Part shown: one piece after another, positions 1 through 64,000 of the stretch | Position numbering within the stretch: position 1 is the first letter of the stretch | Layout: each line of letters starts with the position of its first letter | Assembly: GCA_041663445.1 (NCBI GenBank) | Contig: JBAYMR010000001.1 | Location: 47,393-111,392, forward strand | DNA length: 64,000 nucleotides | Source of the DNA: Candidatus Micrarchaeia archaeon | Lineage (GTDB): Archaea > Micrarchaeota > Micrarchaeia > Anstonellales > Anstonellaceae | Direction: 5' to 3' | The notes under the pieces: generated by a model | Databases searched by the model: none | Told to the model about the DNA's origin: nothing | The model's input: the letters and a program-made list of their open reading frames with translations, nothing else | Program-made: the position numbers and the translations under genes

Positions 1-451
1 GGAGTATCGGGACGGGATGAACCTGAACATCATCGAATGCGCGACAGCGGGGGACTCTGCGCACTGCTACCGCTCCTCGCCGGTTGTCTTCTCAAAATAT
101 GCAGGCTATTGCTTCTGGCCGCGCTCAAGCGAGCACTCGTTCGGCTGCGCAGCGCTGCTTTCATCGGAATTCAATGTGCGCTGCTTCAACTCGGGAAAAC
201 TGGCGCGCTGCTTCGAGGTTGATTTCTCGCGCGATTGCTCGGGCTGCTACTACTGCCACAACATCGAGAATTGCACCGACTGCATGTTCTGCTTCAACGC
301 GAAGAACCTCCGCTACGCGGTTGGCAATGTGGAAGTGGGGCGCGAGAGGTTCATGAAGGCAAAGGAGGCGCTGCTGAAGCAGGCCGGGCAGGAATTGGAA
401 ACGAAAAAGAGCCTGCGCTGGAGCATTTACAATATCGGCGGAAGAGAATAG
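1..451 (+). CDS. C-terminal fragment (start is upstream of the window) of a Cys-rich protein; paralog of the C-terminal module of 36308..37891
   Basis: ORF 17..451 ends ...CSGCYYCHNIENCTDCMFCFNAKNLRYAVGN, which aligns with ...[31 protein letters not shown] at the C-terminus of the 527-aa protein at 36308..37891. Reading frame is open to position 1. I do not recognise the family. Confidence 0.5.
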   Translation, partial: EYRDGMNLNIIECATAGDSAHCYRSSPVVFSKYAGYCFWPRSSEHSFGCAALLSSEFNVRCFNSGKLARCFEVDFSRDCSGCYYCHNIENCTDCMFCFNAKNLRYAVGNVEVGRERFMKAKEALLKQAGQELETKKSLRWSIYNIGGRE

Positions 452-3211
452 CTACTTTTTCCTGGTTTTGCTTTTTGCCGCTGCCTTTTTGGCAGGCGCC
501 CCTTTGCTTGCAGGCGCTTTTGCCCTGGAAGCCTTGGGCATGGCGGCGGCTGGCGATGGCGCCTCTTCTTTCTCAGGCTCAGGCACGTCATCTTCGGGCA
601 TGGAAACGGCGGGCGTGCGCTCGCGTGCGCGCGCGGCGGCCTTTTCGCGTATGCGCGCAAGCTTTTCGGCAAGCGACGCGTCCTCGTCCGCCTCTTTTTG
701 CAGCGGGGAGCGCCCTTCGGGCGCGCTTTCCTCCTGCCCTTCATCGGCAGGCGCATCTGCCTTCGCTTTTGCGCGCCTGCCCCTGCGCGCGGCGGGCTTT
801 TCTTCTTCAGGCTCTTCAGGCTCCTGCACCGGCTCGTATTCAGGCATGTAAATGGGCTTGTGCTTGTGCGGCTTTGCCTTCTTTGGCGCGGGCGCCTCCT
901 CTTCATCGCCAGGAGATTCATCGCCTGCTGGCGTCGCTTCCCCATCAGTAGGCGCTTCCTCGTCTTCGGATGGAACGCCTTCCTCGTTTGAGGGGGCTTC
1001 TTCCCCGCTTTCTTCCGAAGGCGCTTCGGCATCTTCATTGCGAGGCGCGGGCTCTTCGTTCTCCGGCTCTTCCTTGTATGCGGGGTCTTCGTCAAGCGCA
1101 AGCTCCTTTTCCTTCTCAGCGATGTCGTTCTCGCTCTCCTCTTCCTCGTGCGGCTCCTCGCCGTCTTGGAGCTTGATGGGCGAATCGTCCTCGAGCTTCA
1201 TGCCCATGAGCTCGTCGCGGGGCTCGCCCTGCTTTTTTTCTTCGCCCTCATCGCCGCGCCCTTCCCTTTCCTCGTCATCACGTTCTTCCCTGTAAATCCT
1301 GGGCGGCTGCGGCGCAGGGGCGCCATAATGCACGTTGTAGCTTGCAGATGACTGCGATGCGCCGGTGGATTGCGAGTAGGCATTTCCCTGGCGGGGAGCC
1401 TGGCGCTCAGGCTCGTTGCCCGCAGGCGGGCGCACATTGCCCGACCCGTATTGCGCCGGGGGCTTGCCGCCCGAATCGCCGGTGTCATGCGAGGCGTCCA
1501 TCTGGGACAGCTCCATGGAGGGCTTGTAGCCCCAGCGGGCGACGTCAACCACGTGGAGCTTCATGGGAAGGATGTATTTCTTGCCGTCGAAAAGGCGGAC
1601 GATGCACTCGCGCTGGTGCAGGCGGACGAACATTTCCTTCTTGCTCTCCTCAAGCTCGGTCTGCGTGCGCGCCTTCTTGAACGATTCCTCTATCTTGATT
1701 TCCATTATCGAGGAAATCATGGTGGCGTCCTGCCTGTTGAGCTTGAATGAGACGATGTTCCTTATGTTAGACACGATGCTGTCGTGCACCTCCTTCGTCA
1801 TCTGCCCGAGGTACTGCATGGAAAGGTAGGCATAGAGGTTGAACTTGCGCGTCTCGGAGAGGATGTCCTTCACCACCTTGGTCTCCACGCGCTGGAACTC
1901 GTCCATCACGAGGATGGTGGGCGTGTCGAGCTTCTCGGTGATTGCGAGGATGTACATCTGGTTTATCACGGCGCCGGCCAGGAAGTTTATCATGCGCTTG
2001 CCGAAGAAGTTGGGGTTGAAGGAAATCACGGTGACGTTGTTCTTGCGGATGAGGTTGAGGAGGTCCTCCTTCTTCTTGTCCCCGCCAAGGTAAAGCTCGT
2101 ATTCGCCCACGAAGTTGAGGACGGGCAATATGGCGTCGTTGAAGTGGTGGATGTAGATGTCATTGAACTCCTCGTCGAAGAAGCGCTTTATCTCGTCGTT
2201 CTCGACGGAGGAGACGAATTCCGCGCGCTTGGAAGAGTCCGTGAGCAGGAGGGAGACGTTCTTCAGGTTCATGGCGTCAATTGAGGAAAGCAGGTGCACG
2301 GCGTAGAACAGCACGCGCTCGGAGTATTGGTTGTCCCCGCCTATCGCGGAGGAGAGGAGCTGCGAGATGAGCTGCGTCATCAGGGGCGTCTTGTTCCCGC
2401 CTACGTCCAGGGGCTCGATGTAGTTGTGCACGAGGTCCACGATGTAGTCGTCCGGGAACATGCGCACGAACTCCCCGTGCGGGTCAATCATCACTATGCG
2501 GACGTTGCTGCCGTATTTCGCCTGGATGGATTTTATGAGCGCGAAAAGCCCCTTGCTTTTCCCAGTGCCGGACGCGCCTATCACCAGCGTGTGCTGGAAG
2601 ATGTCGAAGTTGTCCACGCCCACGCTTATGCCAGTTTCCTCGAACACCGGGTACCGGGAGGTTACCGACATGCGCTTGGGGATGGGGTCAAGTATCTCTA
2701 TGTACACCGCGGGGTTCTTTTCCAGGTCAACCTCGAAAAAGCGCTCGGGCGAGGTGGAGATGACCACGCTTTTCCTGCCCCGCTCGTCAACCGCGGTGCC
2801 GAAACCCAGCGTTTTCCCAAGCACCCTCCACATCTTCAGGTCAACCTCCAGGATGCGCTCCTTCAGCGCAAGGGAGAGGAAGTCCTGCCCGCCCCCGAGG
2901 AAATAGAATTTCGGGAACGGGAAGAGGCTGCCCTTTTCCTTCTCGAGCAGGATTGGCTCGGACACCTTGTAGGGGAAAACGAGCATGGACATGTCCGCAA
3001 GCCCCTTCCTCTCGCGCGCGAAGAACTGCACGGTGTTTATCTTGCGCTTGGTGATGACGTTTATGAAATTGGGGGAGAAGAAGTCGCGGAAGTCAATGAA
3101 CCCCAGGAACGGCATAGTGGACTTGAGAATCTGGTTGAAGAGGTTCCTCACGTCCGACTCCTTTATCTTTTCAGAGTAAAGGAGAAGTTCGCGCGCTTTC
3201 ACGTTTGCCAT
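452..3211 (-). CDS. HerA/FtsK/VirB4-superfamily P-loop ATPase (919 aa) with a ~350-aa low-complexity acidic then Lys/Ala-rich C-terminal tail
   Basis: Walker A VIGASGTGKS, Walker B ILVMDEFQRV, downstream ETRKFNLYAYLSMQ (FtsK/HerA-like sensor or arginine region). The C-terminal ~350 aa are E/D/P-rich then K/A-rich; the underlying DNA is a GA-rich repeat. Confidence 0.7.
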   Translation of the reverse strand: MANVKARELLLYSEKIKESDVRNLFNQILKSTMPFLGFIDFRDFFSPNFINVITKRKINTVQFFARERKGLADMSMLVFPYKVSEPILLEKEKGSLFPFPKFYFLGGGQDFLSLALKERILEVDLKMWRVLGKTLGFGTAVDERGRKSVVISTSPERFFEVDLEKNPAVYIEILDPIPKRMSVTSRYPVFEETGISVGVDNFDIFQHTLVIGASGTGKSKGLFALIKSIQAKYGSNVRIVMIDPHGEFVRMFPDDYIVDLVHNYIEPLDVGGNKTPLMTQLISQLLSSAIGGDNQYSERVLFYAVHLLSSIDAMNLKNVSLLLTDSSKRAEFVSSVENDEIKRFFDEEFNDIYIHHFNDAILPVLNFVGEYELYLGGDKKKEDLLNLIRKNNVTVISFNPNFFGKRMINFLAGAVINQMYILAITEKLDTPTILVMDEFQRVETKVVKDILSETRKFNLYAYLSMQYLGQMTKEVHDSIVSNIRNIVSFKLNRQDATMISSIMEIKIEESFKKARTQTELEESKKEMFVRLHQRECIVRLFDGKKYILPMKLHVVDVARWGYKPSMELSQMDASHDTGDSGGKPPAQYGSGNVRPPAGNEPERQAPRQGNAYSQSTGASQSSASYNVHYGAPAPQPPRIYREERDDEEREGRGDEGEEKKQGEPRDELMGMKLEDDSPIKLQDGEEPHEEEESENDIAEKEKELALDEDPAYKEEPENEEPAPRNEDAEAPSEESGEEAPSNEEGVPSEDEEAPTDGEATPAGDESPGDEEEAPAPKKAKPHKHKPIYMPEYEPVQEPEEPEEEKPAARRGRRAKAKADAPADEGQEESAPEGRSPLQKEADEDASLAEKLARIREKAAARARERTPAVSMPEDDVPEPEKEEAPSPAAAMPKASRAKAPASKGAPAKKAAAKSKTRKK

Positions 3212-3273
3212 TCAATGCCCCGTGACAGCACCTTTGCCACGCATTATTAATAAACGTTATAGAGATGCGAGGC

Positions 3274-4083
3274 TCACTTCCGCTTGAAGAGCCAGTACCA
3301 GAGCGCGGCAACGAACACGAGCCGCAGCGCAACGCTCACAAACCCGCGCTGCAGGCCGAACACCTCGATTTGGGGGATGGATATCAGCATGGGGTGGATG
3401 CCGAAGCCGAAAATCCCGAACGTGACCGCGTCCCAAAGCGCGTGCCCGACAGCGCCGGGGGCGATTGCGCCGGACTTGAGCCTTATCAGCCCCCAGACCA
3501 TCCCGTCCAGGAGCACGCCCGCAAGAAACACCGGCATCATGTTGGCGGACACCATGTAGTCAGGGTCTATGAAAAAGAGGGGGATGTGCCACATGCAGTA
3601 GGCAAACGACGTGAAAATCACGACTTCCTTTGCACCGATTTTTTTCCCCTCCATGAAGCCAAAAAGCCAGCCGCGGAAGAAAAGCCCGGTGGTGAAAAAG
3701 TTCAGCACTATGAAGATGACGAACATGCCTGCGAACGAATATGCCTGGTCAACGGACAGTATGGGGTTCAGGTCCTCGCCGGTCAGCACCATCACGGCCA
3801 CCACCCCGGCAAGTATGCAGAGCGGATATGCGACTGCGATTGCGTAGTCCTGCAGGCTGCCGAGGCAGAAGCCCATTTTTTCCTTTCCGAGCCTGGAAAC
3901 GAACAGCCAGAGCGCGGCGGCCAGGAAGAACAGCCCGCCGGTATACCACGACGGGTCGCTGAAGGCGAATGCAAGAAGGCTGCAGACCGCCAATGAGGCC
4001 AATGCCCAGAAAGCCGGGAAGGCGTATTTTGACAGCGGGGATATTGATTGCTTGCCGGATGCCTGCTTGTTGCGCTTAGCCAT
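3274..4083 (-). CDS. CPBP-family (CAAX protease/Abi-like) intramembrane metalloprotease
   Basis: Polytopic membrane protein with the motifs FTSFAYCMWH and GHALWDAVTF, which match the FxxxH and HxxxN/D signatures of CPBP proteases. Confidence 0.7.
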   Translation of the reverse strand: MAKRNKQASGKQSISPLSKYAFPAFWALASLAVCSLLAFAFSDPSWYTGGLFFLAAALWLFVSRLGKEKMGFCLGSLQDYAIAVAYPLCILAGVVAVMVLTGEDLNPILSVDQAYSFAGMFVIFIVLNFFTTGLFFRGWLFGFMEGKKIGAKEVVIFTSFAYCMWHIPLFFIDPDYMVSANMMPVFLAGVLLDGMVWGLIRLKSGAIAPGAVGHALWDAVTFGIFGFGIHPMLISIPQIEVFGLQRGFVSVALRLVFVAALWYWLFKRK

Positions 4084-4093
4084 ATGCCCACCC

Positions 4094-4540
4094 TTATGAA
4101 TACCTGCCCAATACGTTTTTCGTCCCGCGCTGCACGCCCGCCACCCCGAAGGGGGAGGTGTAGGTTATGTTCAGTGAAAAGTCATAGTATGCCCCTGCCG
4201 TGCCCGCCTGGGCCCCGCTGAACCGCAAGGTCTTCGTCTCGCCCGGCCCGAAAGTGGTGGCAGTGGTGTAGGCGCCGCTTGAGATGCTCAGGCGCGTCAT
4301 CGTGTATGTGCCTATGGCGTCCTTGTTCTGGACCACCAGCGTCACCGTGCCGTTTGCAAGCACGGTGCGCTCAAGGATGCCGAAAGGCCGCGCCTGCCCG
4401 CGCCAGTATTCGTCGGACTGCGAGATTTTCGCGTCCGATGTCACGCTGGGCACAAAGCCCACGAGGGATACGCCTATCAGCGCCACAAGGAGCACGACGG
4501 CCATTATGACGAGATATTCAGTGGCCCCTTGCGCGCGCAT
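4094..4540 (-). CDS. Pilin-like protein with an archaeal class-III (type IV prepilin-like) signal peptide
   Basis: MRAQG/ATEYLVIMAVVLLVALIGVSLVGFVP: short basic leader, invariant Glu at +3/+4, then a hydrophobic helix and a Thr/Gly-rich beta-rich domain. Paralog at 32873..33358. The annotated ORF extends to 4594, but the likely start is the internal Met at 4540; a TATA-like box sits at 4595-4602. Confidence 0.7.
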   Translation of the reverse strand: MRAQGATEYLVIMAVVLLVALIGVSLVGFVPSVTSDAKISQSDEYWRGQARPFGILERTVLANGTVTLVVQNKDAIGTYTMTRLSISSGAYTTATTFGPGETKTLRFSGAQAGTAGAYYDFSLNITYTSPFGVAGVQRGTKNVLGRYS

Positions 4541-4594
4541 TACAAAACCCGATGCCAACAAAAACACCTTCTGGTTCGGACGATTGGCACGCAA

Positions 4595-4602
4595 CTTTTA
4601 TA
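4595..4602 (-). promoter_or_regulatory. TATA-like box upstream of the pilin gene
   Basis: cttttatattcg, about 55 bp upstream of the proposed pilin start codon. Confidence 0.3.
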
Positions 4603-4666
4603 TTCGTTGCACTGGGCAGGGGGGATTGGAAAGAAGAAACAGGGCGGGATTGCAGGATTTTGCCCG

Positions 4667-4820
4667 AACCCCAACATGCAGGTTTTTAGTGGGATCGTAG
4701 GGATTTGCGTCGTTGCCGCTTCGCGACAACTTTGCATCCAAAAGCTTTGCTTTTGTCTGACCCCTAACATGCAGGTTTTCAGTGGGATCGTAGGGATTTG
4801 AACCCTAACATGCAGGTTTT
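4667..4820. repeat. 41-bp direct repeat x2 plus a truncated third copy (CRISPR-like mini-array?)
   Basis: aaccccaacatgcaggtttttagtgggatcgtagggatttg (4667-4707) and acccctaacatgcaggttttcagtgggatcgtagggatttg (4760-4800) are separated by a unique 52-bp segment. A third copy, aaccctaacatgcaggtttt (4801-4820), directly abuts copy 2 and then diverges. No cas genes in the window. Confidence 0.5.
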
Positions 4821-4852
4821 TTCTTTCCCCGAAGGGAGATCTGGAGCCTGCC

Positions 4853-4895
4853 GCGCTACCAAGTTACGCCACGACCCCCTATTTAACTACTTTTT
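4853..4895. repeat. Dispersed repeat family, copy A
   Basis: gcgctaccaagttacgccacgaccccctatttaactac shares aagttacgccacgaccccct with 15384-15403 and resembles gcgctaccgggttatgacgtg in copies C and D. Confidence 0.45.
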
Positions 4896-5216
4896 ACCAC
4901 ATAATTTCCGCCCTGACCCGCCGCTCTCTTCCGGCGGTGCCGCAATGGCTTATTATAGCGCTCGGTTTTTTAAATCAGCTTCAGCGTTTTGGAATGCTGA
5001 ATTTTTCAGCCCCAGGCTTGAGCCGGACAACCAGGGCATCATTCTCTTCCCCGGCCTCAAGGTCATTCCAGTTCTCGTTTATAGCGATTCTCAGGCAGTC
5101 CAGCCTCACATCAAAGCCCATCGAATCACCTCCGGTAGGTGTTTATCGTGGTTCACTCCAAATTCTATGCCGAAACAGACTGCCCAATCCGCACTTAACA
5201 CTCAGGAAATGGAAGT

Positions 5217-5441
5217 TCAATCCAGCTTCGGGAACGTTTGCTTGCTCTTGAACACTTCGTAGGTCGGCTTCAGCGCCGCAAGCACGAATACCAGCGCATA
5301 CCATGACCAGTCAAGCGAAAGAAGCGGCGGCCAAAGCTTTGCCAGCAAAAGCGCAAGGAAGAAAACGCTGATCTTCACCAGCCCCACGTCAAGCGCGCTC
5401 ATTTTCTTTGCCTTCGCATCCGCCCATTTCCAAAAGCCCAT
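5217..5441 (-). CDS. Small hypothetical membrane protein (~74 aa)
   Basis: ORF 5217..5558 trimmed to the internal Met (MGFWKWADAKAKK...) to avoid overlap with the Lrp gene. Two predicted TM helices. Confidence 0.35.
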   Translation of the reverse strand: MGFWKWADAKAKKMSALDVGLVKISVFFLALLLAKLWPPLLSLDWSWYALVFVLAALKPTYEVFKSKQTFPKLD

Positions 5442-5506
5442 GCGCTCACCTTGATTGAGTTTTTGCCAAGAAGCTTTTACCTCTTGCGGTCGAGCCCGTT
5501 GCCGCG

Positions 5507-6478
5507 CTATCCCTGCGGGAAATAGCAGAACCTGTATTCCTTCACTATTCGCACCCATGCCTGCGCGCTCATTATCCTGTGGAAGCGCCTCACCACGGAC
5601 TGCGTGATTTCGCGCACCTCGCGCTCGCCGCTCGCGCGCACGTCGTACATCAGCTCGTACTCCGACACTATGCGCATGACGCGGCGCACCTGCGGCATGG
5701 AAAGCAGGAAGGAGGAAACTGCGCGCACGTTCTCATCCGTGGGTGCTGACAGGTTGAGGAGCACGCGGTAGTGGCGGAAGCCCTCCATCTCGCTCCCCAG
5801 GTTTATGGTATAGCCCCTGATTATCTTGCGCTCCTGAAGCGACTTGAGGTGGTAGCGCGCAGTTTCGGGCGGCATGCCAGTTCGCTTCCCAAGGTCAGAA
5901 TAGGAGATGCGCGTGTTGCTGGCAACCGCGGAAAGGATTTCCCTGTCCTTCTGGCTTATCCTTTCCTGGCTGCGCTGCACGCCAAGCGTCACGGGATGCT
6001 TGGGCGAATCGGAGCTGCTGGAAAATGCGCGCGGCACCACGGTGGTCGTGCTCAGATGTACTGCCCAGTGCATGGATTGCACAATGCCCCGTAGGATGCG
6101 GTGCAGCCTCAGGCTTTTCCTGGCAAGGTCCGCGGTCCCTTCGCTTGCAATGCTCAGGGAAAGGTCCCACTCTCCCTCGCACTTCAAAAGCGAGAGGACG
6201 CCAAGCGAGAGAAGCTCGGATGCCACCTGCTTCTCCTTTCTGGTCGACACCGGCTTGAGCTTGAAGTTGAAGATATGGACGCCGTAGCCGACGCGTTCGC
6301 AGTCGATGAGCGCGGCAAACGAGCCGATGCTTCCGTGTGCAAGCAGCGAGGCTATGCGGCTCGAGGCGTTCTGCTTTGACACGCGGGCACTTGCCGCAAT
6401 CCTGGAAATCGGCTGGCGGCTGTCGCAGAGCAGCTGCGCAAGGATTTTGCGGTCTGTGGCGCTAAGTTCCCCTCCCAT
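5507..6478 (-). CDS. Lrp/AsnC-family transcriptional regulator, tandem-duplicated (two HTH-AsnC units)
   Basis: Two repeats of HTH plus RAM-like regions: ATDRKILAQLLCDSRQPISRIAASARVSKQNASSRIASL... and QKDREILSAVASNTRISYSDLGKRTGMPPETARYHLKSLQERKII... Confidence 0.7.
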   Translation of the reverse strand: MGGELSATDRKILAQLLCDSRQPISRIAASARVSKQNASSRIASLLAHGSIGSFAALIDCERVGYGVHIFNFKLKPVSTRKEKQVASELLSLGVLSLLKCEGEWDLSLSIASEGTADLARKSLRLHRILRGIVQSMHWAVHLSTTTVVPRAFSSSSDSPKHPVTLGVQRSQERISQKDREILSAVASNTRISYSDLGKRTGMPPETARYHLKSLQERKIIRGYTINLGSEMEGFRHYRVLLNLSAPTDENVRAVSSFLLSMPQVRRVMRIVSEYELMYDVRASGEREVREITQSVVRRFHRIMSAQAWVRIVKEYRFCYFPQG

Positions 6479-6905
6479 GCTTGACTTCCAGCAATATAAT
6501 TAAAAAAAGTTGCCATCTGTCAAGCATTTCACCCCGGAACTGCTTTTAGGGGCAGGCGAGAGTATCTACTTGGTGGGCGCAATGGGCATAGAGTGCGCGG
6601 CAAAGAGCGACAGGCGCGGACTAGGCACGCCTGCCCGGGCCTTTTTGCAAATAGTCGCCGCAAGGAAGCGAGGATGCAGCATAAGCACAGACTTCTTCGC
6701 GTGTGGGCATGCATAGGGAAAAGACCGACTGAAGACGACTGCAATGCTGTCCAGCCCCTCGCGCGTGCCCATGCGCCTGCCACCTCCAACTAACAATGAG
6801 GAAATCAAATGGGCGTACGAAACATTGCAACCAAGAATGCGGATCAAACTGGGAAGAAGTTGACATGTACCGCATAATCTGGTATTATTTCTAAATGGTG
6901 ATTTA

Positions 6906-7988
6906 TTGGAAAATGAAATTGTTGCACAGGCGGCAGGATTTGACGCGGGCAGCCTGCTGCCTTTCCTGCTGGCGCTTGCTGTTGCGCTTGTCGCGGCAAA
7001 AGTTGCAAACGCCCTGGTGAAAAAGGCGGCGAAAATGCTCGTTGGCAGGACAAAGACAAAACTGGATGATTTCCTGCTTGAAGCGCTTGACCTGCCGCTT
7101 ACGATATTCTTCACAGGTGTTGGCATATATGCTGCCGCTTTTCTTGCTGGGCTGGACACGCATCCCCTTTTCGGGTTTGCCGCAAAGGAGTTTGTGATAT
7201 TGGCGGGCGCTTATGCCGTGTATCAAGCGTTTTCAGCGCTGCTGCGCTGGTATGTGGAAGAGGCTGCAGCTGCAAGGAACCTGCCCTTGGCGGACCTCCA
7301 GTCCACGCTGCGCAGGGTGGGCGCGCTTTTCATCTTCTCGATTGCAGTCATAATGGCTCTGGACACTGCAGGCATCGAAGTGAACCCGCTTATCGCCTCG
7401 CTTGGCATCGCAGGCCTTGCCGTGGCGCTTGCCTTCCAGGACACGCTTGGCAACTTTTTTGCAGGCATCACTATTTCCGCAGACAGGCCGGTGCGCGAAG
7501 GGGACTACGTGCAGGTGGAGGGCGGCTATGAGGGATATGTACACAAGATAGGCTGGAGAAGCACGCAGATTCGCGCGCTTGCCAACAACATCGTGGTGGT
7601 GCCAAACTCCAAGCTTGCAGCAAGCATCATCACCAACTACTATGCTCCCGACAAGTCGCTCGCAGTCATTGTGCCAGTGTCAGTTGCATACAGTTCTGAC
7701 CTGAAAAAGGTGGAGCGCATCACCTGCCAGGTGGCATCTGATGCCCAGAAAAGGGTAAAGGGAGCATCGAAGGACTTCGAGCCTTTCATACGCTATGGGG
7801 CATTTGGCGATTCCGGCATATCCTTCAGCGCCATCCTCCGCGCGAATGAGTATGTTGACAGGTACCTGCTCACGCACGAGTTCATCAAGGCGCTGCACGC
7901 GCGCTATGCAAAGGAAGGCATCGAAATACCGTATCCCAAGCGGCACGTGTATGTGGAAAATCTGGGCAAGCGGAGGGGAATGAAGTGA
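6906..7988 (+). CDS. Small-conductance mechanosensitive channel (MscS family)
   Basis: N-terminal TM helices, the conserved MscS pore/beta-domain region GIAGLAVALAFQDTLGNFFAGI..., and a C-terminal cytoplasmic domain. The ORF caller used a TTG start. Confidence 0.85.
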   Translation: MENEIVAQAAGFDAGSLLPFLLALAVALVAAKVANALVKKAAKMLVGRTKTKLDDFLLEALDLPLTIFFTGVGIYAAAFLAGLDTHPLFGFAAKEFVILAGAYAVYQAFSALLRWYVEEAAAARNLPLADLQSTLRRVGALFIFSIAVIMALDTAGIEVNPLIASLGIAGLAVALAFQDTLGNFFAGITISADRPVREGDYVQVEGGYEGYVHKIGWRSTQIRALANNIVVVPNSKLAASIITNYYAPDKSLAVIVPVSVAYSSDLKKVERITCQVASDAQKRVKGASKDFEPFIRYGAFGDSGISFSAILRANEYVDRYLLTHEFIKALHARYAKEGIEIPYPKRHVYVENLGKRRGMK

Positions 7989-9469
7989 CAACTGACACAA
8001 AGGACATGCTCCGGATACTCCTGAAGGACAAGCATCTGGTAATGGCATCGCACACTGAGCCCTACACCCACGTCCACGAGGACGGGGTGGTGAAGCTTCG
8101 CACAGGCACCGGCGGGGTGGTCACTGCGCTTGACCCGCTCATGGCTTTCAACAAGGGCACGTGGGTTTCGGTTGGCACCGGAAAGGCTGACAAGAAGGCA
8201 GTTGACCGCGAGAACAAGGTGCGCGTGCCTGACGAAAATGGCTATTCCCTGCGCAGGATTTGGCTCACCAATCAGGAAAGGGACGGCTATCTTGACGGCG
8301 TGTCCAACGGGGCGCTCTGGCCGCTTTGCCACATGGCATACGTAAGGCCAAGGTTCGTGGACGCGGAATGGGAAGAATTCAAGAAGGTGAACCGCAAGTT
8401 TGCAAACGCAATATCCAAGGAATGCAGGCACAACACATTGGTGTGGATACATGACTTCCAGCTCTGCATGGTGCCCAAATACCTCAGGAAAATGCAGCCT
8501 GACATCACCATTGCCTTTTTCTGGCACATACCCTGGCCCAACCCGCAGGCGTTCTCGATATGCCCCTGGTCGAATGAAATCCTTGAGTCCCTGCTGTGCA
8601 ACGACCTGATGGGCTTCCACACCCAGCAATATTCATTCAACTTCCTGGACAGCGTGGACACTTCGCTTGAGGCTAGGGTGGACCGCCCCTCGCTTGCGGT
8701 ATACCACCGGAAAACGCCCACGTTTGTGCGGTCAAACCCCATAAGCATAGACTCGGAAAGCGTGAAGCGGCTTGCAGCACTGCCTCCTTCGGAATACGTC
8801 AAAAACCTCCTGGCGGAAAACGCCCTTGACAGCATGGAATTCGCAATAGGTGTGGACAGGCTGGATTACATAAAGGGGCTGCCCGAGAAAATCAAGGCGA
8901 TGGACGCATTCTTTACTCTCCACCCGGAATACATCGGCAAATTCTCGCTTCTGCAGATAGCCTCCCCGACAAGGGTTCACCAGCCCGCGTACCAGAAAGC
9001 GGCTTCCGATGTCACGAGGCTGACAAACGAGGTGAACGAAAAATACCAGGGCATGGCAAAGCACAATCCAAATTGGAAGCCCGTTGTACTGGTGTTGGAG
9101 CAGATAGACCGCGCCGATGTCTATTCCCTCTATTCCCTGGCAAGGCTGTGTATGGTGACCTCACTCCACGACGGGCTAAACCTCGTGAGCAAGGAGTTCG
9201 TGGCATCCCGCGCCAAGCGCGACGGGGCGCTCATACTCAGCAAGTTCACAGGCGCCGCAAACGAGCTTGCGGGCGCGCACCTGGTGAACCCCTACTCTGT
9301 GGAGGAGATTGTCAAGGCGATGCATTTTGCCCTCACGCAAAGCCCGCGGGAGCAGGCAAGGGACATGGCACTCCTTTCCCGCCAGGTTGCGGAAAGCGAC
9401 GTCTATGCCTGGTCATTCAACTTCCTCAAGGAGCTTCAGGCCGCGCACATGATGCGCAGGGTGGCATAG
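7985..9469 (+). CDS. otsA: Alpha,alpha-trehalose-phosphate synthase (GT20)
   Basis: Full-length GT20 similarity: ...GALWPLCHMAYVRPRF..., HDFQLCMVPKYLR, LVSKEFVASR. Followed by otsB after a 1-nt gap. Confidence 0.9.
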   Translation: MTTDTKDMLRILLKDKHLVMASHTEPYTHVHEDGVVKLRTGTGGVVTALDPLMAFNKGTWVSVGTGKADKKAVDRENKVRVPDENGYSLRRIWLTNQERDGYLDGVSNGALWPLCHMAYVRPRFVDAEWEEFKKVNRKFANAISKECRHNTLVWIHDFQLCMVPKYLRKMQPDITIAFFWHIPWPNPQAFSICPWSNEILESLLCNDLMGFHTQQYSFNFLDSVDTSLEARVDRPSLAVYHRKTPTFVRSNPISIDSESVKRLAALPPSEYVKNLLAENALDSMEFAIGVDRLDYIKGLPEKIKAMDAFFTLHPEYIGKFSLLQIASPTRVHQPAYQKAASDVTRLTNEVNEKYQGMAKHNPNWKPVVLVLEQIDRADVYSLYSLARLCMVTSLHDGLNLVSKEFVASRAKRDGALILSKFTGAANELAGAHLVNPYSVEEIVKAMHFALTQSPREQARDMALLSRQVAESDVYAWSFNFLKELQAAHMMRRVA

Positions 9470-10186
9470 ATGGAAATCAGGACAGTGGTGCTTGACTTCG
9501 ACGGGACGCTTGCGCCCATCAGGCGCGACCCATCAGCCGTGCGGCTGCCCGCCTCGATGCGCAGGCAGCTCGCTGTAATGGTTGCCGCCGGGCTTGAGGT
9601 GATGGTGCTTTCAGGCAGGCCATACTCTTTCCTTAAAGCACAGGAATTCCCGAAGGGCGTGCGCCTGTGCGGGAATTTCGGCAACCCGTCCGGCAGGCGG
9701 CAGGCAGGATTTGGAAAGGGATTCCTGCTTGCGCTTGGCAGGCTCGCAAAAATACGCGGCGTGGAAGTGGAGCGCAAGGCAGGCTATGCCGTGCATTACA
9801 GGAAGGCAAGGCAACAAGACATTGAAAAAGTGAAGAAGCTTGTCTACATTGCGGCTGATGAAGCAGGGGACGGCGCGTCCATGCTTTATGGGAGGAAGGC
9901 AGTGGAAATACTCCCCGCCGGGGTCATGCCCAAAGAGGAATTCCTGTCAAAGCTGGCGGGCGAAAGAAACCACGGCGTGCTTTTCATAGGCGACGACCCG
10001 TCCGACCTCGCGGCAATGCACGCGCTTCGCAAAAAGGGCAACTTTTCCTGCGCGCTTGTAAAGTCGGGGGAAGTGGACTCGGGAGTTGGCAGCTGGCCTG
10101 CAAAGCTTCTGAACAGGCGCGCGCTTGAGCGCTTCCTCAGCCGGCTTGCGCGCGCACAAGGTCGACGTAATTCACATCCAGGCTAA
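9470..10186 (+). CDS. otsB: Trehalose-6-phosphate phosphatase (HAD superfamily)
   Basis: HAD motif I LDFDGTL, motif IV GDDPSD, and an operon arrangement with otsA. Confidence 0.8.
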   Translation: MEIRTVVLDFDGTLAPIRRDPSAVRLPASMRRQLAVMVAAGLEVMVLSGRPYSFLKAQEFPKGVRLCGNFGNPSGRRQAGFGKGFLLALGRLAKIRGVEVERKAGYAVHYRKARQQDIEKVKKLVYIAADEAGDGASMLYGRKAVEILPAGVMPKEEFLSKLAGERNHGVLFIGDDPSDLAAMHALRKKGNFSCALVKSGEVDSGVGSWPAKLLNRRALERFLSRLARAQGRRNSHPG

Positions 10187-11141
10187 GTGATACCCGATTG
10201 CCGAGGTTCTTCTCAAGCGCTGCGCGCATCTCCTCCGCCTTTTCCTGCGTGATTGGCTTTGGCGAGTCAAGGGAGGCTGCTATGGCAAGGGAGCCGTCCT
10301 TCGCATGCTCGAACGAAACGTCCGTGAGCCTCGCGCCGAGTATGCCGTCAAGCTGCGAGGCAAGCACCTTTTCCGAGGTGGAGCTGATGCTGGAGGACTC
10401 GATGCTCTGCCACATTATCCAGGCAAGCGGCACCAGGATGAGCAGCAGAAGCACTGCGGAGGTCTGAAGCTTTTTCTTTGTCTCTTCCTCCGCAAACGAC
10501 CAGCGCGGGCTGAATTCCATAAGCCAGAAAACTGCGGACGCGGCAAAGTTTATGGCAACGATGTTCGCAAGGAACGTGAGCCCGCCGCCAAGTGCGATCA
10601 CTGGCTGCTTGAGCGCAAAGCCGATGCCCACCACGCAAAGGGGAGGCATCACCGCGACCGCGATTGCCACGCCGGGCAGCGCGGCGCCTATGCTTTTCTT
10701 GGTGAGCGCGTACGCCGCCGCCGTGCCGCTTGCAAGCGCCACGAACAGGTCAAGCGGGGTGGGGGCGGTGCGCAGCAATATCTCGCTGGTCACTGTGGCG
10801 TTTGGCACAAGAAGCGTGAGGAGCGCCACCAGGACTATCACAATCGCAACCCCCTTTGCCTCTGCCTCGATGGCGCCCGAGAAAAGCTTGATGTCGCCCT
10901 TCACCGCGCCAAGCGAGATGCCAATTATGGGCATGAGCAGCGGGGAGACCAGCATGGCGCCGATTATGACAGCAACGTTGTTGGTGAGAAGCCCGATGGT
11001 GGCGATGATTGCCGAAATGACGAGCATTGTGAAATACTCGTTTGACGGATGCGAGCCGCCGCCTATTTCCAGGCTTATCGCATCCTTTTCCTTCGGGCTT
11101 ATGCCGCCAAGGTAGTTCTTGAGCCATTGGATTATGTCCAT
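10137..11141 (-). CDS. DUF389-like integral membrane protein
   Basis: Multi-TM protein with VIIGAMLVSPLLMPIIGISLG, a pattern typical of the DUF389/TIGR00341 family. Its 3' end overlaps the otsB 3' end by ~50 bp (convergent). Confidence 0.55.
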   Translation of the reverse strand: MDIIQWLKNYLGGISPKEKDAISLEIGGGSHPSNEYFTMLVISAIIATIGLLTNNVAVIIGAMLVSPLLMPIIGISLGAVKGDIKLFSGAIEAEAKGVAIVIVLVALLTLLVPNATVTSEILLRTAPTPLDLFVALASGTAAAYALTKKSIGAALPGVAIAVAVMPPLCVVGIGFALKQPVIALGGGLTFLANIVAINFAASAVFWLMEFSPRWSFAEEETKKKLQTSAVLLLLILVPLAWIMWQSIESSSISSTSEKVLASQLDGILGARLTDVSFEHAKDGSLAIAASLDSPKPITQEKAEEMRAALEKNLGNRVSLSLDVNYVDLVRAQAG

Positions 11142-11229
11142 ATGCGCGATTTTTGCGCCAAACTTATTATTCTTACTGTGGTGCGTGCCGACGCAAACGC
11201 ATTAAAGCATTGGCGCGTTACAGAACCGC

Positions 11230-12186
11230 ATGGTGCTTGCCGAGCTTTTCACCCTGATAATCTCCATAGTCGTGCTTTCGCGCGCGGCGTCAGTCGTGGT
11301 GGACAACGCATCAAGGCTCGCGCGCTTCTTCAACGTGAGCACGCTTGCCATCGGGCTGCTGTTGATGTCGGTTGCCACTTCGCTGCCCGAGCTTTCAGTG
11401 TCCGTGATGTCATCGGTCGCTGGCGAGGGCGCGATTGCCGCCGGAAACGTGTTCGGCTCAAACATTGCAAACGTCCTGCTCATACTCGGCCTCGCCGCGG
11501 CGCTTTACGGCTTCAAGGTGAGGAGGGACATACTGCCGGACATTGCGATAGTGCTCCTTGCCACCACAGTGATTTCAGTATATATAATATACAAATCAAG
11601 CGTGGATGGGGGCGCGCTTTCCTTCTACGAGGGGGTTTTGCTGCTCCTGGTGTTTGCCTGGTATGCAAACAGGATACTGTCAAAAAAGAGGATTGACGAA
11701 GCCCCCGCGGCGTCAAAAATGAGCCTGCGCGACGGGCTCCACGCGTTCCTGTTCTTCGGCGCAGGCGTGGTGGTTGTGATAATAAGCTCCAGCTTTGTGG
11801 TGGACTCTGCTGTGTCGCTTGCGAAAATCGCAGGGCTTGCGGAAAGCTTCATAGGTGCCACCATAATAGCGATAGGCACCTCGCTCCCGGAGCTGTCAGT
11901 CGACCTTGCCGCAATAAGGAAAAAGCAGTACGGGCTTGCGCTCGGGGATGCAATCGGCAGCAACATGGCGAACCTCACGCTCGTGCTCGGCACTGCCGCG
12001 ATAATAAGCCCCATAGTGGTGCAGCTCAAGGTATTCTCTGTCGCGCTCCTATTTGCAATAATAGCGAACATGGCATTCTTCTACATCGCCGTGGTGAAGA
12101 AGGAATTCGGCAGGAAGGAAGGCATCGCCATGCTTGCGCTTTACGCGATATACATCATTGCGATATTCTACCTGCAGTTCGCATGA
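11230..12186 (+). CDS. Na+/Ca2+ exchanger (CaCA family, YrbG/NCX_Mj-like)
   Basis: Two alpha-repeat motifs: GSNIANVLLILG / GTSLPEL and GSNMANLTLVLG / ATSLPEL. Confidence 0.8.
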   Translation: MVLAELFTLIISIVVLSRAASVVVDNASRLARFFNVSTLAIGLLLMSVATSLPELSVSVMSSVAGEGAIAAGNVFGSNIANVLLILGLAAALYGFKVRRDILPDIAIVLLATTVISVYIIYKSSVDGGALSFYEGVLLLLVFAWYANRILSKKRIDEAPAASKMSLRDGLHAFLFFGAGVVVVIISSSFVVDSAVSLAKIAGLAESFIGATIIAIGTSLPELSVDLAAIRKKQYGLALGDAIGSNMANLTLVLGTAAIISPIVVQLKVFSVALLFAIIANMAFFYIAVVKKEFGRKEGIAMLALYAIYIIAIFYLQFA

Positions 12187-12247
12187 GCCGCGCGGCGGGG
12201 TGCGTTGGGAAACCTGCCGGTGCACATTCTCCATTTGAGTTTCCTAT

Positions 12248-13552
12248 CTAGTAGAGCCCCGATATCTGCGAGAAGATGACAATCAGCAGAAGCGCAATCG
12301 GGACGAGCACGCGCGAGGCGAATGCAAAATAGCCATCGTAGCGGGGCGGGAGCCCGATTGCACCCGAGATGCCCTTATGGGGCAGGAGATAGGCGCAGGA
12401 GATTGCCACCGCAAGCGCTGAGAACGGCGCGAGGAAAGACCCGAAAAAGAAATCGAACAGGTCCAGGAAAGGCTTTCCGAACATCGAAAGCGTTAGCGGG
12501 GAATATGAGAGTGCAGAAAGCATTCCCACAAGGAAGATTCCCGCGCCGGCAATCGCGCCCCATTTCTTCCCGAAAGTGACGAACGACACGTTTACGTGCT
12601 CGACCATGGAGATTACCGATGTAAAAGCCGCCGCGAAGAGAAGCCCGAAGAAAAGTGCGCCGACGATTGCACCTAGAATACCTTGCGACAGGAAGAAGAG
12701 CGGGAGCGTCTCGAACGAAAGCGCAAGCCCGGTGCCAGGGGAGGAAAGCGTGGAGGCGAGCATTGCCACTGCGACGAATGCAAGCGCGGATGCTGCGGTG
12801 TCGGCGCCTGCGACCTGGATTGAGGATGAGAATATGTCCTTTCCGCGCTTCAGGTGCATCCCGTATGTGAACATTATGCCGTACCCCACTGACAGGGAGA
12901 AGAGCACCTGCGAGAGCGCATAATACCATGTGCGCGGCTCGAATATCTTCTCAGCCCCTGAAAAAGCGTTTTGCCGGAACGAATCAACCGCGCCGTCGAG
13001 CGTGCACGCGTAAGCCGCAAGGATGACAAGGGAAATGAAAAGCAGGGGGACGAGCTTCCCGGTGATTGGCTCGATGCCCTTGCTGATTCCGCGGAAAACC
13101 GTGAAATACGCTGCAGCGAAAATCAGGATGAAGTACGCGATGGGTGAAAAGTCGCTTTGCATGTGCTGGAACGAGGGCGCTGAGCCGAGAAGGAAATTCC
13201 CGGCAAACCAAAGCGTCCACGCGCACAGGACCATGTAATAGCCGGTTATCACAAGGCTCACGATGACCGGGAAAAAGCCGAGTGCCTCTCGGATTGGCCT
13301 TTTCAGGAACGGGATGTTCTTGGTTTGCCAAACCGACTTTGCAAAGCTTTTTTTCTCCCTGAACCCCTGTCCCGTTTCCATGAGGAAAAGCGGTATGCCT
13401 ATTATCGCAAGGCAGGCAAGATAGGGTATGAAAAACCAGATGCCGCCGTTCTCCGAAGCTATGTAGGGGAAGCGCCAGATGTTGCCAAGCCCGACTGCCG
13501 CCCCGATTGAGGCAAGGACAAATGCAGTCTTCGAAGACCATTGCTCAGCCAT
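12248..13552 (-). CDS. Neurotransmitter:sodium symporter (NSS/SNF) family transporter
   Basis: GLGNIWRFPY signature near the N-terminus and 11-12 TM helices. Start trimmed to MAEQWSSK. Confidence 0.85.
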   Translation of the reverse strand: MAEQWSSKTAFVLASIGAAVGLGNIWRFPYIASENGGIWFFIPYLACLAIIGIPLFLMETGQGFREKKSFAKSVWQTKNIPFLKRPIREALGFFPVIVSLVITGYYMVLCAWTLWFAGNFLLGSAPSFQHMQSDFSPIAYFILIFAAAYFTVFRGISKGIEPITGKLVPLLFISLVILAAYACTLDGAVDSFRQNAFSGAEKIFEPRTWYYALSQVLFSLSVGYGIMFTYGMHLKRGKDIFSSSIQVAGADTAASALAFVAVAMLASTLSSPGTGLALSFETLPLFFLSQGILGAIVGALFFGLLFAAAFTSVISMVEHVNVSFVTFGKKWGAIAGAGIFLVGMLSALSYSPLTLSMFGKPFLDLFDFFFGSFLAPFSALAVAISCAYLLPHKGISGAIGLPPRYDGYFAFASRVLVPIALLLIVIFSQISGLY

Positions 13553-13565
13553 GCATCTATGATTC

Positions 13566-15032
13566 TTGGGAAAATCAAATAAACACGCCTGCAGGGGGGA
13601 AATGCCTGCCGCCGACACTCTTTTTAATGCTCAGCCGCTTTATCTGCCCATGCAGAATCCTGTTCCCAAGCTGGTTTCCCGCACAAAGGTGTGGTCGGGC
13701 TACCTTTTCATACTCCTGGGGCTGCTCATGGTGCTGATGGTTATCCGCGCCGCCTTTTTCGGGAATATACCTGAAGACAAGAGGATATGGGTGGAAATCA
13801 CCCTGCTTCTCCTGGTGGCGCTCGTGGCCGAAAGGCTGGTGCAGCAATGGAAGCAGCCGTTCGTGATGGTGCTGCTCCTTTTGGGCGTCCTGATTTCGCC
13901 ATACACGCTGAATGCAGTATGGCCCGCTGTGATGGGGGCAGCCACGCCCATCCTGCAAGGTGTTGGCATACAGCCGCCAGCATCAACGCCCGAGCTTTTG
14001 GGTGAAAGCCAAATCGTCAAGGTCTTCGCAAATATCGGTGTCATAATACTCCTTTTCAGGATAGGCATGCACTCCGAAATAGAAAAGGTCTTCAACATGA
14101 AGAATTTCCTGGTGGCATTGGGGGGCGTAATTCTTCCCTTTGTGGCAGGATTCATGTTTGCGCAGTGGAGCGGGGGCGGGTTCGCATTCTCGCTTTTCGT
14201 GGGTGCCGCGCTGACCGCCACTTCGGTCGGCATCACGGTCGCCGTGCTTGAGGAAATGAAGGCAATAGACAAGCCGTTTGCGCAGGTGATACTCGGCGCC
14301 GCGGTCATAGACGATGTCTTGGCTTTGGTCGCGCTCGGGCTGGTAAGCAGCATGCCATCCGACCTTGCGGCAATCTCAATCGCCCCGATTGTGCAGGTGA
14401 TGGGCATTGCGCTGGTATTCGTGGTGTCCGGGCTGATGCTTGGCAAGATTTTCGTGGAGCGCTTCTTCAGTTATGAGGAGGAAGAAATTTCCAAGCGGAC
14501 GCTTTCTGGCATGCTGGCGCTGCTTTTCTTCTATTCCTTTGCCTCCGAGGCGCTGGGGCTTTCTGCCATAGTGGGCGCGTTCATCGCAGGGCTCGTGATA
14601 AGCTATTCGCCCATGGCGCACAAGCTGAACAAGGCGCTGTTCGCAATGGACGTCATTTTTGTCCCGATATTCTTCATCTCGCTCGGGATGCTGGTGAACG
14701 TTTGGGATATCCCTGGCGCGCTGGTGCCTGTTATTGCGCTCACCGCAATCGCCATAATCACCAAAATGATAGGCTGCGGCCTGCCCGCCGTGCTCATGGG
14801 GATGAAACCGAAGGAAGCCCTGCTGGTCGGCTGGGGGATGGTCCCGCGCGGCGAAATCGCGCTCGTTATCGCACTGATTGGCATAACCACGCTCGACCCG
14901 ACGGGCAAGCCTGTGCTCGACGCCGCGGAATACACCATCATCGCCTCGATGGCGTTCCTTTCCACGGTGATTGTGCCCGTGGGGCTGAAGGCGCTGGTTG
15001 CCAGGGCAGAATCCTCATCAAGCCAGGGCTAA
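13566..15032 (+). CDS. Monovalent cation:proton antiporter (CPA1/CPA2, Na+/H+ exchanger-like)
   Basis: About 12 TM helices with a conserved CPA core (GVIILLFRIGMHSE..., ALVIALIG...). The true start may be the internal Met at ~13650. Confidence 0.75.
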   Translation: MGKSNKHACRGEMPAADTLFNAQPLYLPMQNPVPKLVSRTKVWSGYLFILLGLLMVLMVIRAAFFGNIPEDKRIWVEITLLLLVALVAERLVQQWKQPFVMVLLLLGVLISPYTLNAVWPAVMGAATPILQGVGIQPPASTPELLGESQIVKVFANIGVIILLFRIGMHSEIEKVFNMKNFLVALGGVILPFVAGFMFAQWSGGGFAFSLFVGAALTATSVGITVAVLEEMKAIDKPFAQVILGAAVIDDVLALVALGLVSSMPSDLAAISIAPIVQVMGIALVFVVSGLMLGKIFVERFFSYEEEEISKRTLSGMLALLFFYSFASEALGLSAIVGAFIAGLVISYSPMAHKLNKALFAMDVIFVPIFFISLGMLVNVWDIPGALVPVIALTAIAIITKMIGCGLPAVLMGMKPKEALLVGWGMVPRGEIALVIALIGITTLDPTGKPVLDAAEYTIIASMAFLSTVIVPVGLKALVARAESSSSQG

Positions 15033-15352
15033 TGCGCGTGCTTGATTATGGGCGCGCCGCGCCAATATCCGCGCTCTTGCCGCGCATGAAAATTTCCTTG
15101 GTGTTTCGTGGCAGCGCGTATGGAGCCAAGTATAAATGGGCCAATTTAGGCGCCTGAATCGCGCTCGGCGCATAATCTTGCCCAATTGTACACGAGGCAA
15201 TAAGGTCAGTACGGCACAAAAGGAGGACATGGCACTTGGCATTCGCCTAGATCTGAGTGCATATGAAGCCAAAGGCAACCTGACCGTCCAGCTCAAGGAG
15301 AGCTTGACGCCATGTGGCAAAAAAGCGAAAAGCCAGTCAAAAAATCAAAAGT

Positions 15353-15415
15353 TTATCTCGATGACCCCAGGACAAAATGTAATAAGTTACGCCACGACCC
15401 CCTACTTTTGGCACT
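15353..15415. repeat. Dispersed repeat family, copy B
   Basis: tctcgatgaccccaggacaaaatgtaataagttacgccacgaccccctacttttggcac; ~85% identical over 50 bp to 16791-16840. Confidence 0.45.
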
Positions 15416-15509
15416 AAGTCACGTCGAAGGGGCTTTCACCCCCGATTCCATGACTTGGTAGCGTTAGTTTATGTATAAAGTTAAAAAAGAGATGCAGGTC
15501 TTCTGGCAA

Positions 15510-16616
15510 CTAAAGCGGCTTTGGTTCGATTACCTTCCCGCCGGATGCCACCACCATGCGGCGCCCATCTTCAAAGATAGCATAGACGTCAGCCCGTATC
15601 GGCGAGATGGGCGCGTAAACTACATCCTGGTGCGTGCTTGCATCCACAACTCCGCTCCACGACCCTTTCGTTCCGAAATGGATGTTTTTCCCGTACGCTA
15701 TGTGTACGCCTGCTTTTTCCTCTTCTAGTATGTTCCCAAGCCTGGCGCTCGGATTCAAGCCAAATCCGAGTTCGGCGACGTTTGCGGCATTCGGGTCCTT
15801 TTCTATCAGAGCCAGGAGCTTCCTCGCAAAAGCAGAGTCGCCCGGCACCCCCACTATCCGGTTTTTCTCTACGAGCAGGAGAACTGTCTTCCCGTCCTCT
15901 GCAGAATAGACGGGCCATACGCCCTCGGTTTGCGAATTTCCAATCGCCGCAAGGGCGCCAGGGTGCACGCCTTCATAGGGCGTGCAGTAAAATTCAGCGC
16001 CTGGCAGGTTTGTAAACCCGTCGCCCGGATTCCTGCTGAATCCGGGGCTCATGTGCCAGTTCGCGTGCCTTGTGTCGACATACAATGAGAAGACCAGTCC
16101 CGGGGGGACATTGAAAGTTATTTCAAACCCAACAGCATCCTTCACCATGTTCATGGCTTTGGAGCCAAGCTCATTCATGGCGTCATGGTCCACAGACATG
16201 GCGCCCTCATTGCTTGAAACCACTGTCGGCATGCTAAGCCCGCGAACCGACCCTGTTTGTTTTGCTATTTCTTTAAGGTCAGCGGTCTGCGAATAGGTTG
16301 TCATTGCGACGACAATGTCCGCAGATTTTATTATGCCAACCACATTGGAGACTGGTTCGCCTCCAAATAGTCCGTCGGAAGGAAAATTGGCATTGTGTTT
16401 GCCGGGTTCCGCATATTTTAGAAGGGGGAGCACCTGAAAGCCAATCCTTTTTGACAGGACGGAAGCGGCTTTCACCCATCTAAGCAAAAGGTCGCGCCTG
16501 TCCTGCCTTTCAGGGTCAAGAGGGCCGTTCGGCTCATCGGTTACAAAGAGCAGCTTTTCGCCTTTCTTCGGCTGGAGGGCGCTGATGATCAATTTTTGGA
16601 TTCTTTCCTGAGACAT
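15510..16616 (-). CDS. M29-family aminopeptidase (AmpS/PepS/aminopeptidase T-like)
   Basis: N-terminal region ...SALQPKKGEKLLFVTDEP... and C-terminal KAGVHIAYGKN, which matches the HIAxG motif of M29 peptidases. The ORF extends to 16838; start trimmed to MSQERIQ. Confidence 0.65.
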   Translation of the reverse strand: MSQERIQKLIISALQPKKGEKLLFVTDEPNGPLDPERQDRRDLLLRWVKAASVLSKRIGFQVLPLLKYAEPGKHNANFPSDGLFGGEPVSNVVGIIKSADIVVAMTTYSQTADLKEIAKQTGSVRGLSMPTVVSSNEGAMSVDHDAMNELGSKAMNMVKDAVGFEITFNVPPGLVFSLYVDTRHANWHMSPGFSRNPGDGFTNLPGAEFYCTPYEGVHPGALAAIGNSQTEGVWPVYSAEDGKTVLLLVEKNRIVGVPGDSAFARKLLALIEKDPNAANVAELGFGLNPSARLGNILEEEKAGVHIAYGKNIHFGTKGSWSGVVDASTHQDVVYAPISPIRADVYAIFEDGRRMVVASGGKVIEPKPL

Positions 16617-16790
16617 GTTCCCCGACAGTTTTTGTCCTGAGAAGTCTTTTGTTGAACCGCTACATCCTTTTTGACTGAAATAAATGTTTTTTCTGAAAAT
16701 CATGTACCCACCCAGTCCATTTTCTGCATAGAAGTGCTTAAAAAGAATGGGTTGTGGAAAGTGCTCTTTCCAGTCAAAAACAGTTTTCTT

Positions 16791-16881
16791 TCTCGATGGC
16801 CCCAAGACAAAACGTAATAGGATACGCCATGCCCCCATCGTGCGCTACCGGGTTATGACGTGCAACACTTTAAATAGGTTT
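16791..16881. repeat. Dispersed repeat family, copy C (contains the TATA box TTTAAATA at 16869-16876)
   Basis: tctcgatggccccaagacaaaacgtaataggatacgccatgcccccatcgtgcgctaccgggttatgacgtgcaacactttaaataggttt. The 3' ~60 bp is nearly identical to 18372-18430. It lies immediately upstream of the AbiEi-like gene. Confidence 0.5.
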
Positions 16882-17014
16882 CAAAAAACTTTGGGCTTGC
16901 TCGCCCGCCATTTCTTTCTCAAACCAATCCAAAATGACTATCATTTTGTCTTAAACCAAGACGAAATGATATCTCCAGATACCCTTAAAAACACTAGTTA
17001 CCTAATAGGTAACT

Positions 17015-17617
17015 ATGTATTCCGAAATTCCCTATGCCTGCATGCGCGCGTACGCGCTGCTCTTTTCTCGCTTCGGGGCAAGCCGCCCCTTCGCCCAATC
17101 GGAGCTGGATTTCGTTTTCTCCACCCCAATGAAGAAGAAGGTGTTTTCCATCCTGCTGAATGCAGGCTGGATAAGAAAGCGCGACAGGCTGAATTACCTG
17201 TGCAACGAGCCTGGCGAGGTATTCCGGCACCTGCTGGACTTCAAGGTGCCGCAAATGCTGGGGAAGGCGCAAAAGCCCTATGCGTTTTCCGGCCTCTCGG
17301 CAATCGAGGTGTGGAGCGACTACTCCTACACGCAGCGAAGCGTTGAGCGCTCGCCGTATTTCATCAGGGTGCTGCGCAGGGATCTGCCTTACTGGAAGGG
17401 ATTCTTTGCCGCAAAAAGGGTGCCAGTCTACGTTGGAAAGGGAACTTCTATTGGGGAGTTTGCTATCTTACAGCCAGCGGCAAAGCTGGAATCGGTTGAA
17501 AAGGACGGGCTGTCTGTCGAGCCGCTCCAGGATGCGATGGCCGAGGCAAGGGCGAATGAGATGCATTATTATGCGTATGAGTATATGAAAAAGAAATACG
17601 GGCGAATCAATGGATAA
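17015..17617 (+). CDS. Putative AbiEi-like antitoxin/transcriptional regulator (type IV TA), 200 aa
   Basis: Inferred from context only: a ~200-aa protein with an 8-nt overlap to the downstream AbiEii-like nucleotidyltransferase. I cannot confirm a wHTH from sequence alone. Confidence 0.4.
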   Translation: MYSEIPYACMRAYALLFSRFGASRPFAQSELDFVFSTPMKKKVFSILLNAGWIRKRDRLNYLCNEPGEVFRHLLDFKVPQMLGKAQKPYAFSGLSAIEVWSDYSYTQRSVERSPYFIRVLRRDLPYWKGFFAAKRVPVYVGKGTSIGEFAILQPAAKLESVEKDGLSVEPLQDAMAEARANEMHYYAYEYMKKKYGRING

Positions 17618-18299
17618 GTTTGCTGTACGCGAAAAGGAAGTGTTCGGCGCGCTCGAAGCGCTTGTGCACTCAAAGTGCAAGTTTGCCGTGATAGGCGGCT
17701 ATGCAGTGAATGCCTATGCCTTGCCCAGGTTTTCAGTGGACTGCGACCTTGTGGCAAGCAAGGATGGCGCGCGCAAGGTTGCTCACAAGCTGCTTGCATG
17801 CGGTTTCCATCGCGTACCTCTCCCAAAGCACGCGCCATACGTGAACTTCGTGCGCCTTGAAAAAGAAGTTCTGCCAAGTATTGTTGCGGCATTCGACATC
17901 CTTTATGATGAGGTGCACGACAGGCAGTCAGGCACAACTTTTACCGCGGAGTGGATATTTCTCCATTCATCCATAGTTTCTCTTCCGGCAAAGACATTTG
18001 CGGGTCAACTGAAGGTGCGCGTAGTAGACGCAGATACGCTTTTTGTGATGAAGTTCTGCTGCGCAAGGGCAACTGACATCCGGGACATTTTCATGTTCTG
18101 TGACAAGGTGAAAGACTGGGAATGGGCCAGGGCTGAAATTGCGGCGAGAATGGATTTGGCAGCGCAGCACAGGAAGATAATGCAAAAGGTGTCTGGCACG
18201 GAATTCAGGAAGGATTTGGGCGGCGTTTATGGCTATGTGGAGCCTGCGGCATTCGGAAAAAGGCTGAAAATCTTGGAAAGCGCGCTCAAAATTTCCTAG
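17610..18299 (+). CDS. AbiEii/DUF1814-like nucleotidyltransferase (putative TA toxin)
   Basis: NTase-fold signature FAVIGGYAVNAYALPRFSVDCDLV (GG...PRFS.D.D), characteristic of AbiEii/AbiGii-family nucleotidyltransferases. Confidence 0.6.
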   Translation: MDKFAVREKEVFGALEALVHSKCKFAVIGGYAVNAYALPRFSVDCDLVASKDGARKVAHKLLACGFHRVPLPKHAPYVNFVRLEKEVLPSIVAAFDILYDEVHDRQSGTTFTAEWIFLHSSIVSLPAKTFAGQLKVRVVDADTLFVMKFCCARATDIRDIFMFCDKVKDWEWARAEIAARMDLAAQHRKIMQKVSGTEFRKDLGGVYGYVEPAAFGKRLKILESALKIS

Positions 18300-18339
18300 G
18301 AAATGTGCTCTGCCGCAAGGTTAATTAACGCCGTACACA

Positions 18340-18430
18340 AAATAAGATTACATGGCATCGTCGACGAAGTTCACGCCATGCCCTCATCGTGCGCTACCGG
18401 GTTATGACGTGCAACACTTTAAATAGGTTT
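18340..18430. repeat. Dispersed repeat family, copy D (contains TTTAAATA at 18418-18425)
   Basis: ...cacgccatgccctcatcgtgcgctaccgggttatgacgtgcaacactttaaataggtttt; 2 mismatches over ~60 bp relative to copy C. Sits just downstream of the AbiEii-like gene, so copies C and D bracket the TA pair. Confidence 0.5.
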
Positions 18431-18484
18431 TAGGGAACTGGCGCAAGCCATTGGGAAATGCGCGGACTGCGCAGGCCAAGCGCT

Positions 18485-19195
18485 TTACCTGACCGGCAGG
18501 TATTTCCTGTAGTTCAGAAGCCTGTTGAGCGGCATTTTCGGGAAATCCGTTACAAGCCCCAGGTTTGCGTAGTAAAGCGCGGCCCTGAAAGTCCCGCTGC
18601 TCTCCAGCCTGCGCGCGGAAGTGGTGACCGTGGGCTCGGGAAGGAAAATCACCCGCCCGGCCTTGTGGAGCCTTTTTGCGAATGCACCGTCCTCAAGCGG
18701 GGCGTTCGGGAACCCGCCCGTCCGGAAGAATGTTTCGCGCCGCACTGCGTTGTTGAAGCCGAGTATCTCGCCCCTGCCGAATGCGCCCTTGATGAGCAGG
18801 TACTTGTTTGAAAGCTCCTGCACTGCGCCTAGCGTGCGGCTGCTTTTGTCGAACCGGAACGCGCACGACAGGCCCGAGATGCTTTTTTCGCGCATGACCG
18901 CGTGGACAGCCTCCATGTAGTTGCTCGGGATGCAGGTGTCGGCGTCCACGAATATGAAAAGGCTTCCCTTCGCCGCCTTTGCGCCCGCGTTCCTGCCGAA
19001 GGAGATGCCCTTCTTTTTGGACGTGACGAAGCGGTCCGCGCGCCTGAGGGCTATCTTGCGCGTCCCGTCCGTGCTTTGCCCGTCAGCCACAATAAGCTCA
19101 TAGTCAAGGGAAGTCTGCTGGCGCCTGATGGAGCGGAGGCACGAGGCAAGCAGCTTTTCCTCGTTCAATGCCGGAACTATTACCGAAACGTCCAT
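18485..19195 (-). CDS. Family-2 glycosyltransferase (DPM1-like)
   Basis: MDVSVIVPALNEE...LIVADGQSTDGT...FVDADT: GT2 N-terminal signature with DxD. Confidence 0.8.
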   Translation of the reverse strand: MDVSVIVPALNEEKLLASCLRSIRRQQTSLDYELIVADGQSTDGTRKIALRRADRFVTSKKKGISFGRNAGAKAAKGSLFIFVDADTCIPSNYMEAVHAVMREKSISGLSCAFRFDKSSRTLGAVQELSNKYLLIKGAFGRGEILGFNNAVRRETFFRTGGFPNAPLEDGAFAKRLHKAGRVIFLPEPTVTTSARRLESSGTFRAALYYANLGLVTDFPKMPLNRLLNYRKYLPVR

Positions 19196-19424
19196 GACGA
19201 ACCTCTGCGATGGCTTTCCCTTGTGCGATTTCTGCGCCAGGCAAGATTAAATAGGCATGTCAGCTTAAGGCAAATGCGCGGATGAGGATAAGTGGATTCT
19301 CTGAGCAGGGGCGGTGCTATCACACCGCCTTTGCCATGACGCCTAACACAATTACTGACGCGCAAAAAAAAACAGTAAAGCCCGGATTCTGTTGGCGCGC
19401 CGCGCAGCTCCTCTCGCGCAAAAA

Positions 19425-19808
19425 TCAGGAAGGCTCGTAAAGCTCTATAGGCAGCCCGTCGGGGTCGCGCAGGAAGCAGAACCAGGCGCAAGACGTGCCC
19501 TTGGAAGGCGCGTCTATGTCAAGCCCCTTGGCTGCAAGCTCGCGCTGCTTTTTTCTGACATCGGCAACCTCGATGGAAATGTGCTTGAGACCGAGCACTG
19601 ACAAGTTGGACAAGTCGTCTTTCCTGCCCACTGCATTTTGAAACTGGAAGATTTCCAATTGGAAACCCTCCAACTGCAGGACAACTGCGCTGCCCTTCCA
19701 ACCGGGCTTGGTGAACCGATTCACCTCAGTGAAGCCAAAATTTTCCTTGTAAAAACTGGCGGATGCTTCCAAATCCCGGACAGTCATTGCGATGTGGTGC
19801 ACACGCAT
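19425..19808 (-). CDS. VOC/glyoxalase-family protein
   Basis: HIAMTVRDLEASASFY...HISIEVADV...: paired beta-alpha-beta-beta-beta modules of the glyoxalase/bleomycin-resistance fold. Confidence 0.7.
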   Translation of the reverse strand: MRVHHIAMTVRDLEASASFYKENFGFTEVNRFTKPGWKGSAVVLQLEGFQLEIFQFQNAVGRKDDLSNLSVLGLKHISIEVADVRKKQRELAAKGLDIDAPSKGTSCAWFCFLRDPDGLPIELYEPS

Positions 19809-19911
19809 TGAAATCTTCCCCGCTTTTATTTCCGCCGAGCTATCCCGCGCGGTTTTTTCCGCAATCAGTTCTTATTTTTCCTTCCGGCCATTTCGCGCGC
19901 TTTTTCGGAAG

Positions 19912-21924
19912 TCATTTCTTCTTCGCGACCATTTCTTTTGCTTTTTGCGCAATGTGCTCTGCGGACAGGCCGAAGCGCCTGATGAGGTCCCAGGGCGCGC
20001 CGGTTTCCCCGAACCTGTCCTCAACGCCCATCATGTCGAACACCACAGGCTGCGCGCAATTGGTGAGTATGGCAGCGGCCACGATGTTCCCAAGCCCGCC
20101 CTTCTGGTGCTCCTCCACCGTCAGCACGCAGCCGCATCCGCGCGCGGCTGCGAGGATGGCTTGCTTGTCAAGCGGCTTGAGCGTGGAGAGGTTCACCACG
20201 CGCGCGGCGATGTGGAATTCCTCTTTCAATATCCAGGCCGCGCGCATTGCCTCCGCCACTTCGGGGCCGCAGGAGATTATCGCGATGTCCTCGTGCGCCT
20301 CTTTTGCGTCGGTGGAAAGCTGGTGGGTGAAGGCGTCGGCGAACTTAGGCTGCTCGCCGTTGTAGCGTATGATTGTCGCAATGCCGAACCTGTATGGGGT
20401 GGAGGGCGAGGTGATGATGGGCGTGGGCTCGCGCGCAAAGCGGAGGTAGCACGGGCCGTTTATCTGGTCAATCATCGCGGCGGTTGCCTTTTTCGTCTCT
20501 GCCATGTCGCAGGGGATGAGAAGGCTCATGTTGGGAAGCCCGGCTATCTGGAAAATCTCCTCAAGCGCCTGGTGCGTGGCGCCGTCAGGCCCGACGGATA
20601 TCCCGCCGTGCGCGCCCACAATCTTGACGTTCCAGTTGCCGTAGCACACTGTCGTCCTCACCTGGTCAAGCGCGCGGCCCGCGGCGAAAACGCCATAGGT
20701 GCCGAAGAACGGTATCTTGCCCTCCTTCGCCATGCCCGCGGCAACGCATGTGCCGGACTGCTCGGCGATTCCCATTGAGAAAAAGCGGCCCTTGCGCTCG
20801 GGCCTGTTCTTGTAGAACATGTTTATCGAGATGGAACCGGAGATGTCCGCGCCGAGCGCGACCACGTTCGGGTTTTCATTCTGCTCAAGCTCGTCGCCAA
20901 ACCCGTCCTTGGTGGATTTCATTTCCACTTTCATTTTCTCCTGCGCGTTCCACCAGTAGTTGCGCGAAAACCTGGGCATTGCCGCTTCGATGGCGGCGCC
21001 CACTTCCTTTTGGTGGGCCGCTGCAAGCGCAATCATTTCGTCCTTGGGAAGGCGCTGCATGCCAAGCTCGGAAAGGGCCGCTTCCAGCTCGTCCTTTTTC
21101 GGCGCGCGCCCGTGCCAGCCAGCCTGGTTTTCCATGAATGAGACGCCCTTGCCCTTCACGGTATTTGCGATTATCACCGTGGGCTTGCCTTTTGTCCGCG
21201 CGGCTTCCTCGAACGCGGCGATGAGTGCCTCGATGCTGTGCCCGTCGGCAACGATGACATGCCAGCCGAACGCGCGGTATTTCTCGTCAATGGGGTCAAT
21301 GCCCATCACGTCGCGCACCGCCCCGTCAATCTGCAGGGAGTTCTTGTCCACTATGCCCACGAGGTTGTCGAGCTTGTAGTGCGCAGCCTCCATCGCCGCC
21401 TCCCAAATCTGCCCCTCCTGCTGCTCCCCGTCGCCCATCAGGCAATAAACGCGGTAGCCTTTGCCGTCCAGGCGGGCGGCGAGGGCGTCGCCGACAGCAA
21501 TGCTTAAGCCTTGCCCGAGCGAGCCGCAGGATGCCTCGATGCCCGCGCATTTTTTCCTGTCAGGGTGCCCGCAGAACGGCGAGTCCATCTTGCGGAGCAG
21601 CGCGGTCTGCTTGACGTCGAAATAGCCCGTGTAGCCGAGGGGGATGTACCATGCCGGCGCCTTGTGGCCTGCGGAGAAAAAGAGCCTGTCGCGCGCATCC
21701 CAGGCAGGGTCGGACGGCTTGTGGCGCATGGTGCGGAGGTAAAGGGTGGAAACGACGTCCATGCAGGACAATGTGCCGCCCGTGTGCCCGCTTCCCGCGC
21801 AGTGGAGCGCGATGAGGGAGTAGCCGCGCATTTCAGCAGCGGCCCTTGCAATCTCCGGTGCGGAATAGTTTTTTTCGTTGCCGTTCGCGTCGAATATCCC
21901 CATATTACCAACCTTGACCTGCAT
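19912..21924 (-). CDS. tkt: Transketolase (single-chain N+C)
   Basis: GHTGGTLSCMDVVSTLY, the TPP-binding GDG...E...N region, and C-terminal Pyr/TK-C domains. ORF trimmed to the internal Met so it does not overlap the aminotransferase gene. Confidence 0.9.
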   Translation of the reverse strand: MQVKVGNMGIFDANGNEKNYSAPEIARAAAEMRGYSLIALHCAGSGHTGGTLSCMDVVSTLYLRTMRHKPSDPAWDARDRLFFSAGHKAPAWYIPLGYTGYFDVKQTALLRKMDSPFCGHPDRKKCAGIEASCGSLGQGLSIAVGDALAARLDGKGYRVYCLMGDGEQQEGQIWEAAMEAAHYKLDNLVGIVDKNSLQIDGAVRDVMGIDPIDEKYRAFGWHVIVADGHSIEALIAAFEEAARTKGKPTVIIANTVKGKGVSFMENQAGWHGRAPKKDELEAALSELGMQRLPKDEMIALAAAHQKEVGAAIEAAMPRFSRNYWWNAQEKMKVEMKSTKDGFGDELEQNENPNVVALGADISGSISINMFYKNRPERKGRFFSMGIAEQSGTCVAAGMAKEGKIPFFGTYGVFAAGRALDQVRTTVCYGNWNVKIVGAHGGISVGPDGATHQALEEIFQIAGLPNMSLLIPCDMAETKKATAAMIDQINGPCYLRFAREPTPIITSPSTPYRFGIATIIRYNGEQPKFADAFTHQLSTDAKEAHEDIAIISCGPEVAEAMRAAWILKEEFHIAARVVNLSTLKPLDKQAILAAARGCGCVLTVEEHQKGGLGNIVAAAILTNCAQPVVFDMMGVEDRFGETGAPWDLIRRFGLSAEHIAQKAKEMVAKKK

Positions 21925-21949
21925 TTGTATTGTGATTTTCGTGCAGCCT

Positions 21950-23176
21950 TCACCACGTGAGCGTGCCGTCTTTTTGGTCCTTGGTGCCAAGCACCGCCTT
22001 CATGCGCCGGATGCCCTCGACGATATTGTCCTTTGAGGTCGCATAGGAGAGGCGGATGTGCTGCTCCGGGTCGCCCGGGTTCCGCCTGCCGAAGTGTATA
22101 TCCGCAAGCACCGCCACGCCGTTTTTCAGTAGGAGCCTGCGCAGCTCCTCGGAATCCTTGAGCTTGAGCTTTTTCACCGCTGCGGTGACATTGGGGAACG
22201 CGTAGAACGCGCCGCCCGGCACGAGGCATCGCACGCCGTCCACTTCGTTGAGGAGCCTGACGATGAGGTCTCGGCGCTCCTTGAAGGAGGCAGCCATCCT
22301 TTCGCTTTCGTCCTGCGGGCCGTCAAGCGCCGCGGCAAGAGCGTATTGGGACATGTGGTTTGCGCAGCTCTCCGTGTTGGTAACCCAGCGCGCGATGTGC
22401 GGGGCGAGCACGGGGTTTGCGATGTAGCCCATGCGCCAGCCTGTCATTGCGTAGGATTTCGATGCCCCGTCGGAGACGATGGTGCGCTCGTACATTTCAG
22501 GCAACGAGGCGATGCTCCTGAATTCCTTGTCGTACGAGAGCGTGCAGTAGACCTCGTCGCTGTAGACCCAGAAGTCGTGCTTCTTCGCAAGCGCCGCGAC
22601 TTCCTTCAGGTCGTCCTCCTCCAGTATGCCGCCAGTCGGGTTTTGCGGCGTGTTGATGATGAGGAGCTTTGTCCTGTTGGAGATGCGCGCCTTCAGCTCC
22701 TCGATGTCGAAGCTGAATTTCCTTTTCTCGGACAGGGGCAGCGGCACCGGCACCGCGCCGTTCGCGATTATCTGGGACTGGTATATCGGGAAGCCGGGGT
22801 TGGGGTAGATTACCTCGTCCCCCACGCCGTGGTCGGTGGTGCAGGCAATCGTGTATGCGATGAACGGCTTTGCGCCGTTCGCTATCACCACGTGCTCGGG
22901 CTTCACGTCTATCCTGCGCGTGCGGGACAGGTAGCGCGCCACGGCCTCGCGTGCCATCATGGTGCCCGCGGAATCGGTGTAGCCGGTTTTCCCGTCGTTT
23001 ATCGCCTTTATCGCGGCGTCCTTGATGTGCCGCGGCGTGTCGAAGTCGGGCTGGCCGATGCAGAAGCTTATCACGTCCTTGCCTTCCCTCTTCAGGCGGT
23101 TCACTTCCGCAAGCACTTCAAAAGCAGTCTCGGTTCCCAAGTCCGTTGTCCGTTTAGAGATGTCCAAATAGCTCAC
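21950..23176 (-). CDS. PLP-dependent aminotransferase class I/II (AspAT-like)
   Basis: ...NPTGGILEEDDLKEV...YSDEVY...SKSYAMTGWRMGY (PLP-lysine region SKS/A). Confidence 0.85.
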   Translation of the reverse strand: MSYLDISKRTTDLGTETAFEVLAEVNRLKREGKDVISFCIGQPDFDTPRHIKDAAIKAINDGKTGYTDSAGTMMAREAVARYLSRTRRIDVKPEHVVIANGAKPFIAYTIACTTDHGVGDEVIYPNPGFPIYQSQIIANGAVPVPLPLSEKRKFSFDIEELKARISNRTKLLIINTPQNPTGGILEEDDLKEVAALAKKHDFWVYSDEVYCTLSYDKEFRSIASLPEMYERTIVSDGASKSYAMTGWRMGYIANPVLAPHIARWVTNTESCANHMSQYALAAALDGPQDESERMAASFKERRDLIVRLLNEVDGVRCLVPGGAFYAFPNVTAAVKKLKLKDSEELRRLLLKNGVAVLADIHFGRRNPGDPEQHIRLSYATSKDNIVEGIRRMKAVLGTKDQKDGTLTW

Positions 23177-23297
23177 CTTGAATCAAGCAGCGCTAAACCG
23201 CACCGCCCACACATGTTGGGATTTGCGGCAATATAATTTATATGTGATGGTTGCCCGGGCAGCAATGAATAAAAACAGCCATGCGCGAAATGGAGGC

Positions 23298-24512
23298 ATG
23301 CTTCAAAAGATAATGGCGCAGGCAAAGGGGACCTGGGACGACCCGTTCAGCCGGTTCCTCGTCCTCCTCATCGTGGTTGCCGCGGGCTATGCGCTTGCCT
23401 TTTCCGCGACAGTGGAGCCTGTTGCGCCGCAGCAGTTTTCCGGCAACGCCACGCTAGACGTTCATTTCTTCTACCACCCGTCATGCCCGCACTGCAAGGA
23501 GCAGATGCCCTATAACCAGCAGATTGCGGAGGAATACCCGGGTGCGAGATGGATTTACCACGACACGTCCGACCCTGTGCAGAACGAGCTTATGGAAAGC
23601 ACGCTTGCGGCACTCGGCAGGAAGCAGGAGGGCGTGCCGACCACGATAATAAACAAGACGGTGATTGTGGGCTTTGACAAGTCAAGCACGCCGCAGAAAA
23701 TCCGGGATGCGATTATCGCAGGCAATGGCGCGGGAAACACTGAAGGGAAGAACGGGACGGCGCAGGGAAAGGCAATCACGTTGCCGCTTGTCGGCACCAT
23801 AAACCCGTACGAATATTCCCTGCCGGCGCTCGCGGTTACCCTCGGGCTTATAGACGGGTTCAACCCGTGCGCGATGTGGGTGCTTGTTTACCTCATCTCC
23901 CTCACGCTCACCCTCAACGACAGGAGGCGCTTCCTCCTGGTGGTGGGCACTTTCCTTCTTGCCTCGGGCGCGCTTTATTTCCTCATAATGGCGGCGTGGC
24001 TCAACGCGTTCCTGTTCGTGGGCTATACGCGCCCGGTGATGATTGGCGTGGGCGCAATCGCGCTTTACTGGGGGGCGGTTTCGCTCCGCGAGTTTTGGAA
24101 AAACAGGGGCGAGATTGCCTGCCAGGTGGGGGACGCCAGGGAAAAGAGGAAGCTGGCGGGGGAAATGCAGGGGCTGCTGTCATCGCCCCTGACGATTGCC
24201 ACGTTTGCGGGCATCGTGGTGCTGGCGGTCACGGTGAATTCCATCGAGTTTGTCTGCTCGGCGGCCATCCCGGCTGTTTTCACGCAGGTGCTTTCGCTGT
24301 CGGGCGTATCGGCGCTGGAGCATTACTTCTACATATTCGTCTATGTGCTGATGTACATGGCGGACGACATCATTGTCTTCGCGCTTGCCTACTTTGCGGT
24401 GGGCGGCACGCTCGGCAGCAAGGTGGCGTCGTACGGGCATGTGATTGGCGCAGCCATACTGATTGCGCTCGGCGTGATGCTTTTGTTTGCGCCAAAGCTG
24501 CTCATGGTCTGA
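23298..24512 (+). CDS. Thioredoxin-like (CPHC) domain fused to a CcdA/DsbD-family membrane thiol-disulfide transporter
   Basis: HPSCPHCKEQ thioredoxin active site in the N-terminal exported domain. The C-terminal 6-8 TM region carries LGLIDGFNPCAMW (DsbD/CcdA conserved Cys). ORF begins at 23178; start placed at MLQKIM. Confidence 0.65.
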   Translation: MLQKIMAQAKGTWDDPFSRFLVLLIVVAAGYALAFSATVEPVAPQQFSGNATLDVHFFYHPSCPHCKEQMPYNQQIAEEYPGARWIYHDTSDPVQNELMESTLAALGRKQEGVPTTIINKTVIVGFDKSSTPQKIRDAIIAGNGAGNTEGKNGTAQGKAITLPLVGTINPYEYSLPALAVTLGLIDGFNPCAMWVLVYLISLTLTLNDRRRFLLVVGTFLLASGALYFLIMAAWLNAFLFVGYTRPVMIGVGAIALYWGAVSLREFWKNRGEIACQVGDAREKRKLAGEMQGLLSSPLTIATFAGIVVLAVTVNSIEFVCSAAIPAVFTQVLSLSGVSALEHYFYIFVYVLMYMADDIIVFALAYFAVGGTLGSKVASYGHVIGAAILIALGVMLLFAPKLLMV

Positions 24513-24684
24513 CCCCCGCCGGGTTCTCCGCCAGCTTGCCTGCCATCGCCATGGCCGCCCGCAGCAGGGCTGCCCATTCCCCACCCCGGGGCGCAGGCTT
24601 TTGCAGGCAGCCGCCACGCGGGCGGCAGGGGACGCCTTTTTAATATTTTAGCGACTGATAGGGAACAAGAATAAGGGTGGTTAT

Positions 24685-25722
24685 TTGTCGGGCAAACCGT
24701 TTGCAGTTCCTCTTTTGGCGATAATCGGCATTTTTGCGCTCATCCTGCTTTCAGGCTGCCTGGCGCAGGGCTGCTCTTCGGACAAGAGCTGCAAGGCGTG
24801 GCAATTCTGCGACACCGCGAAAAAGGCATGCGCGCTGCGCGACGGGTACTGCAACGCTGACAGCGAATGCAACGACGCGCTCAAGGCATGCCCGGCGGCA
24901 ACGCACCAGTGCGCGTTCCTTGAGAACAGGTGCAGGAACGACGGCGACTGCGGAAGCTGGCAGGTTTGCGATTCAACAGGCAACAACACCTGCAGGCCGC
25001 GCGCAGGCTATTGCGACGACGACTCGGTTTGCGACACCGCCACCGAGGTCTGCAGCCAAAGCAGGCACGTCTGCGTGCCCAAGCCCGGCGGCTGCTCGAA
25101 CCAGTTCGACTGCGAATCGTGGCAGATGTGCAACATGACGTCCAAGAGGTGCATACCGCTCACCGGAAGGTGCGCCTCGGACGTGGACTGCTCGCTATGG
25201 CAGGTGTGCAACACCACAAGCATGGTATGCGCGGTGAAGCCAGGCTTCTGCAACAACGACCTGGACTGCGAAAGCTTCATGATTTGCGACAGGGCGCTCA
25301 AGCGCTGCGTGGTGTCGTCCGATTCATGCCTGACCGACACGGACTGCCGCGACTGGGAGCTTTGCAACACAGGGACGAACAAGTGCGAGGCGCAGCGCGG
25401 GCTATGCTCGTCGCTGGCGGACTGCGAGAGCTGGCAAATCTGCAATGCGGCAAGCAGGCGCTGCGCGAGCAGGCCGGGCTACTGCACCAGCAACTCCGAA
25501 TGCAACTCGGCATACCAGCAGTGCGATGTGCCCACCCACAAGTGCATGGTGATGGCGGGCTACTGCACCAAATCGGCGGAATGCGCGTACAACGAGCGCT
25601 GCGAGCTTGACCCGCTTTCCACAAGCGCATACAGGTGCGTAAAGGCGGTGTGCGGGACCAACGACGACTGCCCGGGCGGCTTCTGCGACCTGGTGGACCA
25701 CCAGTGCAAGAGCTCGCCCTGA
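24685..25722 (+). CDS. Secreted or lipid-anchored Cys-rich protein with ~12 tandem ~27-aa repeats of four Cys each
   Basis: Signal peptide ending LLSGC (lipobox-like), then repeats of the form DCESWQ.C(N.T)...C.P.pGyC, each C-x5-C-x6-C-x6-C. 48 Cys in 345 aa. Confidence 0.7.
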   Translation: MSGKPFAVPLLAIIGIFALILLSGCLAQGCSSDKSCKAWQFCDTAKKACALRDGYCNADSECNDALKACPAATHQCAFLENRCRNDGDCGSWQVCDSTGNNTCRPRAGYCDDDSVCDTATEVCSQSRHVCVPKPGGCSNQFDCESWQMCNMTSKRCIPLTGRCASDVDCSLWQVCNTTSMVCAVKPGFCNNDLDCESFMICDRALKRCVVSSDSCLTDTDCRDWELCNTGTNKCEAQRGLCSSLADCESWQICNAASRRCASRPGYCTSNSECNSAYQQCDVPTHKCMVMAGYCTKSAECAYNERCELDPLSTSAYRCVKAVCGTNDDCPGGFCDLVDHQCKSSP

Positions 25723-25788
25723 CCCGGGCGCGGCACCGCAAGCATTTTATTCTTGAGCAGTTTTGTTAGCTGCAACAACCTCTAGGAG

Positions 25789-26892
25789 ATGAACCATATG
25801 GCAACCATAAAGAATGACGAGTTCGGGCCGGAAATGATAGTCCATGTCTATGACCCGAAGACGGGAATGGAAGGGATTGTGGTTATTGACAACACGGCGA
25901 TAGGCCCAGCAAAGGGAGGCGTGAGGCTGGTGCCGGACATCACTGTCGAGGAAGTGTACGGGCTTGCGCGCGCGATGACATGGAAGAACGCGCTTGCGGG
26001 AATCCCGTTCGGAGGGGCGAAGTCCGGCATCAAGGCGCCGGGCAACGCGCCGAACAAGGCGGAGCTTGTGCGCGCGTTCTCCGAGAAAATCGCCCAGCTG
26101 GTGCCCTCGAAATACGTGCCCGGGCCGGACATGAACATAGGCGAGAACGAGATGGCAATCATATCAAAGACGATAGGCACGCCAAAAGCGTCCACGGGCA
26201 AGCCGGCCAGCATGGGAGGGCTGCCGCACGAGCTTGGCTCCACGGGCTACGGGGTTTTCCTTGCCACCGAGGTGGCGCTTGAGCATGCGAAGATACCGCT
26301 CGCAGGCGCCACTGTCGCCATCGAGGGGTTCGGCAACGTGGGGACGTTCACCGCGAAGTTCCTCACCGGGAAGGGCGCAAAGGTGATTGCGGTGTCCGAC
26401 TCGAAAGGCACGGTTTACCTTGAGGGCGGGCTCAAGTACGACACGCTCATGCAGGTGAAGAAGGAGAAGGGCACGGTCACAGCATATCCGGGCGCAAAGG
26501 TGCTTCCGGCTGCCGACCTGTTCGGCATCAAGTGCGACGTGCTCATACCCGGCGCGCGCCCAAACGTGATACGCGCGGACAACATGGGCGCCATAAAGGC
26601 AAAGGTGATTGTCGAGGCTGCAAACATCCCGATGACGCCGGAAATCGAGCTTGCGCTTGTGAAGAGGGGCGTGATAATCGTGCCTGACTTCGTGGCAAAC
26701 GCGGGCGGCGTGATTTCATCATACGTGGAGTTCATCGGCGGGACCGAGCAGCAGATGTTCGCAATGGTCAAGGAAAAGATAACCGCGAACACGCGGCTCG
26801 TGTTCGAGCGCGCAAAGGGCGGGGACCTCCGCTCGGCGGCCCTTGCGATTGCAAAGGAGCGCGTCCTTGACGCAATGAACAGGAAAAAATAA
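25789..26892 (+). CDS. Glu/Leu/Phe/Val dehydrogenase family (367 aa, leucine/valine dehydrogenase-like size)
   Basis: GPAKGGVRL...KNALAGIPFGGAKSGI... catalytic-domain motifs and the GFGNVG NAD(P)-binding glycine loop. Confidence 0.85.
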   Translation: MNHMATIKNDEFGPEMIVHVYDPKTGMEGIVVIDNTAIGPAKGGVRLVPDITVEEVYGLARAMTWKNALAGIPFGGAKSGIKAPGNAPNKAELVRAFSEKIAQLVPSKYVPGPDMNIGENEMAIISKTIGTPKASTGKPASMGGLPHELGSTGYGVFLATEVALEHAKIPLAGATVAIEGFGNVGTFTAKFLTGKGAKVIAVSDSKGTVYLEGGLKYDTLMQVKKEKGTVTAYPGAKVLPAADLFGIKCDVLIPGARPNVIRADNMGAIKAKVIVEAANIPMTPEIELALVKRGVIIVPDFVANAGGVISSYVEFIGGTEQQMFAMVKEKITANTRLVFERAKGGDLRSAALAIAKERVLDAMNRKK

Positions 26893-26904
26893 TGGGGTTA
26901 TGAC

Positions 26905-27783
26905 ATGCTTTGCTTCGTAGCGCTCGCGGTTTTCCTGCTGCTTTCCGTATTCTCAGCGAAGTACAGGCCGCTTGCGCGCCGCGCGCTTGATTGCGTGGCA
27001 AAAAAGGCCACGCTCCGCCCTTGCGACACCGGCCTTGACGAGGAGATAAAGGCGGCGAGCATCGCAGGCATCATGAAGATATCGCCAAAGGGCGCGTCTT
27101 TCCTCAACAGGCACTTCGAGGCGTTCTCGTTCCTGTTCACGCTGCTGTTCTTCGCCTCGCTGTTCTTCGCGCTGCAGGGGCTGTACAATTTCGCGGTATA
27201 CGGGAACTGCAACGGGTTTGAGGGCGGCTTCTGCATCTACTCGGGACTGCAGAACGAGGCGTTCCTCAAGGCGCCGACCTCGCTCCAGGGGATATCCGCA
27301 GGCAACCCCGGCGCAAACATAACCGTGATTGAGTTCGGCTGCTACACCTGCCCCTACACCAAGGCGGCGGAGGATGGCGTGAAGGGGATAATTTCCAGCT
27401 ACGGGAACAGGGTGCATTATGTTTACAAGGCATTCCCGCTCCCCGCCCACCCGTTTTCAAAGGAGGCTGCGCTTGCGGCGCTCTGCGCAAACGACGAGGG
27501 GAAATACTGGGAATACAGGGCTGCGCTCTTCGGCAGGCAGCAGGACGTGATGCAGAACGGCACCGCGGCGCTGTACGGCATTGCAAGCGGGCTCAACCTT
27601 ACATCTTTTGATGCGTGCTACGCGTCGGGCAAGCACAACGACTTGCTGCAGAAGAGCACGGACGAATGCACAGCGTCGGGCATCTACGGCACGCCCACAT
27701 TCTTCGTGAACGGGAAGGCGTTTGCAGGCCCCGGCGCGATAAACGACACCGAGAAGGAAGTGAAGAGGCTGCTTGGCGAGTAG
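26905..27783 (+). CDS. DsbA-like thioredoxin-fold thiol:disulfide oxidoreductase with an N-terminal membrane region
   Basis: CYTCPY (CxxC) active site in a DsbA-like domain; N-terminal hydrophobic segments. Confidence 0.6.
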   Translation: MLCFVALAVFLLLSVFSAKYRPLARRALDCVAKKATLRPCDTGLDEEIKAASIAGIMKISPKGASFLNRHFEAFSFLFTLLFFASLFFALQGLYNFAVYGNCNGFEGGFCIYSGLQNEAFLKAPTSLQGISAGNPGANITVIEFGCYTCPYTKAAEDGVKGIISSYGNRVHYVYKAFPLPAHPFSKEAALAALCANDEGKYWEYRAALFGRQQDVMQNGTAALYGIASGLNLTSFDACYASGKHNDLLQKSTDECTASGIYGTPTFFVNGKAFAGPGAINDTEKEVKRLLGE

Positions 27784-28978
27784 GATGGATGTTGACAAGC
27801 TACGCGCGGATTTCCCTGTTCTCCAATCCTCCAAGGCAATCTATTTTGACTCGGCCTGCACGACGCTCAAGCCGCGCATTGTGATTGATGCTGAAAGCGG
27901 CTACTACTCGGAGCTTTCCGCGTGCGCGGGCAGGTCGCACCATTCGCTTGCCAAAAGGACGGAGGAGAAATTCGAGGCGTCGCGGGAGAGGATTGCGCGC
28001 TTTGTCGGCGCAGGGAAAGGGCAGCTTGTTTTCACCAAGAACACGACGGAAGCGCTCAACCTTGTCATCCGCTCGCTGGATTATTCCTCGCGCAAAAAAA
28101 TCGTCGCCACGCCGCTGGAGCACCACTCGCTCCTGCTGCCGATAATGGAGCAGCAGAGAAGGGGCGTTGCGAAGATGGAAATGCTTGGCGTGCGGCAGGA
28201 CGGCACGATTGACGAATCGTCCCTTTCGCTCATTGACAGGGGCACTGCGCTCGTTGCAGTCCACCACACCACGAACACCACGGGCATGCGCGCGCCATTG
28301 GAGAAAATCGTGAAGGCGGCGCATGACGCCGGCGCGCTTGTGCTTGTGGACGGCGCGCAGGGCGTGCCGCACTCGCGCGTGGACTTTTCAAGGCTTGGCG
28401 CGGACTTCCTTGCCTTTTCGGGGCACAAGATGTGCGGCCCGACGGGCATTGGCTGCCTCGTCGGGAAGAAGGAGGCGTTTGAGGGGCTGGACACGTTCAT
28501 TGTGGGCGGGGAGACGGTGGAAACCGTGAGCCTGCAGGGCGTGAAATGGAAGGCGGCGCCCAAGCGGTTCGAGGGCGGCATACAGAATTATGCTGGCGCC
28601 ATCGGGCTTGCCGCGGCTTGCGATTACCTCGCGAAAATCGGCATGCAAAACATCGAGGAACATGAAAAGAGGATGGCGCGCGCGCTCATCGAGGCGATAA
28701 ACGCCATTCCAGGCTCGGCAATCTACGGCAGCCCAGACCCGTCAAAGCGCTGCGCCCTGGTTTCCTTCAACCTGAAAGGCGTTTCCGCGCACCAGGCCGC
28801 GCTCATGGCGGACTCGCTTGGCAAAATTGCGATGCGCTCGGGCGTTTTCTGCGCGGAGCCGGCTGCCAATGCGCTTGGCTTTGGAAAGGGAGCTGCGCGC
28901 GCATCGCTCTACCTGTACAATACCGGGGAGGAAGTGCGCATCTTCGCCGAGACGATGGGGAAGATTGCAAAGCTCTGA
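27773..28978 (+). CDS. Cysteine desulfurase (class-V aminotransferase, SufS/NifS-like)
   Basis: ...LVLVDGAQGVPH...FSGHKMCGPTGIGCL...: PLP-lysine SGHK and the catalytic Cys loop. Confidence 0.85.
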   Translation: MASRMDVDKLRADFPVLQSSKAIYFDSACTTLKPRIVIDAESGYYSELSACAGRSHHSLAKRTEEKFEASRERIARFVGAGKGQLVFTKNTTEALNLVIRSLDYSSRKKIVATPLEHHSLLLPIMEQQRRGVAKMEMLGVRQDGTIDESSLSLIDRGTALVAVHHTTNTTGMRAPLEKIVKAAHDAGALVLVDGAQGVPHSRVDFSRLGADFLAFSGHKMCGPTGIGCLVGKKEAFEGLDTFIVGGETVETVSLQGVKWKAAPKRFEGGIQNYAGAIGLAAACDYLAKIGMQNIEEHEKRMARALIEAINAIPGSAIYGSPDPSKRCALVSFNLKGVSAHQAALMADSLGKIAMRSGVFCAEPAANALGFGKGAARASLYLYNTGEEVRIFAETMGKIAKL

Positions 28979-29027
28979 TTTTACAGCTCGGCACAAACAG
29001 GAATGCGGTGGATGACTGGCTCGCGTT

Positions 29028-30002
29028 TTACCAGTCCAGCACGTAACCGAACACGAGCGGAGCGACTATTGTCGCGTCCGACTCTATCACGAAGCGCGGC
29101 GTGGTGGAGTCAAGCTTGCCCCAGGTGATTTTCTCGTTGGGCACCGCGCCGGAGTAGCTGCCGTAGCTCGTGGTGGAATCGGATATCTGGCAGAAGTACG
29201 ACCAGAAGGGCGTCTTCTCCATCTTGAGGTCCTGGATTAGGAGCGGCACCACGCAAATCGGGAAGTCGCCCGCAATCCCGCCGCCTATCTGGAAAAAGCC
29301 AATCTTGTGCGCGGCGGACTCCTGCTTGTAGTATTCGATGAGCGAGCGCATGTACTCAAGCCCGCTCTTCATGGTGCGGATGTTCTTCAGCCCGCCTTTT
29401 ATCGTCTGGGAAACGAACATGTTGCCTAGCGTGGAGTCTTCCCAGCCGGGCACGAACATCGGGAGGTTCTTCTCCGCGGCTGCAAGCAGCCAGGAGTCCT
29501 TGGGGTCTATTTCATAGTGCTTCTTGAGCACGCCGGACAGGAGAAGCTCGTACATGTACTGGTGCGGGAAAATCGGGTCGTTGTCGCGCTCGTGCTTCTG
29601 CCAGAGCTTGAGCACCTCGGCTTCTATCCGCCTCATTGCCACGTCCTCGGGAATGCAGGTGTCGGTGACGCGGTTCATGCCGGAATTGTAAAGGTCCTCC
29701 TCTTCCTTGGGGGAGAGCTGGCGGTAGTGGGGCACGCGCTTGTAGTGCTTGTTTGCCACGAGGTTGAAGACGTCCTCCTCAAGGTTGGCGCCAGTGCACG
29801 TGATTGCGTGCACTTTGCCCTGGCGTATCATTTCCGCGAGGGATTTCCCAAGCTCCGCGGTGCTCATTGCGCCGGCCATGGTAAGGAACATGTGCCCGTC
29901 GGCATCCAGCAGGTCGCACCAGGCCTGGGAGGCGTCCACGACCACCGCCGCGTTGAAGTGCTTGTAGTGCTTCTTCACGAAATTCCTGATGTACCCTGCC
30001 AT
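29028..30002 (-). CDS. dys: Deoxyhypusine synthase
   Basis: Several blocks match DHS: HAITCTGANLEED, PMFVPGWEDSTLGNMF, IGGGIAGDF, SYGSYSGAVPNEKITWGKL. Start trimmed to MAGYIRN. Confidence 0.85.
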   Translation of the reverse strand: MAGYIRNFVKKHYKHFNAAVVVDASQAWCDLLDADGHMFLTMAGAMSTAELGKSLAEMIRQGKVHAITCTGANLEEDVFNLVANKHYKRVPHYRQLSPKEEEDLYNSGMNRVTDTCIPEDVAMRRIEAEVLKLWQKHERDNDPIFPHQYMYELLLSGVLKKHYEIDPKDSWLLAAAEKNLPMFVPGWEDSTLGNMFVSQTIKGGLKNIRTMKSGLEYMRSLIEYYKQESAAHKIGFFQIGGGIAGDFPICVVPLLIQDLKMEKTPFWSYFCQISDSTTSYGSYSGAVPNEKITWGKLDSTTPRFVIESDATIVAPLVFGYVLDW

Positions 30003-30127
30003 GTTCCCACCCCGATGGACCGCACCAAAAAAGAACGCGCGACAATGAAAAAATGTTTTTTGCACTCTGAAAGACGGCGTGAAAATATATAAGTGTTTGG
30101 GCTTTACGGGGTGAAAATGAGGGTATT

Positions 30128-30982
30128 TTACATGAACTCCTCGACATACTTCGTGATGTCGGTGGATGAGATGTCGTGCTTCACGAGCGGCGCGTCCTTT
30201 ATGAACGGTATTTCGTCGGTGTAAATCGGCTTTTCGGATTTGTAGAACACGCCGATTGGCCAGCGCTCGGTTTCCTGCGCGCGCTTCATTGCCGCGTCCA
30301 GGCTGGACGGGTCGTGCCCTTCGGCTTCGAGCTTGTAGATTTTCTTCTGGTACAGGTCGTATGGAAGGTCTTTCCGCCAGCTCACGCAGGGCTGGAACAC
30401 GTCTATGTGGGCGATGCCCCTGTGGGCGATGCCTTGGGAAATCAGGCCGGTAAGATGGGGAATGTCCCCTGCAAAGCCGCGCGCGACAAACGTTGCCCCG
30501 GCGGAAAGGGACATCAGGATGGGGTTGATTTCGCGCTCTATCGCGCCGTTGGGCGTGGACTTCGTCTTTGTGCCCTGCTTCGTGGTCGGCGAGGTTTGCC
30601 CCGTGGTCAGCCCGTATATCTCGTTGTCCTGGACGATGTATGTGAAGTCCATGTTGCGCCGCATCGCGTGCACGAAGTGCCCCATGCCGATGCCGTACCC
30701 GTCGCCGTCCCCGCCCACCGCAATCACCGTGAGCGAATTGTTTGCGAGGTGGATGCCCTGCGCAGGGGGGAGGGAACGGCCGTGGAGCCCTTCAAAGCCG
30801 TATGCCTTTATGAAATGCGGGAGCTTGGAGCCGCAGCCCACACCGGAAACGACCACGGCCTCGTGCTGAGGGATGTTGAGCTTTGCAAGTGCGCCTTTCA
30901 GCGCTATCAGTATGCCGAAGTCGCCGCAGCCAGGGCACCAGGTGGGCATGTGGCCGGAGTTGAGTTCTGCAACGGTAACCAT
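30128..30982 (-). CDS. 2-oxoacid:ferredoxin oxidoreductase beta subunit (TPP-binding)
   Basis: C-terminal TPP-binding GDG...N region and an N-terminal Cys cluster (CPGCGDF). Confidence 0.85.
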   Translation of the reverse strand: MVTVAELNSGHMPTWCPGCGDFGILIALKGALAKLNIPQHEAVVVSGVGCGSKLPHFIKAYGFEGLHGRSLPPAQGIHLANNSLTVIAVGGDGDGYGIGMGHFVHAMRRNMDFTYIVQDNEIYGLTTGQTSPTTKQGTKTKSTPNGAIEREINPILMSLSAGATFVARGFAGDIPHLTGLISQGIAHRGIAHIDVFQPCVSWRKDLPYDLYQKKIYKLEAEGHDPSSLDAAMKRAQETERWPIGVFYKSEKPIYTDEIPFIKDAPLVKHDISSTDITKYVEEFM

Positions 30983-31010
30983 GGTATCACTCGCTTTCCA
31001 TCATTCACTT

Positions 31011-32765
31011 TCACTTTCGCCCGACGAGCCCAGCCACGTGCCCGGCAATCTCCTCGGGCGTGAACGGGCGCGCGTCGTAGCGCAGGTACGCTTTCTCTAT
31101 GTAATAGCCGGTCTTCTGCAATATGAGGGTGCGCATCTGCGCCTCGGAATTGCCCTCGATGATGACCGTGTTTTTCGATGCCTTGAGGGTCCGAAGCACG
31201 GCGGACGCCGGGAACGGCGAGGCGTACCTGATGTGCATGAGCCGCGCAGCCACGCCCTTCTGCTCAAGGAGCCTGAGCGCCTCGAGCGCCGGCCCTTTCG
31301 TGGAGCCCCAGCATACGATTGTGATGTCTGACAGCGCCACGGACGCCCCGTAGAACGAGGGCGCGATGAAAACCTCGGGGATTAGGGAGAGCTTTCTCGC
31401 GCGCTTGTCCACCTGCTTCACGCGCTCGGCGCCATCCTCAGTTGAAAAGCCAGTCTCGTCGTGCTCGTAGCTGGAGCAGACGTGCATCCCGTTCTTCTGC
31501 CCCGGCAGGCAGCGGTTCGAAATCCCGTTGGCAGTGTATTCGTAGCGCTTGAAGGCGGTTGCCGCCTCCATCTGCGCGTCGGCCATGAGCTTGCCGCGCT
31601 CGACCTTGAGCGGGAGCTTGCGGAAGTCCTCCACGGTCTGCGAGCTTTCGGAAAGGTACTTGTCAAGGAGCACGATGACCGGCACCTGGAGGAGCTCGGC
31701 GATGTTGAATGCGTTGAACGCCTCGACGTAGCATTCGGTGGCGTCGCCAGGCGCGACCACCACGCGCGGGAACTCGCCTTGCGAGGTGTGGAGCGAGAAG
31801 AGCAGGTCTGCCTGCTCGGTATATGTCGGGAGCCCGGTGGACGGGCCTGCGCGCTGGGAATTGAATATCACGCACGGGGTTTCCATCATGCCCATCATGC
31901 CGATTGCCTCGGACATGAGCGAAAAGCCGCCGCCGGACGTAGCTGTCATGGAGCGCGCGCCCGCAAACGCGGCGCCGGCAATCATGTTCGCCGCCGAAAT
32001 TTCGTCCTCGGTCTGTTTCACGATTATCCCGTAGTCGCGCTCGTGCCCAGCCATGAGGTGCAGTATCGCTGTGGACGGGCTCATGGGGTATTCCGCCACG
32101 AACTTGCAGCCCGCAGCAATCGCGCCAGCCACGGACGCCTCGTTGCCGTTTATGAAAAGCGTTTTCTCGCGCTTCACGAATTCCACCCTTGCCGGAAAGC
32201 TGCCGTTCGTGACGGACTTTGAAAAATCATAGCCTGCACGGGCCGCCGCGATGTTGGCGTCCACCACGCCCTGCCCTTTCCGCATCCATAGCTTGTGCAT
32301 CATGCCCTCGATTATCGAGAAATCCATGCAGAGGATTCCCATCGCGGCGCCGAGGGCGACTGTGTTGAACATTATCTCCCCGCCGGCTGCGGCCGCCATC
32401 TGGGAAAGGGGCGCGCCGACGTAGGCGATGTCCTGCCTTTTTGCGATTTCCTTTGCATCGCTTACCTTGCTTGAATCGTAAATGAGCGCGCCGCCCTCGG
32501 ACAGTTCTGATGCGCGCACCTCCACCGTCTTCTTGTCAAGCGCAATCAGTATGTCGGGCTTTCCCAGGAGGGAAAATATCGGCGTGGGGCTGGCGCTTAC
32601 CGCGTATGTGTTGTGCCCGCCCTTGATGAGAGACGGGTAGTCGTTTGTGCCGAATACCTCAAGCCCGCTCCGCTGCAGGCATTTTGCGAAAAGCGTGCCA
32701 ACCGAAGCAACGCCCGCCCCGGCAGGGCCACCTATGAGAAAGTTCACCCTATTCACATCAGCCAT
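31011..32765 (-). CDS. 2-oxoacid:ferredoxin oxidoreductase alpha subunit (fused gamma-alpha type)
   Basis: N-terminal gamma-like domain (FLIGGPAGAGVASVGTL...) followed by the alpha-subunit Pyr domain. Adjacent to the beta subunit. Confidence 0.85.
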   Translation of the reverse strand: MADVNRVNFLIGGPAGAGVASVGTLFAKCLQRSGLEVFGTNDYPSLIKGGHNTYAVSASPTPIFSLLGKPDILIALDKKTVEVRASELSEGGALIYDSSKVSDAKEIAKRQDIAYVGAPLSQMAAAAGGEIMFNTVALGAAMGILCMDFSIIEGMMHKLWMRKGQGVVDANIAAARAGYDFSKSVTNGSFPARVEFVKREKTLFINGNEASVAGAIAAGCKFVAEYPMSPSTAILHLMAGHERDYGIIVKQTEDEISAANMIAGAAFAGARSMTATSGGGFSLMSEAIGMMGMMETPCVIFNSQRAGPSTGLPTYTEQADLLFSLHTSQGEFPRVVVAPGDATECYVEAFNAFNIAELLQVPVIVLLDKYLSESSQTVEDFRKLPLKVERGKLMADAQMEAATAFKRYEYTANGISNRCLPGQKNGMHVCSSYEHDETGFSTEDGAERVKQVDKRARKLSLIPEVFIAPSFYGASVALSDITIVCWGSTKGPALEALRLLEQKGVAARLMHIRYASPFPASAVLRTLKASKNTVIIEGNSEAQMRTLILQKTGYYIEKAYLRYDARPFTPEEIAGHVAGLVGRK

Positions 32766-32872
32766 GGAATCACTGTTGGTCGCGCAGGAAAAGCGGAATT
32801 GAAATTAATAAAGGTTCTTGACGGTGATTGACGTAGTCGGAAAGAAGGAAAAGGAACGGGCGGCGCGGAAAA

Positions 32873-33358
32873 TCAGATGAACTTGCCCATCACGGTCTGC
32901 GAGCCATACTGCTTTACGCCGGCGATGCCGCTTGGCGTAGTGTACGTGATGTTCACGCCCCAGTCATAAACAGCCCCGGGGGTGTTGACGCCGCACCCGC
33001 CAAAGGACATCTTCTTTGCTTCGCCAGGGGCAAATGTCATAGAAGTGGTGTTTGCCGTGCATGGCCCGACATTGAGGGAGGTGATGGTGTATTGCCCGTC
33101 CGCCTTCATGGTCTGGATGGTAAAAGTCCCCGTCCCGTTCACGGTTACGTTCCCGGTTATGCTCCCGGCAGCCACGACGTTCTCCATTATGGCAAACGGT
33201 GAGGCGCTTTTCCAATAGGTGCTTGACTGCGTTATCTGCGCGTCGGCAGCCATCCCCGGGAAAAACCCGAGAAGCGCAACGGAAACGAGCGCGACAATCA
33301 ATACTACCGCCAGCAGAACCAGATATTCGGTTGCCCCTTGCCCTCGAAATAAACCCAT
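32873..33358 (-). CDS. Pilin-like protein with class-III signal peptide (paralog of 4094..4540)
   Basis: MGLFRGQG/ATEYLVLLAVVLIVALVSVALLGFFP. N-terminus nearly identical to the first pilin; Thr/Gly/Asn-rich beta domain. Confidence 0.7.
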   Translation of the reverse strand: MGLFRGQGATEYLVLLAVVLIVALVSVALLGFFPGMAADAQITQSSTYWKSASPFAIMENVVAAGSITGNVTVNGTGTFTIQTMKADGQYTITSLNVGPCTANTTSMTFAPGEAKKMSFGGCGVNTPGAVYDWGVNITYTTPSGIAGVKQYGSQTVMGKFI

Positions 33359-33557
33359 AAGATGACCCTATGGAACCGGAATTCGGGTTGAAAATATATA
33401 AACGCTTGCCAACTATGATTGAAAATAAGGCATAGGCCAGGCTCTCAATACAAAAAAGAAAAAAATCAGTTGCTCTTCGCGCGCTTCCTGCTCTGGCGCT
33501 TTCCGCTTGCCGAATGCTTTCCTCTCTTCATATTTTCACCTCGAAATCTCCAGATAG

Positions 33558-33631
33558 CGCCCTCGCAGGGATTTGAACCCTGATCTCAAGCTCCGCAAGC
33601 TCGCATTCTATCCAAGTTATACTACGAGGGC
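33558..33631 (-). tRNA. tRNA-Arg (anticodon GCG)
   Basis: Minus strand reads GCCCUCG...CGAGGGC-G with T-arm CAGGG-UUCAAAU-CCCUG and anticodon arm CGAGC-UUGCGGA-GCUUG. The D region is slightly irregular. Confidence 0.7.
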
Positions 33632-33695
33632 ACGGGATGATAAGAGACTAAACCCTTATTAAGTTTAGGCACCCACAGATTTCCCACGTGGGAAC

Positions 33696-34100
33696 ATGTC
33701 TTCAAGCTCGGTTGCGCGCATAGACGAAAAGGGCAGGCTCATCGTGCCCGCCGCCTACAGGGAGGTTTTGAACCTCAATGAGAACAGCAACGTGCTCCTT
33801 ACGCTTGACACTTCGAAAAATTGCCTTGTCCTGCTCCCATTCGCCTCGGCAGGCGACGAGCTTTACAGGGTGGGCGTGGCGCTCTCGGACGCGCCTGGCT
33901 CGCTTTCGCGCCTGCTTATCCTGCTTGCAAAGTCCGGCGTTGATTTGGTGCAGTCGGAGTCCATCGCCTCGGACAGGGGCAGGAGCGCGCAATGGCATGC
34001 CACGGTGGACCTGTCCAAGTGCAAGGCAAAGCCAGCGGCGATAAGGGAGCTTCTTCTTAGGGAAAAGGTGGCGACGAAAGTGGAAATCGCGCAGGTCTGA
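33696..34100 (+). CDS. AbrB/MazE (SpoVT-AbrB) DNA-binding domain + ACT domain protein
   Basis: N-terminal IDEKGRLIVPAAYREVLNL (swapped-hairpin AbrB-like). C-terminal YRVGVALSDAPGSLSRLLILLAKSGVDLV (ACT-like). Confidence 0.6.
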   Translation: MSSSSVARIDEKGRLIVPAAYREVLNLNENSNVLLTLDTSKNCLVLLPFASAGDELYRVGVALSDAPGSLSRLLILLAKSGVDLVQSESIASDRGRSAQWHATVDLSKCKAKPAAIRELLLREKVATKVEIAQV

Positions 34101-34163
34101 GCTGCCAGCGTTGCAGGAAGATTTAAAACATGGTACTTGCTTAGCGATACGGGAGGCTGTTTT

Positions 34164-34415
34164 ATGGGGTTTATGAATTTGTTCGAAAAGAAGGAGCCGA
34201 TGACTGAATCGAAAATAATGGCGTTGATTCCCGAAGCCACTAGCCTGAGAAAAGTCAATAGGATAATCGAGTGTGTGAAGGGGTTCCCATACTCAACTAG
34301 CACAGGCATCTTCAGTGCCCTTGAAAATCAGGTCAAAAGCGGGTCTTTCCCAAATAGAAAGCAGGAGACCGCAACCAACAGCATAAGAGCGGCAAGGATG
34401 AAATTGGTGAGATAA
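34164..34415 (+). CDS. Hypothetical small protein (83 aa)
   Basis: ORF with a GGGAGG motif 8 nt upstream of the ATG; lower GC than surrounding sequence. Confidence 0.3.
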   Translation: MGFMNLFEKKEPMTESKIMALIPEATSLRKVNRIIECVKGFPYSTSTGIFSALENQVKSGSFPNRKQETATNSIRAARMKLVR

Positions 34416-34516
34416 CTTTTTCTGTTTCTTCGCTTTTTTGCCCGTTTAGCGCCTAGCCTAGCGCACGTTTTATAAACCCTTTGCCCACTAACATGGGAAA
34501 ATGGGAAAAAGGTGGG

Positions 34517-34849
34517 AATATGAGAAATGTTAAAACCATGACGAACCTGGCAAAAGTGGAAGCCATTGTGAAGGGGATGGAAAAGAACGGAGGGCGGGAC
34601 AGGATATTCTCCGCGGAGAAGGGGCTGGCTCTCCTCCGGCAAGTGCCGCTTGGGAACGGCTCGCGGGAAAAGGCCATCGAGGCGGCAGACGGCCTGGCGC
34701 GGGAATTGAGAAAGGATTATGGCTGCCCGGAAAAGCGCATCCGGGCGGCGGTTACGGTGACTAAAATCACATCGTTTGCAAGGGAAATAACGCCGTTCGG
34801 CGGCTGCAAGGCAGGGCAGATGATGGTGGAAACGCTCTGCCTTGCCTGA
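34517..34849 (+). CDS. Hypothetical small protein (110 aa)
   Basis: ORF 34481..34849 trimmed to MRNVKTM; AGGTGGGAAT precedes the ATG. Confidence 0.35.
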   Translation, partial: NMRNVKTMTNLAKVEAIVKGMEKNGGRDRIFSAEKGLALLRQVPLGNGSREKAIEAADGLARELRKDYGCPEKRIRAAVTVTKITSFAREITPFGGCKAGQMMVETLCLA

Positions 34850-34937
34850 CATGAATTTGCGTCTTTTCATTTTTGTCGCACCTGGAGCGCAAGCTTTAAA
34901 CGCACCGCCTGCCCACGTTATGTGGGAATAAGGTGGG

Positions 34938-35069
34938 ATGATGAAGAAGGCGAAGAAAGAGGAGGAACGGAAGCGCAATGTCTCAATCGGCGGCGCGTTC
35001 GAGCTGGTTGACAGCATAAACGAATACGCCCGCCGGAAGAACTCCGTGCTTGGCGCGCTTGCCGATTGA
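34938..35069 (+). CDS. Hypothetical 43-aa basic peptide (MMKKAKKEEERKRNVSIGGAFELVDSINEYARRKNSVLGALAD)
   Basis: Not in the ORF track (below length cut-off); the same AAGGTGGGA-ATG upstream motif as the 34517 gene. Confidence 0.25.
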   Translation: MMKKAKKEEERKRNVSIGGAFELVDSINEYARRKNSVLGALAD

Positions 35070-35156
35070 GGCGCATTGGAGGATTATTCCCATTTGAATA
35101 AAACAGGCAGCGCAGTTTATAACGGGGCTTTTGGAAATTCTTCTTGGTGAGGCTCC

Positions 35157-36311
35157 ATGGCAACAAAAATATTCTCTTCAGAGTCGGTGACGGAAGGGCA
35201 TCCGGACAAGATTTGCGATGCTGTGTCTGATGCCATACTCGACGCGATTTTGGGCAAGGACCCCAAAGGCAGGGTGGCTGTGGAAACGCTGGTCACGACA
35301 GGCACGGTGATAGTTGCGGGGGAAGTGACCACCAGGACGTATGTGGACGTCCAGAAAACCGTGCGCGAGACGCTGCGGGACATCGGCTACACCAACCCCG
35401 AGTACGGGCTTGATTCCAAGGACTGCGGGGTGCTCACCGCAATACATGAGCAGTCGCCGGACATCTCGGTAGGGGTGGACGGGAACAAGGAGCACGAGCA
35501 GGGCGCAGGGGACCAGGGGATGATGTTCGGGTATGCCTGCGACGAGACGCCGCAGCTCATGCCCCTGCCCATCATGCTTGCGCATGCAATCACGCGGCGC
35601 CTGTCGGAAGTGAGGAAGAAAAAAATCCTCCCATGGGTCCGCCCCGACGGCAAGAGCCAGGTGTCGGTGGAATACGTTGACGGGAAGCCGAAGCGCGTTG
35701 TTACCGTCGTAGTTGCTGCGCAGCACGACCCGGGCGTCCCCAGGGAAAGGATAGAGAAGGAAATAATCGAGCAGGTGGTGAAGCCAGCGTGCGGCAAGTG
35801 GTTCACTCCTGAGACGAAGTATTTCGTGAACGGCACGGGCATCTTCGTGGTGGGCGGCCCCGAGGGGGACACGGGCGTCACGGGCAGGAAAATCATCGTG
35901 GACACCTATGGAGGCATGGGAAGGCACGGCGGAGGCTGCTTCTCGGGAAAGGACCCGTCGAAGGTGGACAGGTCGGGCGCGTACATGGCGCGCTACATCG
36001 CGAAAAACGTGGTGGCGTCAGGGCTTGCCAGCCGCTGCGAGGTGCAGATTTCATACTGCATCGGCATTGCAAAGCCCACGTCGGTTTACGTGGACACGTT
36101 CGGCACCGGCAAGGTGCCGGATGAGAGGATAGAGGCGCTTGTTGAGAAGAACTTCGGCCTCAAGCCTGCGGAGATAATCTCGCACCTGCAGCTTTTGCGC
36201 CCCATATACAGGAAAACGTCGGCTTACGGGCATTTCGGGCGCGAGGAGCCGGAGTTCACCTGGGAGAAAACGGACAAGGCCGCGGAGCTTAGGAAGCAGG
36301 CGGGAATCTAG
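35157..36311 (+). CDS. metK: S-adenosylmethionine synthetase, bacterial/eukaryotic MetK type
   Basis: GHPDK, GAGDQG and the full-length MetK fold motifs. This is not the archaeal MAT type. Confidence 0.9.
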
Positions 36312-37891
36312 GGCTTGGCGGCAAGCGAGAATATGGAGCGGCTGCAGCGCTTCTTCGCGCTTATTTCAGCATTCACGTAGCCAAGCACCATCTTCTTTAC
36401 GCGCGCGTATTCCTCGCGCGGAAGCTGCCTGTTGAGCACGGCATGGCGCATGCCCTTCACATTGGAGCAGAGGATGCACTCCTCGCAGCCTTCTAGGTTG
36501 TGGCAGAAATAGCAGTCGCTGCAGCGGCTGGAGCTGTCAATCTCGAAGCAGCGCTTGCACTCGGTCATGTCGTAGCAGTTGATGCAGAATTCCGAGTCGA
36601 GCATGCGCATGTAGCCGCCGAAGATGTACTTGGACTGGATGATGCCGGTGGAGCACGCGGACTTTTGCGACGTGGTGGAATCCCAGCTCGAATAGACCTC
36701 GCTGGACGAGATGCACTGGGAAACGTTCACGTAATCCCGGCACGGCCCGTCCACGAAGTCAAGCGAGAGCGCGAAATTGGATGCGATTATTTTTTCCAAT
36801 TCCACGAGGGGCAAGTGCAGCTGCTGCTCATTGGCGAGCGGCTTGTTCTGCGAAAGGGCCTCCTCGAACGAGCAGAGGCAGGACGCGGGAAGGCCTTTCA
36901 CCAGCGGAAGCTCGGGCTTTGATGCAGGCGAGCCGAATTTCCCCTTCACCACCTTCACAGGAAGCGCCCTTTCCTGGAGGTAGGGCACGTACGGGGCGAT
37001 GGGCTTCCTTTCCTGCCCAAGCACTATTTTCGTGGCGTCGGAAAATGCCTTTTCCACTCCCGATGGCGCAGGAAGGGTCGGGATGAATTCCACGCCGCCG
37101 TCCTCGCCGCCTTTCTTCGCTGCGAGGCGGGCAATGTCGGAAATCGAGCGCGCGCGGCCTCCCTTGTCAAGCTCGTCCGCGATTTCCAATGTGAGCTTTT
37201 TCTTGAGGGCGAGGTACTTGCCCTTGGGAAGCTCGAGGTTGCCGATTACGTTCTTCCTGCCGCGCAGGTTGTAGGCAAACATGCAGTCCAGGCAATTGGT
37301 GCAGTTGAATGAATAGTACATGTCGGAGGAGTGCGTGATGTAGAAGGACTCGAAAAGCCTGTTCACGTTTATGCCCTCGTGGCATCGGATGGAGTAGTTT
37401 ATCTTGGGGAACGCGGGGATGCCGAAGACGCACTCGGACTCGCGCACGTGGGAGATGTATGCCGCCTTTTTCACGTTCCTGACGTTGTGGGAGTAGTAGA
37501 CGTCAATGCAGTTTATCGCGTTGTCCACGAGCCTTGTGTTCATGTTCTTCTCGAACACCTTGTTGCCGCAGTACGCCACGTTCTCCCCCGCCGCGCGGAA
37601 AAGCGAGTCAATGTCCTTTATGTCGTTGATGGAAAATGCTGCGGGCGGGAGGGAAGGCACCTCGTCGGAAGAGACGAAGCGCGCGCCGGAAGGGTAGAGG
37701 TGGTGCCCGAGATAGACGTCCTTCCCCGAGACGCCGGACTTTGCGATGGTGTAGGGGAGCATCGCCTCCTTCAGGTAGGGCTCGAACTTCTGGAGCCCGC
37801 CCACGTCCCTGCCGAAAAGCAGCTTGCACAGCCCCCTCCATGCCGCGTCTATTGGCGCGATGTTGAAATTTTCCAATGTGCCACCGAGCAT
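36308..37891 (-). CDS. Uncharacterized Cys-rich protein with two internally duplicated C-x2-C...C-x2-C-x-F modules (527 aa)
   Basis: ...[23 protein letters not shown]... and ...[52 protein letters not shown]...; the C-terminal module is paralogous to 1..451. Confidence 0.55.
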
Positions 37892-37986
37892 CTATTGCCG
37901 GCAAACGTTTTAGGCGATTTCGGTGGCGGAAAGGCACTCTTTTAACCCTATCGCCTCTTAACCCCGTACCGAAGGATACAAGGTGA

Positions 37987-38145
37987 ATGATTATGCTGAA
38001 AAACTGCGTTACATGCGGAAAGCAGACCAAGGAATACTCGGAGTTCCCGTGCGCAAGCTGCGGCGAGAAGATTGTGCGCTGCAAGCACTGCAGGCAGATT
38101 TCGCTCCCCTACACGTGCAAATCATGCGGGAAGAACGGGCCGTAA
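37987..38145 (+). CDS. Small double Zn-ribbon protein (4x CxxC; COG2888-like), in the conserved pair with aEF-1beta
   Basis: MIMLKNCVTCGKQTKEYSEFPCASCGEKIVRCKHCRQISLPYTCKSCGKNGP. Not in the ORF track in this frame; found by hand translation immediately upstream of EF-1beta. Confidence 0.6.
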   Translation: MIMLKNCVTCGKQTKEYSEFPCASCGEKIVRCKHCRQISLPYTCKSCGKNGP

Positions 38146-38175
38146 GCGCGCTTTTTGCCCCCTAGAGGTGTTTTG

Positions 38176-38427
38176 ATGGGACAGGTTGCAGTAGTAATGA
38201 AGATAATGCCGGACGACATGGCCCAGTTCGACAAGCTGAGGAAGGATGTCACGGAGACGCTCAAGCCATACAAGATGGAGGAGCAGCCGGTTGCGTTCGG
38301 GATTGTCGCGCTTTCGCTCACATTTGTCGTCGAGGACGGCGTGGGCGGCTCGGACCTGCTTGAGGCGAAGGCTGCCAAGATTGCCAACGTCTCGGGCGTG
38401 GAAATCGTTTCCGTGGACAGGCTGTAG
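38176..38427 (+). CDS. Translation elongation factor 1-beta (aEF-1beta)
   Basis: MGQVAVVMKIMPDDMAQFDKLRKDV...AFGIVALSLTFVVEDGVGGSDLLEAK: typical aEF1B length and sequence. Confidence 0.85.
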   Translation: MGQVAVVMKIMPDDMAQFDKLRKDVTETLKPYKMEEQPVAFGIVALSLTFVVEDGVGGSDLLEAKAAKIANVSGVEIVSVDRL

Positions 38428-38517
38428 ATTTTTGTTTTGTACTTTTTGGATTTTTATCTTTTTCCTCGCTCTTTTTTCTTTTGCAGGTGTCATCCTTTAT
38501 ATAACATTTGTTACTTA

Positions 38518-39093
38518 ATGGATAACATGCTTGAAAGGCTGATAAAATCAAGGACCGCCGTGAATGTGATTGGCGTGGCGCTTTTCCATGACGGGCTGCA
38601 TCTGCGGGAGATTGCAAGAAGGGCGGGCACCGCGCCGTCCCAGGCAAAGCGCGAGCTTGATGCGCTCGTGGCGCTCGGCGTGTTGGGGAAGGAAAAGAAA
38701 GGGAACATTTGCATCTATCACCAGAGGAAGGAATGCCCTATTTTTGGAGATTTGAGGAACCTGTACCTCAAAACGGACGGGGCTGTTGGGGAGGTTTGCG
38801 CCAGGCTTTTGAAAGTGGACGGCATCAGCCGCGCGTTCATTTACGGAAGCATGGCAGGCGGGGCATTTGGCGAGCGCTCGGACGTCGACGTCATGGTGGT
38901 TGGCACGGCAGATGATGGCGTGCTCTCGCAGGCGATGTTTGAGGCGCAGAAAAGGACAGGCAGGGAGATAAATTATATATTATGGGGCGAAAAGGATTAT
39001 GCGCAAAAGGCTAAGGAGAGGGGCGCGTTTTTCAAGTCCGTTGCAGCGGGAAAGAAAATCTGGCTTGTTGGTGAGAAGGTTGGATTTGGCTGA
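38518..39093 (+). CDS. Winged-HTH + minimal nucleotidyltransferase (MNT/Pol-beta superfamily) protein
   Basis: NTase motif GSMAGGAFGERSDVDVMVV (GS...SD.D). N-terminal ~90 aa is HTH-like. Start trimmed to MDNMLERL. Confidence 0.65.
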   Translation: MDNMLERLIKSRTAVNVIGVALFHDGLHLREIARRAGTAPSQAKRELDALVALGVLGKEKKGNICIYHQRKECPIFGDLRNLYLKTDGAVGEVCARLLKVDGISRAFIYGSMAGGAFGERSDVDVMVVGTADDGVLSQAMFEAQKRTGREINYILWGEKDYAQKAKERGAFFKSVAAGKKIWLVGEKVGFG

Positions 39094-39149
39094 AATGCTC
39101 AAGCGAAGGGCGTGCGCACCCTAGTAGTTGAGTCGGCAATCAGGAAAGC

Positions 39150-39458
39150 ATGTGGCGCGCAGTAGCTTTTTATTTGCGATGTGCCTATAGTTACATCAAC
39201 TTCCCAGCCGCGCAGGTGCAAAGCATGATAATTTACTTCTACGACCTGAAAACCAAGCTAAAGGACTACAACAGGATAAAGCGCATGTTCTACTACGACC
39301 TGAAGAAAAGCCGCCTTTCCACCTATCCCACGAAAACAAAGTCCGTGATAATCGTGGACGACAGCGGCGAGGCGATGGCTGACCGCTTCTTCATGCGCCA
39401 CCGCAAGCACATCGAGTGCTACAAAGCGCGCTGCACGAGCATTGAGGAGATATTTTAA
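39150..39458 (+). CDS. Hypothetical protein (102 aa; possible 77-aa form from the internal Met)
   Basis: ORF directly downstream of the MNT gene and upstream of rad50. Contains RFFMRHRKH (Rx4H-like). Confidence 0.3.
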   Translation: MWRAVAFYLRCAYSYINFPAAQVQSMIIYFYDLKTKLKDYNRIKRMFYYDLKKSRLSTYPTKTKSVIIVDDSGEAMADRFFMRHRKHIECYKARCTSIEEIF

Positions 39459-39491
39459 CATTTCAGATATAGAATTGACCGGGAGACGCGC

Positions 39492-41789
39492 ATGATTACA
39501 GAACTGTCGCTTGAGAACTGGAAATCCCATTCTTCCTCGTCATTCAGCTTCGGCAAGGGGACCAACGTGCTCCTGGGCAGGATGGGCGCGGGGAAGTCGT
39601 CCGTGCTTGACGCGCTTTGCTTTGCGCTTTACGGGACTTTCCCGAAAATGAGCAGGCGCGACCAGTCCACGGAGTCGGTGGTGAACATCGCCTCGGGCGC
39701 GGAATATGCCTCGGTGTCGCTTGCGTTCGAGCGGCAGGGGAAGAGATACGGGATAACTCGCAGGGTGGGGAAGAAAACCGCGGAGGCCGAAATCCGCGCC
39801 GACGGGAAGCTTGTGCAGAAGGGCGCGAAGCAGGTGACGGATTATGTCACGGACGCGCTTGGCGTGGACTATGAGCTTTTCACGCGCGCAATCTATTCCG
39901 AGCAGAACAGGATGGACCATCTGCTTTCGCTCACGCCGAGGAACCGGAAGACCGAGATAGACTGGCTGCTGGGGCTGGGGGACTTTGACACCGCGCGCGA
40001 GGCTGCGCAGTCCGCATCCGGGAAGCTGTCCGAGCAGGCCGCCCTCCTGCGCGCGGATGCCGACCCGAAAAAGGCCGAGGAGAAGTCGAAAAAGGCGCAG
40101 GAGCAGCGCGAGGCCGAGAAAAAGCTTTCGGAATCGTGCACGGCGCTTGGCAAGAGGAAAATCGGGCTTGTGGAAAAATGCAGGCATGCGGGGGCGGCGC
40201 TGTCTGCGCTTGAAAAGGCGAGAAGCGAGTGGAGGAAGAGGAAGACCGAGTGCGACCTGCTGTCCGGAAGCATGCAGAGGATGGCGCGCGAGGCCGAGGG
40301 CAGGCAGAGATTGCCCGAGGAGAGCATTGCAATGCTCGCGTCGGAAAGGAAGTCGCTTGAGGAAAAATTGTCCTCGGGCAAATCTTCGGCAAAAAAGCTC
40401 GCGGAGAGGCTGTCGGCTGCAAAAAGCGGTTTGGCAGTCGTCCAAAAGTCAATAGAGCTGTCATCCGCGCAGGAAAGGAAAAGGGCGGAAATGGAGAGGC
40501 GGCTGTCCTTGCTTCTGGGAGGGAAGACGGAGCGCCAGATTGAAGCCGAGCTTGCGGCGCACAAGACGGATGCGGAGAAGCTGTCGTCCGAGCGCGCGCG
40601 GCTCGCGGCTGAGGCGGATGAGCTTGGGAAGGCTGCCCACGCGCTGCACACGGCTGGCGCAAAATGCCCGGTCTGCGATTCCGCGCTTGAGCACGGGAAG
40701 GCGGAGGAGATGTCGCAGGCAAAGAAGGCAGGCGCATCCGAGAGGGAAGCCAGGGCAAAAGCCTGCGCGCTTGACATTTCAAAAAAGAAAGGCGTGATTT
40801 CCAGTCTTGAGGCCGCAATTGCCGACATCCGGCTGTGCACTGCGCAATTGGAGCGCATGAAAGCCGAGGCAGCCGACATCCCCGCGCTTGAAGCGAGGAA
40901 AAAGTCCGCGCAGGAGCAGGCCGCCCTGCTTGAAGCCTCGGCAAATGCCGAAGAGGAAGGGATAGCGCGCACTGAAAAGCTGCTTGAGGGCGCAAGGGAA
41001 ACGCATGAGGAGGCGGTGCGCACGGGGAAGCTCTTTTCCGAGCTTGAGGCCGTGAAGAAAAAGCATGCGGAAGCGTCCGCTGCGCAATCCTCGCTCATGT
41101 TTGACGAGGAGAAATACGAGGCAGCGCGGAAAGCCGCGGAGGAGCTGTCCGTCTCGCTTGCGCGCGTGGAGTCTGATTTTTCAGGGGAGGAGAGGAGGCT
41201 GGAGCTTGTGTCGAGCCTCCGCGAGGTGCTGGAAGCCGAGCTTGCCGAAATGAAAGGCAAGGCGGCGCTTGCGGGGAAATTTGCGGATGCCGCGCAGGAG
41301 ATGATGATTTACAGGAACAGCCTCTCCGCGGCGCAATCCGAGCTCCGCTTCACGCTTGTCGGGGAGATAAACGAGGCATTGGCAGAGGTCTGGCCTGCGA
41401 TTTACCCATATGCGGATTACGACGCCGTGAAGCTCGAGGCCGACGAGAAGGACTACCGGCTCCTGATGCATAAGGATGGCTGGCGCGAGGTGGACAGCGT
41501 GGCGTCAGGAGGCGAGCGCGCGTGCCTTTGCCTGTCGCTCCGCATCGCGTTTGCCACCGTGCTCACGCCCGACATAGGCTGGCTCATACTTGACGAGCCC
41601 ACGCACAACCTTGACGCCGAGGCGGTCGGCCTGCTGGCCGAGGCGATAAACCAGAAGATACCCTCCATCGTGGAGCAGACGTTCGTGATAACGCACGACC
41701 CTGCGCTTGGCGAGGCTGCGGAGGGCTCGGTTTTCAGGCTGGAGCGCGACAAGAGCAAAGGAGAGGACACGAAAGTGGAGAAAATCTGA
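39492..41789 (+). CDS. rad50: Rad50 (SMC-like DSB-repair ATPase with zinc hook)
   Basis: N-terminal Walker A LLGRMGAGKSS, long coiled coils with a central CPVCDSAL zinc hook, and a C-terminal signature/D-loop region (...SGGERACLCLSLRIAFA...LILDEPTHNLD). Confidence 0.85.
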   Translation: MITELSLENWKSHSSSSFSFGKGTNVLLGRMGAGKSSVLDALCFALYGTFPKMSRRDQSTESVVNIASGAEYASVSLAFERQGKRYGITRRVGKKTAEAEIRADGKLVQKGAKQVTDYVTDALGVDYELFTRAIYSEQNRMDHLLSLTPRNRKTEIDWLLGLGDFDTAREAAQSASGKLSEQAALLRADADPKKAEEKSKKAQEQREAEKKLSESCTALGKRKIGLVEKCRHAGAALSALEKARSEWRKRKTECDLLSGSMQRMAREAEGRQRLPEESIAMLASERKSLEEKLSSGKSSAKKLAERLSAAKSGLAVVQKSIELSSAQERKRAEMERRLSLLLGGKTERQIEAELAAHKTDAEKLSSERARLAAEADELGKAAHALHTAGAKCPVCDSALEHGKAEEMSQAKKAGASEREARAKACALDISKKKGVISSLEAAIADIRLCTAQLERMKAEAADIPALEARKKSAQEQAALLEASANAEEEGIARTEKLLEGARETHEEAVRTGKLFSELEAVKKKHAEASAAQSSLMFDEEKYEAARKAAEELSVSLARVESDFSGEERRLELVSSLREVLEAELAEMKGKAALAGKFADAAQEMMIYRNSLSAAQSELRFTLVGEINEALAEVWPAIYPYADYDAVKLEADEKDYRLLMHKDGWREVDSVASGGERACLCLSLRIAFATVLTPDIGWLILDEPTHNLDAEAVGLLAEAINQKIPSIVEQTFVITHDPALGEAAEGSVFRLERDKSKGEDTKVEKI

Positions 41790-41826
41790 TTTTCAGCAGG
41801 CGCTGACAGAATGGGGAGAATAATAG

Positions 41827-42480
41827 CTAGAAGAAAGGTATTATTTTCATCGCCGACTGCACGAGCGCGTCCTTCGGAGCGGCGCGATTCCCCTTTTTCC
41901 GCAGGTGCTGCGCTATTTCGTGCCTGCAGACTGGCGAGTGCGAAAGGTAGGCTGATGCAAGGCGCGGCAAGTCGGCCTCCGACGACATGCCGGACGAGAC
42001 AAGCGCGCGGAGCGTGGAGACTGCCTCGTAGAACGTGGTCTCGCCTTCGTGGAGGGCGAATACCTGCGAGGGGTTGAGGAGCTTTGCCTCCCTTCCCGAG
42101 AATTCCACTGCCCCGGGGGAAAGCCCGCCGCAGCCAAACCCCTGCGTGTGGAGGGCGGCAAGCCTTTTCACGACTGCAGCGGAAAACGCCTTGCGCTCGT
42201 CGCGCGCGATTGCCTTCCCTTTCCTGCCGCAGGAGCGGCACACCACGAATATTTCGCCCTGCTGTGCGCATACGTAGCCCACCGGCTCCGCAGTGTGCTC
42301 GGAAAGCCCCTCTGAGCAAACGAGCGCCATCTGCGCGTGGGGCTCGGACTGCGCGCGGGAGAAGCTGAACTGCTCGCTCCGCTCGGCAAAGGAAGCCCCT
42401 TCCGCGGCATTGTGCCGGTCCAGAGGGTAGCTCAGGTGCTCAAACCCCTGCGCGAGCACCGCAAACCTGTTACTGCCCAT
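41827..42480 (-). CDS. Hypothetical protein (217 aa)
   Basis: ORF with no recognisable motifs; overlaps the next ORF by 11 nt. Confidence 0.35.
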   Translation of the reverse strand: MGSNRFAVLAQGFEHLSYPLDRHNAAEGASFAERSEQFSFSRAQSEPHAQMALVCSEGLSEHTAEPVGYVCAQQGEIFVVCRSCGRKGKAIARDERKAFSAAVVKRLAALHTQGFGCGGLSPGAVEFSGREAKLLNPSQVFALHEGETTFYEAVSTLRALVSSGMSSEADLPRLASAYLSHSPVCRHEIAQHLRKKGNRAAPKDALVQSAMKIIPFF

Positions 42481-42664
42481 AAGCGTACCTCTGGAATGTT
42501 TTCTTGCCGACCACTAGCGCCGAAACGTTCACCGCGCGAACGCGGGCAAGCGGCAGGCGCGAATTCATGGGAAGGTAGTTGAAGTCCTCCTTCCTTGTCT
42601 TGACCCTGAAGAATTCCTGAACGCCGTTCCTGACATTTTTCGCAACTTCCTTGAATCTTAGCAT
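42470..42664 (-). CDS. Hypothetical small basic protein (64 aa)
   Basis: ORF with an 11-nt overlap to 41827..42480; possibly translationally coupled. Confidence 0.25.
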   Translation of the reverse strand: MLRFKEVAKNVRNGVQEFFRVKTRKEDFNYLPMNSRLPLARVRAVNVSALVVGKKTFQRYAYGQ

Positions 42665-42980
42665 TTTTCCTCACCGTTTTTTTTTGCCATAATCCCGTTT
42701 CTAATCGATATTCGTCATTGCAAGCCAGGCTCAGCCCGAAAAACTTCTGCCCGGCTCTCTTTTTTCCAGAGGCCCCTGCAATTTGCCAAGGTCACAAAGG
42801 CCAGTCTTCAAGATGGAAGAATATACTTTCCAAAAATAGGGCTAGGCATATGGCAATCCGTAACATTGCATTTGTTGCAGTTTGACACCATGTCAAGCCT
42901 CCCGCTTATTTCCATTAGGGAACAATTTAAAAAAGAATGGGGAGGTGCACATTTTTGTGCAGATGCGATGGCGAAAAACG

Positions 42981-43925
42981 TCAAGAAACCGCATTTTTGT
43001 CCTTGATTTCCGCAAGCTTTGCCTTCAGGAGCATGGCCGATTCTTTCGGTATTTCCGAGACCATCACCACTTCGGTGCCAAGCTCAAAGCCCGCCCAGAT
43101 GGACAGGCGCGAGGCCACCTCGATGTGGAACGGGAAGGCTCCGCCCGCGTGCGGGCAGGAATGGAAGACGAGATTGTATGGGCCAAAGCACGTCGCAGCG
43201 TCAAGCGCGGCGAGCACGGACTTGAGGATGGACGCGAGCGAGCGCAGCTGTTCGCCGGAAAGCTCGTGAAGGGAATTTGCGTCAGCCACGGGGGAAATCC
43301 ACGTCTCGAAATGGTAGCGCGGCGCTGACGGGCAGAATGCAATGAAGTGCGCATTCTGCGCAAACACGTTCTTGAGCGGCTTTCTCTTCATCGCGGCGAC
43401 CTTGCCCGCCTTCTTCGCAAGCTTCCTGACATAGTCGGGCACGAACGGCATGCCCACCAGCTGGGTGTGCGAATGCTCAAGCGAGGCCCCGGCAGCCTCG
43501 CCCTCGTTCTTGAACACGATGGTGTAGGCGAGCTTCGGGTCGCGCCTGGCATCCGCCATCCTGCGCTTCACCATGGAAAGGTAATCGAAAAGGTTTTCCT
43601 CGCCAAGCTCCGAGAGCGCCTTTTGGTGCTCCGGCGTCTCCACGATGATTTCATGCCTGCCATAAGCCTTCTTGCTGCCGGCGCAGAATGCCGGGAACTT
43701 GTTGGGGAAGCAGCGCACTTCCCACTTGCCGCCCTTTTCAATCCTGTCAATCTCGGTGGGCGTGAGGCTTTCGTTCCCGGGGCAGAAGAAACACTTGCCC
43801 GGGACGGCAGCCTTTACAGGGCGCTCCCTCGGCGGATAATCGTACGGCCTTGCCCCGCGCACCGCGGTTATCACCACGCGCCTGCCTATGATGTCCTTGC
43901 GGACCTCGTTGACTGGTTTTGCCAT
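42981..43925 (-). CDS. GalT-like HIT-superfamily nucleotidyltransferase (galactose-1-phosphate uridylyltransferase family)
   Basis: N-terminal CFFCPGNE zinc motif and the HSHTQL (HxHxQ) active-site motif. Start trimmed to MAKPVNEV. Confidence 0.7.
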   Translation of the reverse strand: MAKPVNEVRKDIIGRRVVITAVRGARPYDYPPRERPVKAAVPGKCFFCPGNESLTPTEIDRIEKGGKWEVRCFPNKFPAFCAGSKKAYGRHEIIVETPEHQKALSELGEENLFDYLSMVKRRMADARRDPKLAYTIVFKNEGEAAGASLEHSHTQLVGMPFVPDYVRKLAKKAGKVAAMKRKPLKNVFAQNAHFIAFCPSAPRYHFETWISPVADANSLHELSGEQLRSLASILKSVLAALDAATCFGPYNLVFHSCPHAGGAFPFHIEVASRLSIWAGFELGTEVVMVSEIPKESAMLLKAKLAEIKDKNAVS

Positions 43926-44034
43926 GAGAACACCCCGGCTTGCATCCTGGCCAAGCATAACCGCGCCCGCCATTTGCGCCCGCTTCGCCGCCCGCAGCCG
44001 TCTGCGCCTTCCTTTTCCGCGCCAGCCATCCGGC

Positions 44035-45552
44035 CTACAGGAACGCTTCCACGTCCTCTTTCTTCTTCACGCTGTCCTCCTCGAACTTGCGCGCGATGAG
44101 CTCAAGGTCTTTGCCCTTGGCTGAGAAAACGACCCTGCGCTTCCGTATCTTGACAAACACCGGCGAGCCTACAGCCTCGCCCACGAAAAGCGCCTCGCCC
44201 ACGCGCAGCGTGGTGATGGAATCCAGCATCGCCTTGTCAATCCCCTCGCACGACTCGCCCACGTGGTCAATGTCGAACGGGTTGGTAATCCTCAGGATGA
44301 TGTTTGTATTGCACTGCGCGAGCGCGGTGGTGGCAAGCTGAACGGGCCTCTGGGAAATGAGGCACAGGCACGCGCCGAATTTCCTTCCCTCGCGCGCAAT
44401 CGTGATTATCGGCCCCTTGGCAAGCGCATGGCGCTTTTCCGCCTTCTCCGGCGCATAGTTGTGCGCCTCCTCCACCACGAGGACGAATGGCGGGATTTTC
44501 TCCTTTTTCCGCAATTTGAAAAGCCGCCTGCACAGGTACGAGACGATGAGCTGCTTTTTCTTGGAGTGGTCTATTTCGGAAAGGTCGAACACGGTGAGCT
44601 TCCCGGGCGACACGACATCCTCCAGCTTTGGGGAGTCGGTTGCGCCGAACAGGCGGAGCGAGCGGAGCTCGGAAAGCCAGGCAAGGAGAGGGCGCTTCAC
44701 GTTGTCCTTTTTCTTGTCGGCCATCTCGGTTTCCACGCGCGAAATCAAATCCTCAAGCGTGTATGCCTCGTGCTTTTCCTTGCTTTCCTTCCTCAGCGCC
44801 TCCATTATGGGGGCAAGCTCGCGCATCTGCGTGGAGGAAATCTCCGGCGCCCACTCTGCAAGCATGGAAGGCGTGATTTTCCTGAAAGCAATCCTGAATT
44901 TCTTCGCGCCGACGACATTCGTGCTCTTGGAATATTGCGTCTGGCGGAAGCCCACGTATTCCCCGTGGCTGTCAAGCACCACGACGGCCATCCTGCCGTC
45001 CTCCGGCTTGCGGTCAAGCAATTCCTCGATGAGCACCGATGTGAAATAAGACTTTCCGCTGCCGGACATCGCCAGTATTGCAAGGTGCTTCTGGAGCAGC
45101 CTGCCCATGGAGATTTTCGCTGGCAGGGAATGGTGCTGGAGGTTTCCAAGCATCAGCCCGTTGTCGTCAAGCAGCAGGAATTTCTTGAGAAGCGCGTCCT
45201 CGGCAAGCACCACCTTGCTTCCGGGCGCGACAGGGTACGTGGAGCGCGAGATGTTTTCCCCCTCGAACACGCCGTGCACGCGCGCGTTTGCCACTGCGTA
45301 TTCCCACTCGCCGGTAGGGAATGACTGGGAAAGCGGAAGGTTGCGCTCGTATTCCGCGACGGATTCCGCGCGCTCGAAATAGCGGTTCGCGCGCGTGATT
45401 TCGGTCACGGACGCCAGCACGAATCCGGACGGGGATTGCACCTTGACAAACTGCCCCTTGCGCACTTTTTGGGACAGTATCACGAATGAGAATGCGATTG
45501 TTGTCGGGCCCTCCAGGGTGGAGACCACTGTTCCGGCTTCGTCATCTGCCAT
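44035..45552 (-). CDS. herA: HerA-type helicase/ATPase (DUF87)
   Basis: N-terminal barrel domain, Walker A AILAMSGSGKS, Walker B, then EARKFG-like (AREGRKFGACLCLISQRP). Confidence 0.8.
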   Translation of the reverse strand: MADDEAGTVVSTLEGPTTIAFSFVILSQKVRKGQFVKVQSPSGFVLASVTEITRANRYFERAESVAEYERNLPLSQSFPTGEWEYAVANARVHGVFEGENISRSTYPVAPGSKVVLAEDALLKKFLLLDDNGLMLGNLQHHSLPAKISMGRLLQKHLAILAMSGSGKSYFTSVLIEELLDRKPEDGRMAVVVLDSHGEYVGFRQTQYSKSTNVVGAKKFRIAFRKITPSMLAEWAPEISSTQMRELAPIMEALRKESKEKHEAYTLEDLISRVETEMADKKKDNVKRPLLAWLSELRSLRLFGATDSPKLEDVVSPGKLTVFDLSEIDHSKKKQLIVSYLCRRLFKLRKKEKIPPFVLVVEEAHNYAPEKAEKRHALAKGPIITIAREGRKFGACLCLISQRPVQLATTALAQCNTNIILRITNPFDIDHVGESCEGIDKAMLDSITTLRVGEALFVGEAVGSPVFVKIRKRRVVFSAKGKDLELIARKFEEDSVKKKEDVEAFL

Positions 45553-45609
45553 GCCATTTTTTCCGCATTATACCTTTTAAACAGGAGCCGAGAATTCATT
45601 GCGAGATAT

Positions 45610-46095
45610 ATGCCTCAGGCAAACGAGCTTCCATTTTCCGCGCGCTACTCGCTTCCGGCGCAGGTCAGCCAGAACCTGGGAGACGTCTCATGGGAATCCG
45701 TGGTGCAGCTTTCCACCGACTTCCAGGTGCGCACCGAGGAAAAGAGGACGAAGGTGCGCAAGCTTGTCAAGGAGCTCCAGATGTCCCGCCTCATACTGAT
45801 GGAAAGGATAAGCAGGGGCACGAAAGAGGGGAGGATTGACCCGAAGCTCCTGGTTGACGTTGTCAGGCTGCTGCAGCGCTGCGAGGAGGCGATGGAGGAG
45901 CACGACATTGACCTGAAGGAGTTTTCCACCTACCTTTACATAGTTGCCGAGAAGCTGAAGAAGGAGAAGATGACACGGCATGAAGGCGCGGGCATGGGCG
46001 GCGCCGTGCCCATGAAGGAGGATTTCGCGCGCCTGAAGAGCGGGAAGGGGCGGCTGCCTTTTGGAAAGATGATGGGAAATGCAAGGAAAAAGTAA
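45610..46095 (+). CDS. Hypothetical protein (161 aa)
   Basis: ORF only. Confidence 0.35.
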   Translation: MPQANELPFSARYSLPAQVSQNLGDVSWESVVQLSTDFQVRTEEKRTKVRKLVKELQMSRLILMERISRGTKEGRIDPKLLVDVVRLLQRCEEAMEEHDIDLKEFSTYLYIVAEKLKKEKMTRHEGAGMGGAVPMKEDFARLKSGKGRLPFGKMMGNARKK

Positions 46096-46115
46096 AATCC
46101 GCAACGGTAATTATT

Positions 46116-46820
46116 ATGGAATGGAAATTCGACAACGACTCGTTGGAATTCTCAGGGAGGAAAATCAAGCCGTCCGTGCGCAAGCTCCTGGAAATGACGC
46201 CGGTGCTTGCAACGCCGAAAAAAGACACGGGCCTTGAGGCGGATTCGCCGACATACTACATGTACCGCGATGTCGCGCACTTCGGGAAAATCCGCTACGA
46301 CGTCACGAGGATACTTTCGCTTGACCTTGCGGGGGAGAGGAACAAGACGCTGGGGCACGTCCATCCGCGCTCGCCCAAGGGCACGCCGTGGCCGGAAGTT
46401 TATGAAGTTCTCTCCGGCGAGGCGCATTTCCTATTGCAGAAAGTGACGCAGCTTGGCGTGCAGGATGCCGTGCTGCTTTCGGCGAAAAAGGGCGAGTGCC
46501 TCCTCATCCCGCCGGGATACGGGCATGTCACGATAAACGCTGGCAAGCGCGAATTGGTGCTGGGCAACCTGGTCTCGTCCGACTTTGACGCGGACTACTC
46601 CCAATTCCTCCGCCTGCGCGGCGGCTGCTATTATGAAATGAGCGACGGCAAGCTTGTGAAGAACAGGAACTACGGCGGCGACTTTGAACTCCGCCAGCTC
46701 CGCGCGCCCGAGTTCTCATCCGCCTTCGGCGCCTACGCGCCGTTCAGGAAGGGGCTGCTTGAGGCCGTGAAGAACGTTGCGGACATTGAATTCCTGAAGA
46801 AGCCCGAGATGTTCTACTGA
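46116..46820 (+). CDS. pgiA: Cupin-type glucose-6-phosphate isomerase (archaeal cPGI)
   Basis: TLGHVHP....PEVYEVLSGEAHF...PPGYGHVTIN cupin motifs, characteristic of Pyrococcus-type PGI. Confidence 0.75.
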   Translation: MEWKFDNDSLEFSGRKIKPSVRKLLEMTPVLATPKKDTGLEADSPTYYMYRDVAHFGKIRYDVTRILSLDLAGERNKTLGHVHPRSPKGTPWPEVYEVLSGEAHFLLQKVTQLGVQDAVLLSAKKGECLLIPPGYGHVTINAGKRELVLGNLVSSDFDADYSQFLRLRGGCYYEMSDGKLVKNRNYGGDFELRQLRAPEFSSAFGAYAPFRKGLLEAVKNVADIEFLKKPEMFY

Positions 46821-46892
46821 GCCTTGCCATGCGCTGCTTGCCCGAAGCCGCCTTGCTCGTATTGTTTTTCCCCTTGCAAACTTGCCGCGCGC

Positions 46893-49523
46893 CTACACGA
46901 CCTTGCCGCGGGCAAACGCCTCGTTCCCGCCGCCCTTCCCACCGTGCGACTTGAGAAGCTCAACCGCGTTCATGCCGCTTCCCTTGGGCGCGGCTGCGGC
47001 AATGAAGCCGTCCGCTACCGAAACCACCGCCGCGAGATTCTGCGCGGAAAGCTTTGCGCAGATTTCCTCTGCAAGCTTTTGCGTGTAGGGGGCGTTGAGC
47101 AGCTCGACCACGTTCTTGCCGGCTGCCTTTGCCTTCGCAGCCTCTGTTTCGCTGATTTGCTGCGCAAGGAGCGCCTGCAGCTTCTCCACTTCCTTGCCGC
47201 GCTCCTTCCATTCGTTGAAGAACCGCATTATGGCTGGCTTGAGCTGGTCCTCGGGCACTGCCAAGGCTTCGGCAGCCTCGCGCAGCAGCCTTTCGCGCTC
47301 CTGGATGTGCTTGACGGCCTCAGGGCCGCATTTGATGACCACTCGTTCCACCCCGTCCTGCACCCCCTCGCGCCTGACAATCTTCACAAGCTCAAGCTCG
47401 CCGGTGCTTTTGATATAATTGTGAGTGCCGCCGCACGCCTCGTGGTCTATATCGCCGATTGAAACCACGCGCAGCACCTTGCCGGGCACTGCCCCGCCCT
47501 GATACAGCCTGAAGCCGTATTTCTGCTCGGCTTCAGTCCTGCCGAGTATTTCCGTAACCACTGGCAGGCCCTCAAGCACGTACCTGTTTGCAAGCTGCTC
47601 GATTCTCTCAAGCTCGTCCCACGTTATCTTTTTGTAGTGCGTCAGGTCGATTTGCGCCTTGTGCTCGTCCTTGTATGAGCCTGCCTGCCAGATGTGCGGG
47701 CCGAGCACTTGCCGCGCGCAGGCGTTGAGCAGGTGTATCGCGGTGTGGTGCCTTGTAACCTGCCTGCGCCTTTCCCCGTCCACCTTGCCATGCACGCCCA
47801 TGCCTGCGGAGAATTCGGCGGGCCTTTCCACCTCGTGCAGGACCACGCCCTTTTCCTTCTGGGTGTTTTTCACCTTGATTCCGTTGAGCGTGCCGACGTC
47901 GTAAATCTGCCCGCCGCCCTCCGGGTAGAACGCGGTGGAATCGAGGATGACGTACTTGCCCTTCACGGCAAGCACTTTCGCGTCGAATTCCTCGACTGAA
48001 TCATAGAACAGCGTTTTCGTCCTCTCGTGCCCGGCAACGTCAATTTTCTTTTCAACCGGCTCGCCGGTTTCCCCGCTTTTCTCCATGAGGGTGTAGAAGT
48101 TCTCGGGCACGTTCACCTTGGCGCCCTTCTCCTTGCCAAGCTCGGAGACTAGTTCGGGCGGGATGCCGTCGGACTCGTAGAGCTTCTTGAGCTCCTCAAC
48201 GCCGATTGGCTTGCCGCGCGACAGGAGCGACGCCACCTTGCCCCTGCCCTTTTCCTTGCTGGCGGCGTATTTCTTCCTCTCCTCGCCTATCACCGCGATT
48301 GCCGTCGGCACGCCTTCCTTGAGCTTGGGCGCAAAATCGCGCAGGTGGCGCGCGTGCGCCTCAAGCACGCCAGCGTAATCAAGCGAAAGCGAGAACTCGC
48401 CGTCGAAGCCGAACACGCGGCGCAGTATCATGCGCAGGTTGTAGCCGCCGCCGGAGTTCGACGGCAGCATGCCGTCCGTCGAAGTGAACAGGATTGTCTT
48501 GAGGTGGTCGGCGCATGCGTAGGCCGCGTGGAGGGGCGCGAATGTGGATTGCATCTCATCTGCGGACATGCCGAGCTTTTTCGCAACAGACGCCTTTTCC
48601 GCGCCGATGTCGGCAACGTCGTCAATGTCCAGCGAGCCTGAAAGCTTGGAGTATTCGAGGAACAGCTTCTGGTCCACGCGTATCCCCGCTTTTTCCTGTA
48701 TCATGGAAACCGCATCGCCGAAGACAATGTCATAGCTGACGGGCGAGGCGTGAGTTATCCACGACAGCCTCTCAAGCCCAGCGCCCATATCAATCACTTT
48801 GGTGGAAAGCTCGCGGCTGCCGCCGTCCGGCGTGTTCTCGTACTGCATGAACACGCAGTTGCCAAGCTCGAGCCCGTCCGCAAAATACTCTATGCACGGG
48901 CCGAAGTTGCCCCCGCCCATCCAGACGTCCTCGAGGAAAACGATGTTCTTCTCGTCAATGCCGAGGTGCGACAAGTAGCCGATGTCGTGGCGTATCGCCT
49001 CGTCCTTCCAGTAGAAGTTGCCTGTTTTCTTCGTGTTGAAGGCGTGCTGGCCCACCATGACGAAGTTCGTGTAGTGCCTGCCCGTGACGCCAACGTTAGA
49101 GATGTCCGGGAAGCGTATGCACTGCTGCGGCACCACGAGCGGGTTGGCCGGCGGGTCAAGCTCGCCCGAGACCACGTAGGGCTGGAAGTCGTTTATCGAA
49201 GCTATTGAGAAGTACAGGTCGTCGCGCCAGCGCGCCACGGTCGGGAACGATTCGATGGACGCATGCCCGTTCTTCGTGAAATATTCCTCTATCCTTTTCC
49301 ACGTCTCCACGTACCCGAGCGGGTTTTTCGCCATCTTCTTGCCGATGAACTTGTAGCCCATGCAGGACGCGTCCGAGCATATTTCGCGCGCCTCGACAGA
49401 CCAGAAGTGCCGCTTGCATTTCGCGCACTGCTGGCGGGTGTACCCGCGCTCGACAAGCGCGCCCACCTTGTAGTGCTTTTCCCAGTCGCGCCCGAATTGC
49501 GCGCGCAGCTCCTTCTTGTCCAT
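46893..49523 (-). CDS. alaS: Alanyl-tRNA synthetase, archaeal type
   Basis: Full-length 876-aa AlaRS with an archaeal N-terminus (…RGYTRQQCAKCKRHFWS…), editing domain (HTAIHLL…) and C-terminal DHHA1-like region. Confidence 0.95.
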   Translation of the reverse strand: MDKKELRAQFGRDWEKHYKVGALVERGYTRQQCAKCKRHFWSVEAREICSDASCMGYKFIGKKMAKNPLGYVETWKRIEEYFTKNGHASIESFPTVARWRDDLYFSIASINDFQPYVVSGELDPPANPLVVPQQCIRFPDISNVGVTGRHYTNFVMVGQHAFNTKKTGNFYWKDEAIRHDIGYLSHLGIDEKNIVFLEDVWMGGGNFGPCIEYFADGLELGNCVFMQYENTPDGGSRELSTKVIDMGAGLERLSWITHASPVSYDIVFGDAVSMIQEKAGIRVDQKLFLEYSKLSGSLDIDDVADIGAEKASVAKKLGMSADEMQSTFAPLHAAYACADHLKTILFTSTDGMLPSNSGGGYNLRMILRRVFGFDGEFSLSLDYAGVLEAHARHLRDFAPKLKEGVPTAIAVIGEERKKYAASKEKGRGKVASLLSRGKPIGVEELKKLYESDGIPPELVSELGKEKGAKVNVPENFYTLMEKSGETGEPVEKKIDVAGHERTKTLFYDSVEEFDAKVLAVKGKYVILDSTAFYPEGGGQIYDVGTLNGIKVKNTQKEKGVVLHEVERPAEFSAGMGVHGKVDGERRRQVTRHHTAIHLLNACARQVLGPHIWQAGSYKDEHKAQIDLTHYKKITWDELERIEQLANRYVLEGLPVVTEILGRTEAEQKYGFRLYQGGAVPGKVLRVVSIGDIDHEACGGTHNYIKSTGELELVKIVRREGVQDGVERVVIKCGPEAVKHIQERERLLREAAEALAVPEDQLKPAIMRFFNEWKERGKEVEKLQALLAQQISETEAAKAKAAGKNVVELLNAPYTQKLAEEICAKLSAQNLAAVVSVADGFIAAAAPKGSGMNAVELLKSHGGKGGGNEAFARGKVV

Positions 49524-49545
49524 AGTCCACCTCTGACGAAGAAGC

Positions 49546-49562
49546 TTTATATTTCTATATTC
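49546..49562 (+). promoter_or_regulatory. TATA-box region upstream of tRNA-Val
   Basis: ctttatatttctatatt, 20-35 bp upstream of the tRNA 5' end. Confidence 0.4.
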
Positions 49563-49581
49563 ATAGAAAAATGTCCGGCAT

Positions 49582-49654
49582 GGGCTCGTGGTGGAATGGT
49601 TAACACGCTGCTCTCACACAGCAGAGATTCGCGGTTCGATCCCGCGCGAGCCCA
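49582..49654 (+). tRNA. tRNA-Val (anticodon CAC)
   Basis: Canonical cloverleaf folded by hand: acceptor GGGCUCG/CGAGCCC, D-stem GUG/CAC, anticodon arm CUGCU-CUCACAC-AGCAG, T-arm CGCGG-UUCGAUC-CCGCG, discriminator A; no encoded CCA. Confidence 0.85.
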
Positions 49655-49662
49655 TTAGACAA

Positions 49663-49695
49663 ACCTCACAGGGGGCTGCCGCCCCCTCGCGGTTT
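49663..49695 (+). terminator. GC hairpin plus T-run downstream of tRNA-Val
   Basis: cagggggctgccgccccctcg followed by cggttttt. Confidence 0.35.
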
Positions 49696-49730
49696 TTCCT
49701 TGATTTCCCCTTCACCCCCTTAAGATAAAG

Positions 49731-49866
49731 AAGATTCGCGGTTCGAGCATCGAATGAGAAGCATTCGGTGCGAAGTCGTCATCAGCACGACTACGATCGC
49801 CAACTTCCGCAGAAGTTGGGGAGACAGAAGGGCCGCAACCCTTCTGGATCCCGCGCGAGCCCATTG
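49731..49866 (+). other. Partial copy of tRNA-Val (positions 44-73) split by a 102-nt structured insertion in the T-loop (after nt 58)
   Basis: agattcgcggttcga [102 nt] atcccgcgcgagcccatt matches tRNA-Val 3' region exactly. The insert folds into four hairpins: GCAUCGAAUG/CAUUCGGUGC, GUCGU/ACGAC, CCAACUUC/GAAGUUGG, AGAAGGG/CCCUUCU. Confidence 0.55.
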
Positions 49867-49927
49867 AAAATAGGCATAGTGCAAACAGTGCCGCCCTAGG
49901 CGGCATGGAAAAAGCCGATGTTTATTC

Positions 49928-50365
49928 CTACTTGACGCCCTTGACGGCAGGCACGCCTTTGCTGAAGGCGAAGTCCACCGACATGTGCCCGTTGTCAAGT
50001 TGAAGGCTGAAAGACCCGTTCTCGTTCTTGCTCAGCGGGGCAACGTAAGTGCCGACGATCTCCCGTGTGAGGCTGAGGCTGAGCGCGTCAATCTGGCGGT
50101 GAACCTCTAAGCGGACTTTGGCAAGCGCCGCGCGCTCGGAAGGCTTGGGAGAATATGCAGCCAGGGACGTGTCCAGCGACTTGAGAATTTCGAGATATTT
50201 CACTACGTCGCTCCTCTTGCTCCCTTCGCTCCAGTTGTCAACACGCTTGCCGACCAGAAGCCCGGTGTTCGCCTGCAGCGTGAGGGAGATTTTCTGGTTC
50301 AGCAGAGGGTTCTCAGTTTTCTTCTTCACGGCGTGCTCTTTCATCATTTGGAAAACGAACATCAT
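49928..50365 (-). CDS. Hypothetical protein (146 aa from MMFVFQMMKEH)
   Basis: ORF 49928..50569 trimmed so it does not run through the tRNA-like gene at 50537. Confidence 0.35.
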   Translation of the reverse strand: MMFVFQMMKEHAVKKKTENPLLNQKISLTLQANTGLLVGKRVDNWSEGSKRSDVVKYLEILKSLDTSLAAYSPKPSERAALAKVRLEVHRQIDALSLSLTREIVGTYVAPLSKNENGSFSLQLDNGHMSVDFAFSKGVPAVKGVK

Positions 50366-50536
50366 ACCACCTGCACCACTTATGCACACTTCAATATTTA
50401 AAGCGAGCGCCGGAGCCTGCAAAATGCGCATCCGCTGCCAAAAATGGCCTGAGGGCGCTTTTTTATTGCTTTCCCTGCTTATCTCCCTTGCGCTCCCATC
50501 CAGGGGAATCAGTCCCCTGCCTGGAAGCGCTAACGC

Positions 50537-50704
50537 GCTCCCATAGTCTAGTGGCTGACTTCGGTGCAATTGTGCACCGGCGCGAGCCGGACAACCCGGT
50601 CAAGGACGGAGCCCTCTCATGGCCCTTTTCGACGTATCGAAAAGCGTTCACGGAAATTTTTCCTGAGAAAGGCTCTAACTCGGGTTCAAATCCCGATGGG
50701 AGCG
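50537..50704 (+). tRNA. tRNA-Glu(CUC)-like gene with two putative intervening sequences (pseudogene not excluded)
   Basis: 5' GCUCCCA-UA-GUCUAGUGGCUGAC (acceptor + D arm) and 3' UCGGG-UUCAAAU-CCCGA-UGGGAGC-G (T arm + acceptor) pair perfectly. An internal anticodon arm GAGCC-CUCUCA at 50609-19 pairs with GGCUC at 50671-75. Intervening sequences: 50561-50608, and 50620-50669 at the canonical 37/38 site. CUCA can pair with the intron 3' UGAG, leaving an AAA bulge (BHB-like). Confidence 0.4.
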
Positions 50705-50835
50705 TTTTATTTTTTCTTCAGAAAAAATGAAACAGGTTGTGAGGCATCACGACTGCGAATTTTCTTTTTTTACTTTTAACACCTCAACGACGTAATACAC
50801 TTTGAACAATTCTTTATATACAGCAGCCGCGATAG

Positions 50836-52617
50836 TTGAGCATGCCTACTCCAGGTATGGTTCAGATTGACCCTGTGCAGAGACAGACGTCTGCCACAGC
50901 AGATGTGTTTGATGCACGGCAGACAGCGCTTCAGGCGAAGCAGGATGTCAACCTTCTTATTGAGAAGTTGAAAAGCGAACTTCAATCATCCAAGCACGAA
51001 AGTCTTCAGATATTAAGCTCATTTCCAATCCCGATAAAAAAAGGACACGAATGGGAAATGAGGGAGACCTATCGTAAGGCAGCCTGCGATGCCAATGACC
51101 TTCTGAGAAAGGAGGGAGCGCCCATTGCCATCTGGCTAGAGGATGTTGGTGACAAGTTCCATATTGTGACTGGAAGATATGAGGAGCGAACGCCCAAAGT
51201 AATGCAAATTGAGGAAAAGATGCCGCAGGTCGTGCAGAGCGAAGAAGGTGGAAAGGCAGTTCCAGCAGTCACGCCCATATTCGACTTGACCGAAACTGAT
51301 AGAAATGAACTTTGTGTCACAAATGAGGTGCTGGCAGGCATGAAGCCCAATCAGTTGACAGATGGGCAATGGAAAGTGCTGAACAAGATTATGGATAAAA
51401 CAGCGGAGCACATATATGGGAAGAATTTCGACAAGCTTTCACAAGGCAGGAAAATCAATGTGCTGCGACACATATTCTCTCCCCACACCGATGAGGGAAA
51501 GGAACTTGGGTTTACATATTCTGGGAGCGCCGAGTTGAAAATAGCTGCGGAAACATTATCTTCTCTGAAGGGAGACTGTGATGACTTCTCGTTCTTGTAC
51601 ATAGCTTGCGCAAACCGCCTGGATGGCGAAGGCAGGCTGCATGTAAAAGACATAAAGCTGGCAGTTGTTGACTATTACGACCCAAAGAACAATGAAATCG
51701 GGGCGCATGCAAATGTCTTTCCCGTCGTCCTCAACAAGGTTGGCGGAAAGAGGGCAAAGATATTCCTTGTCGATTTGACTTTCAACACATCTACAACGCC
51801 GTTAGGACATAAGGAAAATGAGATTGATGCGAAAAACGACAAGTTCAGAGACAAATTCCTTGGACACATGAACGAGAGCAGGGAAGAAAAGAAAATCGAG
51901 GTAATGGAATTGCGCCTCTATGACGGTTTCACGGGGCTGCTTGCCTACTATTACACAAACAATGGGGCGACTCTTGCAAAGGAAGCTAAAGATATTGGCA
52001 AAAACTCCGAGAAGCAGATCGATGCACTCATGAAACTCGATGAATACGACAAGGTAGTGGCGATTTACCAGGACATAGACAATAAATTTGAGGATGCAAA
52101 GAAAGCCCTCAATGGAGCAATCGAGATTGGAAAAGAGAGCGGCTGCAACTATGGGGATGCGCTTGTTAGGATGGGCATCCTTTACTATGGACAGGGCAGC
52201 AATCTGATAAACTGGAGCACGCCACTATCCGCAAGCGGGAAATCGGAGGATGGCACAAAGAAAACAGCGAAAGGCATTGAACTCCACAGCGATTGCTACG
52301 CATATTTCAAAGAAGCGCTCGAACTACCAGACGTCAGTTCATTCGTGTTGAACGAGGGGGCAAAAGTGCTACGCGAGAGCCTGAACTCGGAAGGATATCT
52401 AATCGCAGAACAGATGGTTGTCAAGGCAATCAAGGCAGCACCATTCAAGCCAGAACTCTACGAAACGCTGCTGTCAATCATGAACAAGGAGGGCAAAACC
52501 TCAGAGGCTTTGAAGCTTTTGCAGGAGTATATAAAGGCCCCTGGGCTGCCTCCAGAAGTCAAGAAAATGATTGATGGTTTGATAACCGAGGCAGCGGGAG
52601 TACCCACTGAGCACTAG
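50836..52617 (+). CDS. Transglutaminase-like cysteine-protease-fold domain + C-terminal TPR-like helical repeats (593 aa), in a low-GC island
   Basis: Cys-His-Asp arrangement typical of the transglutaminase-like core: GDCDDFSFLYIACANRL ... GAHANVFPVV ... IFLVDLT. C-terminal amphipathic helical repeats. Local GC ~45% versus ~60% on the contig. Confidence 0.5.
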   Translation: MSMPTPGMVQIDPVQRQTSATADVFDARQTALQAKQDVNLLIEKLKSELQSSKHESLQILSSFPIPIKKGHEWEMRETYRKAACDANDLLRKEGAPIAIWLEDVGDKFHIVTGRYEERTPKVMQIEEKMPQVVQSEEGGKAVPAVTPIFDLTETDRNELCVTNEVLAGMKPNQLTDGQWKVLNKIMDKTAEHIYGKNFDKLSQGRKINVLRHIFSPHTDEGKELGFTYSGSAELKIAAETLSSLKGDCDDFSFLYIACANRLDGEGRLHVKDIKLAVVDYYDPKNNEIGAHANVFPVVLNKVGGKRAKIFLVDLTFNTSTTPLGHKENEIDAKNDKFRDKFLGHMNESREEKKIEVMELRLYDGFTGLLAYYYTNNGATLAKEAKDIGKNSEKQIDALMKLDEYDKVVAIYQDIDNKFEDAKKALNGAIEIGKESGCNYGDALVRMGILYYGQGSNLINWSTPLSASGKSEDGTKKTAKGIELHSDCYAYFKEALELPDVSSFVLNEGAKVLRESLNSEGYLIAEQMVVKAIKAAPFKPELYETLLSIMNKEGKTSEALKLLQEYIKAPGLPPEVKKMIDGLITEAAGVPTEH

Positions 52618-52623
52618 AGGGCG

Positions 52624-53238
52624 CTATCTTGGGACTGGTTCAGTTACTTTCTGGTTTCTCAGATGCTTGAGTTCCTGCCATTCTTCAAGCAATGCCTTCA
52701 CTTCCGCTGGTGTGTGGATTTTGAAGGCGTTCGATGGGGTTGCGCCCTTGTCGCTGAGAAAAGCAACACGCAATTCGTTCTTTGCATTCTCCCAGCGGCG
52801 CTCAAGTTCCACCCTATCTTCCTTGGAATATGAATTGAGGACTCTACCAGACAGACCGAAAGGCGGAGTGTAGTTTTCTGCATCCAGCCAAGCAGCACGG
52901 AAAGCGCCTAGCTCTGGTTTTTTCTCTGAAAATGTCTTGTCACTTAGCGAATTGGAATACGGCATGTAATGTTCAAGCGTCCTTACATCTGGAATTACCA
53001 GTTTAGGGATAGTGTCCATCGTCTTTGTCGTGTCTTTCTTCGCCTGTTCTATTGACTTGAAAGCCCCGGTTTGCATCAACAGCACGGTGTCACCCCCTTT
53101 TTTTGTTCCTTTGTTCTGCGAATATACCTTGGTAAATATGCCCGAAGTAAGTAAAAAAGCACCTGTAAGGAAGATAGCAGCGCCCACTCTGGAGACATGA
53201 CCTGTTTTTTGCCTGAAATGAGCCGTCTTGACGTGCAT
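52624..53238 (-). CDS. Hypothetical secreted/membrane-anchored protein (204 aa), low-GC island
   Basis: N-terminal hydrophobic segment VGAAIFLTGAFLLTSGIF; convergent with the transglutaminase-like gene. Confidence 0.4.
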   Translation of the reverse strand: MHVKTAHFRQKTGHVSRVGAAIFLTGAFLLTSGIFTKVYSQNKGTKKGGDTVLLMQTGAFKSIEQAKKDTTKTMDTIPKLVIPDVRTLEHYMPYSNSLSDKTFSEKKPELGAFRAAWLDAENYTPPFGLSGRVLNSYSKEDRVELERRWENAKNELRVAFLSDKGATPSNAFKIHTPAEVKALLEEWQELKHLRNQKVTEPVPR

Positions 53239-53392
53239 GCATCTATTCTGTCTTCTGGGCTATATAAAGGTAATTTCTCAGAAGAAAATCAGCACATCAC
53301 CCACTGAGAGTTTTTATTTTTTTACCCGATTTCTCACTAAATAAAACTATATTTAAAAAGGCTTCGCAACAGGAAACGATTCAGGTGAAAAG

Positions 53393-53785
53393 ATGGCGAC
53401 GCTTGAAACAAAACCGCTAGAAAAAACCCTGCCGATGGCATTCAAGGTTTCAGGGAACAGGTACCTGGTGATGGCGAAATCCAACGATGACGGGAGGCTG
53501 AGGGTTTCAGCTTTCATAGGGAAGATACTGGACAAGGAACCGCCGCTGAAGGAAGGCGAACGGATATACTGGATTGCCGCCGGGCAGATGGACGACGGAA
53601 GGAAAGACAGCCCGAGAAAAGGGCACATATTCTACAAGGGAGTTGACGACAAAGAGGCTGCCGGCGTATGGAACGCAATTGATTCCGACAGGGCACGAGT
53701 AGACTGGGCATTCATCTCCAGAGTGCTTAAGCCAGGGACTCCGATAACTCCGTTTGTGGAGCTGAGCAAGGCCGGAAAGAACTAA
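53393..53785 (+). CDS. Hypothetical protein (130 aa)
   Basis: ORF only; normal contig GC. Confidence 0.4.
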   Translation: MATLETKPLEKTLPMAFKVSGNRYLVMAKSNDDGRLRVSAFIGKILDKEPPLKEGERIYWIAAGQMDDGRKDSPRKGHIFYKGVDDKEAAGVWNAIDSDRARVDWAFISRVLKPGTPITPFVELSKAGKN

Positions 53786-53821
53786 GGCGTGCGTCGCAGA
53801 TGCCAGAATGAAGGTGCTTAA

Positions 53822-54547
53822 ATGGTCAATGCCCCAAGTATAGTAAGGAAAGGGATGGTGAACGACAAGGAATCGGCAGGGGACGCGGCGCTTGATTCGT
53901 TCCACAAGGTGATGAAAAAGATGCCCCGGCTGCGCGAGGGCAAGGCAGGGGATGGCAGCGCATGGCTGGCAGGGGCCTGCAAGGATAGGGGCGCGGGCTT
54001 TGGCATGGTCGTGGCGGAGGGGCCGCAAATCATCTCGGCAATCAGGCTTGGTGGCGGGAATGCAACCGCATTTTCCAAGCGCGGGATTTCGAAAATCGGG
54101 GAAATCCATGAATGCCGCACCTACTGCGTGGCTACGGTGGAAGGCGTGGAATTCGCCTCGAAGGGGGCGTTCTGGATGTGGTCGGCGTCAAAAGACTACC
54201 ACGACATATGCGGGCACCTCAACGGGCTGCAGGCATATGACGCAACCGGCGGGGTTGACATCGCGATTATTGGCGGCGCGGCTGAACTCCTGAAGGGAAG
54301 CGTGCAGACAAAGCATGGCAATTACAGCTTCAGCTTCTTCGCAAGGAATTTTGCCGAGGGCAAAAAGGCAATCAGGTGCGACTATTCTATGCTGCTTGAG
54401 GGGGAGAACGTCTGGAACGCCGCTCAGGCGCAGCAGGACGGCACGCTGGAAAAAATATTCAACAAGATGCGGGCGGCTGCGAAGAAAATGTTCCCGAGCG
54501 AAATGTGGGGGCAGGTAAAGCTGGAAAACGTGATTGGCGCGCCCTAG
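53822..54547 (+). CDS. Hypothetical protein (241 aa)
   Basis: ORF only; several Cys/His (HECRTYC, HDICGH). Confidence 0.4.
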   Translation: MVNAPSIVRKGMVNDKESAGDAALDSFHKVMKKMPRLREGKAGDGSAWLAGACKDRGAGFGMVVAEGPQIISAIRLGGGNATAFSKRGISKIGEIHECRTYCVATVEGVEFASKGAFWMWSASKDYHDICGHLNGLQAYDATGGVDIAIIGGAAELLKGSVQTKHGNYSFSFFARNFAEGKKAIRCDYSMLLEGENVWNAAQAQQDGTLEKIFNKMRAAAKKMFPSEMWGQVKLENVIGAP

Positions 54548-55644
54548 CGCACGTATTCTTCCGCCGCTTTCACGATGTTCTGGAAGAAGCGCAGGCTGTT
54601 TTTCTCGTAGGAGATTCCCGCAGTGAAGCGCGGGAACTGCGTCCTGTACATGCTGCATTCGGGGTGGGGCATGAGCCCCAGAATCTTGCCCGTCCTGTCG
54701 CAGATGCCCGCGATGTCATAAGGTGAGCCGTTCGGGTTGGCAGGGTAGCCTGGGGAGTCGGACATCTTTTCATCGGTGTAGCGCAGCGCCACCATGCCCT
54801 GCCTCTTGAGCGAGGCAAGAAGCTCGGAGTCGCGCGGAACGAACTGCCCCTCGCCGTGCCTGACAGGGCACTGGATGAATGATACGCCCTCGAAGTATTT
54901 GCACACCGACTTTTGCGGCTTGAGGTAGACCCAGCGGTCCTCGAACCTGCCGCTCTTGTTGAACGTGAGCGTGGACTCCTGGGAAGACGAGCCGGACAGG
55001 TTCGGCAGCGCGCCAAGCTTCACCAGTGTCTGGAACCCGTTGCACACGCCGAGCATTGGCTTGCCGGATGACACGAACTCGTCGAACTGCGCCCGGAACG
55101 TGCTCTTGAGCTTGTTGGAAAGCACGCGCCCGCCAGCGATGTCATCGCCGAACGACCAGCCGCCGGGTATTGCGAATATCTCGTAGTGGGACAGCTTTTC
55201 CCTGCCCGATGAAATGTCCGAGAAGTGCACTATCTTCGCATCGGCCCCTGCAAGGCAGAATGCGTGCGCAAGCTCAGCCTCGGCATTCAGGCCAAAGCCG
55301 GCGAGCACGATGCAGCGCGGCCTGCGCTTTTCCGCTGCGGACGGCAAAGCATGCACGGCTGCAGTGCGCCTTTGTTTCGCAGGGGCACTGGCCGGCTTTT
55401 TCGCAGCGCCCGCCCCGGATGGCTTTTTCGCATTTGCCGCCCTTGCCTTTGCTTTTGCCGCCATCATCTTCACCGTCTTTTTCTGCGCGCGCCGTTTGGC
55501 CGCCATATTTTTCGCCGAGGGCTTGGCTTTTTTATTCGCCGCCCCGCCCGCCATCTTCTTCACTGCCACTTTGGTTTTTTTCTTCGCTGGGGGCTTGGCT
55601 TTTTTCCTTGCAGTTCCCCTGCCCGCTGTTTTCCCTGATGCCAT
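54544..55644 (-). CDS. purQ: Phosphoribosylformylglycinamidine synthase subunit PurQ (glutaminase) with an apparent ~100-aa Lys/Ala-rich N-terminal extension
   Basis: Class-I GATase: CIVLAGFG..., GVCNGFQ catalytic Cys, HPE... C-terminal region. The N-terminal KKAKPPAKKKTK... extension may instead reflect a mis-called start. Confidence 0.8.
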   Translation of the reverse strand: MASGKTAGRGTARKKAKPPAKKKTKVAVKKMAGGAANKKAKPSAKNMAAKRRAQKKTVKMMAAKAKARAANAKKPSGAGAAKKPASAPAKQRRTAAVHALPSAAEKRRPRCIVLAGFGLNAEAELAHAFCLAGADAKIVHFSDISSGREKLSHYEIFAIPGGWSFGDDIAGGRVLSNKLKSTFRAQFDEFVSSGKPMLGVCNGFQTLVKLGALPNLSGSSSQESTLTFNKSGRFEDRWVYLKPQKSVCKYFEGVSFIQCPVRHGEGQFVPRDSELLASLKRQGMVALRYTDEKMSDSPGYPANPNGSPYDIAGICDRTGKILGLMPHPECSMYRTQFPRFTAGISYEKNSLRFFQNIVKAAEEYVR

Positions 55645-55648
55645 ATGA

Positions 55649-58600
55649 TTACCAGTCCATTGTCACTTTCCATGCCGATGCGAGCGCGCCTACCGAGGCC
55701 TCCACTTCCTGCCTGCCGTTGACGGACACCTTAAGCTCGCCGCCCTTCACCTCGCCCACGCGCTCGCACGCCGCGCCGCGCATGAGCGCGGCAAACGCGC
55801 GCTCGTCCTTCCTTTTCACGGACACCACGAACCTGCCTGCGCTTTCCGAGAACAGGAGCTGCACCGGGGTGAGCTTGGCTTTCGGGAACGAGACGTCCGC
55901 GCCGACATTGCCGCCGATGCAGCATTCGGCAAGCGCCACCGCCAGCCCGCCCTCGGAGCAGTCGTGGCACGAGGACACCAGGCCGCGCTTTATCGCGGAC
56001 TCAAGCTTCCTGTAAAGCGCGAAATTCCTCCTGAAGTCCACGCACGGCACGATTGTGCCGGTTGAATTGCGCATGGCGTAATATTCCGAGGCGCCCAGCT
56101 CCGCGCGCGTGGTTCCCAGGACGTAAATGGCATCGCCTTGCGACTTGAAGTCGGTTGTCTGCGAGAGTGAAACGTCGTCCGTCCTGCCCACTGCGGAAAT
56201 GAGGAGGGTTGGCGGGACGGATATCCTCCACCTGCCGTGCTTGTAGTCGTTTTTCATGCTGTCCTTGCCGGAGATGAGCGGCGCGCCGTATGCAAGGCAG
56301 GCGTCGTAGAGCCCGCGGCATGAGGCAACGAGCTGGGCGAGCCTGTGCCGCCCGTCGGGATTGTCAGGGGACGCTATCGGGTCGCACCAGCAGAAATTGT
56401 CAAGGAGCGTGAGCCTGTCAAGCGAGCCTCCGGCGGAAACATAGTTCCTCACCGCCTCGTCAACGGCGTTCGCGGCCATCTGGTATGCGTCAATGTCGGA
56501 ATAGCGCGCGCATATCCCGTTCGACACCACCAGGCCTTCCTTCCTGCCAAGCAATGGCGCGACCACTCCGGCATCGGAAGGCCCGTCGGCTTTCACGCCG
56601 CACAACGGCTTTATCACCGAGCTGCCCTGCACCTCGTGGTCGTACTGCCTGATTATGTATTCCTTGGAGCAGATGTTCGGGCGGGAAAGCAGCGAGATGA
56701 GCACCGCGCCGAGGTTCTGGTTTTCAGGGAGGGCAGGCTCGGACAGCTTCAGCGTGCGGAGCTCGGCCTCAAGCTGCAGCTGCGGCACGCCCTTGTGCAG
56801 GAACTGCATGGAAAGGAATGCGACAACCCTTGCGCCGTACATCACGCGCAGGAAGCCGGAGGCGTTGAACTCCCCGAGGTCGGAAACCTCCACGTCGCGC
56901 AGGCGCGCAAGCGAGACAAACTCCCCTGCCTTGCCGGGCGGAACCGCAATGGTCATCCGCTCCTGCGACTCGGAAACGAAAATCTCCCACGGGTCAAGCC
57001 CGGGGTATTTGAGCGGCGCGCGGTCAAGGTGCACGCTGCACCCCCCGCTCATCTCGGCCATCTCGCCGACAGAGGACGATAGCCCGCCCGCGCCATCGTC
57101 GGTTATCGCGTTGTAGAGGCCCAGGTCGCGCGCCTCGAGCACGAAGTCCACCACTTTTTTCTGCGTGTAGGGGTCGCCGAGCTGGACGGCGGAAACAGGC
57201 GAGCCTTCGTTCATCTCCTGGCTTGAGAACGTGGCGCCGTGTATGCCGTCCTTGCCAATCCTGCCGCCCACCATGAATATCCTGTCACCGGGCAGCACGC
57301 GCTTCTCGTGCGTTTTCCTCCCGTCAGGAAGCAGTGAGGGCATCATCCCGCCCGTGCCGCAGTAGACCAGCGGCTTCCCGAGGTACCGCCCGTCAAAGTA
57401 AAGCGAGCCGTTCACTGTCGGGATGCCGGAGGCGTTGCCGCCAGCAGCCACGCCCGCCCTCACGCCTTCAAGCACGCGGCGCGGGTGGAACAGGCGCGGC
57501 GGGATTTCCCCCTGATAGTGCGGGTCTGCGAAGCAGAAGACATCGGTGTTGAAAATCGGGCGCGCGCCCATGCCGCAGCCGAGGATGTCGCGGTTCACGC
57601 CAAGTATGCCCGTGAGCGCGCCGCCGTACGGGTCGAGCGCGGACGGGGAGTTGTGCGTCTCCACCTTCATCGCCACGCTCCAGCCGGGGACGAATTCGAA
57701 CACGCCTGCGTTGTCCGAGAAGACCGAGAGCAGCCATTTCCTTTTCCTGGCAAGCCTGGTCGTGGCGCCCTTTATGTACGTCTTGAAGATGGAATCCACG
57801 ACTTTCTTTTTCCTGCCCTCGGTCAGCGTGATTTTCGCGTTGAATATCTTGTGCTTGCAGTGCTCGGACCACGTCTGCCCGAGCGCCTCAAGCTCCACGT
57901 CGGTTGGCACGGGCATGAGGCCCGCCTTCCTGCGCTCCTCGGCGACAGCAGGGTCCATGTAATATGCCTTGATTCTCTTCATTTCCTCGAGCGAGAGCGC
58001 AAGCAGCCGCTCGCGCGAAATCTCTACGAGGCGCTTGTCGGGTACGTTGAGGTCAATGTCCGCCACCTTGCCCCCGCCCATCGCGCCCACGCGCGGGACG
58101 TCCGCGGAAAACCCGGCAGCCCCGAATTCCTGCGCCGTCTTCACCTCGAAGCGCTGGATAAGCTCGTTTGCCAAAAGTTCGCGCGCGGCCTTTTCGCCTT
58201 CCTGCTTCGCCATCTTGCCCGCTATCAGGTAGTGCCTGCTGGAATACACCGCGCCGGAAAGCTTTTTCCCGAGCAGCTCCTCCATCGCCTCGCGCGCCGT
58301 GCCGCCCACGTTGTCCTTCACGCCCGGGCGGAACGAGACTGCGATGGCGACGGAAAACTTCGGGGGGAGGAAAAGCGGCCTGTCAACTGAGAAGGATTGG
58401 TTTATTGGGTCGCAGAGAAGCTCCGCGCCCACGCGCGCAAGCTCTGCTTCGGGCAAGTCGTCATCAATCGTGTAAACGTCCAGCACGCGCACGGATTTTG
58501 CGTCGGCAATGCCCAGGTCGGACTTTATCCTGCGGAGTACAGCATCGCCTGCAGGGTCTATAAATTCTGGCAGGTAGCCGGTTTCTATCCTGTGCGCCAT
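55649..58600 (-). CDS. purL: Phosphoribosylformylglycinamidine synthase PurS-PurL fusion (983 aa)
   Basis: N-terminal ~85 aa is PurS-like, followed by PurL AIR-synthase-related domains (…GLMPVPTDVELEALGQTWSEHCKHK…). Operon with purQ. Confidence 0.9.
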   Translation of the reverse strand: MAHRIETGYLPEFIDPAGDAVLRRIKSDLGIADAKSVRVLDVYTIDDDLPEAELARVGAELLCDPINQSFSVDRPLFLPPKFSVAIAVSFRPGVKDNVGGTAREAMEELLGKKLSGAVYSSRHYLIAGKMAKQEGEKAARELLANELIQRFEVKTAQEFGAAGFSADVPRVGAMGGGKVADIDLNVPDKRLVEISRERLLALSLEEMKRIKAYYMDPAVAEERRKAGLMPVPTDVELEALGQTWSEHCKHKIFNAKITLTEGRKKKVVDSIFKTYIKGATTRLARKRKWLLSVFSDNAGVFEFVPGWSVAMKVETHNSPSALDPYGGALTGILGVNRDILGCGMGARPIFNTDVFCFADPHYQGEIPPRLFHPRRVLEGVRAGVAAGGNASGIPTVNGSLYFDGRYLGKPLVYCGTGGMMPSLLPDGRKTHEKRVLPGDRIFMVGGRIGKDGIHGATFSSQEMNEGSPVSAVQLGDPYTQKKVVDFVLEARDLGLYNAITDDGAGGLSSSVGEMAEMSGGCSVHLDRAPLKYPGLDPWEIFVSESQERMTIAVPPGKAGEFVSLARLRDVEVSDLGEFNASGFLRVMYGARVVAFLSMQFLHKGVPQLQLEAELRTLKLSEPALPENQNLGAVLISLLSRPNICSKEYIIRQYDHEVQGSSVIKPLCGVKADGPSDAGVVAPLLGRKEGLVVSNGICARYSDIDAYQMAANAVDEAVRNYVSAGGSLDRLTLLDNFCWCDPIASPDNPDGRHRLAQLVASCRGLYDACLAYGAPLISGKDSMKNDYKHGRWRISVPPTLLISAVGRTDDVSLSQTTDFKSQGDAIYVLGTTRAELGASEYYAMRNSTGTIVPCVDFRRNFALYRKLESAIKRGLVSSCHDCSEGGLAVALAECCIGGNVGADVSFPKAKLTPVQLLFSESAGRFVVSVKRKDERAFAALMRGAACERVGEVKGGELKVSVNGRQEVEASVGALASAWKVTMDW

Positions 58601-58753
58601 TGAAACTCCAGCCGGGAATTTTCAGACAGCCGCGCGCGCAGCCCGTTCTCCCACGGCAGTGCATGCGGAAGCAACATTTATAAGAGGGGAGCGGATTTTG
58701 CACACTAAAGAACAGGGAAAAACACTAAAAAGAAGGTGAAAACCAAGCAACCG

Positions 58754-60256
58754 CTATTCATCTACAAAAAGCAACGCCCGATTGTCATGCTGGCTACAAA
58801 GGAAAGTCGTATGAACATTATATATCGCATACCCATCTTCTTCCATTCGTTTGCCTGCAATCGTGTCCCAGTCAAATTCCCCGAACGCAGCAATGTATTT
58901 TCCAGATGCTTCTAGAAGACCAAGATTGTGACCGAATTTTGTGTCGATAAAAATTTCACCAGATTGAAGCCAGTCGTGGTTAGACTTATTAGTAAATCCT
59001 ATCGCTTTCACATGAGAAAGGGATTTCAACGAGTAGACTAGTTCACCACCCCAACTCTTGCCTAAAACATCGCTATCAATCAACAAAATGAAGTGCCTGT
59101 GCACCCTGTTGATTTTGGATATCCGCTCCCAGCCTTCTTTATCGAATATGTGCACGATTACGGGTGCATCGTCATCACCAGAACCCTGCACAAATGCTGA
59201 ATAAGCCAGCACTTTTCCGTTTATCATGGACGTGTCGATTGAGAGATGGAAAGAGTCCTTGACAGAGACCTGGTTGATGAAAAATACTGGCTTTTCATTT
59301 TCAGCACGCAATGCCCATTCAAGATCCTCCGCTGTTCCAGTAATTTGCATGTATTTTTCGAGGGAGCAATAAAGTTTGTCCATAGTCAAACTAGTGTGGT
59401 AAAAATCTACCTTGTGATTCCAAATTGGTAGCGCCGTGACAATCGTATTGTTTTCAAGAAGTAGCCTTGCGCCTAGAAAGAAGCTTTTGGGGGAGAGATC
59501 GCGTTCATTGGCAGTGTCATAAATAAAGCGCTGTGCGGAATTGCAGCCGTAGATTAATTCACGTATGGTCGTCAACCTATCAAATACCTCGACAGCCAGG
59601 CCAGCATCCATATCTTTCAAGTCAGCCAAGCCTTGAAAAGCAGTCACGGTGGGAACTGTATCGCCCCATAGACTATAAGTTTGAGCAAGGCCAGAAAGCC
59701 TTGGAGCATAGGCGCTGCCCAGCGTCGTAAATACTTTCTCGGCTACAAGCGGTTCCACCATTATTGCAATTCCATCGGGAAATCCAGTGTTGGCACGGAA
59801 ACGCACAGCGTCCGAAGAATAATGGCTCTTGATGACTTCTTTGACAAAATACTCAACAGAATCAAGGCGATTCATAAAGAAAAATGATTTGTATGCGCCA
59901 GTTCCTTTTGCATCACCATGCGCTGATGAACGTACTGCCAGCGCAGGCTCGTCCCCAAACGCACGACATATCAACTCAAAAACTGCAAGTTCGCCGCGGC
60001 TGAATTTCCCTTTGTCGATTAAGGCGCACATTTCAACATAAGTCGCCCCTTTTGCCCAAGCATCAGATGCGCCGCAGCGTTGCAGGAATTCATTGACAAA
60101 AGGTATGGATAATATTTGCCTTACCATAAGCTGGAAGTCGGCGCGGAGCAGATGTTCGTGACCATTGAATAAATTATAGGCTTTGCCACCCATATGCGCA
60201 GAGGTTTTCTCCCCTCCATGCACCACGAACAGCTCTTTTTTGGTTTGTATATTCAT
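58754..60256 (-). CDS. Stand-alone PEP/pyruvate-binding (PPDK_N, ATP-grasp-like) domain protein (500 aa), low-GC island
   Basis: HGGEKTSAHMGGKAYNL and LAVRSSAHGDAKGTGAY match the GGK(G/A)ANL and VAVRSSAxxED...(S)FAG motifs of PEP synthase/PPDK N-domains. No phospho-His (GG.TSHAAI) domain is present. Local GC ~45%. Confidence 0.55.
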   Translation of the reverse strand: MNIQTKKELFVVHGGEKTSAHMGGKAYNLFNGHEHLLRADFQLMVRQILSIPFVNEFLQRCGASDAWAKGATYVEMCALIDKGKFSRGELAVFELICRAFGDEPALAVRSSAHGDAKGTGAYKSFFFMNRLDSVEYFVKEVIKSHYSSDAVRFRANTGFPDGIAIMVEPLVAEKVFTTLGSAYAPRLSGLAQTYSLWGDTVPTVTAFQGLADLKDMDAGLAVEVFDRLTTIRELIYGCNSAQRFIYDTANERDLSPKSFFLGARLLLENNTIVTALPIWNHKVDFYHTSLTMDKLYCSLEKYMQITGTAEDLEWALRAENEKPVFFINQVSVKDSFHLSIDTSMINGKVLAYSAFVQGSGDDDAPVIVHIFDKEGWERISKINRVHRHFILLIDSDVLGKSWGGELVYSLKSLSHVKAIGFTNKSNHDWLQSGEIFIDTKFGHNLGLLEASGKYIAAFGEFDWDTIAGKRMEEDGYAIYNVHTTFLCSQHDNRALLFVDE

Positions 60257-60327
60257 GTTTTAATTATGTGTCAAAAGATATAAAAATGTATGGATAATCT
60301 CCCATTAACAGAATAGACACGCACATG

Positions 60328-61461
60328 TTAGAACAAATACCCGCTCGCATCCTCCGCAAGCCCCACTCCGCCGCCAAGGTCGGACAGCGTATATTCGCGC
60401 CCGCCTTCGCGCAACGCGAACGATTTCACGCGCACGAGGTATTCGTCGTAGCGGAAGGTGGTCTTCTGGCGCATCACGAACGGCTGGAGCGCGTAGGTCT
60501 CCATTGCGCAGAAGAAGTTCTTGCCTGAAAGCACCCAGATTTTCCTTTCCCCTTCAAGGTACGTCTGGATGGACAGGCTGTGGAGCTTCACCCGCCTGCC
60601 GTGTATCTCGAAATAATAGTTCGAGGCAAAGCGAAGGCCCGAGCTGTTGCCAAACGGCTTGCCCGTGAAAACGTCAAGAGCCGCGCCGTTGCCGAACTGC
60701 AGCCGCACCCAGTTCCACGGGGCAAGCGGCATGGTCGCCACCACTTTCTGCAAATACGCCTTGCCGGACAGTTTCTTGCCCTCAAGCACGCCGTCAAACT
60801 CGAAATAGTAGTTTATCATCGCCGCGCCGAAGCGCGGGGCAACGGGATTTGCGAGTATGTGCACCATTTCATGGTGCTTGCCCTCCGACGGGTGGTAGGC
60901 GCGCGCGGTGAAAATCTTCTTCCCGCCCTTCACAAGCTCCACGTCGAAATGGGGATATTTTCCCGATATCGTGATTTTGCTTCCCCCGTCCCTCGCCTCA
61001 AGCAGGTTTTTCTCCCTGCCCTTTTCCAGCCGCACGCGCGCGGATGAATCGAATATCACCTGCTTGCCATTGGAGGACTGCAGCCAGCAGACTGCGGCGC
61101 ACACCACGCCCTGCTGCGCGTTCCCCTCGGGCACGGCGACGCCGTTCACGAGCACCGGGTCAACCGAGCGCCCCATGGTGAGTATCACCTGCTCCTCGCG
61201 CGGCGGGGCGCAGAAATGCAGGAACCAGTATTCCTTGCCCATGGAAGGCAAGTCCTCTATCTCGAAGAAAAGCTCGTCGGGGGTAGGGTATTTTTTCGAC
61301 TCGAACAGGCGCGAGAACTCGGACAGCTTGGAGTTGAGCTGGCCCGTTTTCTTCTTCCATTCCGGGCCAAGCCTGAAATTGCGCAGCTTGGAAAGTGTGC
61401 GGTTGGGCATGGCAATCAAAGCAGCTTCAGCGGCAACTTTAATTAACGTTTGGCACCCCAC
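60328..61461 (-). CDS. Hypothetical protein (377 aa)
   Basis: ORF only; directly upstream of and co-directional with the PPDK_N-domain gene. Confidence 0.4.
   Translation of the reverse strand: MGCQTLIKVAAEAALIAMPNRTLSKLRNFRLGPEWKKKTGQLNSKLSEFSRLFESKKYPTPDELFFEIEDLPSMGKEYWFLHFCAPPREEQVILTMGRSVDPVLVNGVAVPEGNAQQGVVCAAVCWLQSSNGKQVIFDSSARVRLEKGREKNLLEARDGGSKITISGKYPHFDVELVKGGKKIFTARAYHPSEGKHHEMVHILANPVAPRFGAAMINYYFEFDGVLEGKKLSGKAYLQKVVATMPLAPWNWVRLQFGNGAALDVFTGKPFGNSSGLRFASNYYFEIHGRRVKLHSLSIQTYLEGERKIWVLSGKNFFCAMETYALQPFVMRQKTTFRYDEYLVRVKSFALREGGREYTLSDLGGGVGLAEDASGYLF
61436..61447 (+). promoter_or_regulatory. TATA-like box upstream of tRNA-Pro
   Basis: ctttaattaacg, about 30 bp upstream of the tRNA 5' end. 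Confidence 0.3.
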
Positions 61462-61472
61462 TAACAGATGAC

Positions 61473-61545
61473 GGGGGAATGGGCTAACCTGGTATGCTAC
61501 TAGGTTTGGGACCTAGTGATTCGAGTTCAAATCTCGATTCCCCCA
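61473..61545 (+). tRNA. tRNA-Pro (anticodon UGG)
   Basis: Acceptor GGGGGAA/UUCCCCC, anticodon arm CUAGG-UUUGGGA-CCUAG, T arm UCGAG-UUCAAAU-CUCGA, discriminator A. Confidence 0.85.
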
Positions 61546-61576
61546 TTTTGCAATCATATCTCGTTTTGGTGCAAAC

Positions 61577-62560
61577 ATGAAATACGGAAACTCGGAATTG
61601 CGCGGGAAATTCGTGCTTGGCCCCATGGCGGCATACACCGACATTGCGTTCAGGCTTCTTTGCAGGCGCGCGGGCGCGGCGATGTGCTTCACCGAGTTTG
61701 CAAATGCAGAAGCCATCAGCCGGGACGGGAAGAATACCGGCGCGCTTCTCCGGACGTGCAATGAGGAGATGCCCGTCGGCATACAGATATTCGGCGCAAC
61801 GCCCGAGGCGATGGGAAAGGCTGCGGCAACAATAAGCGCGCGCGTGCAGGGCGGGGAGCTGTTTGCCTCGTGCATAGACATCAACTTCGGCTGCCCGGCA
61901 GGGAGCGTAATCCGCGCGGGCGCGGGAAGCGCGCTTTTGAAAAGCCCGGAGAGGATGCGCGCGATTGCCGAGGCGTGCGTGGAGCGCTCGGAAATCCCTG
62001 TGACCGCAAAGATACGGGCGGGGTGGAAAAGCGACAGCGCAGTGGAGCTTGCAAAAATGCTGGAAAGCGCCGGAGTGTCGGGCATCACGGTGCACTGGAG
62101 GACTGCGACAGAGGGGAGGAAAAGGCAGGGCGGCTGGGAAGCGCTGCGCGAGGTCAAGGGGGCGGTGGGCATCCCGGTGATTGGCAATGGCGGCGCGTCC
62201 ACCCCTGAAAAGGCAGTGCGGTTCCTTGACGAGACGGGCTGCGATGCGGTGATGATTGCGTCGGCGGCACTGGGCAACCCGCACATTTTTTCGCAGGCGA
62301 ACGATTTGCTGGAAAAGGGGAGATACAAAGAAACGCTTTGGGGCGAAAAGCGCGCATCGTTCCTGGAATACTGCTCGCTCGCCCAGAAATACGAGGTTGC
62401 AACGCCCAAGAGGATGCGCGCGCAGGCAATCGAATGGGTCACGGGCTTCAACGGCGTGAAAGAGGCAAGGAAAAGGCTCAACGCGGCAAAAACAGGCCAG
62501 GAGATTGAAGGGATAGTGTCGGGGTTCGAGCCCTCAACAGTTCAGGCTAACCAGACATGA
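61577..62560 (+). CDS. tRNA-dihydrouridine synthase (Dus family, FMN-dependent TIM barrel)
   Basis: …LGPMAAYTDIAFRLLCRRAGA…IDINFGCPAGSV… with the catalytic Cys and a K/R-rich C-terminal helical domain. Confidence 0.85.
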   Translation: MKYGNSELRGKFVLGPMAAYTDIAFRLLCRRAGAAMCFTEFANAEAISRDGKNTGALLRTCNEEMPVGIQIFGATPEAMGKAAATISARVQGGELFASCIDINFGCPAGSVIRAGAGSALLKSPERMRAIAEACVERSEIPVTAKIRAGWKSDSAVELAKMLESAGVSGITVHWRTATEGRKRQGGWEALREVKGAVGIPVIGNGGASTPEKAVRFLDETGCDAVMIASAALGNPHIFSQANDLLEKGRYKETLWGEKRASFLEYCSLAQKYEVATPKRMRAQAIEWVTGFNGVKEARKRLNAAKTGQEIEGIVSGFEPSTVQANQT

Positions 62561-62576
62561 TGGGACAGGCGCCCGC

Positions 62577-63128
62577 TCACTCAAGGTCGTCGGACATGAA
62601 GGAAAAGTCCGCATGCTCGAACTTCTCGTGCAGCTTTTTCCTCTCCACTGCGTCGGCAGGCTCGTCTATCACCTTGCCAATGCCAGTGAACATGCCATAC
62701 CATCCGGCAGGGACCAGCAATATCGTGATGACATGGTAGAAGATGCTTTCATAGGTCAGGTAGAAATAGAAGTACGTGTCGAGAAGCAGTATGAGGAACC
62801 CCACGAGCATGTAAAAATATCCCCTGGTTTTTGTCTTTTTTATTGCGTCCGATTCGCGCCTAACCATGAATGCGAACTGCTCGCGCAGCCTCTTTTTTAT
62901 GAGCGCCTCGGCCTTCAGGTCGCGCTCGGCTGAAGGGATGGTGAAGTGCACCTCGAACCCGCCGTGCTTGCTTTCCATGTAGCGGCGGCTCATCTCCTTC
63001 AGGAAGTCCTCGGACATCTCGCGCTGGGAATAGGGGCGCGGGTCGAAGTCCGAGAATATGTCGTCGTAGGTGTCCAGCGTGATTGCGATGTCGCGGAGGG
63101 CGCCTGCGTTTTCAATCGGCTTTTCCAT
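62577..63128 (-). CDS. Hypothetical protein with C-terminal TM helices (183 aa)
   Basis: ORF only; two predicted TM segments near the C-terminus. Confidence 0.4.
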   Translation of the reverse strand: MEKPIENAGALRDIAITLDTYDDIFSDFDPRPYSQREMSEDFLKEMSRRYMESKHGGFEVHFTIPSAERDLKAEALIKKRLREQFAFMVRRESDAIKKTKTRGYFYMLVGFLILLLDTYFYFYLTYESIFYHVITILLVPAGWYGMFTGIGKVIDEPADAVERKKLHEKFEHADFSFMSDDLE

Positions 63129-63260
63129 GGCGCATTCAGGGGATGCAAAGGATAAAAATGTGCCGCATGCGGCGCCAAGGCGGGGCTCTGCAGAAAAATT
63201 GCGCGGGAGGCGAGAGAAAAAAGCCGGGGCGGGAAAAAAATGGCGCTGGCCGTGCTCGGC

Positions 63261-63695
63261 TCAGCTTGGGCGCTTCCTCACGAGCAGGAGAGTCGCGCCC
63301 ATCCTTTTCTCGAAAAAGCCGAGCGAGAGATAGAGGCCGGAGGCCGTGTTGAGCGCGCGCACCTTGAGGTACGTCATGCGCGCGCCGTGCCTGTCGGCGT
63401 AGGAAAGGGCCTCGCGCATCAGGGCGGTGCCGAACCCGTGCTCGCGGTAGTGCGCAAGCACGCCGAGGCCGGAGATGTAGCACCTGTCCTCGCGCATGCG
63501 CAGGTGGCAAAAGCCTATGGGCATGCCGCTGCGCTCGGCTATGAAAAACACGTCGTCGGGCAGGTTCCTGAAAATGGCATTGGGGAAAAGCACCGAGGTC
63601 ATTTCCTCGATTGCGTCCATGTCCGCCTTCCTCGCGCGCCTGATGGAAAAGATTGTTGAGCTGCCAGCCGCGCCCGTTCCATTTTCCAAAGCCAA
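63261..63695 (-). CDS. GNAT-family N-acetyltransferase
   Basis: …ISGLGVLAHYREHGFGTALMREAL…: the (Q/R)xxGxG/A acetyl-CoA binding motif. Confidence 0.75.
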   Translation of the reverse strand: MALENGTGAAGSSTIFSIRRARKADMDAIEEMTSVLFPNAIFRNLPDDVFFIAERSGMPIGFCHLRMREDRCYISGLGVLAHYREHGFGTALMREALSYADRHGARMTYLKVRALNTASGLYLSLGFFEKRMGATLLLVRKRPS

Positions 63696-63704
63696 GGAAC
63701 CACT

Positions 63705-64000
63705 TCAAAGGGTGATGAACTCCACGTCTATGCTTTCCCCTATGGTTATTTCCGCGCCGCGCATCTTTTCAGCAGGCCCGAGCTTCACCACAAGCGTCTC
63801 GCCGAGTATTTCCCTGCCCTCGTGCTCGTGCACGTGCCCGCAGATGAGGAGTATGGGGCGTTTTTCTTCCACCATCTTCCGCACCGCCTTGCTGCCCACG
63901 TGCATGCCGTTCCCCACCTCGTCAAAAAGCCCGTAGGGCGGCGGATGGGAAAGCACTATTGAAAACTCGTCCACGCCCGCGCGCGCAAGGGCGGATGCTA
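63705..64000 (-). CDS. Calcineurin-like metallophosphoesterase (YfcE/MJ0936-like), partial; N-terminus lies beyond the window end
   Basis: C-terminal LLICGHVHE (GHxH) motif; the ORF is open to the window edge. Confidence 0.55.
   Translation of the reverse strand, partial: ASALARAGVDEFSIVLSHPPPYGLFDEVGNGMHVGSKAVRKMVEEKRPILLICGHVHEHEGREILGETLVVKLGPAEKMRGAEITIGESIDVEFITL

Follow-up and report, generated by a model that had tools for sequence, protein, structure and literature searches.

A pair of near-identical direct repeats in the 64,000-nt stretch of DNA analysed here (the window), which comes from a Micrarchaeia (DPANN) archaeon, marks one cassette in a 13.7-kb array (4782-18439) at the 5′ end of a tRNA-Trp gene. 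As judged from sequence, each copy comprises on the minus strand a putative BRE/TATA promoter, a leader, and the first 13 nt of tRNA-Trp(CCA). The repeats are probably scars left at the junctions where DNA inserted into the 5′ end of this gene, and serial site-specific insertion, in which each cassette brings a replacement tRNA promoter, is the reading that fits best and is likely to be correct. DPANN genomes are tiny, and the gain and loss of accessory genes in them is poorly understood; the locus shows a single tRNA gene used as a loading dock for stacked units of one to three genes.

Organization of the array

Three units make up the array: a toxin-antitoxin (TA) pair of ~1.5 kb, an aminopeptidase cassette of ~1.4 kb, and a 10.4-kb transport/trehalose island. 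The features are as follows.

4782-4878, minus strand: intact, intron-containing tRNA-Trp(CCA) (ARAGORN; Rfam 52 bits), the proximal anchor of the array
4879-4975, minus strand: A-type right-end module, which now lies upstream of the working tRNA-Trp
4976-15332: cargo of cassette 3 (Na/H antiporter, SNF symporter, CaCA, DUF389, OtsB, OtsA, MscS, and a Lrp-type regulator)
15333-15402, minus strand: copy B, a 19-nt exact tRNA-Trp stub (15402 to 15384) followed by a Z module (15383 to 15333)
15403-15509, minus strand: B-type right-end module, joined to intact tRNA-Trp in L007 and L023
15510-16616, minus strand: M29/NicX-like aminopeptidase, the cargo of cassette 2
16770-16818, minus strand: Z module with oligo-T runs (ATTACGTTTTGTCTTGGGGCCATCGAGA...TTTTTGACTGG), forming the left end of the aminopeptidase cassette
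16819-16890, minus strand: copy C, module X (box TATTTAAA at 16876 to 16869) and an 18-nt degenerate tRNA-Trp stub (GGGGGCATGGCGTATCCT, 16836 to 16819); right end of the TA cassette
16984-17014, plus strand: predicted promoter region of the TA operon, a TATA-like CTTAAAAA (16984-16991) and a palindrome
17015-17617, plus strand: antitoxin candidate, 200 aa, with a winged-helix-like N-terminus, distantly AbiEi_4-like
17610-18299, plus strand: toxin candidate, 229 aa, a minimal nucleotidyltransferase, distantly AbiEii-like
18300-18372, minus strand: left-end module of the TA cassette (GAACTTCGTCGACGATGCC...), which follows the stub and is conserved in L009 and L012
18373-18439, minus strand: copy D, module X (box TATTTAAA at 18425 to 18418) and a 13-nt tRNA-Trp stub (GAGGGCATGGCGT, 18385 to 18373)

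The working tRNA-Trp of the window is best read as the gene at 4782-4878, displaced by three insertions that each begin at a tRNA stub. All stubs lie on the minus strand, as does the tRNA gene (15384-15402, identical at 19/19 positions; 16819-16836; 18373-18385), and copy D forms the distal boundary of the array, 45 nt past the stop of a GT2 gene. Stub-like matches at ~9999 and ~15665 fall inside coding sequence and were treated as chance.

The repeat search returned a single strong direct repeat, 16824-16890 versus 18373-18439 (67 nt, 93% identity), which flanks the overlapping open reading frames 17015-17617 and 17610-18299. Copies C and D differ at one position within the first 58 nt (57/58) and have in common an exact 46-nt core (16836-16881 and 18385-18430; 0 expected in shuffles). 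The near-identical repeats that an earlier note on this DNA had described around the gene pair 17015-18299 are thereby confirmed, although the coordinates given there (16791-16881 and 18340-18430) start 33 nt too early, and those 33 nt differ between C and D. Copy B is indeed related to C, but at 78% over 69 nt (15333-15401 versus 16770-16836) and not at ~85% identity; the match covers the portion of C that is missing from D. The related copy A proved to be the 5′ end of the genuine intron-containing tRNA-Trp(CCA) (4782-4878, minus strand). The motif GTTAYGMCRYG(A)CCCC, noted as common to all copies, occurs four times against 0.35 expected; three occurrences are copies A, B, and C, and the fourth (48981-48996, plus strand) is unrelated. 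It is the reverse complement of the 5′ strand of the tRNA acceptor/D-stem, GGGGTCGTGGCGTAAC, and the suggested att-site or tRNA-fragment origin is supported, the repeats being a tRNA-Trp promoter (as predicted) plus a 5′ stub.

Promoter modules of the tRNA-Trp gene

With regard to the promoter, the sequence immediately preceding intact tRNA-Trp in L009 (82.5% over 63 nt), L012, and L013 aligns with module X of copy C, and there the TTTAAATA box is conserved, as CTAT(A/T)TAAA, 32-33 nt before the tRNA 5′ end. Orthologous X copies are 74-83% alike, and relatives with an 83-88% identical toxin carry an X-type predicted promoter and an intact tRNA-Trp ~115 nt from the pair. The earlier proposal of an archaeal promoter within the repeats thus holds, but not that it supplies the TA operon: the TTTAAATA box is the predicted minus-strand TATA of the tRNA-Trp promoter and would serve that gene. 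Just ahead of the TATA box, with the minus strand read 5′ to 3′, stands a purine-rich GAAAC; since archaeal BRE-TATA polarity sets the direction of transcription, transcription at copy C would point away from the TA operon.

The X, A, and B families all possess TATA-like boxes, and for each of them one genome shows a fusion to intact tRNA-Trp and a different genome a fusion to a stub junction. The A-type module, for example, has homologues both in the flanks of stub junctions (L020, L021, and L032) and beside the tRNA in L026.

The toxin-antitoxin cassette

The antitoxin gene lies upstream and overlaps the toxin gene by 8 nt. The toxin candidate matches Pfam PF08843 at E=3e-4 (21.2 bits versus a cut-off of 22.5), through an N-terminal motif at residues 16-63 only, and PADLOC AbiEii at E=1.3e-5; many toxin homologues of 42-50% identity bear PF08843 or the NCBI name AbiEii/AbiGii. 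The antitoxin candidate of the window has no Pfam match, and 3 of its 16 aligned homologues match PF13338 AbiEi_4 (best E=3.7e-4); against the PDB it gave weak wHTH matches only (E=0.14-0.26). The AbiEi/AbiEii label applied previously therefore stands as a distant likeness with sub-threshold scores, and we use it as a putative assignment. Compared with AbiE type IV TA systems, the pair likewise forms a two-gene overlapping operon, with the GG...D.D nucleotidyltransferase region of the AbiEii N-terminus in the second protein, a winged-helix-like N-terminus in a small first protein, and a palindrome at the promoter; both proteins, however, are shorter, with 200 and 229 aa, and score under the thresholds of the families. 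L019 and L026 carry a canonical AbiEi_1/AbiEii pair (PF09407 and PF08843, E=3e-37) as a cassette of its own, and the window pair therefore appears to be a distinct DPANN-wide subfamily.

The palindrome, AGTTACCTAATAGGTAACT, is perfect over 19 nt (16996-17014), abuts the ATG, and is kept in relatives together with the TATA-like box. The phage collection gave no match, and the plasmid collection yielded only ~25% identical nucleotidyltransferases on haloarchaeal megaplasmids.

Empty site, cargo exchange and stub arrays in relatives

The homology relationships, an empty site, a cargo swap at one site, and stub arrays are demonstrated by comparison with relatives, all of which are metagenomic contigs; species-representative genomes yielded no relative by an exact 22-mer of the repeat or by the aminopeptidase protein. 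The cargo of cassette 3 is missing from L007 at the same site: there the aminopeptidase and its B-type module lead directly into an intact tRNA-Trp, at the point where the 10.4-kb block stands in the window, and copy B of the window matches L007 at 93% up to tRNA position 19 and diverges beyond. In both L007 and L013 the left boundary is a stub plus Z, the partly similar flank preceding the stub containing CTTTAACTTTC, and the right boundary is tRNA-Trp; between these like boundaries lies the aminopeptidase in L007 and the TA pair in L013. Other cargo at the site includes Fic in L023 (~1.25 kb) and SWIM+HNH+AbiE in L026 (~3.9 kb).

Across related metagenomic contigs, stubs separate small integrase-less cassettes (Fic, nucleotidyltransferase pairs, ParE, AbiE, SWIM+HNH), with five same-orientation stubs on one contig in L021, four in L025, and three in L012. 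In L012, a 22-nt direct repeat, AAACGACGGGGTCGTGGCGTAA, flanks the pair, and a 675-bp ParE cassette adjoins. The junctions are combinatorial, joining upstream families X, A, B, E, and F to downstream tRNA, Z, T, G, K, and S, and homology breaks at the 12-14-nt stub core in ~30 junctions with unrelated flanks. The recombination-bounded cassette suspected in the earlier note is thus supported, as cassette content varies among relatives; the refutation foreseen there, that the repeats would have no tie to variable gene content, fails because the repeat units flank differing genes.

A single viral-contig match to the Z pattern (L016) lacks the stub and was set aside as an AT-rich chance match. An ancestral empty site of the form GT2-promoter-tRNA was not recovered among the GT2 orthologue contexts L034, L035, and L036, because these are not syntenic.

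Search for a recombinase and for mobile forms

No Phage_integrase domain was detected among the called genes at 7610-28299, and no integrase in any stub-array contig of the relatives examined. In favour of site-specific insertion, a tyrosine integrase (PF00589, E=4e-18) adjoins a stub remnant beside the aminopeptidase, in L003-L006 only; against it, the junction in L003 has no Z module, and the integrase gene is intact and points away from the stub. Searched by tblastn against the window, the L003 integrase gave nothing below E=0.9, including beside copies B and C, and no integrase-like open reading frame pieces of the int(N)/int(C) type lie beside the window stubs. Neither an excised circle nor a TA-less allele of this strain was seen. 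The sole short contig, a 1563-bp Logan contig (L002, 16852-18414) considered as a circular mini-element, was rejected: its two ends coincide with the unique 31-mers that come first and last around the exact 46-nt repeat, which makes it a k=31 assembly unitig between the repeats.

Proposed mechanism and alternatives

In the serial-insertion reading, the tRNA would contribute its first 12-14 nt, GGGGTCGTGGCGTA, as the recombination core, beyond which degenerate similarity extends to about the D loop. An inserted unit would consist of a left-end module (Z or GAACTTCG type), cargo, and a right-end module (X, A-type, or B-type) carrying a BRE/TATA promoter and leader, so that the tRNA rebuilt downstream of the insert would remain transcribed. 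As a new unit enters at the tRNA-proximal end, the earlier promoter would be left joined to a 13-19-nt tRNA stub. Copy D would then be the oldest promoter-plus-stub, and copy C the promoter delivered by the TA unit and since orphaned. We infer the activity of the promoters, the involvement of a recombinase, and the direction and order in which the units were inserted; crossover by a tyrosine recombinase is most likely, and it is placed in trans because no unit encodes one. The 57/58 identity of C and D, together with their common derived stub variant GCATGG, which would disrupt the acceptor stem, suggests a recent gene conversion or re-insertion on top of an older event, and a simple serial model would accordingly need an extra conversion step.

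A more far-reaching interpretation, which we regard as possible but doubtful, is an integron-like gene-cassette system of Micrarchaeia anchored on the tRNA-Trp 5′ end, with a trans-acting recombinase and a 14-nt tRNA core. Its cassettes, small, circularizable, and recombinase-less, would have a standard left end, and the right end of each would also act as a replacement tRNA promoter; insertion, stacking, and shuffling by the recombinase at this core would yield strain-variable arrays rich in TA and defence genes.

Homologous recombination alone, which we consider improbable, would need only one ancient duplication of the tRNA 5′ end and no dedicated recombinase. The modules would then act as homology arms (X/A/B, ~80 nt; stub plus Z, ~70 nt; the tRNA itself) for Campbell-type insertion, allelic cassette replacement, and gene conversion. 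This would agree with the absence of an integrase from every array; the near-identity of C and D over 67 nt, compared with 74-83% for orthologous X copies, resembles conversion, and a circle with X, a stub, and the TA pair, crossing over in X-stub, would give exactly the observed structure. However, ~30 junctions with unrelated flanks break at the same 12-14-nt core, many adjacent cassettes have only this core in common, which is too short for an efficient process, and the repeats around the pair in L012 are just 22 nt long.

It is far less probable that the repeats, instead of being recombination scars, have been retained in duplicate for a function, either as promoter or regulatory elements or as small-RNA genes, in the control of the TA pair and its neighbours. 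A good TATA box is present in both C and D, copy D would read antisense into the 3′ end of the toxin gene, and the oligo-T runs of Z could terminate a ~75-nt transcript. On the other hand, the predicted polarity at copy C directs transcription off the operon, the operon is preceded by a conserved predicted promoter and a palindrome of its own, and relatives bear X on one side of the TA pair only. A structured RNA or small-RNA gene was rejected: no stable fold was found (z = -0.7, -0.6, and +0.7), 11 stub-Z sequences contained no compensatory pairs, and there was no Rfam match.

A split or trans-spliced tRNA-Trp, in which 5′ half genes (the stubs) would be combined with 3′ halves from separate genes, was rejected as hardly credible. 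Split tRNAs occur in another DPANN archaeon, Nanoarchaeum equitans, and several 5′ fragments and two additional 3′ half-like segments (4640-4781) lie near one tRNA gene. However, the locus has an intact tRNA-Trp with its intron; the stubs stop at tRNA positions 13-19, where neither a split nor an intron is known, and run into Z or another cassette module instead of a complement of a 3′-half leader; and the C/D stub changes break the acceptor stem.

Comparison with known systems

Serial insertion, the preferred reading, finds its closest precedent in the pTN3-like integrases of archaea, which integrate in the tRNA 5′ half and leave the tRNA expressed from an element-borne promoter (PMC8371274); 5′-end integration in archaea has so far been linked to this one integrase family, in Thermococcales (PMC8371274). 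As in pTN3-like elements (PMC8371274, PMC5495485), whose attB lies in the tRNA 5′ half, the insert takes up the 5′ portion of the tRNA (here, a core at tRNA positions 1-14), the rebuilt tRNA lies under an element-supplied promoter (here, of predicted activity), and a partial tRNA copy remains at the far junction. Those elements, however, encode SSV-family 'suicidal' integrases whose gene contains attP and is split on integration, whereas the units here are integrase-less, 0.7-10 kb long, without int(N)/int(C), have a core of just ~14 nt, and use dedicated promoter modules (X, A, B) in place of an integrase promoter. Among the usual marks of tRNA att repeats, same-orientation tRNA-identical repeats and an empty site (L007, and the L007/L013 cargo) were found; an integrase within or next to the bounded DNA was not found in the window array.

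Tandem accretion at tRNA genes and streptococcal CIMEs (PMC5704250) are similar in keeping attL/attR-type repeats while integration and transfer genes are missing. Those cases, however, are bacterial, occupy the 3′ end of the target gene, derive from decayed ICEs/IMEs, and usually number one or two units beside a functional element, whereas the present arrays use the 5′ end, reach five or more units of one to three genes, and contain no decayed transfer or integrase genes and no adjoining cognate element that could be found.

The stacked units, which carry TA, defence, peptidase, and osmoprotection genes, differ between close relatives, and the promoter of each, if active as predicted, keeps an essential single-codon tRNA expressed. 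If a trans-acting recombinase is responsible, the locus would offer a tractable archaeal analogue of cassette platforms, and the stub core plus Z module a practical marker for the flexible gene pool in Micrarchaeia metagenomes.

Acinetobacter plasmid dif modules (PMC6449649, PMC13141974) and integron arrays resemble these arrays in their small recombinase-less modules, often TA, their short recombination sites, and their shuffling between replicons by a recombinase presumably encoded elsewhere. The paired XerC/XerD sites and alternating orientation of dif modules are absent here, all copies being direct, and integrons have a hairpin attC beside an intI/attI platform, whereas neither intI nor attC is present, no integrase was found, and the junction modules show no significant fold or covariation. 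The site here is instead a tRNA 5′ fragment, and a working tRNA gene closes the array. If the integron-like interpretation were true, the locus would represent a platform new to archaea and mechanistically distinct from both integrons and dif modules.

Origin of the Repeats

The window lies on a metagenomic contig of 164,855 bp. The region contains a single strong direct repeat, 16824-16890 versus 18373-18439 (67 nt, 93% identity), with one mismatch in the first 58 nt and a 46-nt repeat core that is identical in both copies and had no equivalent in 100 shuffles. Two overlapping ORFs, 17015-17617 (200 aa, the antitoxin candidate) and 17610-18299 (229 aa, the toxin candidate), lie between the copies. 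The repeat pair C/D of the earlier note is thus real and brackets the gene pair, but was started 33 nt too early, on bases that are not shared.

An intron-containing tRNA-Trp(CCA) gene is located at 4782-4878 on the minus strand (ARAGORN, Rfam). The four related repeats are described below in terms of stubs (the first 13-19 nt of tRNA-Trp left at a putative insertion junction), module Z (at the left end of cassettes), and modules X, A-type, and B-type (predicted promoter/leader modules at the right end).

Copies of the tRNA-Trp-derived repeat
Copy A, minus strand: 5′ end of the intact tRNA-Trp (4782-4878)
Copy B, 15402 to 15333, minus strand: exact first 19 nt of tRNA-Trp, then the ~50-nt module Z
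Copy C, 16890 to 16770, minus strand: module X with TATTTAAA, followed by a degenerate stub of 18 nt (GGGGGCATGGCGTATCCT) and by Z
Copy D, 18439 to 18373, minus strand: X and a 13-nt stub, beyond which the sequence diverges, as the gene pair's 3′ flank

Copies C and B are 78% identical over 69 nt. The motif that had been proposed to unite all copies occurs four times (0.35 expected); it is found in A, B, and C as the reverse complement of the tRNA acceptor/D-stem strand, while the fourth occurrence (48981-48996, plus strand) is unrelated to them.

Directly after the gene (4640-4781, minus strand) come two more partial tRNA-Trp 3′ halves, which start on the anticodon-loop side and reach the 3′ end. 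The first is interrupted in the T-loop region by an insert of ~50 nt, and in the related contig L013 the tRNA likewise has an extra 3′ half with such an insert behind it. The region further downstream (452-4594) codes for a pilin-like protein that bears a class III signal peptide, a CPBP-type membrane protease, and a HerA/FtsK/TrwB-like ATPase (919 aa) whose long acidic tail is of low complexity; this ATPase is the conserved tRNA-Trp neighbor in L007, L009, and L023. The extra halves may be 3′-side att remnants of this pilin/ATPase block or intron-bearing pseudo-halves. L003 has a tRNA-Arg(TCT)-like gene missed by ARAGORN (13491-13700), with a ~40-nt insert in the T-loop region, followed by another 3′-end fragment with its own insert, which suggests that non-canonical introns or 3′-side scars are common in the clade.

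Module X and the Gene Pair

Toxins 83-88% identical to that of the window are encoded on L009-L011, L012, and L013-L015, where an intact tRNA-Trp on the opposite strand precedes the gene pair by ~115 nt. Module X of copy C aligns directly upstream of these tRNAs (82.5%, 76.6%, and 73.8% identity), and a CTAT(A/T)TAAA box, preceded by a purine-rich GAAAC, is kept 32-33 nt upstream of the tRNA start. On the basis of this box and alignment, module X in minus-strand reading is the predicted tRNA-Trp promoter and leader, its polarity following archaeal BRE-TATA rules. D-arm-like sequences are also present within module X (16840-16866, direct copy GTCATAACCCGGTAGCGC) and the B-type module (15440-15470, inverted copy GCTACCAAGTCATGG); these could be arm sites of a recombinase or older scars.

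The suggestion that the repeats supply an archaeal promoter therefore holds for X, but as a predicted minus-strand tRNA-Trp promoter; the gene pair has its own TATA-like box (16984-16991), conserved in relatives. Between this box and the antitoxin ATG, which it abuts, is a perfect 19-nt palindrome, AGTTACCTAATAGGTAACT (16996-17014), kept in L009, L012, L013, and L021 and probably serving as the autoregulation operator of a leaderless operon. The segment between the operon promoter and module X (16891-16983) is ~60-85 nt longer than in relatives, the added sequence containing an imperfect hairpin, ATCATTTCGTCTTGGTTTAAGACAAAATGAT.

In the 229-aa protein, for which NCBI gives a Candidatus Micrarchaeia archaeon MAG as source, similarity to AbiEii is confined to the N-terminal nucleotidyltransferase motif and lies under the Pfam threshold. 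This protein belongs to a large DPANN family, many members of which carry PF08843 or an AbiEii/AbiGii name, and has ~25% identical relatives on haloarchaeal megaplasmids. The 200-aa protein has no Pfam match; 3 of its 16 homologues weakly match AbiEi_4, and its profile touches winged-helix regulators in PDB. For the AbiEi/AbiEii assignment, "AbiE-like" serves as a reasonable working label and does not amount to demonstrated membership.

Array Layout and Cargo

Order of the array, minus strand
GT2 gene, then copy D (X and stub)
Toxin-antitoxin unit ending in X, then the C stub
Z, aminopeptidase, and B-type module, then the B stub
Z, 10.4-kb transporter/trehalose block, and A-type module, then the intact tRNA-Trp

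All comparisons were made on metagenomic contigs, among which an excision product was not seen. The L007 aminopeptidase is 90% identical to that of the window, and in L007 the B-type module joins an intact tRNA-Trp directly, with a 93% match to the window up to tRNA position 19; this junction is the site of the 10.4-kb block in its empty state. The block itself (4976-15332) behaves as a single inserted unit, an osmoprotection island, and encodes an NhaP-type antiporter, SNF symporter, CaCA exchanger, DUF389 protein, trehalose-6-P phosphatase and synthase, MscS, and an Lrp-type regulator. The NhaP gene also follows an equivalent stub-Z junction in L021 and L031.

L007 and L013 both have stub and Z at the left and tRNA-Trp at the right, with a partly similar flank containing CTTTAACTTTC before the stub, and the cargo between these like boundaries differs (aminopeptidase in L007, toxin-antitoxin pair in L013). 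The tRNA-Trp site is occupied by a Fic gene in L023 (~1.25 kb) and by SWIM, HNH, and a canonical AbiEii/AbiEi pair in L026 (~3.9 kb). A Z pattern search of JGI metagenomes recovered 15 genuine stub-Z junctions with unrelated flanks, and a fuzzy stub search detected same-orientation arrays of five stubs in L021, four in L025, and three in L012. Cargo between stubs includes Fic, a DUF6036 nucleotidyltransferase with a TrmB-type regulator, an MNT-like nucleotidyltransferase, an AAA_33 kinase, a ParE pair (675 bp), and secreted proteins. In L012, a 22-nt repeat, AAACGACGGGGTCGTGGCGTAA, is found on both sides of the gene pair. The truncated Cys-rich repeat protein at the window start (17-451) has a 536-aa homologue in L025 (1378-2988), inside a stub-bounded cassette.

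Mechanism of Array Formation

Approximately 30 distinct junctions were classified by upstream and downstream family. Free assortment is seen between the upstream families (X, A, B, E, and F) and the downstream ones (intact tRNA, Z, toxin-antitoxin-type flank, and three more), the homology switch falling at a 12-14-nt core. X, A-type, and B-type each occur in two contexts, joined to an intact tRNA in one genome and at a stub junction in a different one. This is as predicted by serial insertion at the tRNA-Trp 5′ end, in which each unit would bring its own promoter module. Homologous recombination alone is an unlikely source of the array, since the crossover core is short and fixed and the flanks are unrelated, features of the sequences that argue for site-specific recombination instead. 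It is quite improbable that the repeats are regulatory elements, and that the stubs represent a split tRNA is barely credible.

Under serial insertion, the recombinase would act in trans, because an integrase is absent from all array contigs examined, the window included. A 438-aa tyrosine integrase (PF00589, E = 4e-18) adjoins a stub remnant beside the aminopeptidase in L003-L006. In L003 it is intact (11254-12704) and has a C-terminal zinc ribbon, its start lying 60 nt away from the tRNA-Pro(CGG) 5′ end. The opposite flank carries T4SS-like genes (TrbL, TrbC, pilin) along with genes for a methyltransferase and an AIPR protein; insertion of a conjugative-type element at a tRNA 5′ end is the probable explanation.

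Copies C and D are identical at 57 of 58 positions, whereas orthologous X copies are 74-83% alike, and the two share a GCATGG variant of the stub, which would disrupt the acceptor stem. It follows that the older event was overlain by a recent gene conversion or re-insertion.

Comparison with Known Systems

In archaea, integration into a tRNA 5′ half with tRNA expression from an element promoter has been reported only for pTN3-like suicidal integrases (PMC8371274), whose split integrase is absent here. No account of such arrays in DPANN was found in the full-text literature. Acinetobacter dif modules (PMC6449649, PMC13141974) and integron arrays are likewise modular, toxin-antitoxin-rich sets of recombinase-less cassettes, although none of their defining sites were found here. 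Tandem accretion and CIMEs (PMC5704250) similarly involve stacked att-bounded units without integrases.

Follow-up and report, generated by a model that had tools for sequence, protein, structure and literature searches.

Among transmembrane electron transporters of the DsbD/CcdA type, ScsB is one that has a thioredoxin partner, ScsC. The same kind of pairing is found in the CcdA-Etrx system of Streptococcus pneumoniae, where a transmembrane electron transporter also has a thioredoxin partner (PMC3914529). Tandem cysteine-rich repeats are known from the surface protein TraA of Myxococcus, in which a rigid stalk built of them has been proposed (PMC3325183), and lipoproteins, whose lipobox is defined as [LVI][ASTVI][GAS]C after a hydrophobic signal at the N-terminus, are predicted to be prevalent in DPANN archaea (PMC12462473). 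How disulfides are made and repaired outside the cytoplasm in archaea, above all in the tiny DPANN episymbionts, is poorly known, and our literature search found nothing specific on disulfide systems of DPANN or Micrarchaeota.

The locus described here belongs to a Candidatus Micrarchaeia archaeon, a tiny symbiotic archaeon of this kind (a DPANN episymbiont), and lies in a window of 64,000 nucleotides, the whole stretch of DNA that was analysed (Table 1). It provides a concrete candidate set for archaeal extracytoplasmic disulfide chemistry: g4, a DsbA-like enzyme whose membrane region is unusual; g1, a thioredoxin-membrane fusion that is DsbD-like by gene context, falls in no described family, and occurs in hundreds of uncultivated lineages; and g2, a predicted surface rod with 24 disulfides, which would make a demanding and easily assayed substrate. 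We consider it somewhat probable that g2 is a fixed-length, lipid-anchored extracytoplasmic rod, and that g1 and g4 are general thiol-disulfide machinery of which g2 would be a heavy client.

Table 1. Features of the locus, numbered from the first letter of the window
Feature	Position	Strand	Description and basis
g1	23298..24512	+	404 aa; predicted N-terminal TM anchor, extracytoplasmic Trx-like domain and six-helix membrane domain
CPHC active-site motif of g1 (C63-C66)	23484..23495	+	in the Trx-like domain; invariant; Grx/Trx matches in PDB
Terminator-like hairpin followed by a T-run	24620..24650	+	3' of g1; scan; putative function
A/T-rich TATA-like box TTTTTAATATTTT			lies some 40 nt before the g2 start; overlapped by the hairpin; read by eye
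g2	24685..25722	+	345 aa; predicted Cys-rich lipoprotein precursor; Pfam DUF5885
Signal peptide of g2	24685..24759	+	ends in lipobox L-S-G-C (Cys25); sequence
Twelve tandem four-Cys modules of g2	24772..25719	+	residues 30-345; Cys map
g3	25789..26892	+	Glu/Leu/Phe/Val-family dehydrogenase; Pfam ELFV_dehydrog, 199 bits
g4	26905..27783	+	membrane-anchored DsbA-like oxidoreductase; Pfam Thioredoxin_4, DSBA
g5	27785..28978	+	class V aminotransferase with SufS-like motif RSGVFCAEP; Pfam Aminotran_5, 362 bits

The open reading frame list agrees with an earlier, sequence-only reading of this DNA on three co-directional genes (g1, g2, and g4) at these coordinates, and on a dehydrogenase gene between g2 and g4, which Pfam places in the ELFV family. 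The last gene, g5, is a conserved partner of g4 and probably has no role in disulfide chemistry. Translation of g2 starts at a TTG codon with GGGTGG ahead of it, and the identical gene is called on the public contig. Since a scan for bacterial promoters found no more sites than in shuffled sequence, and the organism is an archaeon, only the terminator-like site and the A/T-rich box were used in reading the locus. In this reading, g2 has its own TATA-like box, seen directly in the letters, and g1 is followed by the terminator-like hairpin found by the scan.

As judged from its sequence, the product of g2 bears a lipobox, is predicted to be secreted, and almost certainly has many disulfides. Its N-terminal hydrophobic signal ends in LLSGC, which matches the lipobox definition given above and agrees with the lipobox-like signal peptide that had been read there. 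Downstream, the Cys map gives 12 modules of 23-29 residues with four cysteines in each, so that 48 module cysteines plus that of the lipobox make 49, or 14.2% of all residues, a regularity far beyond chance. The about 12 four-cysteine repeats and 48 cysteines of the earlier reading are thus retained, but their spacing is C-x5-C-x5/6-C-x6/7-C, slightly unlike the C-x5-C-x6-C-x6-C then proposed. Modules 11 and 12, the last two, are divergent and make up a C-terminal cap. Tandem Repeats Finder detected no repeat at the DNA level, which indicates that the array is old; a recent repeat expansion was ruled out, as the modules are too diverged.

The repeat had also gone unrecognised as a described domain family, and this needs correction, given that g2 scores above the gathering score of Pfam DUF5885 (PF19232; 37.8 bits against 33.2, E 1.9e-9, in three stretches). 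Two relatives, P0001 and P0002, carry precomputed matches to the same family, of which a literature search found no mention. In the AlphaFold2 model, each module folds as a turn plus a beta-hairpin (pLDDT about 80-89), and the whole model is locally confident and globally loose (pLDDT 79.8, pTM 0.35), as would be expected from a beads-on-a-string protein. The likeness to EGF and Dickkopf proteins that had been suggested is faint: Foldseek against PDB placed the N-terminal part of Dkk4 at E 0.18 (probability 0.54), and P0157, a distant g2 relative, reaches 17.8 bits with Dickkopf_N, below the threshold of 25. For its part, g2 has no EGF or Dickkopf_N Pfam match at E<=0.1, no significant PDB match by profile search, and nothing at E<=1e-3 by Foldseek against PDB.

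With identities of 45% and above, orthologues of g2 were found on 8 further contigs and at 30 metagenome loci; they span Micrarchaeia and reach Candidatus Anstonella (50% identity). A word-indexed protein search had returned only four relatives, an artefact of its sensitivity, and the idea that g2 is a rare lineage-specific insertion was withdrawn after neighbourhood look-ups and the metagenome scan gave many orthologues. No relative was found in the scan of viral contigs. In all eight complete orthologues checked, at identities down to 50%, there are 12 modules and 49 cysteines; G24 and C25 are invariant in seven orthologues, and the C-terminal cap is conserved as well. Against an orthologue 85% identical in DNA, dN/dS is 0.20 with 49 of 49 cysteines kept. 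Between orthologues, each module finds its best match in the module at the same position (12/12 and 11/12 in two comparisons). The equal module number, the position-by-position match, and the low dN/dS together point to a structural rod of fixed length. In a related genome (L005), an integrative element encodes a secreted protein in which the last three modules recur together with the cap, 79% identical in DNA.

The g2-type module also occurs in other phyla, where it lies ahead of RCC1 propellers, TSP3 repeats, and, as read in the sequences, HExxH (metalloprotease-like) regions; an exhaustive HMMER search found it in many high-GC lipoproteins. By analogy with these bacterial proteins, in which the module stands upstream of head domains, g2 would most likely be a rigid stalk or spacer. 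Its strictly fixed length also suggests that it works as a stalk or spacer on the surface of the cell, the site of host contact. It is possible, if on the unlikely side, that the rod serves in recognition or attachment, the cap acting as a tip that binds, for example, a partner in the envelope or the host of the episymbiont, with the modules serving only to set its reach. The cap would be the most distal part of a protein anchored at its N-terminus; its conservation among orthologues, its presence together with the last modules on the integrative element, and the presentation of head domains by g2-type modules in bacteria fit such a role. On the other hand, g2 has no recognisable binding domain and no head domain, and purifying selection with a fixed module number is unlike fast-evolving adhesins.

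A candidate for an enzyme acting on g2 is g4, for which the sequence-only reading of a membrane-anchored, DsbA-like CxxC oxidoreductase is well borne out. It matches Thioredoxin_4 (PF13462) with 80.1 bits (cut-off 23.2) and DSBA (PF01323) with 54.6 bits (cut-off 25.6). The DsbA domain covers residues 128-284, with CYTC (C146-C149) as its active site. An alignment of 22 relatives shows C146, C149, T263, and P264 to be invariant, the T-P pair standing at the position of the cis-proline loop. The N-terminal 125 residues, which matched no family, hold two predicted transmembrane helices and five cysteines that are invariant in the same relatives (C3, C30, C40, C102, and C110). About 500 full-length relatives of g4 were found, the named ones all from Micrarchaeota. 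The gene calls across the 21-kb public locus include no re-oxidase of the DsbB or VKOR type.

The earlier reading took the arrangement to suggest a dedicated system for oxidative folding or isomerisation, to be checked by the co-occurrence of its genes in related genomes. This check came out differently for the two enzymes. Of 22 informative metagenome loci, 17 show g2, the ELFV dehydrogenase gene, and g4 in succession, and the remaining five have lost g4 from this place. All eight further orthologue contigs that extend past g3 (L003, L006, and L087-L092) carry g4 as the second gene downstream of g2. By contrast, g1 is found upstream of g2 only where the relationship is closest (g2 at least 73% identical), and even there the two are usually split by a gene for a beta-propeller lipoprotein of 744-759 residues. 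Wherever an orthologue locus has sequence downstream of g2, the dehydrogenase gene g3 follows directly, apart from L126 (3.6 kb gap).

A dedicated maturation module, in which g1 and g4 would exist mainly for the folding and proof-reading of g2, all three genes forming one functional unit, is consistent with the position of g4, with the requirement of g2 for some 24 disulfides, and with a g2-g3-g4 core that survives rearrangements on both sides while the outer flanks change. We nevertheless regard it as quite unlikely. Both g1 and g4 are far commoner than g2 and separable from it: the g4-g5 pair stands without g2 in more distant Micrarchaeota (L012 and L015), and g2 orthologues persist, with g3, where g4-g5 is deleted from the locus (L103, L112, and L114). 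The restriction of a nearby g1 to the closest relatives, the promoter-like and terminator-like signals that part the genes, and the unrelated dehydrogenase that always separates g2 from g4 argue in the same direction. The observation itself holds, and its reading as a dedicated module finds support only in part.

The synteny of g2 with the redox genes could also reflect nothing but shared descent, the region being collinear in the clade and g2 being folded by, for example, air oxidation or other oxidoreductases. Deoxyhypusine synthase, the POR subunits, g3, and g5 are equally syntenic around the locus, which makes conserved gene order weak evidence for functional coupling, and no relative of g1, g3, or g4 was detected near distant g2-type proteins (34-42% identity; L123-L136 and L004). 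However, an extracellular protein with 48 structural cysteines would be an obvious client of any DsbA-type enzyme, and the g2-g3-g4 order is tighter than that of the flanks, so the link could even be more specific than general machinery would imply. We therefore judge descent alone to be unlikely, and we keep to g2 as a client of a general system.

The other part of this system would be g1, first described as a CPHC thioredoxin domain fused to a CcdA/DsbD-type electron transporter. The thioredoxin part of this description holds: although it has only weak matches to Trx, Grx, and DSBA families, the domain around CPHC finds Grx/Trx in PDB by profile (E 2.6e-4), and Foldseek against PDB returned Trx domains only (probability 1.0). 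The membrane part shows no significant sequence similarity to DsbD or CcdA. No DsbD or DsbD_2 Pfam match appeared in 31 full-length or 12 cropped family members at E<=10, the membrane domain matched no Pfam, NCBIfam, or PDB entry (0 hits in the PDB profile search), and hhalign gave no significant similarity to E. coli DsbD (E 0.5), to CcdA (E 0.17, with a thin CcdA alignment of 4 sequences, so that a remote homology may exist), or between its own halves as a 3+3 duplication. Its layout is nonetheless that of DsbD/CcdA, with six predicted transmembrane helices, one conserved cysteine in TM1, and one in TM4. In the AlphaFold2 model (pLDDT 77.6), the helices run over residues 175-205, 209-241, 245-268, 300-334, 339-367, and 372-397, and they break at 186-190 and 320-323, at both intramembrane cysteines. 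Across 31 aligned relatives, the invariant cysteines are C63, C66, C191 (NPCAMW, TM1), C275 (loop), and C320 (EFVCS, TM4).

This family is very large, with more than 3,700 relatives; among GTDB species-representative genomes, the matching stretches number at least 599, most of the named genomes lying outside Micrarchaeia. It ranges over DPANN archaea, bacteria of the candidate phyla radiation (CPR), Dehalococcoidia, and Proteobacteria; Desulfobulbales and some Alphaproteobacteria are among its carriers. Its gene contexts hint at a redox function: a glutaredoxin-like gene lies directly upstream and a thioredoxin reductase gene directly downstream of the g1 relative in L034 and L055, the order in L069 is Grx-TrxR-g1, and in L068 the thioredoxin part is encoded as a lipoprotein of its own, the gene for the membrane domain comes next, and a peroxiredoxin is encoded close by. 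A DsbA-like gene directly adjoins the g1 relative in five CPR or Nanoarchaeota loci. Together, the invariant TM1 and TM4 cysteines and the operons with glutaredoxin-like and thioredoxin reductase genes suggest that g1 works like DsbD, and the gene context in these other genomes makes its membrane domain look like the reductant conduit of an outward thioredoxin domain. Canonical CcdA-like genes occur near g1 relatives in three loci, so g1 may act differently from them.

If electrons do flow outward through g1, the cysteines of g2 might instead be kept reduced, as an extracellular thiol buffer or a metal sink, a notion to which the frequent placement of g1 relatives beside ArsR-type regulators and ArsP-like permeases would also lend itself. 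We find this very improbable, given that the even C-x5/6 spacing and the confident hairpins resemble disulfide-rich mini-domains, structural matches, albeit weak, are to knottins, Dkk, and EGF-like proteins, g2-type modules act as stalks in multidomain proteins, and a DsbA-type enzyme is encoded beside g2.

According to the favoured reading, then, g2 would belong to the core surface components of a single clade, which lies in the class Candidatus Micrarchaeia and extends to Anstonellales. It would be held by an N-terminal lipid anchor and built of 12 non-interchangeable mini-modules of about 27 residues, with the conserved cap at its end. Each module, a short turn and a beta-hairpin, would probably hold two disulfides, 24 in all. 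These would be put in by g4 as a membrane-tethered enzyme of the DsbA/BdbD type, while the six-helix domain of g1, with its two intramembrane cysteines, would move reducing equivalents outward, as DsbD/CcdA does. The electrons could pass from cytoplasmic NADPH through thioredoxin reductase and a small glutaredoxin-like protein to g1, whose external CPHC could reduce or reshuffle wrong disulfides, directly or via g4. More broadly, and with a confidence that falls somewhat short of even, we propose that the g1 family is an unrecognised type of transmembrane thiol-disulfide electron transporter with a very wide distribution and, with g4, the long-missing extracytoplasmic disulfide system of small-genome archaea. 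If true, this family would do the job of DsbD/CcdA through an undescribed membrane domain with the signature NPCAMW...C(loop)...EFVCS, and the 24-disulfide rod of g2 would be a natural reporter substrate for the g1 and g4 system.

Compared with known systems, g2 is nearest by family to DUF5885, a family without known function, whose 265-position model it covers partly and in three stretches, the 12-module architecture not being described by that model. The best structural matches to the g2 model are Cys-rich proteins of Pithovirus, Cedratvirus, and Pandoravirus in BFVD, annotated as 'transmembrane' or 'EGF-like domain' proteins (Foldseek E 5e-12 to 1e-5, probability about 1.0, 18-27% identity); these are predictions on both sides, with TM-scores of 0.1-0.2 because such rods are flexible, and the viral proteins are without known function and come from giant viruses of eukaryotes. 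Like g2, TraA is secreted and carries tandem Cys-rich repeats on a surface protein, and g2 matches the full-length TraA model NF033759 weakly over the repeat region (E 2.6e-4, 19.7 bits against a cut-off of 750), with no match to the TraA repeat model TIGR04201 in the NCBIfam scan at E<=0.1. TraA bears a PA14 head and is anchored by MYXO-CTERM, whereas g2 is headless and would be anchored by its N-terminal lipobox.

With the DsbA/BdbD type, g4 shares scores well above threshold for both Pfam models, the invariant CxxC, and the T-P motif, and it differs in its clade-specific N-terminal region of 125 residues with two transmembrane helices and five invariant cysteines. For g1, the motifs NPCAMW and EFVCS replace the PC-x-x-P type of DsbD/CcdA, a third invariant cysteine lies in a predicted cytoplasmic loop, and the thioredoxin domain is N-terminal and tethered by an extra transmembrane helix. 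What g1 and DsbD/CcdA have in common is a predicted outward-facing Trx-fold domain coupled to a six-helix membrane domain with cysteines in TM1 and TM4; in other lineages, the g1-type gene also shares operons with genes for a small glutaredoxin-like protein and thioredoxin reductase, and in several it adjoins a DsbA-like gene.

The open reading frames lie where the sequence-only reading had placed them, in a window that lies within a metagenome contig of 164.8 kb (ENA ERZ27247350 k141_2094340). The gene for a thioredoxin-membrane fusion protein (g1) is followed by those for a Cys-rich lipobox protein (g2), a dehydrogenase (g3), a membrane-anchored DsbA-like protein (g4), and an aminotransferase (g5). 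The archaeal origin fits with the presence of deoxyhypusine synthase and 2-oxoacid:ferredoxin oxidoreductase (POR) genes, and of a tRNA-Trp long enough to imply an intron, a common feature of archaeal tRNAs.

Features of the locus and of related loci (coordinates refer to the window unless a relative's locus, L number, is named)
Feature	Location	Description
g1	23298-24512	404 aa; ATG start after GGAGG
g2	24685-25722	345 aa; TTG start after GGGTGG
g3	25789-26892	ELFV-family dehydrogenase
g4	26905-27783	DsbA-like; Thioredoxin_4 80 bits, DSBA 55 bits; CYTC active site
g5	27785-28978	Class V aminotransferase, directly after g4
g2-g3 link	24685-26892; L003, L006, L087-L122	
g4-g5 pair	26905-28978; L012 3156-5338; L015 1793-3888	
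g4 N-terminal region	26905-27279	Residues 1-125
g2 last three modules and cap	25386-25723	
g1-g2 interval	24512 to 24685	172 bp
Propeller gene	L006 9070-11334; L087 2355-4634; L088 2358-4592	
POR beta subunit	30128-30982	No intein
POR beta subunit	L088 10250-12199	Intein (Intein_splicing + LAGLIDADG_3)
tRNA-Trp	4782-4878	97 nt
tRNA-Pro	61473-61545; L005 11633-11781	
Integrative element	L005 352-11632	About 11.3 kb; syntenic with window 61473-61927
P0003	L005 5254-6906	550-aa secreted Cys-rich protein
CcdA/DsbD_2-like ORFs	L056 3389-4090; L036 5985-6707; L068 665-1714	Near g1 relatives; directly upstream in L056

Among the plausible genes of the window, only g2 is strongly Cys-rich. ORFs exceeding 8% Cys are otherwise few and short; most of them overlap larger ORFs, and one lies antisense within g2. 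The g2 product starts with a signal peptide and a lipobox (LSGC), followed by 12 four-Cys modules, each 23-29 residues long, and contains 49 Cys in total. Even though the repeat had not been recognised as a described family, the protein matches Pfam DUF5885 (37.8 bits; gathering score, 33.2). A word-indexed search, returning four relatives, gave the misleading impression of a rare gene, since neighbourhood look-ups and a metagenome scan found many more. On every contig with a g4 relative that was looked up, the dehydrogenase is immediately preceded by a gene of 335-360 aa without Pfam annotation. All of them are orthologues of g2 (50-86% identity) with exactly 49 Cys each, and one is present in Candidatus Anstonella stagnisolia (order Candidatus Anstonellales, same class). 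The metagenome scan added 44 further loci, 30 of them with at least 45% identity.

Across seven aligned orthologues, every Cys, the G-C of the lipobox, and many module-specific residues are invariant. The best match of a window module lies at the corresponding position of the orthologue (12/12 in L090 and 11/12 in L092), with a mean module-versus-module score of about 86 at the same position vs about 42 at other positions. Compared with the 85% identical copy of L006, g2 shows a dN/dS of 0.20 and keeps 49 of 49 Cys, and no tandem repeat is detectable in it at the DNA level. Together, these observations point to an old array with a frozen copy number and non-interchangeable modules, as would be expected for a structural element with a length-dependent role, unlike a fast-evolving repeat adhesin.

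In the AlphaFold model of g2, each module is a short turn leading into a beta-hairpin. Confidence is good at the local level (blocks at 80-89), but the pTM is 0.35, so that the model would describe a chain of well-defined beads whose mutual orientation is undefined. Foldseek returned no significant match among solved structures, and a profile search of PDB sequences gave nothing. The weak structural matches (the Cys-rich region of an Entamoeba lectin, the N-terminal domain of Dkk4, draxin, knottins, EGF, and TNFR repeats) are all small disulfide-rich domains. Predicted viral structures gave matches with E-values down to 5e-12, in this case prediction against prediction, to Cys-rich "transmembrane" or "EGF-like domain" proteins of Pithovirus, Cedratvirus, and Pandoravirus. 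An exhaustive HMMER search found the module in 238 cluster representatives, encompassing archaeal lipoproteins, many lipoproteins of high-GC bacteria, and giant proteins of 1,800-2,000 residues. Among all of these, the modules stand ahead of RCC1 propellers, thrombospondin-3 repeats, or regions read in the sequences as HExxH (metalloprotease-like).

A copy of the end of g2 is found in L005, a related Micrarchaeon, where an integrative element lies beside a tRNA-Pro and carries a tyrosine integrase and a serine recombinase at its opposite ends. The centre of the element-encoded P0003 shares 79% DNA and 78% protein identity with the last three modules of g2 and its cap, the divergent last two modules at the C-terminus. 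Apparently, the mobile element captured the distal tip of a host surface rod, and this copy hints that the cap may be an interaction surface. The tRNA-Pro itself matches its window counterpart perfectly in two pieces, 74 nt apart in L005, with the break just 3' of the anticodon. An intron present in L005 and lacking from the window copy would fit this pattern; ARAGORN made no tRNA-Pro call in L005.

The sequence-only reading had also joined g1, g2, and g4 into a dedicated disulfide system for a surface repeat protein, a proposal that the neighbourhood supports only in part. Within the clade, the order g2-g3-g4 is well kept. Wherever the sequence beyond g2 is available, the dehydrogenase comes directly after it; the one exception is L126, with 3.6 kb in between. 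Of the 22 informative metagenome loci, 17 have g4 after g3, as do all eight further orthologue contigs whose sequence extends past g3 (L003, L006, L087-L092). The link of g2 to g3 is tighter than its link to the DsbA-like gene. In L103, L112, and L114, the g4-g5 pair is absent and g3 abuts deoxyhypusine synthase; L120 has a different gene after g3, and no g4 match was found in L118 within 1.1 kb after g3. The deoxyhypusine synthase and POR subunit genes are likewise syntenic across the orthologue contigs, so the conserved order is partly plain collinearity. One of these POR genes, encoding the beta subunit, carries an intein in L088 (see the table).

Against a dedicated module, g1 and g4 are far commoner than g2, either may be missing at the locus, and transcription is apparently separate: a hairpin and T-run lie downstream of g1, and an A/T-rich TATA-like box is found about 40 nt upstream of the g2 start. 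Further along, g3 and g4 are 12 bp apart. A g1 gene is present within 6 kb upstream of g2 only where g2 identity is at least 73%, and the two adjoin directly in the window, L102, and L103 only. Elsewhere, they are separated by a gene for a beta-propeller (Beta_propel domain) lipobox protein of 744-759 aa, and the short interval in the window points either to a deletion of this gene here or to its insertion in the relatives. For distant g2-type proteins (34-42% identity), none of g1, g3, and g4 was detected as a neighbour, and the more distant Micrarchaeota L012 and L015 have g4-g5 without g2 or g3 at the locus. The most deeply conserved pair of the region is the DsbA-like gene with the SufS-like aminotransferase (motif RSGVFCAEP), which in the window starts 2 bp past the g4 stop.

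The DsbA/BdbD-type domain of g4 has an invariant CxxC and T-P. Its N-terminal region, without a Pfam family match, is clade-specific, with two TM helices and the invariant residues C3, C30, C40, C102, and C110, and may act as an integral module for redox relay or re-oxidation. The search for relatives gave about 500 of full length, and every source-named one comes from Micrarchaeota. ScsC proteins are kept reduced by a membrane partner, and the g4 sequence is compatible both with a substrate oxidase and with such a reduced form.

In the g1 product, a hydrophobic helix at the N-terminus is followed by a Trx/Grx-like domain bearing the CPHC motif (C63/C66) and then by a polytopic membrane domain. 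The Trx/Grx assignment has modest support, from a YruB-type glutaredoxin model of NCBIfam (E 4e-5), a PDB glutaredoxin (E 2.6e-4), and thioredoxins retrieved by Foldseek at probability 1.0. Among the candidates scored, 3,764 relatives were found at E<=1e-3, and the family occupies at least 599 stretches of GTDB species-representative genomes. Its members come from DPANN archaea, Dehalococcoidia, CPR bacteria, Desulfobulbales, and some Alphaproteobacteria (among them Methylocystis rosea and Bradyrhizobium). Invariant residues are C63, C66, C191 (NPCAMW), C275 (in a basic loop), and C320 (EFVCS). The AF2 model (pLDDT 77.6) places six membrane helices past the Trx domain, the first and fourth being broken exactly at C191 and C320.

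The CcdA/DsbD-type label given earlier to this membrane domain found no confirmation at the sequence level, and membership of that family is not established. No Pfam family covers it in 31 full-length and 12 cropped members, the PDB profile search was empty, and hhalign gave no significant alignment to E. coli DsbD (E 0.5) or to a small CcdA alignment (E 0.17), the best local alignment putting the two TM1 "PC" motifs together, nor a significant internal 3+3 repeat. CcdA/DsbD_2-like ORFs stand near g1 relatives in three loci, so the two families may not be simply interchangeable and are perhaps non-redundant.

In L034 and L055, a small glutaredoxin-like gene lies directly upstream of g1 and a thioredoxin reductase directly downstream, and L069 has the order Grx-TrxR-g1. 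In L068, g1 is split into two genes, first one for a lipoprotein with the Trx part and then one for the membrane domain, and DsbA-like and peroxiredoxin genes lie close by. Five loci of CPR or Nanoarchaeota have a DsbA-like gene directly beside the g1 relative. The g1 gene of Bradyrhizobium comes after two large ORFs for polytopic membrane proteins, which we take from their sequence to be cydAB, and that of Roseibium after a CxxCH-rich ORF, presumably a multihaem cytochrome. These are the neighbours that a DsbD/CcdA-like reductant conduit would be expected to have, the pneumococcal CcdA-Etrx pathways (PMC3914529) being an example, and because of them g1 probably works like DsbD.

On the best reading, g2 would be a surface rod found in a Micrarchaeia clade, fixed in length, anchored by lipid, and stapled by disulfides, and probably a heavy client of a general extracytoplasmic thiol-disulfide system, of which g4 would form the oxidising arm and g1 the reducing or isomerising arm. 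The sole NCBIfam signal for g2 is a weak match to the repeat region of Myxococcus TraA, whose Cys-rich repeats have been proposed to form a rigid stalk (PMC3325183). Contrary to the multidomain proteins that bear the module, g2 would be stalk throughout, plus a conserved C-terminal cap.

Follow-up and report, generated by a model that had tools for sequence, protein, structure and literature searches.

The tRNA-Val locus and its partial copy

The window analysed here, 64 kb in its full length, is part of a 164.9-kb contig of a Candidatus Micrarchaeota/Micrarchaeia MAG. It carries an AlaRS gene on the minus strand and, divergent from it, an intact tRNA-Val(CAC) gene without an intron, which is complete by itself and whose orthologues adjoin AlaRS in relatives (Table 1). 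The ends of the tRNA gene as called by ARAGORN and Rfam were 49581/2-49654/5. The spacer that follows contains a terminator-like hairpin (49670-49687), a run of five T residues (49693-49697) and an A/T-rich TATA-like box (49719-49730), the last of these being a putative promoter.

Beyond the spacer lies a partial copy of the same tRNA gene. Its left flank consists of the variable region, the 5′ strand of the T stem and TTCGA of the T-loop, and is the second exact occurrence, over 15 nt, of AGATTCGCGGTTCGA, which represents tRNA-Val positions 44-58. Its right flank was detected with a repeat finder (family D10) as the exact second occurrence of GATCCCGCGCGAGCCCATT, found in the tRNA gene at 49638-49656. 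Because the two flanks overlap by the dinucleotide GA, the break between them can be placed at 56/57, 57/58 or 58/59. A 22-mer and a 26-mer of tRNA-Val had no further match in the window at up to three mismatches, where shuffled sequences expect none, and the matches in the partial copy are not due to chance. The sequence-only reading of this DNA had described exact tRNA-Val repeats split by about 100 hairpin-rich nucleotides; inspection of the sequence, a script and the repeat finder all confirmed this, with coordinates shifted by one base. It had also remarked that no 5′ half adjoins the copy. Positions 1-43 of tRNA-Val were found neither next to the copy nor elsewhere in the 64-kb window, and the copy is therefore not inside a complete tRNA gene able to form a cloverleaf.

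The 102 nt between the flanks were predicted to fold into four hairpins with a free energy of -48.6 kcal/mol (z = -5.95), and none of 200 shuffled sequences folded as well. For the whole partial copy the z value was -6.3 on the plus strand and -3.6 on the minus strand. An independent assembly, Logan SRR6484787, contained the same sequence with 100% identity over 13.8 kb, so the partial copy is not an assembly artefact.

Table 1. Features of the tRNA-Val locus and of other tRNA genes in or near the window
Feature	Position	Strand	Basis or remark
tRNA-Trp	4782-4878	-	
tRNA-Trp 3′ exon, decaying copy 1	4690-4776		T-loop broken by 48-nt hairpin insert
tRNA-Trp 3′ exon, decaying copy 2	4643-4683		
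AlaRS	46893-49523	-	divergent from tRNA-Val
tRNA-Val(CAC), intact, no intron, functional gene	49582..49654	+	ARAGORN; Rfam tRNA model, 66 bits; orthologues adjoin AlaRS in relatives
Spacer S	49655..49731	+	read from sequence
Left flank L, exact copy of tRNA-Val positions 44-58	49732..49746	+	sequence reading and script
First half of insertion, two hairpins	49747..49794	+	fold; alignment with L007; shared motif order
GAT, probable deletion joint	49795..49797	+	comparison with L023
Second half of insertion, unit B insert	49798..49846	+	homology to unit B of L055, L026 and L023
Right flank R, exact copy of tRNA-Val positions 57-73 plus two trailer bases (TT)	49847..49865	+	repeat finder family D10, 19/19 identical
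tRNA-Glu 5′ end, 10-nt copy plus 35-nt hairpin	50490-50534		5′ of tRNA-Glu
tRNA-Glu(CUC), D-loop and anticodon-loop introns	50537-50704		
tRNA-Ser(GCU), 92-nt T-loop intron	about 4.7 kb past window end; L022 5285-5460		

ARAGORN and Rfam detected only four tRNAs in the window, and multi-intron tRNA genes of this lineage were missed by both programs. The tRNA-Glu(CUC) gene downstream of the partial copy has introns in the D-loop and in the anticodon loop. Related genomes contain tRNA-Val genes with D-loop introns and tRNA-Glu genes with T-loop introns of 42-130 nt. Introns of about 100 nt in the T-loop, as invoked by the sequence-only reading, are real in this lineage, that of tRNA-Ser(GCU) beyond the end of the window being an example. 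Such intron-rich tRNA genes fit what has been reported for ARMAN-2/Micrarchaeum, in which 56% of tRNA genes are disrupted, T-loop introns are located at 53/54 and 59/60, and the epsilon2 endonuclease cuts relaxed motifs (PMC3239211).

Tandem units in relatives and the composite insertion

The locus was compared with a set of 51 AlaRS loci, and the tRNA-Val flank was examined in those loci that include it. Several of them carry related units downstream of tRNA-Val, singly or in tandem. Each unit has the form (AGA)CTCCCGGTTCGA, then an insert, then GATCCCGGGCGAGCCCA with a further 2-4 nt; in terms of the tRNA it comprises positions from about 44/46 to 58 and positions 57/59-75, the latter with the 3′ strand of the acceptor stem, and between them, at the T-loop, an insert of two hairpins. 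In L023, whose AlaRS is 90% identical to that of the window, tRNA-Val is followed by a 69-nt spacer, unit A, AAG and unit B. The corresponding order is 9 nt, unit C, CTAAT and unit B in L026 (AlaRS 89% identical), 5 nt and unit B in L055 (91% identical, over the first 93 aa only), and about 32 nt and unit A in L007 (78% identical). Spacing between units inside the arrays is 3-9 nt, which leaves no space for a promoter or leader, and 5-76 nt separate the tRNA from the first unit. Short motifs such as TTCACCCCC appeared by eye to be common to the spacer in the window and to the sequence after tRNA-Val in L023 and L031.

The ends of the units are not uniform. Outer boundaries vary from position 40 to 46 on the left and from +2 to +4 on the right, and the sequence upstream of the left flank is different in every lineage. 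Unit B of L055 has hybrid flanks, with a left T stem CGCGG as in the tRNA of the window and a right CCGGG of the resident type. Unit C of L026 carries GCGAAGATTGCCGG and has a left flank unlike the resident tRNA of that locus, and the flanks of unit B in L023 and of unit A in L007 carry substitutions. The T-stem halves are unpaired in L055 unit B, L026 unit C and L023 unit B. A T-loop insert was present in all eight tRNA-Val units and in none of about 35 functional tRNA-Val genes.

Comparison with these units indicated that the 102-nt insertion is composite. Window positions 49798-49865 aligned with unit B over 40 invariant columns (alignment A2; shuffle test, P ≤ 0.0005), and the match spans the joint CGA|(T/C)CGCCAAC, which is the end of the left flank in L055 and L026. 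By homology, the second half-insert and the right flank of the window copy are those of a unit B, with hairpins B1 (CCAACTTC/GAAGTTGG) and B2 (CAGAAGGG/CCCTTCTG). The first half contains the hairpins GCATCGAATG/CATTCGGTGC and GTCGT..ACGAC. Its position and its shape, in which a hairpin of about 10 bp with a purine loop comes first, are like those of the unit A insert, and it shares with that insert the order GAAGTCG...CGAC(T/C)A(C/A)GATC; the similarity of the two sequences was not significant alone (P = 0.15-0.19). The left flank and first two hairpins of the window copy are therefore best regarded as probable derivatives of a unit A. At the joint L023 reads ...CGACCAA GATCCCGGGCGAGCCCATT AAG ACTTCCAGTTCGA CCGCCAAC..., and relative to it the window lacks about 33 nt, namely the 3′ flank of unit A, the spacer and the 5′ flank of unit B. 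A deletion of about 33 nt would have joined unit A and unit B into an apparent single copy with a 102-nt insertion. Since the 3′ half of the insert is homologous to B and the 5′ half is A-like, the two exact flanks most likely come from different ancestral units. Alternatively, 46-49 nt may have been inserted into a unit B, in which case the insertion would be composite too.

The units vary between strains. They were absent from L003, L025, L011, L029, L004, L017, L028, L005 and L018, in which tRNA-Glu directly follows tRNA-Val. Between L003 and L055 identity is 100% both across the 536 nt from the start of AlaRS to the 3′ end of tRNA-Val and across 61 nt of tRNA-Glu. What distinguishes them is a 975-nt segment that opens with unit B and further comprises a gene of 204 aa, a different promoter for tRNA-Glu and the tRNA-Glu 5′ fragment. 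A search of relatives for an empty site, as the sequence-only reading had proposed, hence yielded both unit-free loci and a difference in presence at the strain level (L003 vs L055): units have been gained or lost between otherwise identical strains. The genes between tRNA-Val and tRNA-Glu vary as well: the window has an ORF of 145 aa there, L055 one of 204 aa, and L023 several genes, including one for a GHMP kinase.

The hairpins of unit B are conserved as structures. Across the aligned sequences 93.7% of cells were paired, and 5 of 16 pairs showed compensatory change, a covariation that rests on four sequences, effectively two lineages; none of 500 shuffles reached the observed pairing, and slid controls were 24-60% paired. 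The B1 stem is invariant across these four sequences, again effectively two lineages. G-T wobble pairs of the hairpins point to the plus strand orientation. Conservation of this kind suggests selection on RNA or single-stranded DNA, now or until recently, and is unexpected for junk, so that it is a point against a pure junk model.

Fragments and shared inserts at other tRNA genes

Interrupted fragments also accompany other tRNA genes. Behind tRNA-Trp, on the minus strand of the window, come two copies of the 3′ exon of that gene, both decaying and one of them with a T-loop broken by a hairpin insert (Table 1). The tRNA-Trp array was also sought in relatives by way of a neighbouring gene for a 148-aa protein, which led to one contig that was not syntenic. 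The tRNA-Glu gene is preceded by a copy of its 5′ end joined to a hairpin; this fragment is found in L006, L018, L024, L025, L027, L029 and L055 as well, and its stem shows compensatory change. Upstream of tRNA-Val, a 5′ fragment consisting of positions 1-21, a two-hairpin D-loop insert and positions 22-37 is present in L003, L055, L018, L023 and L006/L032.

Some of the inserts are related to one another and to functional introns. The D-loop insert of the tRNA-Val 5′ fragment matched the functional tRNA-Glu T-loop intron of L034 at 21 of 22 nt, and that of L029 over a stretch of 36 columns (P < 0.0025). Insert C of L026 matched the insert in the tRNA-Trp fragment of the window at 17 of 18 nt (P < 0.0005). 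The 102 nt of the window gave no significant match among the functional introns tested, and neither the window nor about 400 kb of related loci contained a further copy of inserts A, B or C. Two further candidate relationships were not adopted. Derivation of the tRNA-Glu 5′ hairpin from a shortened L011-type T-loop intron was marginal, with P = 0.01 for one pair and the others not significant. Correction for the 110 comparisons made removed the significance of an 11-mer common to unit A of L007 and the intron of tRNA-Ser (P = 0.0075).

Origin of the partial copy

The partial copy is probably a non-functional, chimeric pseudogene fragment made by recombination, the local version of a strain-variable array of tRNA-Val 3′-end units, and on the best reading of these data it has no role in tRNA-Val production. 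The mechanism that we infer for the units is the least certain part of this account. Incoming DNA with a contiguous tRNA-Val 3′ end, derived from an integrating element or from a related strain, would recombine with the resident gene upstream of the T-loop. This would restore an uninterrupted tRNA-Val and displace the old 3′ end, with whatever its T-loop contained, to a position downstream. Serial replacement of the 3′ end would stack the units, and a local deletion of about 33 nt, removing the right flank of A, the spacer and the left flank of B, would then yield the form seen in the window. Displacement of this kind would cover the universal T-loop inserts on one condition, that introns capable of being spliced were present in the T-loops of the ancestral genes.

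Direct repeats of tRNA 3′ ends that integrating elements leave behind (attL/attR), and the accretion of such repeats in tandem, are known in archaea from SSV-type and pNOB8-type integration. As in those systems, an intact tRNA is here followed by stacked partial copies of its own 3′ end, the array lies at the edge of a strain-variable region, and some units have hybrid left and right flanks. Of the three ideas put forward in the sequence-only reading, that of an att-type scar comes closest to the data. What stood was the presence of tRNA 3′-end direct repeats (exact repeats of 15 nt and 19 nt in the window, arrays in relatives) stacked after an intact tRNA at the border of a variable region. 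A recognisable element did not come to light: neither alongside the arrays nor within the low-GC island at 50.8-54.5 kb could an integrase or a viral or plasmid gene be identified, including by searches of the ORFs with PHROGs and Pfam, and two scans of viral collections for an attP-like copy, made with the unit B core and the 3′ end of tRNA-Val, returned no hits. In contrast to attL/attR systems, neither an integrase nor an element body is present, spacers are only 3-76 nt long and the outer boundaries are blurred; simple attR sites are uninterrupted, whereas every copy here is broken at the T-loop by conserved hairpins. An outer boundary that varies from position 40 to 46 fits poorly with a single integrase core, and with only 5-76 nt between the tRNA and the first unit any element body would have been almost wholly deleted in every case. 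A further archaeal example is the Caldiarchaeum tRNA locus in which a tRNA fragment and a change of intron were ascribed to a mobile element that had integrated there (Sugahara et al. 2012; PMC3293823). As with the tRNA-Thr fragment there, and with attL/attR systems in general, the intron state of the working gene differs from that of the fragment, and the window copy, so read, parallels the Caldiarchaeum model, in which integration leaves a fragment and an altered intron state (PMC3293823). Two other mobile-element candidates were rejected. A miniature element derived from IS200/IS605 (PATE) was discarded because the ends are unlike those of the resident TnpB element and no other copies occur in the window or the fetched loci, and an integron attC-like reading of hairpin B1 (AAC...GTT) because the hairpin is too short, cassettes in one orientation are lacking and there is no IntI.

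One alternative regards the partial copy as a 3′ half from a split or tri-split tRNA gene, with an intron in the T-loop, which splicing endonuclease and ligase would join to a 5′ half encoded elsewhere; this is very improbable. In its favour, tRNA genes with several introns and T-loop introns close to 100 nt in length do occur in the lineage, and ARMAN-2-type endonucleases accept relaxed motifs (PMC3239211). Against this, the product would be identical to that of the complete gene 76 nt upstream, which already contains the same 3′ part, so that the copy supplies nothing the genome lacks. The supposed intron is a fusion of two units. The units differ in presence among strains and are spaced 3-9 nt apart in arrays. 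No orphan tRNA-Val 5′ half was found in the 64-kb window and about 9 kb on each side, about 83 kb in all, at up to three mismatches or with ARAGORN. Nor was there a helix through which position 43/44 might be linked to a partner: TAAAGA, the hexamer directly preceding the copy, is by reading unable to pair with the anticodon stem. The proposal of a split or tri-split gene, made in the sequence-only reading together with a search for the missing 5′ half, is thus not supported. Use of the copy as an alternative 3′ exon, attached after position 43 of the complete gene, was rejected, since it allows no helix and would yield an identical product. The split and tri-split tRNA genes of Nanoarchaeum equitans and Caldivirga maquilingensis and the permuted genes of Thermofilum (PMC3218864) offer a likeness in that a stand-alone tRNA 3′ part is found in a DPANN archaeon. 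Known split tRNAs, however, are broken at 25/26, 29/30 or 37/38 and have a GC-rich leader complementary to the trailer of the partner, and their own promoter, whereas the window copy starts at position 44, duplicates a complete neighbour and has no detectable leader helix.

Splicing signals bear on the same question. The sequence-only reading had proposed that GUUCGA and UCGAAU pair as a relaxed BHB; the pairing proved to be a hairpin with a 3-nt loop, which is not bulge-helix-bulge geometry. We applied a strict BHB test, consisting of a 4-bp central helix between exon nt -6 to -3 and intron nt -6 to -3 with the splice sites in the flanking bulges, for which the background pass rate is 2.2% per register. 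None of seven units had such a core, and the window copy failed in all three registers. The strict motif was present in five bona fide introns of the lineage, those in the T-loops of tRNA-Ser and of L011 tRNA-Glu and in the D-loops of L011 tRNA-Val, L009 tRNA-Val (by eye) and the tRNA-Glu of the window. Real introns that failed were those of the window tRNA-Trp, which has no such helix at all, and of the tRNA-Glu T-loop in L029 and L034 (by eye), while the anticodon intron of the window tRNA-Glu passed only with a shift of one nucleotide. Because about 40% of real introns are missed, the test is not decisive for the window copy and is supporting only in aggregate; a lack of recognisable bulge-helix-bulge in some real introns weighs, to that extent, for the split gene.

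It is also improbable, if less so, that the unit works as a small RNA or as a structured 3′ trailer of pre-tRNA-Val, transcribed from the plus strand, in which four hairpins closed by the T-stem halves would do the work. Its fold is very stable (z about -6, stronger on the plus strand), B1 and B2 show compensatory changes, hairpin 1 of unit A differs in sequence but not in shape among the window, L007 and L023, and in these three loci a TATA-like box was read about 24 nt upstream of the joint between flank and insert. The distribution is patchy, however: most close relatives have no unit, nor does one strain that is in other respects identical to a carrier. The B units of arrays have no promoter space, the closing T-stem halves are unpaired in the three units named above, the window version is 33 nt shorter than that of L023, and Rfam gave nothing relevant over the partial copy even at E ≤ 5. 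A C/D-box sRNA was rejected by eye, as proper C and D boxes are absent on both strands. A further alternative, unlikely on present evidence and still easier to entertain than either of these, is that the inserts belong to a class of selfish elements, small, structured and akin to the tRNA introns of this lineage, which target tRNA loops (the T-loop after TTCGA, the D-loop after GGTTA). An unspliceable insertion would kill the gene, and the survivors would be lineages rescued by unequal recombination, which leaves an intact copy beside the interrupted piece; this would account for the insert in every fragment. The same T-loop position is occupied in all eight tRNA-Val units and in no functional tRNA-Val gene of about 35, insert C resembles the tRNA-Trp fragment insert (17/18 nt, P < 0.0005) and the D-loop insert the tRNA-Glu introns of L034 (21/22 nt) and L029 (P < 0.0025), the stems are conserved with compensatory changes, and TnpB elements of the IS200/IS605 type are active at the tRNA-Val locus in relatives. 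Inserts A, B and C, on the other hand, have no other copies in the window or the roughly 400 kb of fetched loci, show neither terminal inverted repeats nor regular target duplications, and are not linked to a transposase, and the rescue step is hypothetical. Compared with the non-canonical BHB introns of archaeal tRNA genes, the window copy is alike in that its break lies at a known intron position (56/57 to 58/59), and the lineage has real T-loop introns similar in size and hairpin content as well as insert families common to different tRNAs. It differs in having no BHB core, in a host "gene" without positions 1-43 and in carrying an insert that is a fusion product.

The chimeric pseudogene fragment that we favour has implications for annotation: in DPANN genomes, an exact half-copy of a tRNA that contains a structured "intron" is not necessarily a split gene. 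Prokaryotic tRNA gene fragments have been described as mis-annotated tRNA genes (PMC9897764), and these too are partial, non-functional pieces beside real genes; that work is focused on annotation and apparently does not cover units interrupted at the T-loop.

How the interrupted, split and permuted tRNA genes of archaea arose is an old open question. Fujishima et al. are said to have described, in 2010, non-canonical and multiple tRNA introns in the Thermoproteales and to have proposed their transposition. According to one proposal, mobile elements that integrate into tRNA genes drive intron gain and loss and fragmentation, for which evidence is thin and comes mainly from one Caldiarchaeum locus. 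The present Micrarchaeota clade offers many states of one locus, namely intact genes, intron-bearing genes, and 5′ and 3′ fragments with loop inserts, together with presence or absence of units between identical strains and insert families common to different tRNAs and to real introns; these many related states make the question testable by comparative genomics and RNA sequencing. A bolder and rather doubtful possibility is that the units are footprints of a new process in Micrarchaeota, in which two-hairpin, intron-related elements occupy T- and D-loops and a fresh contiguous copy bypasses the interrupted piece. If this were true, the arrays would document the fragmentation of tRNA genes and the gain and loss of introns as they happen, and a new type of mobile element directed at tRNA loops would have the conserved hairpins as its active part.

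tRNA genes, tRNA fragments and introns

The features described here are collected in the table; L numbers denote fetched DNA loci, most of them AlaRS loci of relatives.

Features of the window and its flanks (window coordinates unless a locus is named)
Feature	Position	Strand	Remarks
HerA/FtsK/TrwB-like ATPase region	452-3211, and L020 (before window start) 12761-21282	minus (452-3211)	
tRNA-Trp 3′ exon copy 2	4643-4683	minus	decay further along than in copy 1
tRNA-Trp 3′ exon copy 1	4690-4776	minus	48-nt hairpin insert in T-loop
tRNA-Trp gene	4782-4878	minus	
tRNA-Glu 5′ fragment	50490-50534		10-nt copy of tRNA-Glu 5′ end plus 35-nt hairpin, upstream of tRNA-Glu
tRNA-Glu(CUC)	50537-50704		introns: D-loop 43 nt, anticodon-loop 50 nt
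Low-GC stretch	50800-54540		GC 0.49 versus 0.58-0.60; between tRNA-Glu and purQ
PurQ-type glutamine amidotransferase (GATase_5)	54544-55644	minus	
tRNA-Ser(GCU)	L022 (beyond window end) 5285-5460	+	same contig, ~4.7 kb past window end

The tRNA-Trp gene is followed on its 3′ side by two tandem copies of its 3′ exon (4643-4776, minus strand), which start at position 38 and are separated by spacers of 4-6 nt. The T-loop insert of copy 1 shares 17 of 18 nt with insert C, carried by a tRNA-Val unit (a 3′-end fragment downstream of intact tRNA-Val) of the relative's locus L026.

Neither ARAGORN nor Rfam called the two-intron tRNA-Glu(CUC). The hairpin of its upstream 5′ fragment ends in AGCGC, resembling an acceptor 3′ strand. 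L006 and further loci retain this fragment, and its stem shows a compensatory change there. L029 contains two such units in tandem; the first copy is preceded by the promoter-like sequence TTTTTTATT. tRNA-Ser(GCU), which ARAGORN did not call at L022 5285-5460, has a 92-nt multi-hairpin intron in the T-loop (58/59) with a clean GTTC/GAAC bulge-helix-bulge core.

Neighbouring protein-coding regions

The low-GC stretch contains five ORFs (591, 204, 130, 230 and 145 aa), for which Pfam and PHROGs gave no match except a weak TPR. The adjacent PurQ-type protein is extended at its N terminus by ~110 aa in which Lys and Ala are very abundant (AKKKTKVAVKK...); this stretch resembles a histone tail or nucleic-acid-binding segment.

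The HerA-like ATPase (919 aa) begins ~1.4 kb away from the array of tRNA-Trp fragments. Of the eight ORFs that come after it, one matched HTH_10 and the other seven had no Pfam match. The ATPase and these ORFs may represent an old integrated element; no integrase was seen in the region.

Possibly mobile modules and the element beside tRNA-Val

In L003, L055, L018, L023 and L032, tRNA-Val 5′ fragments with a two-hairpin D-loop insert lie upstream of tRNA-Val. Functional tRNA-Glu genes in other relatives have a T-loop intron homologous to this insert, with 21/22 nt shared (loci compared: L034, L042 and L029). This homology suggests movement of intron-like modules from one tRNA to another and from one loop position to another. 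Introns, unit loops and spacers repeatedly contain small hairpins with the pattern C(A/T)TTTTGC-loop-GCAAAA(A/T)G or CTTTTTCGC-loop-GCGAAAAAG, which resemble a set of related miniature palindromic modules. They occur in L024, in the loop of L023 unit B, and in the anticodon introns of tRNA-Glu in L011, L024 and L029.

An IS200/IS605-type element of ~1.2 kb, with a TnpB-like ORF starting MKAYKFRIYPSK..., lies between AlaRS and tRNA-Val in L004, L010, L017, L026, L028, L037 and L038. The tRNA-Val fragment CACGTCGCTCTCACAC (positions 22-38) directly abuts its end. In four of these genomes, the anticodon stem of the working tRNA-Val is CTGCT, not TCGCT. If the flank were the TnpB guide, the working tRNA-Val would evade targeting.
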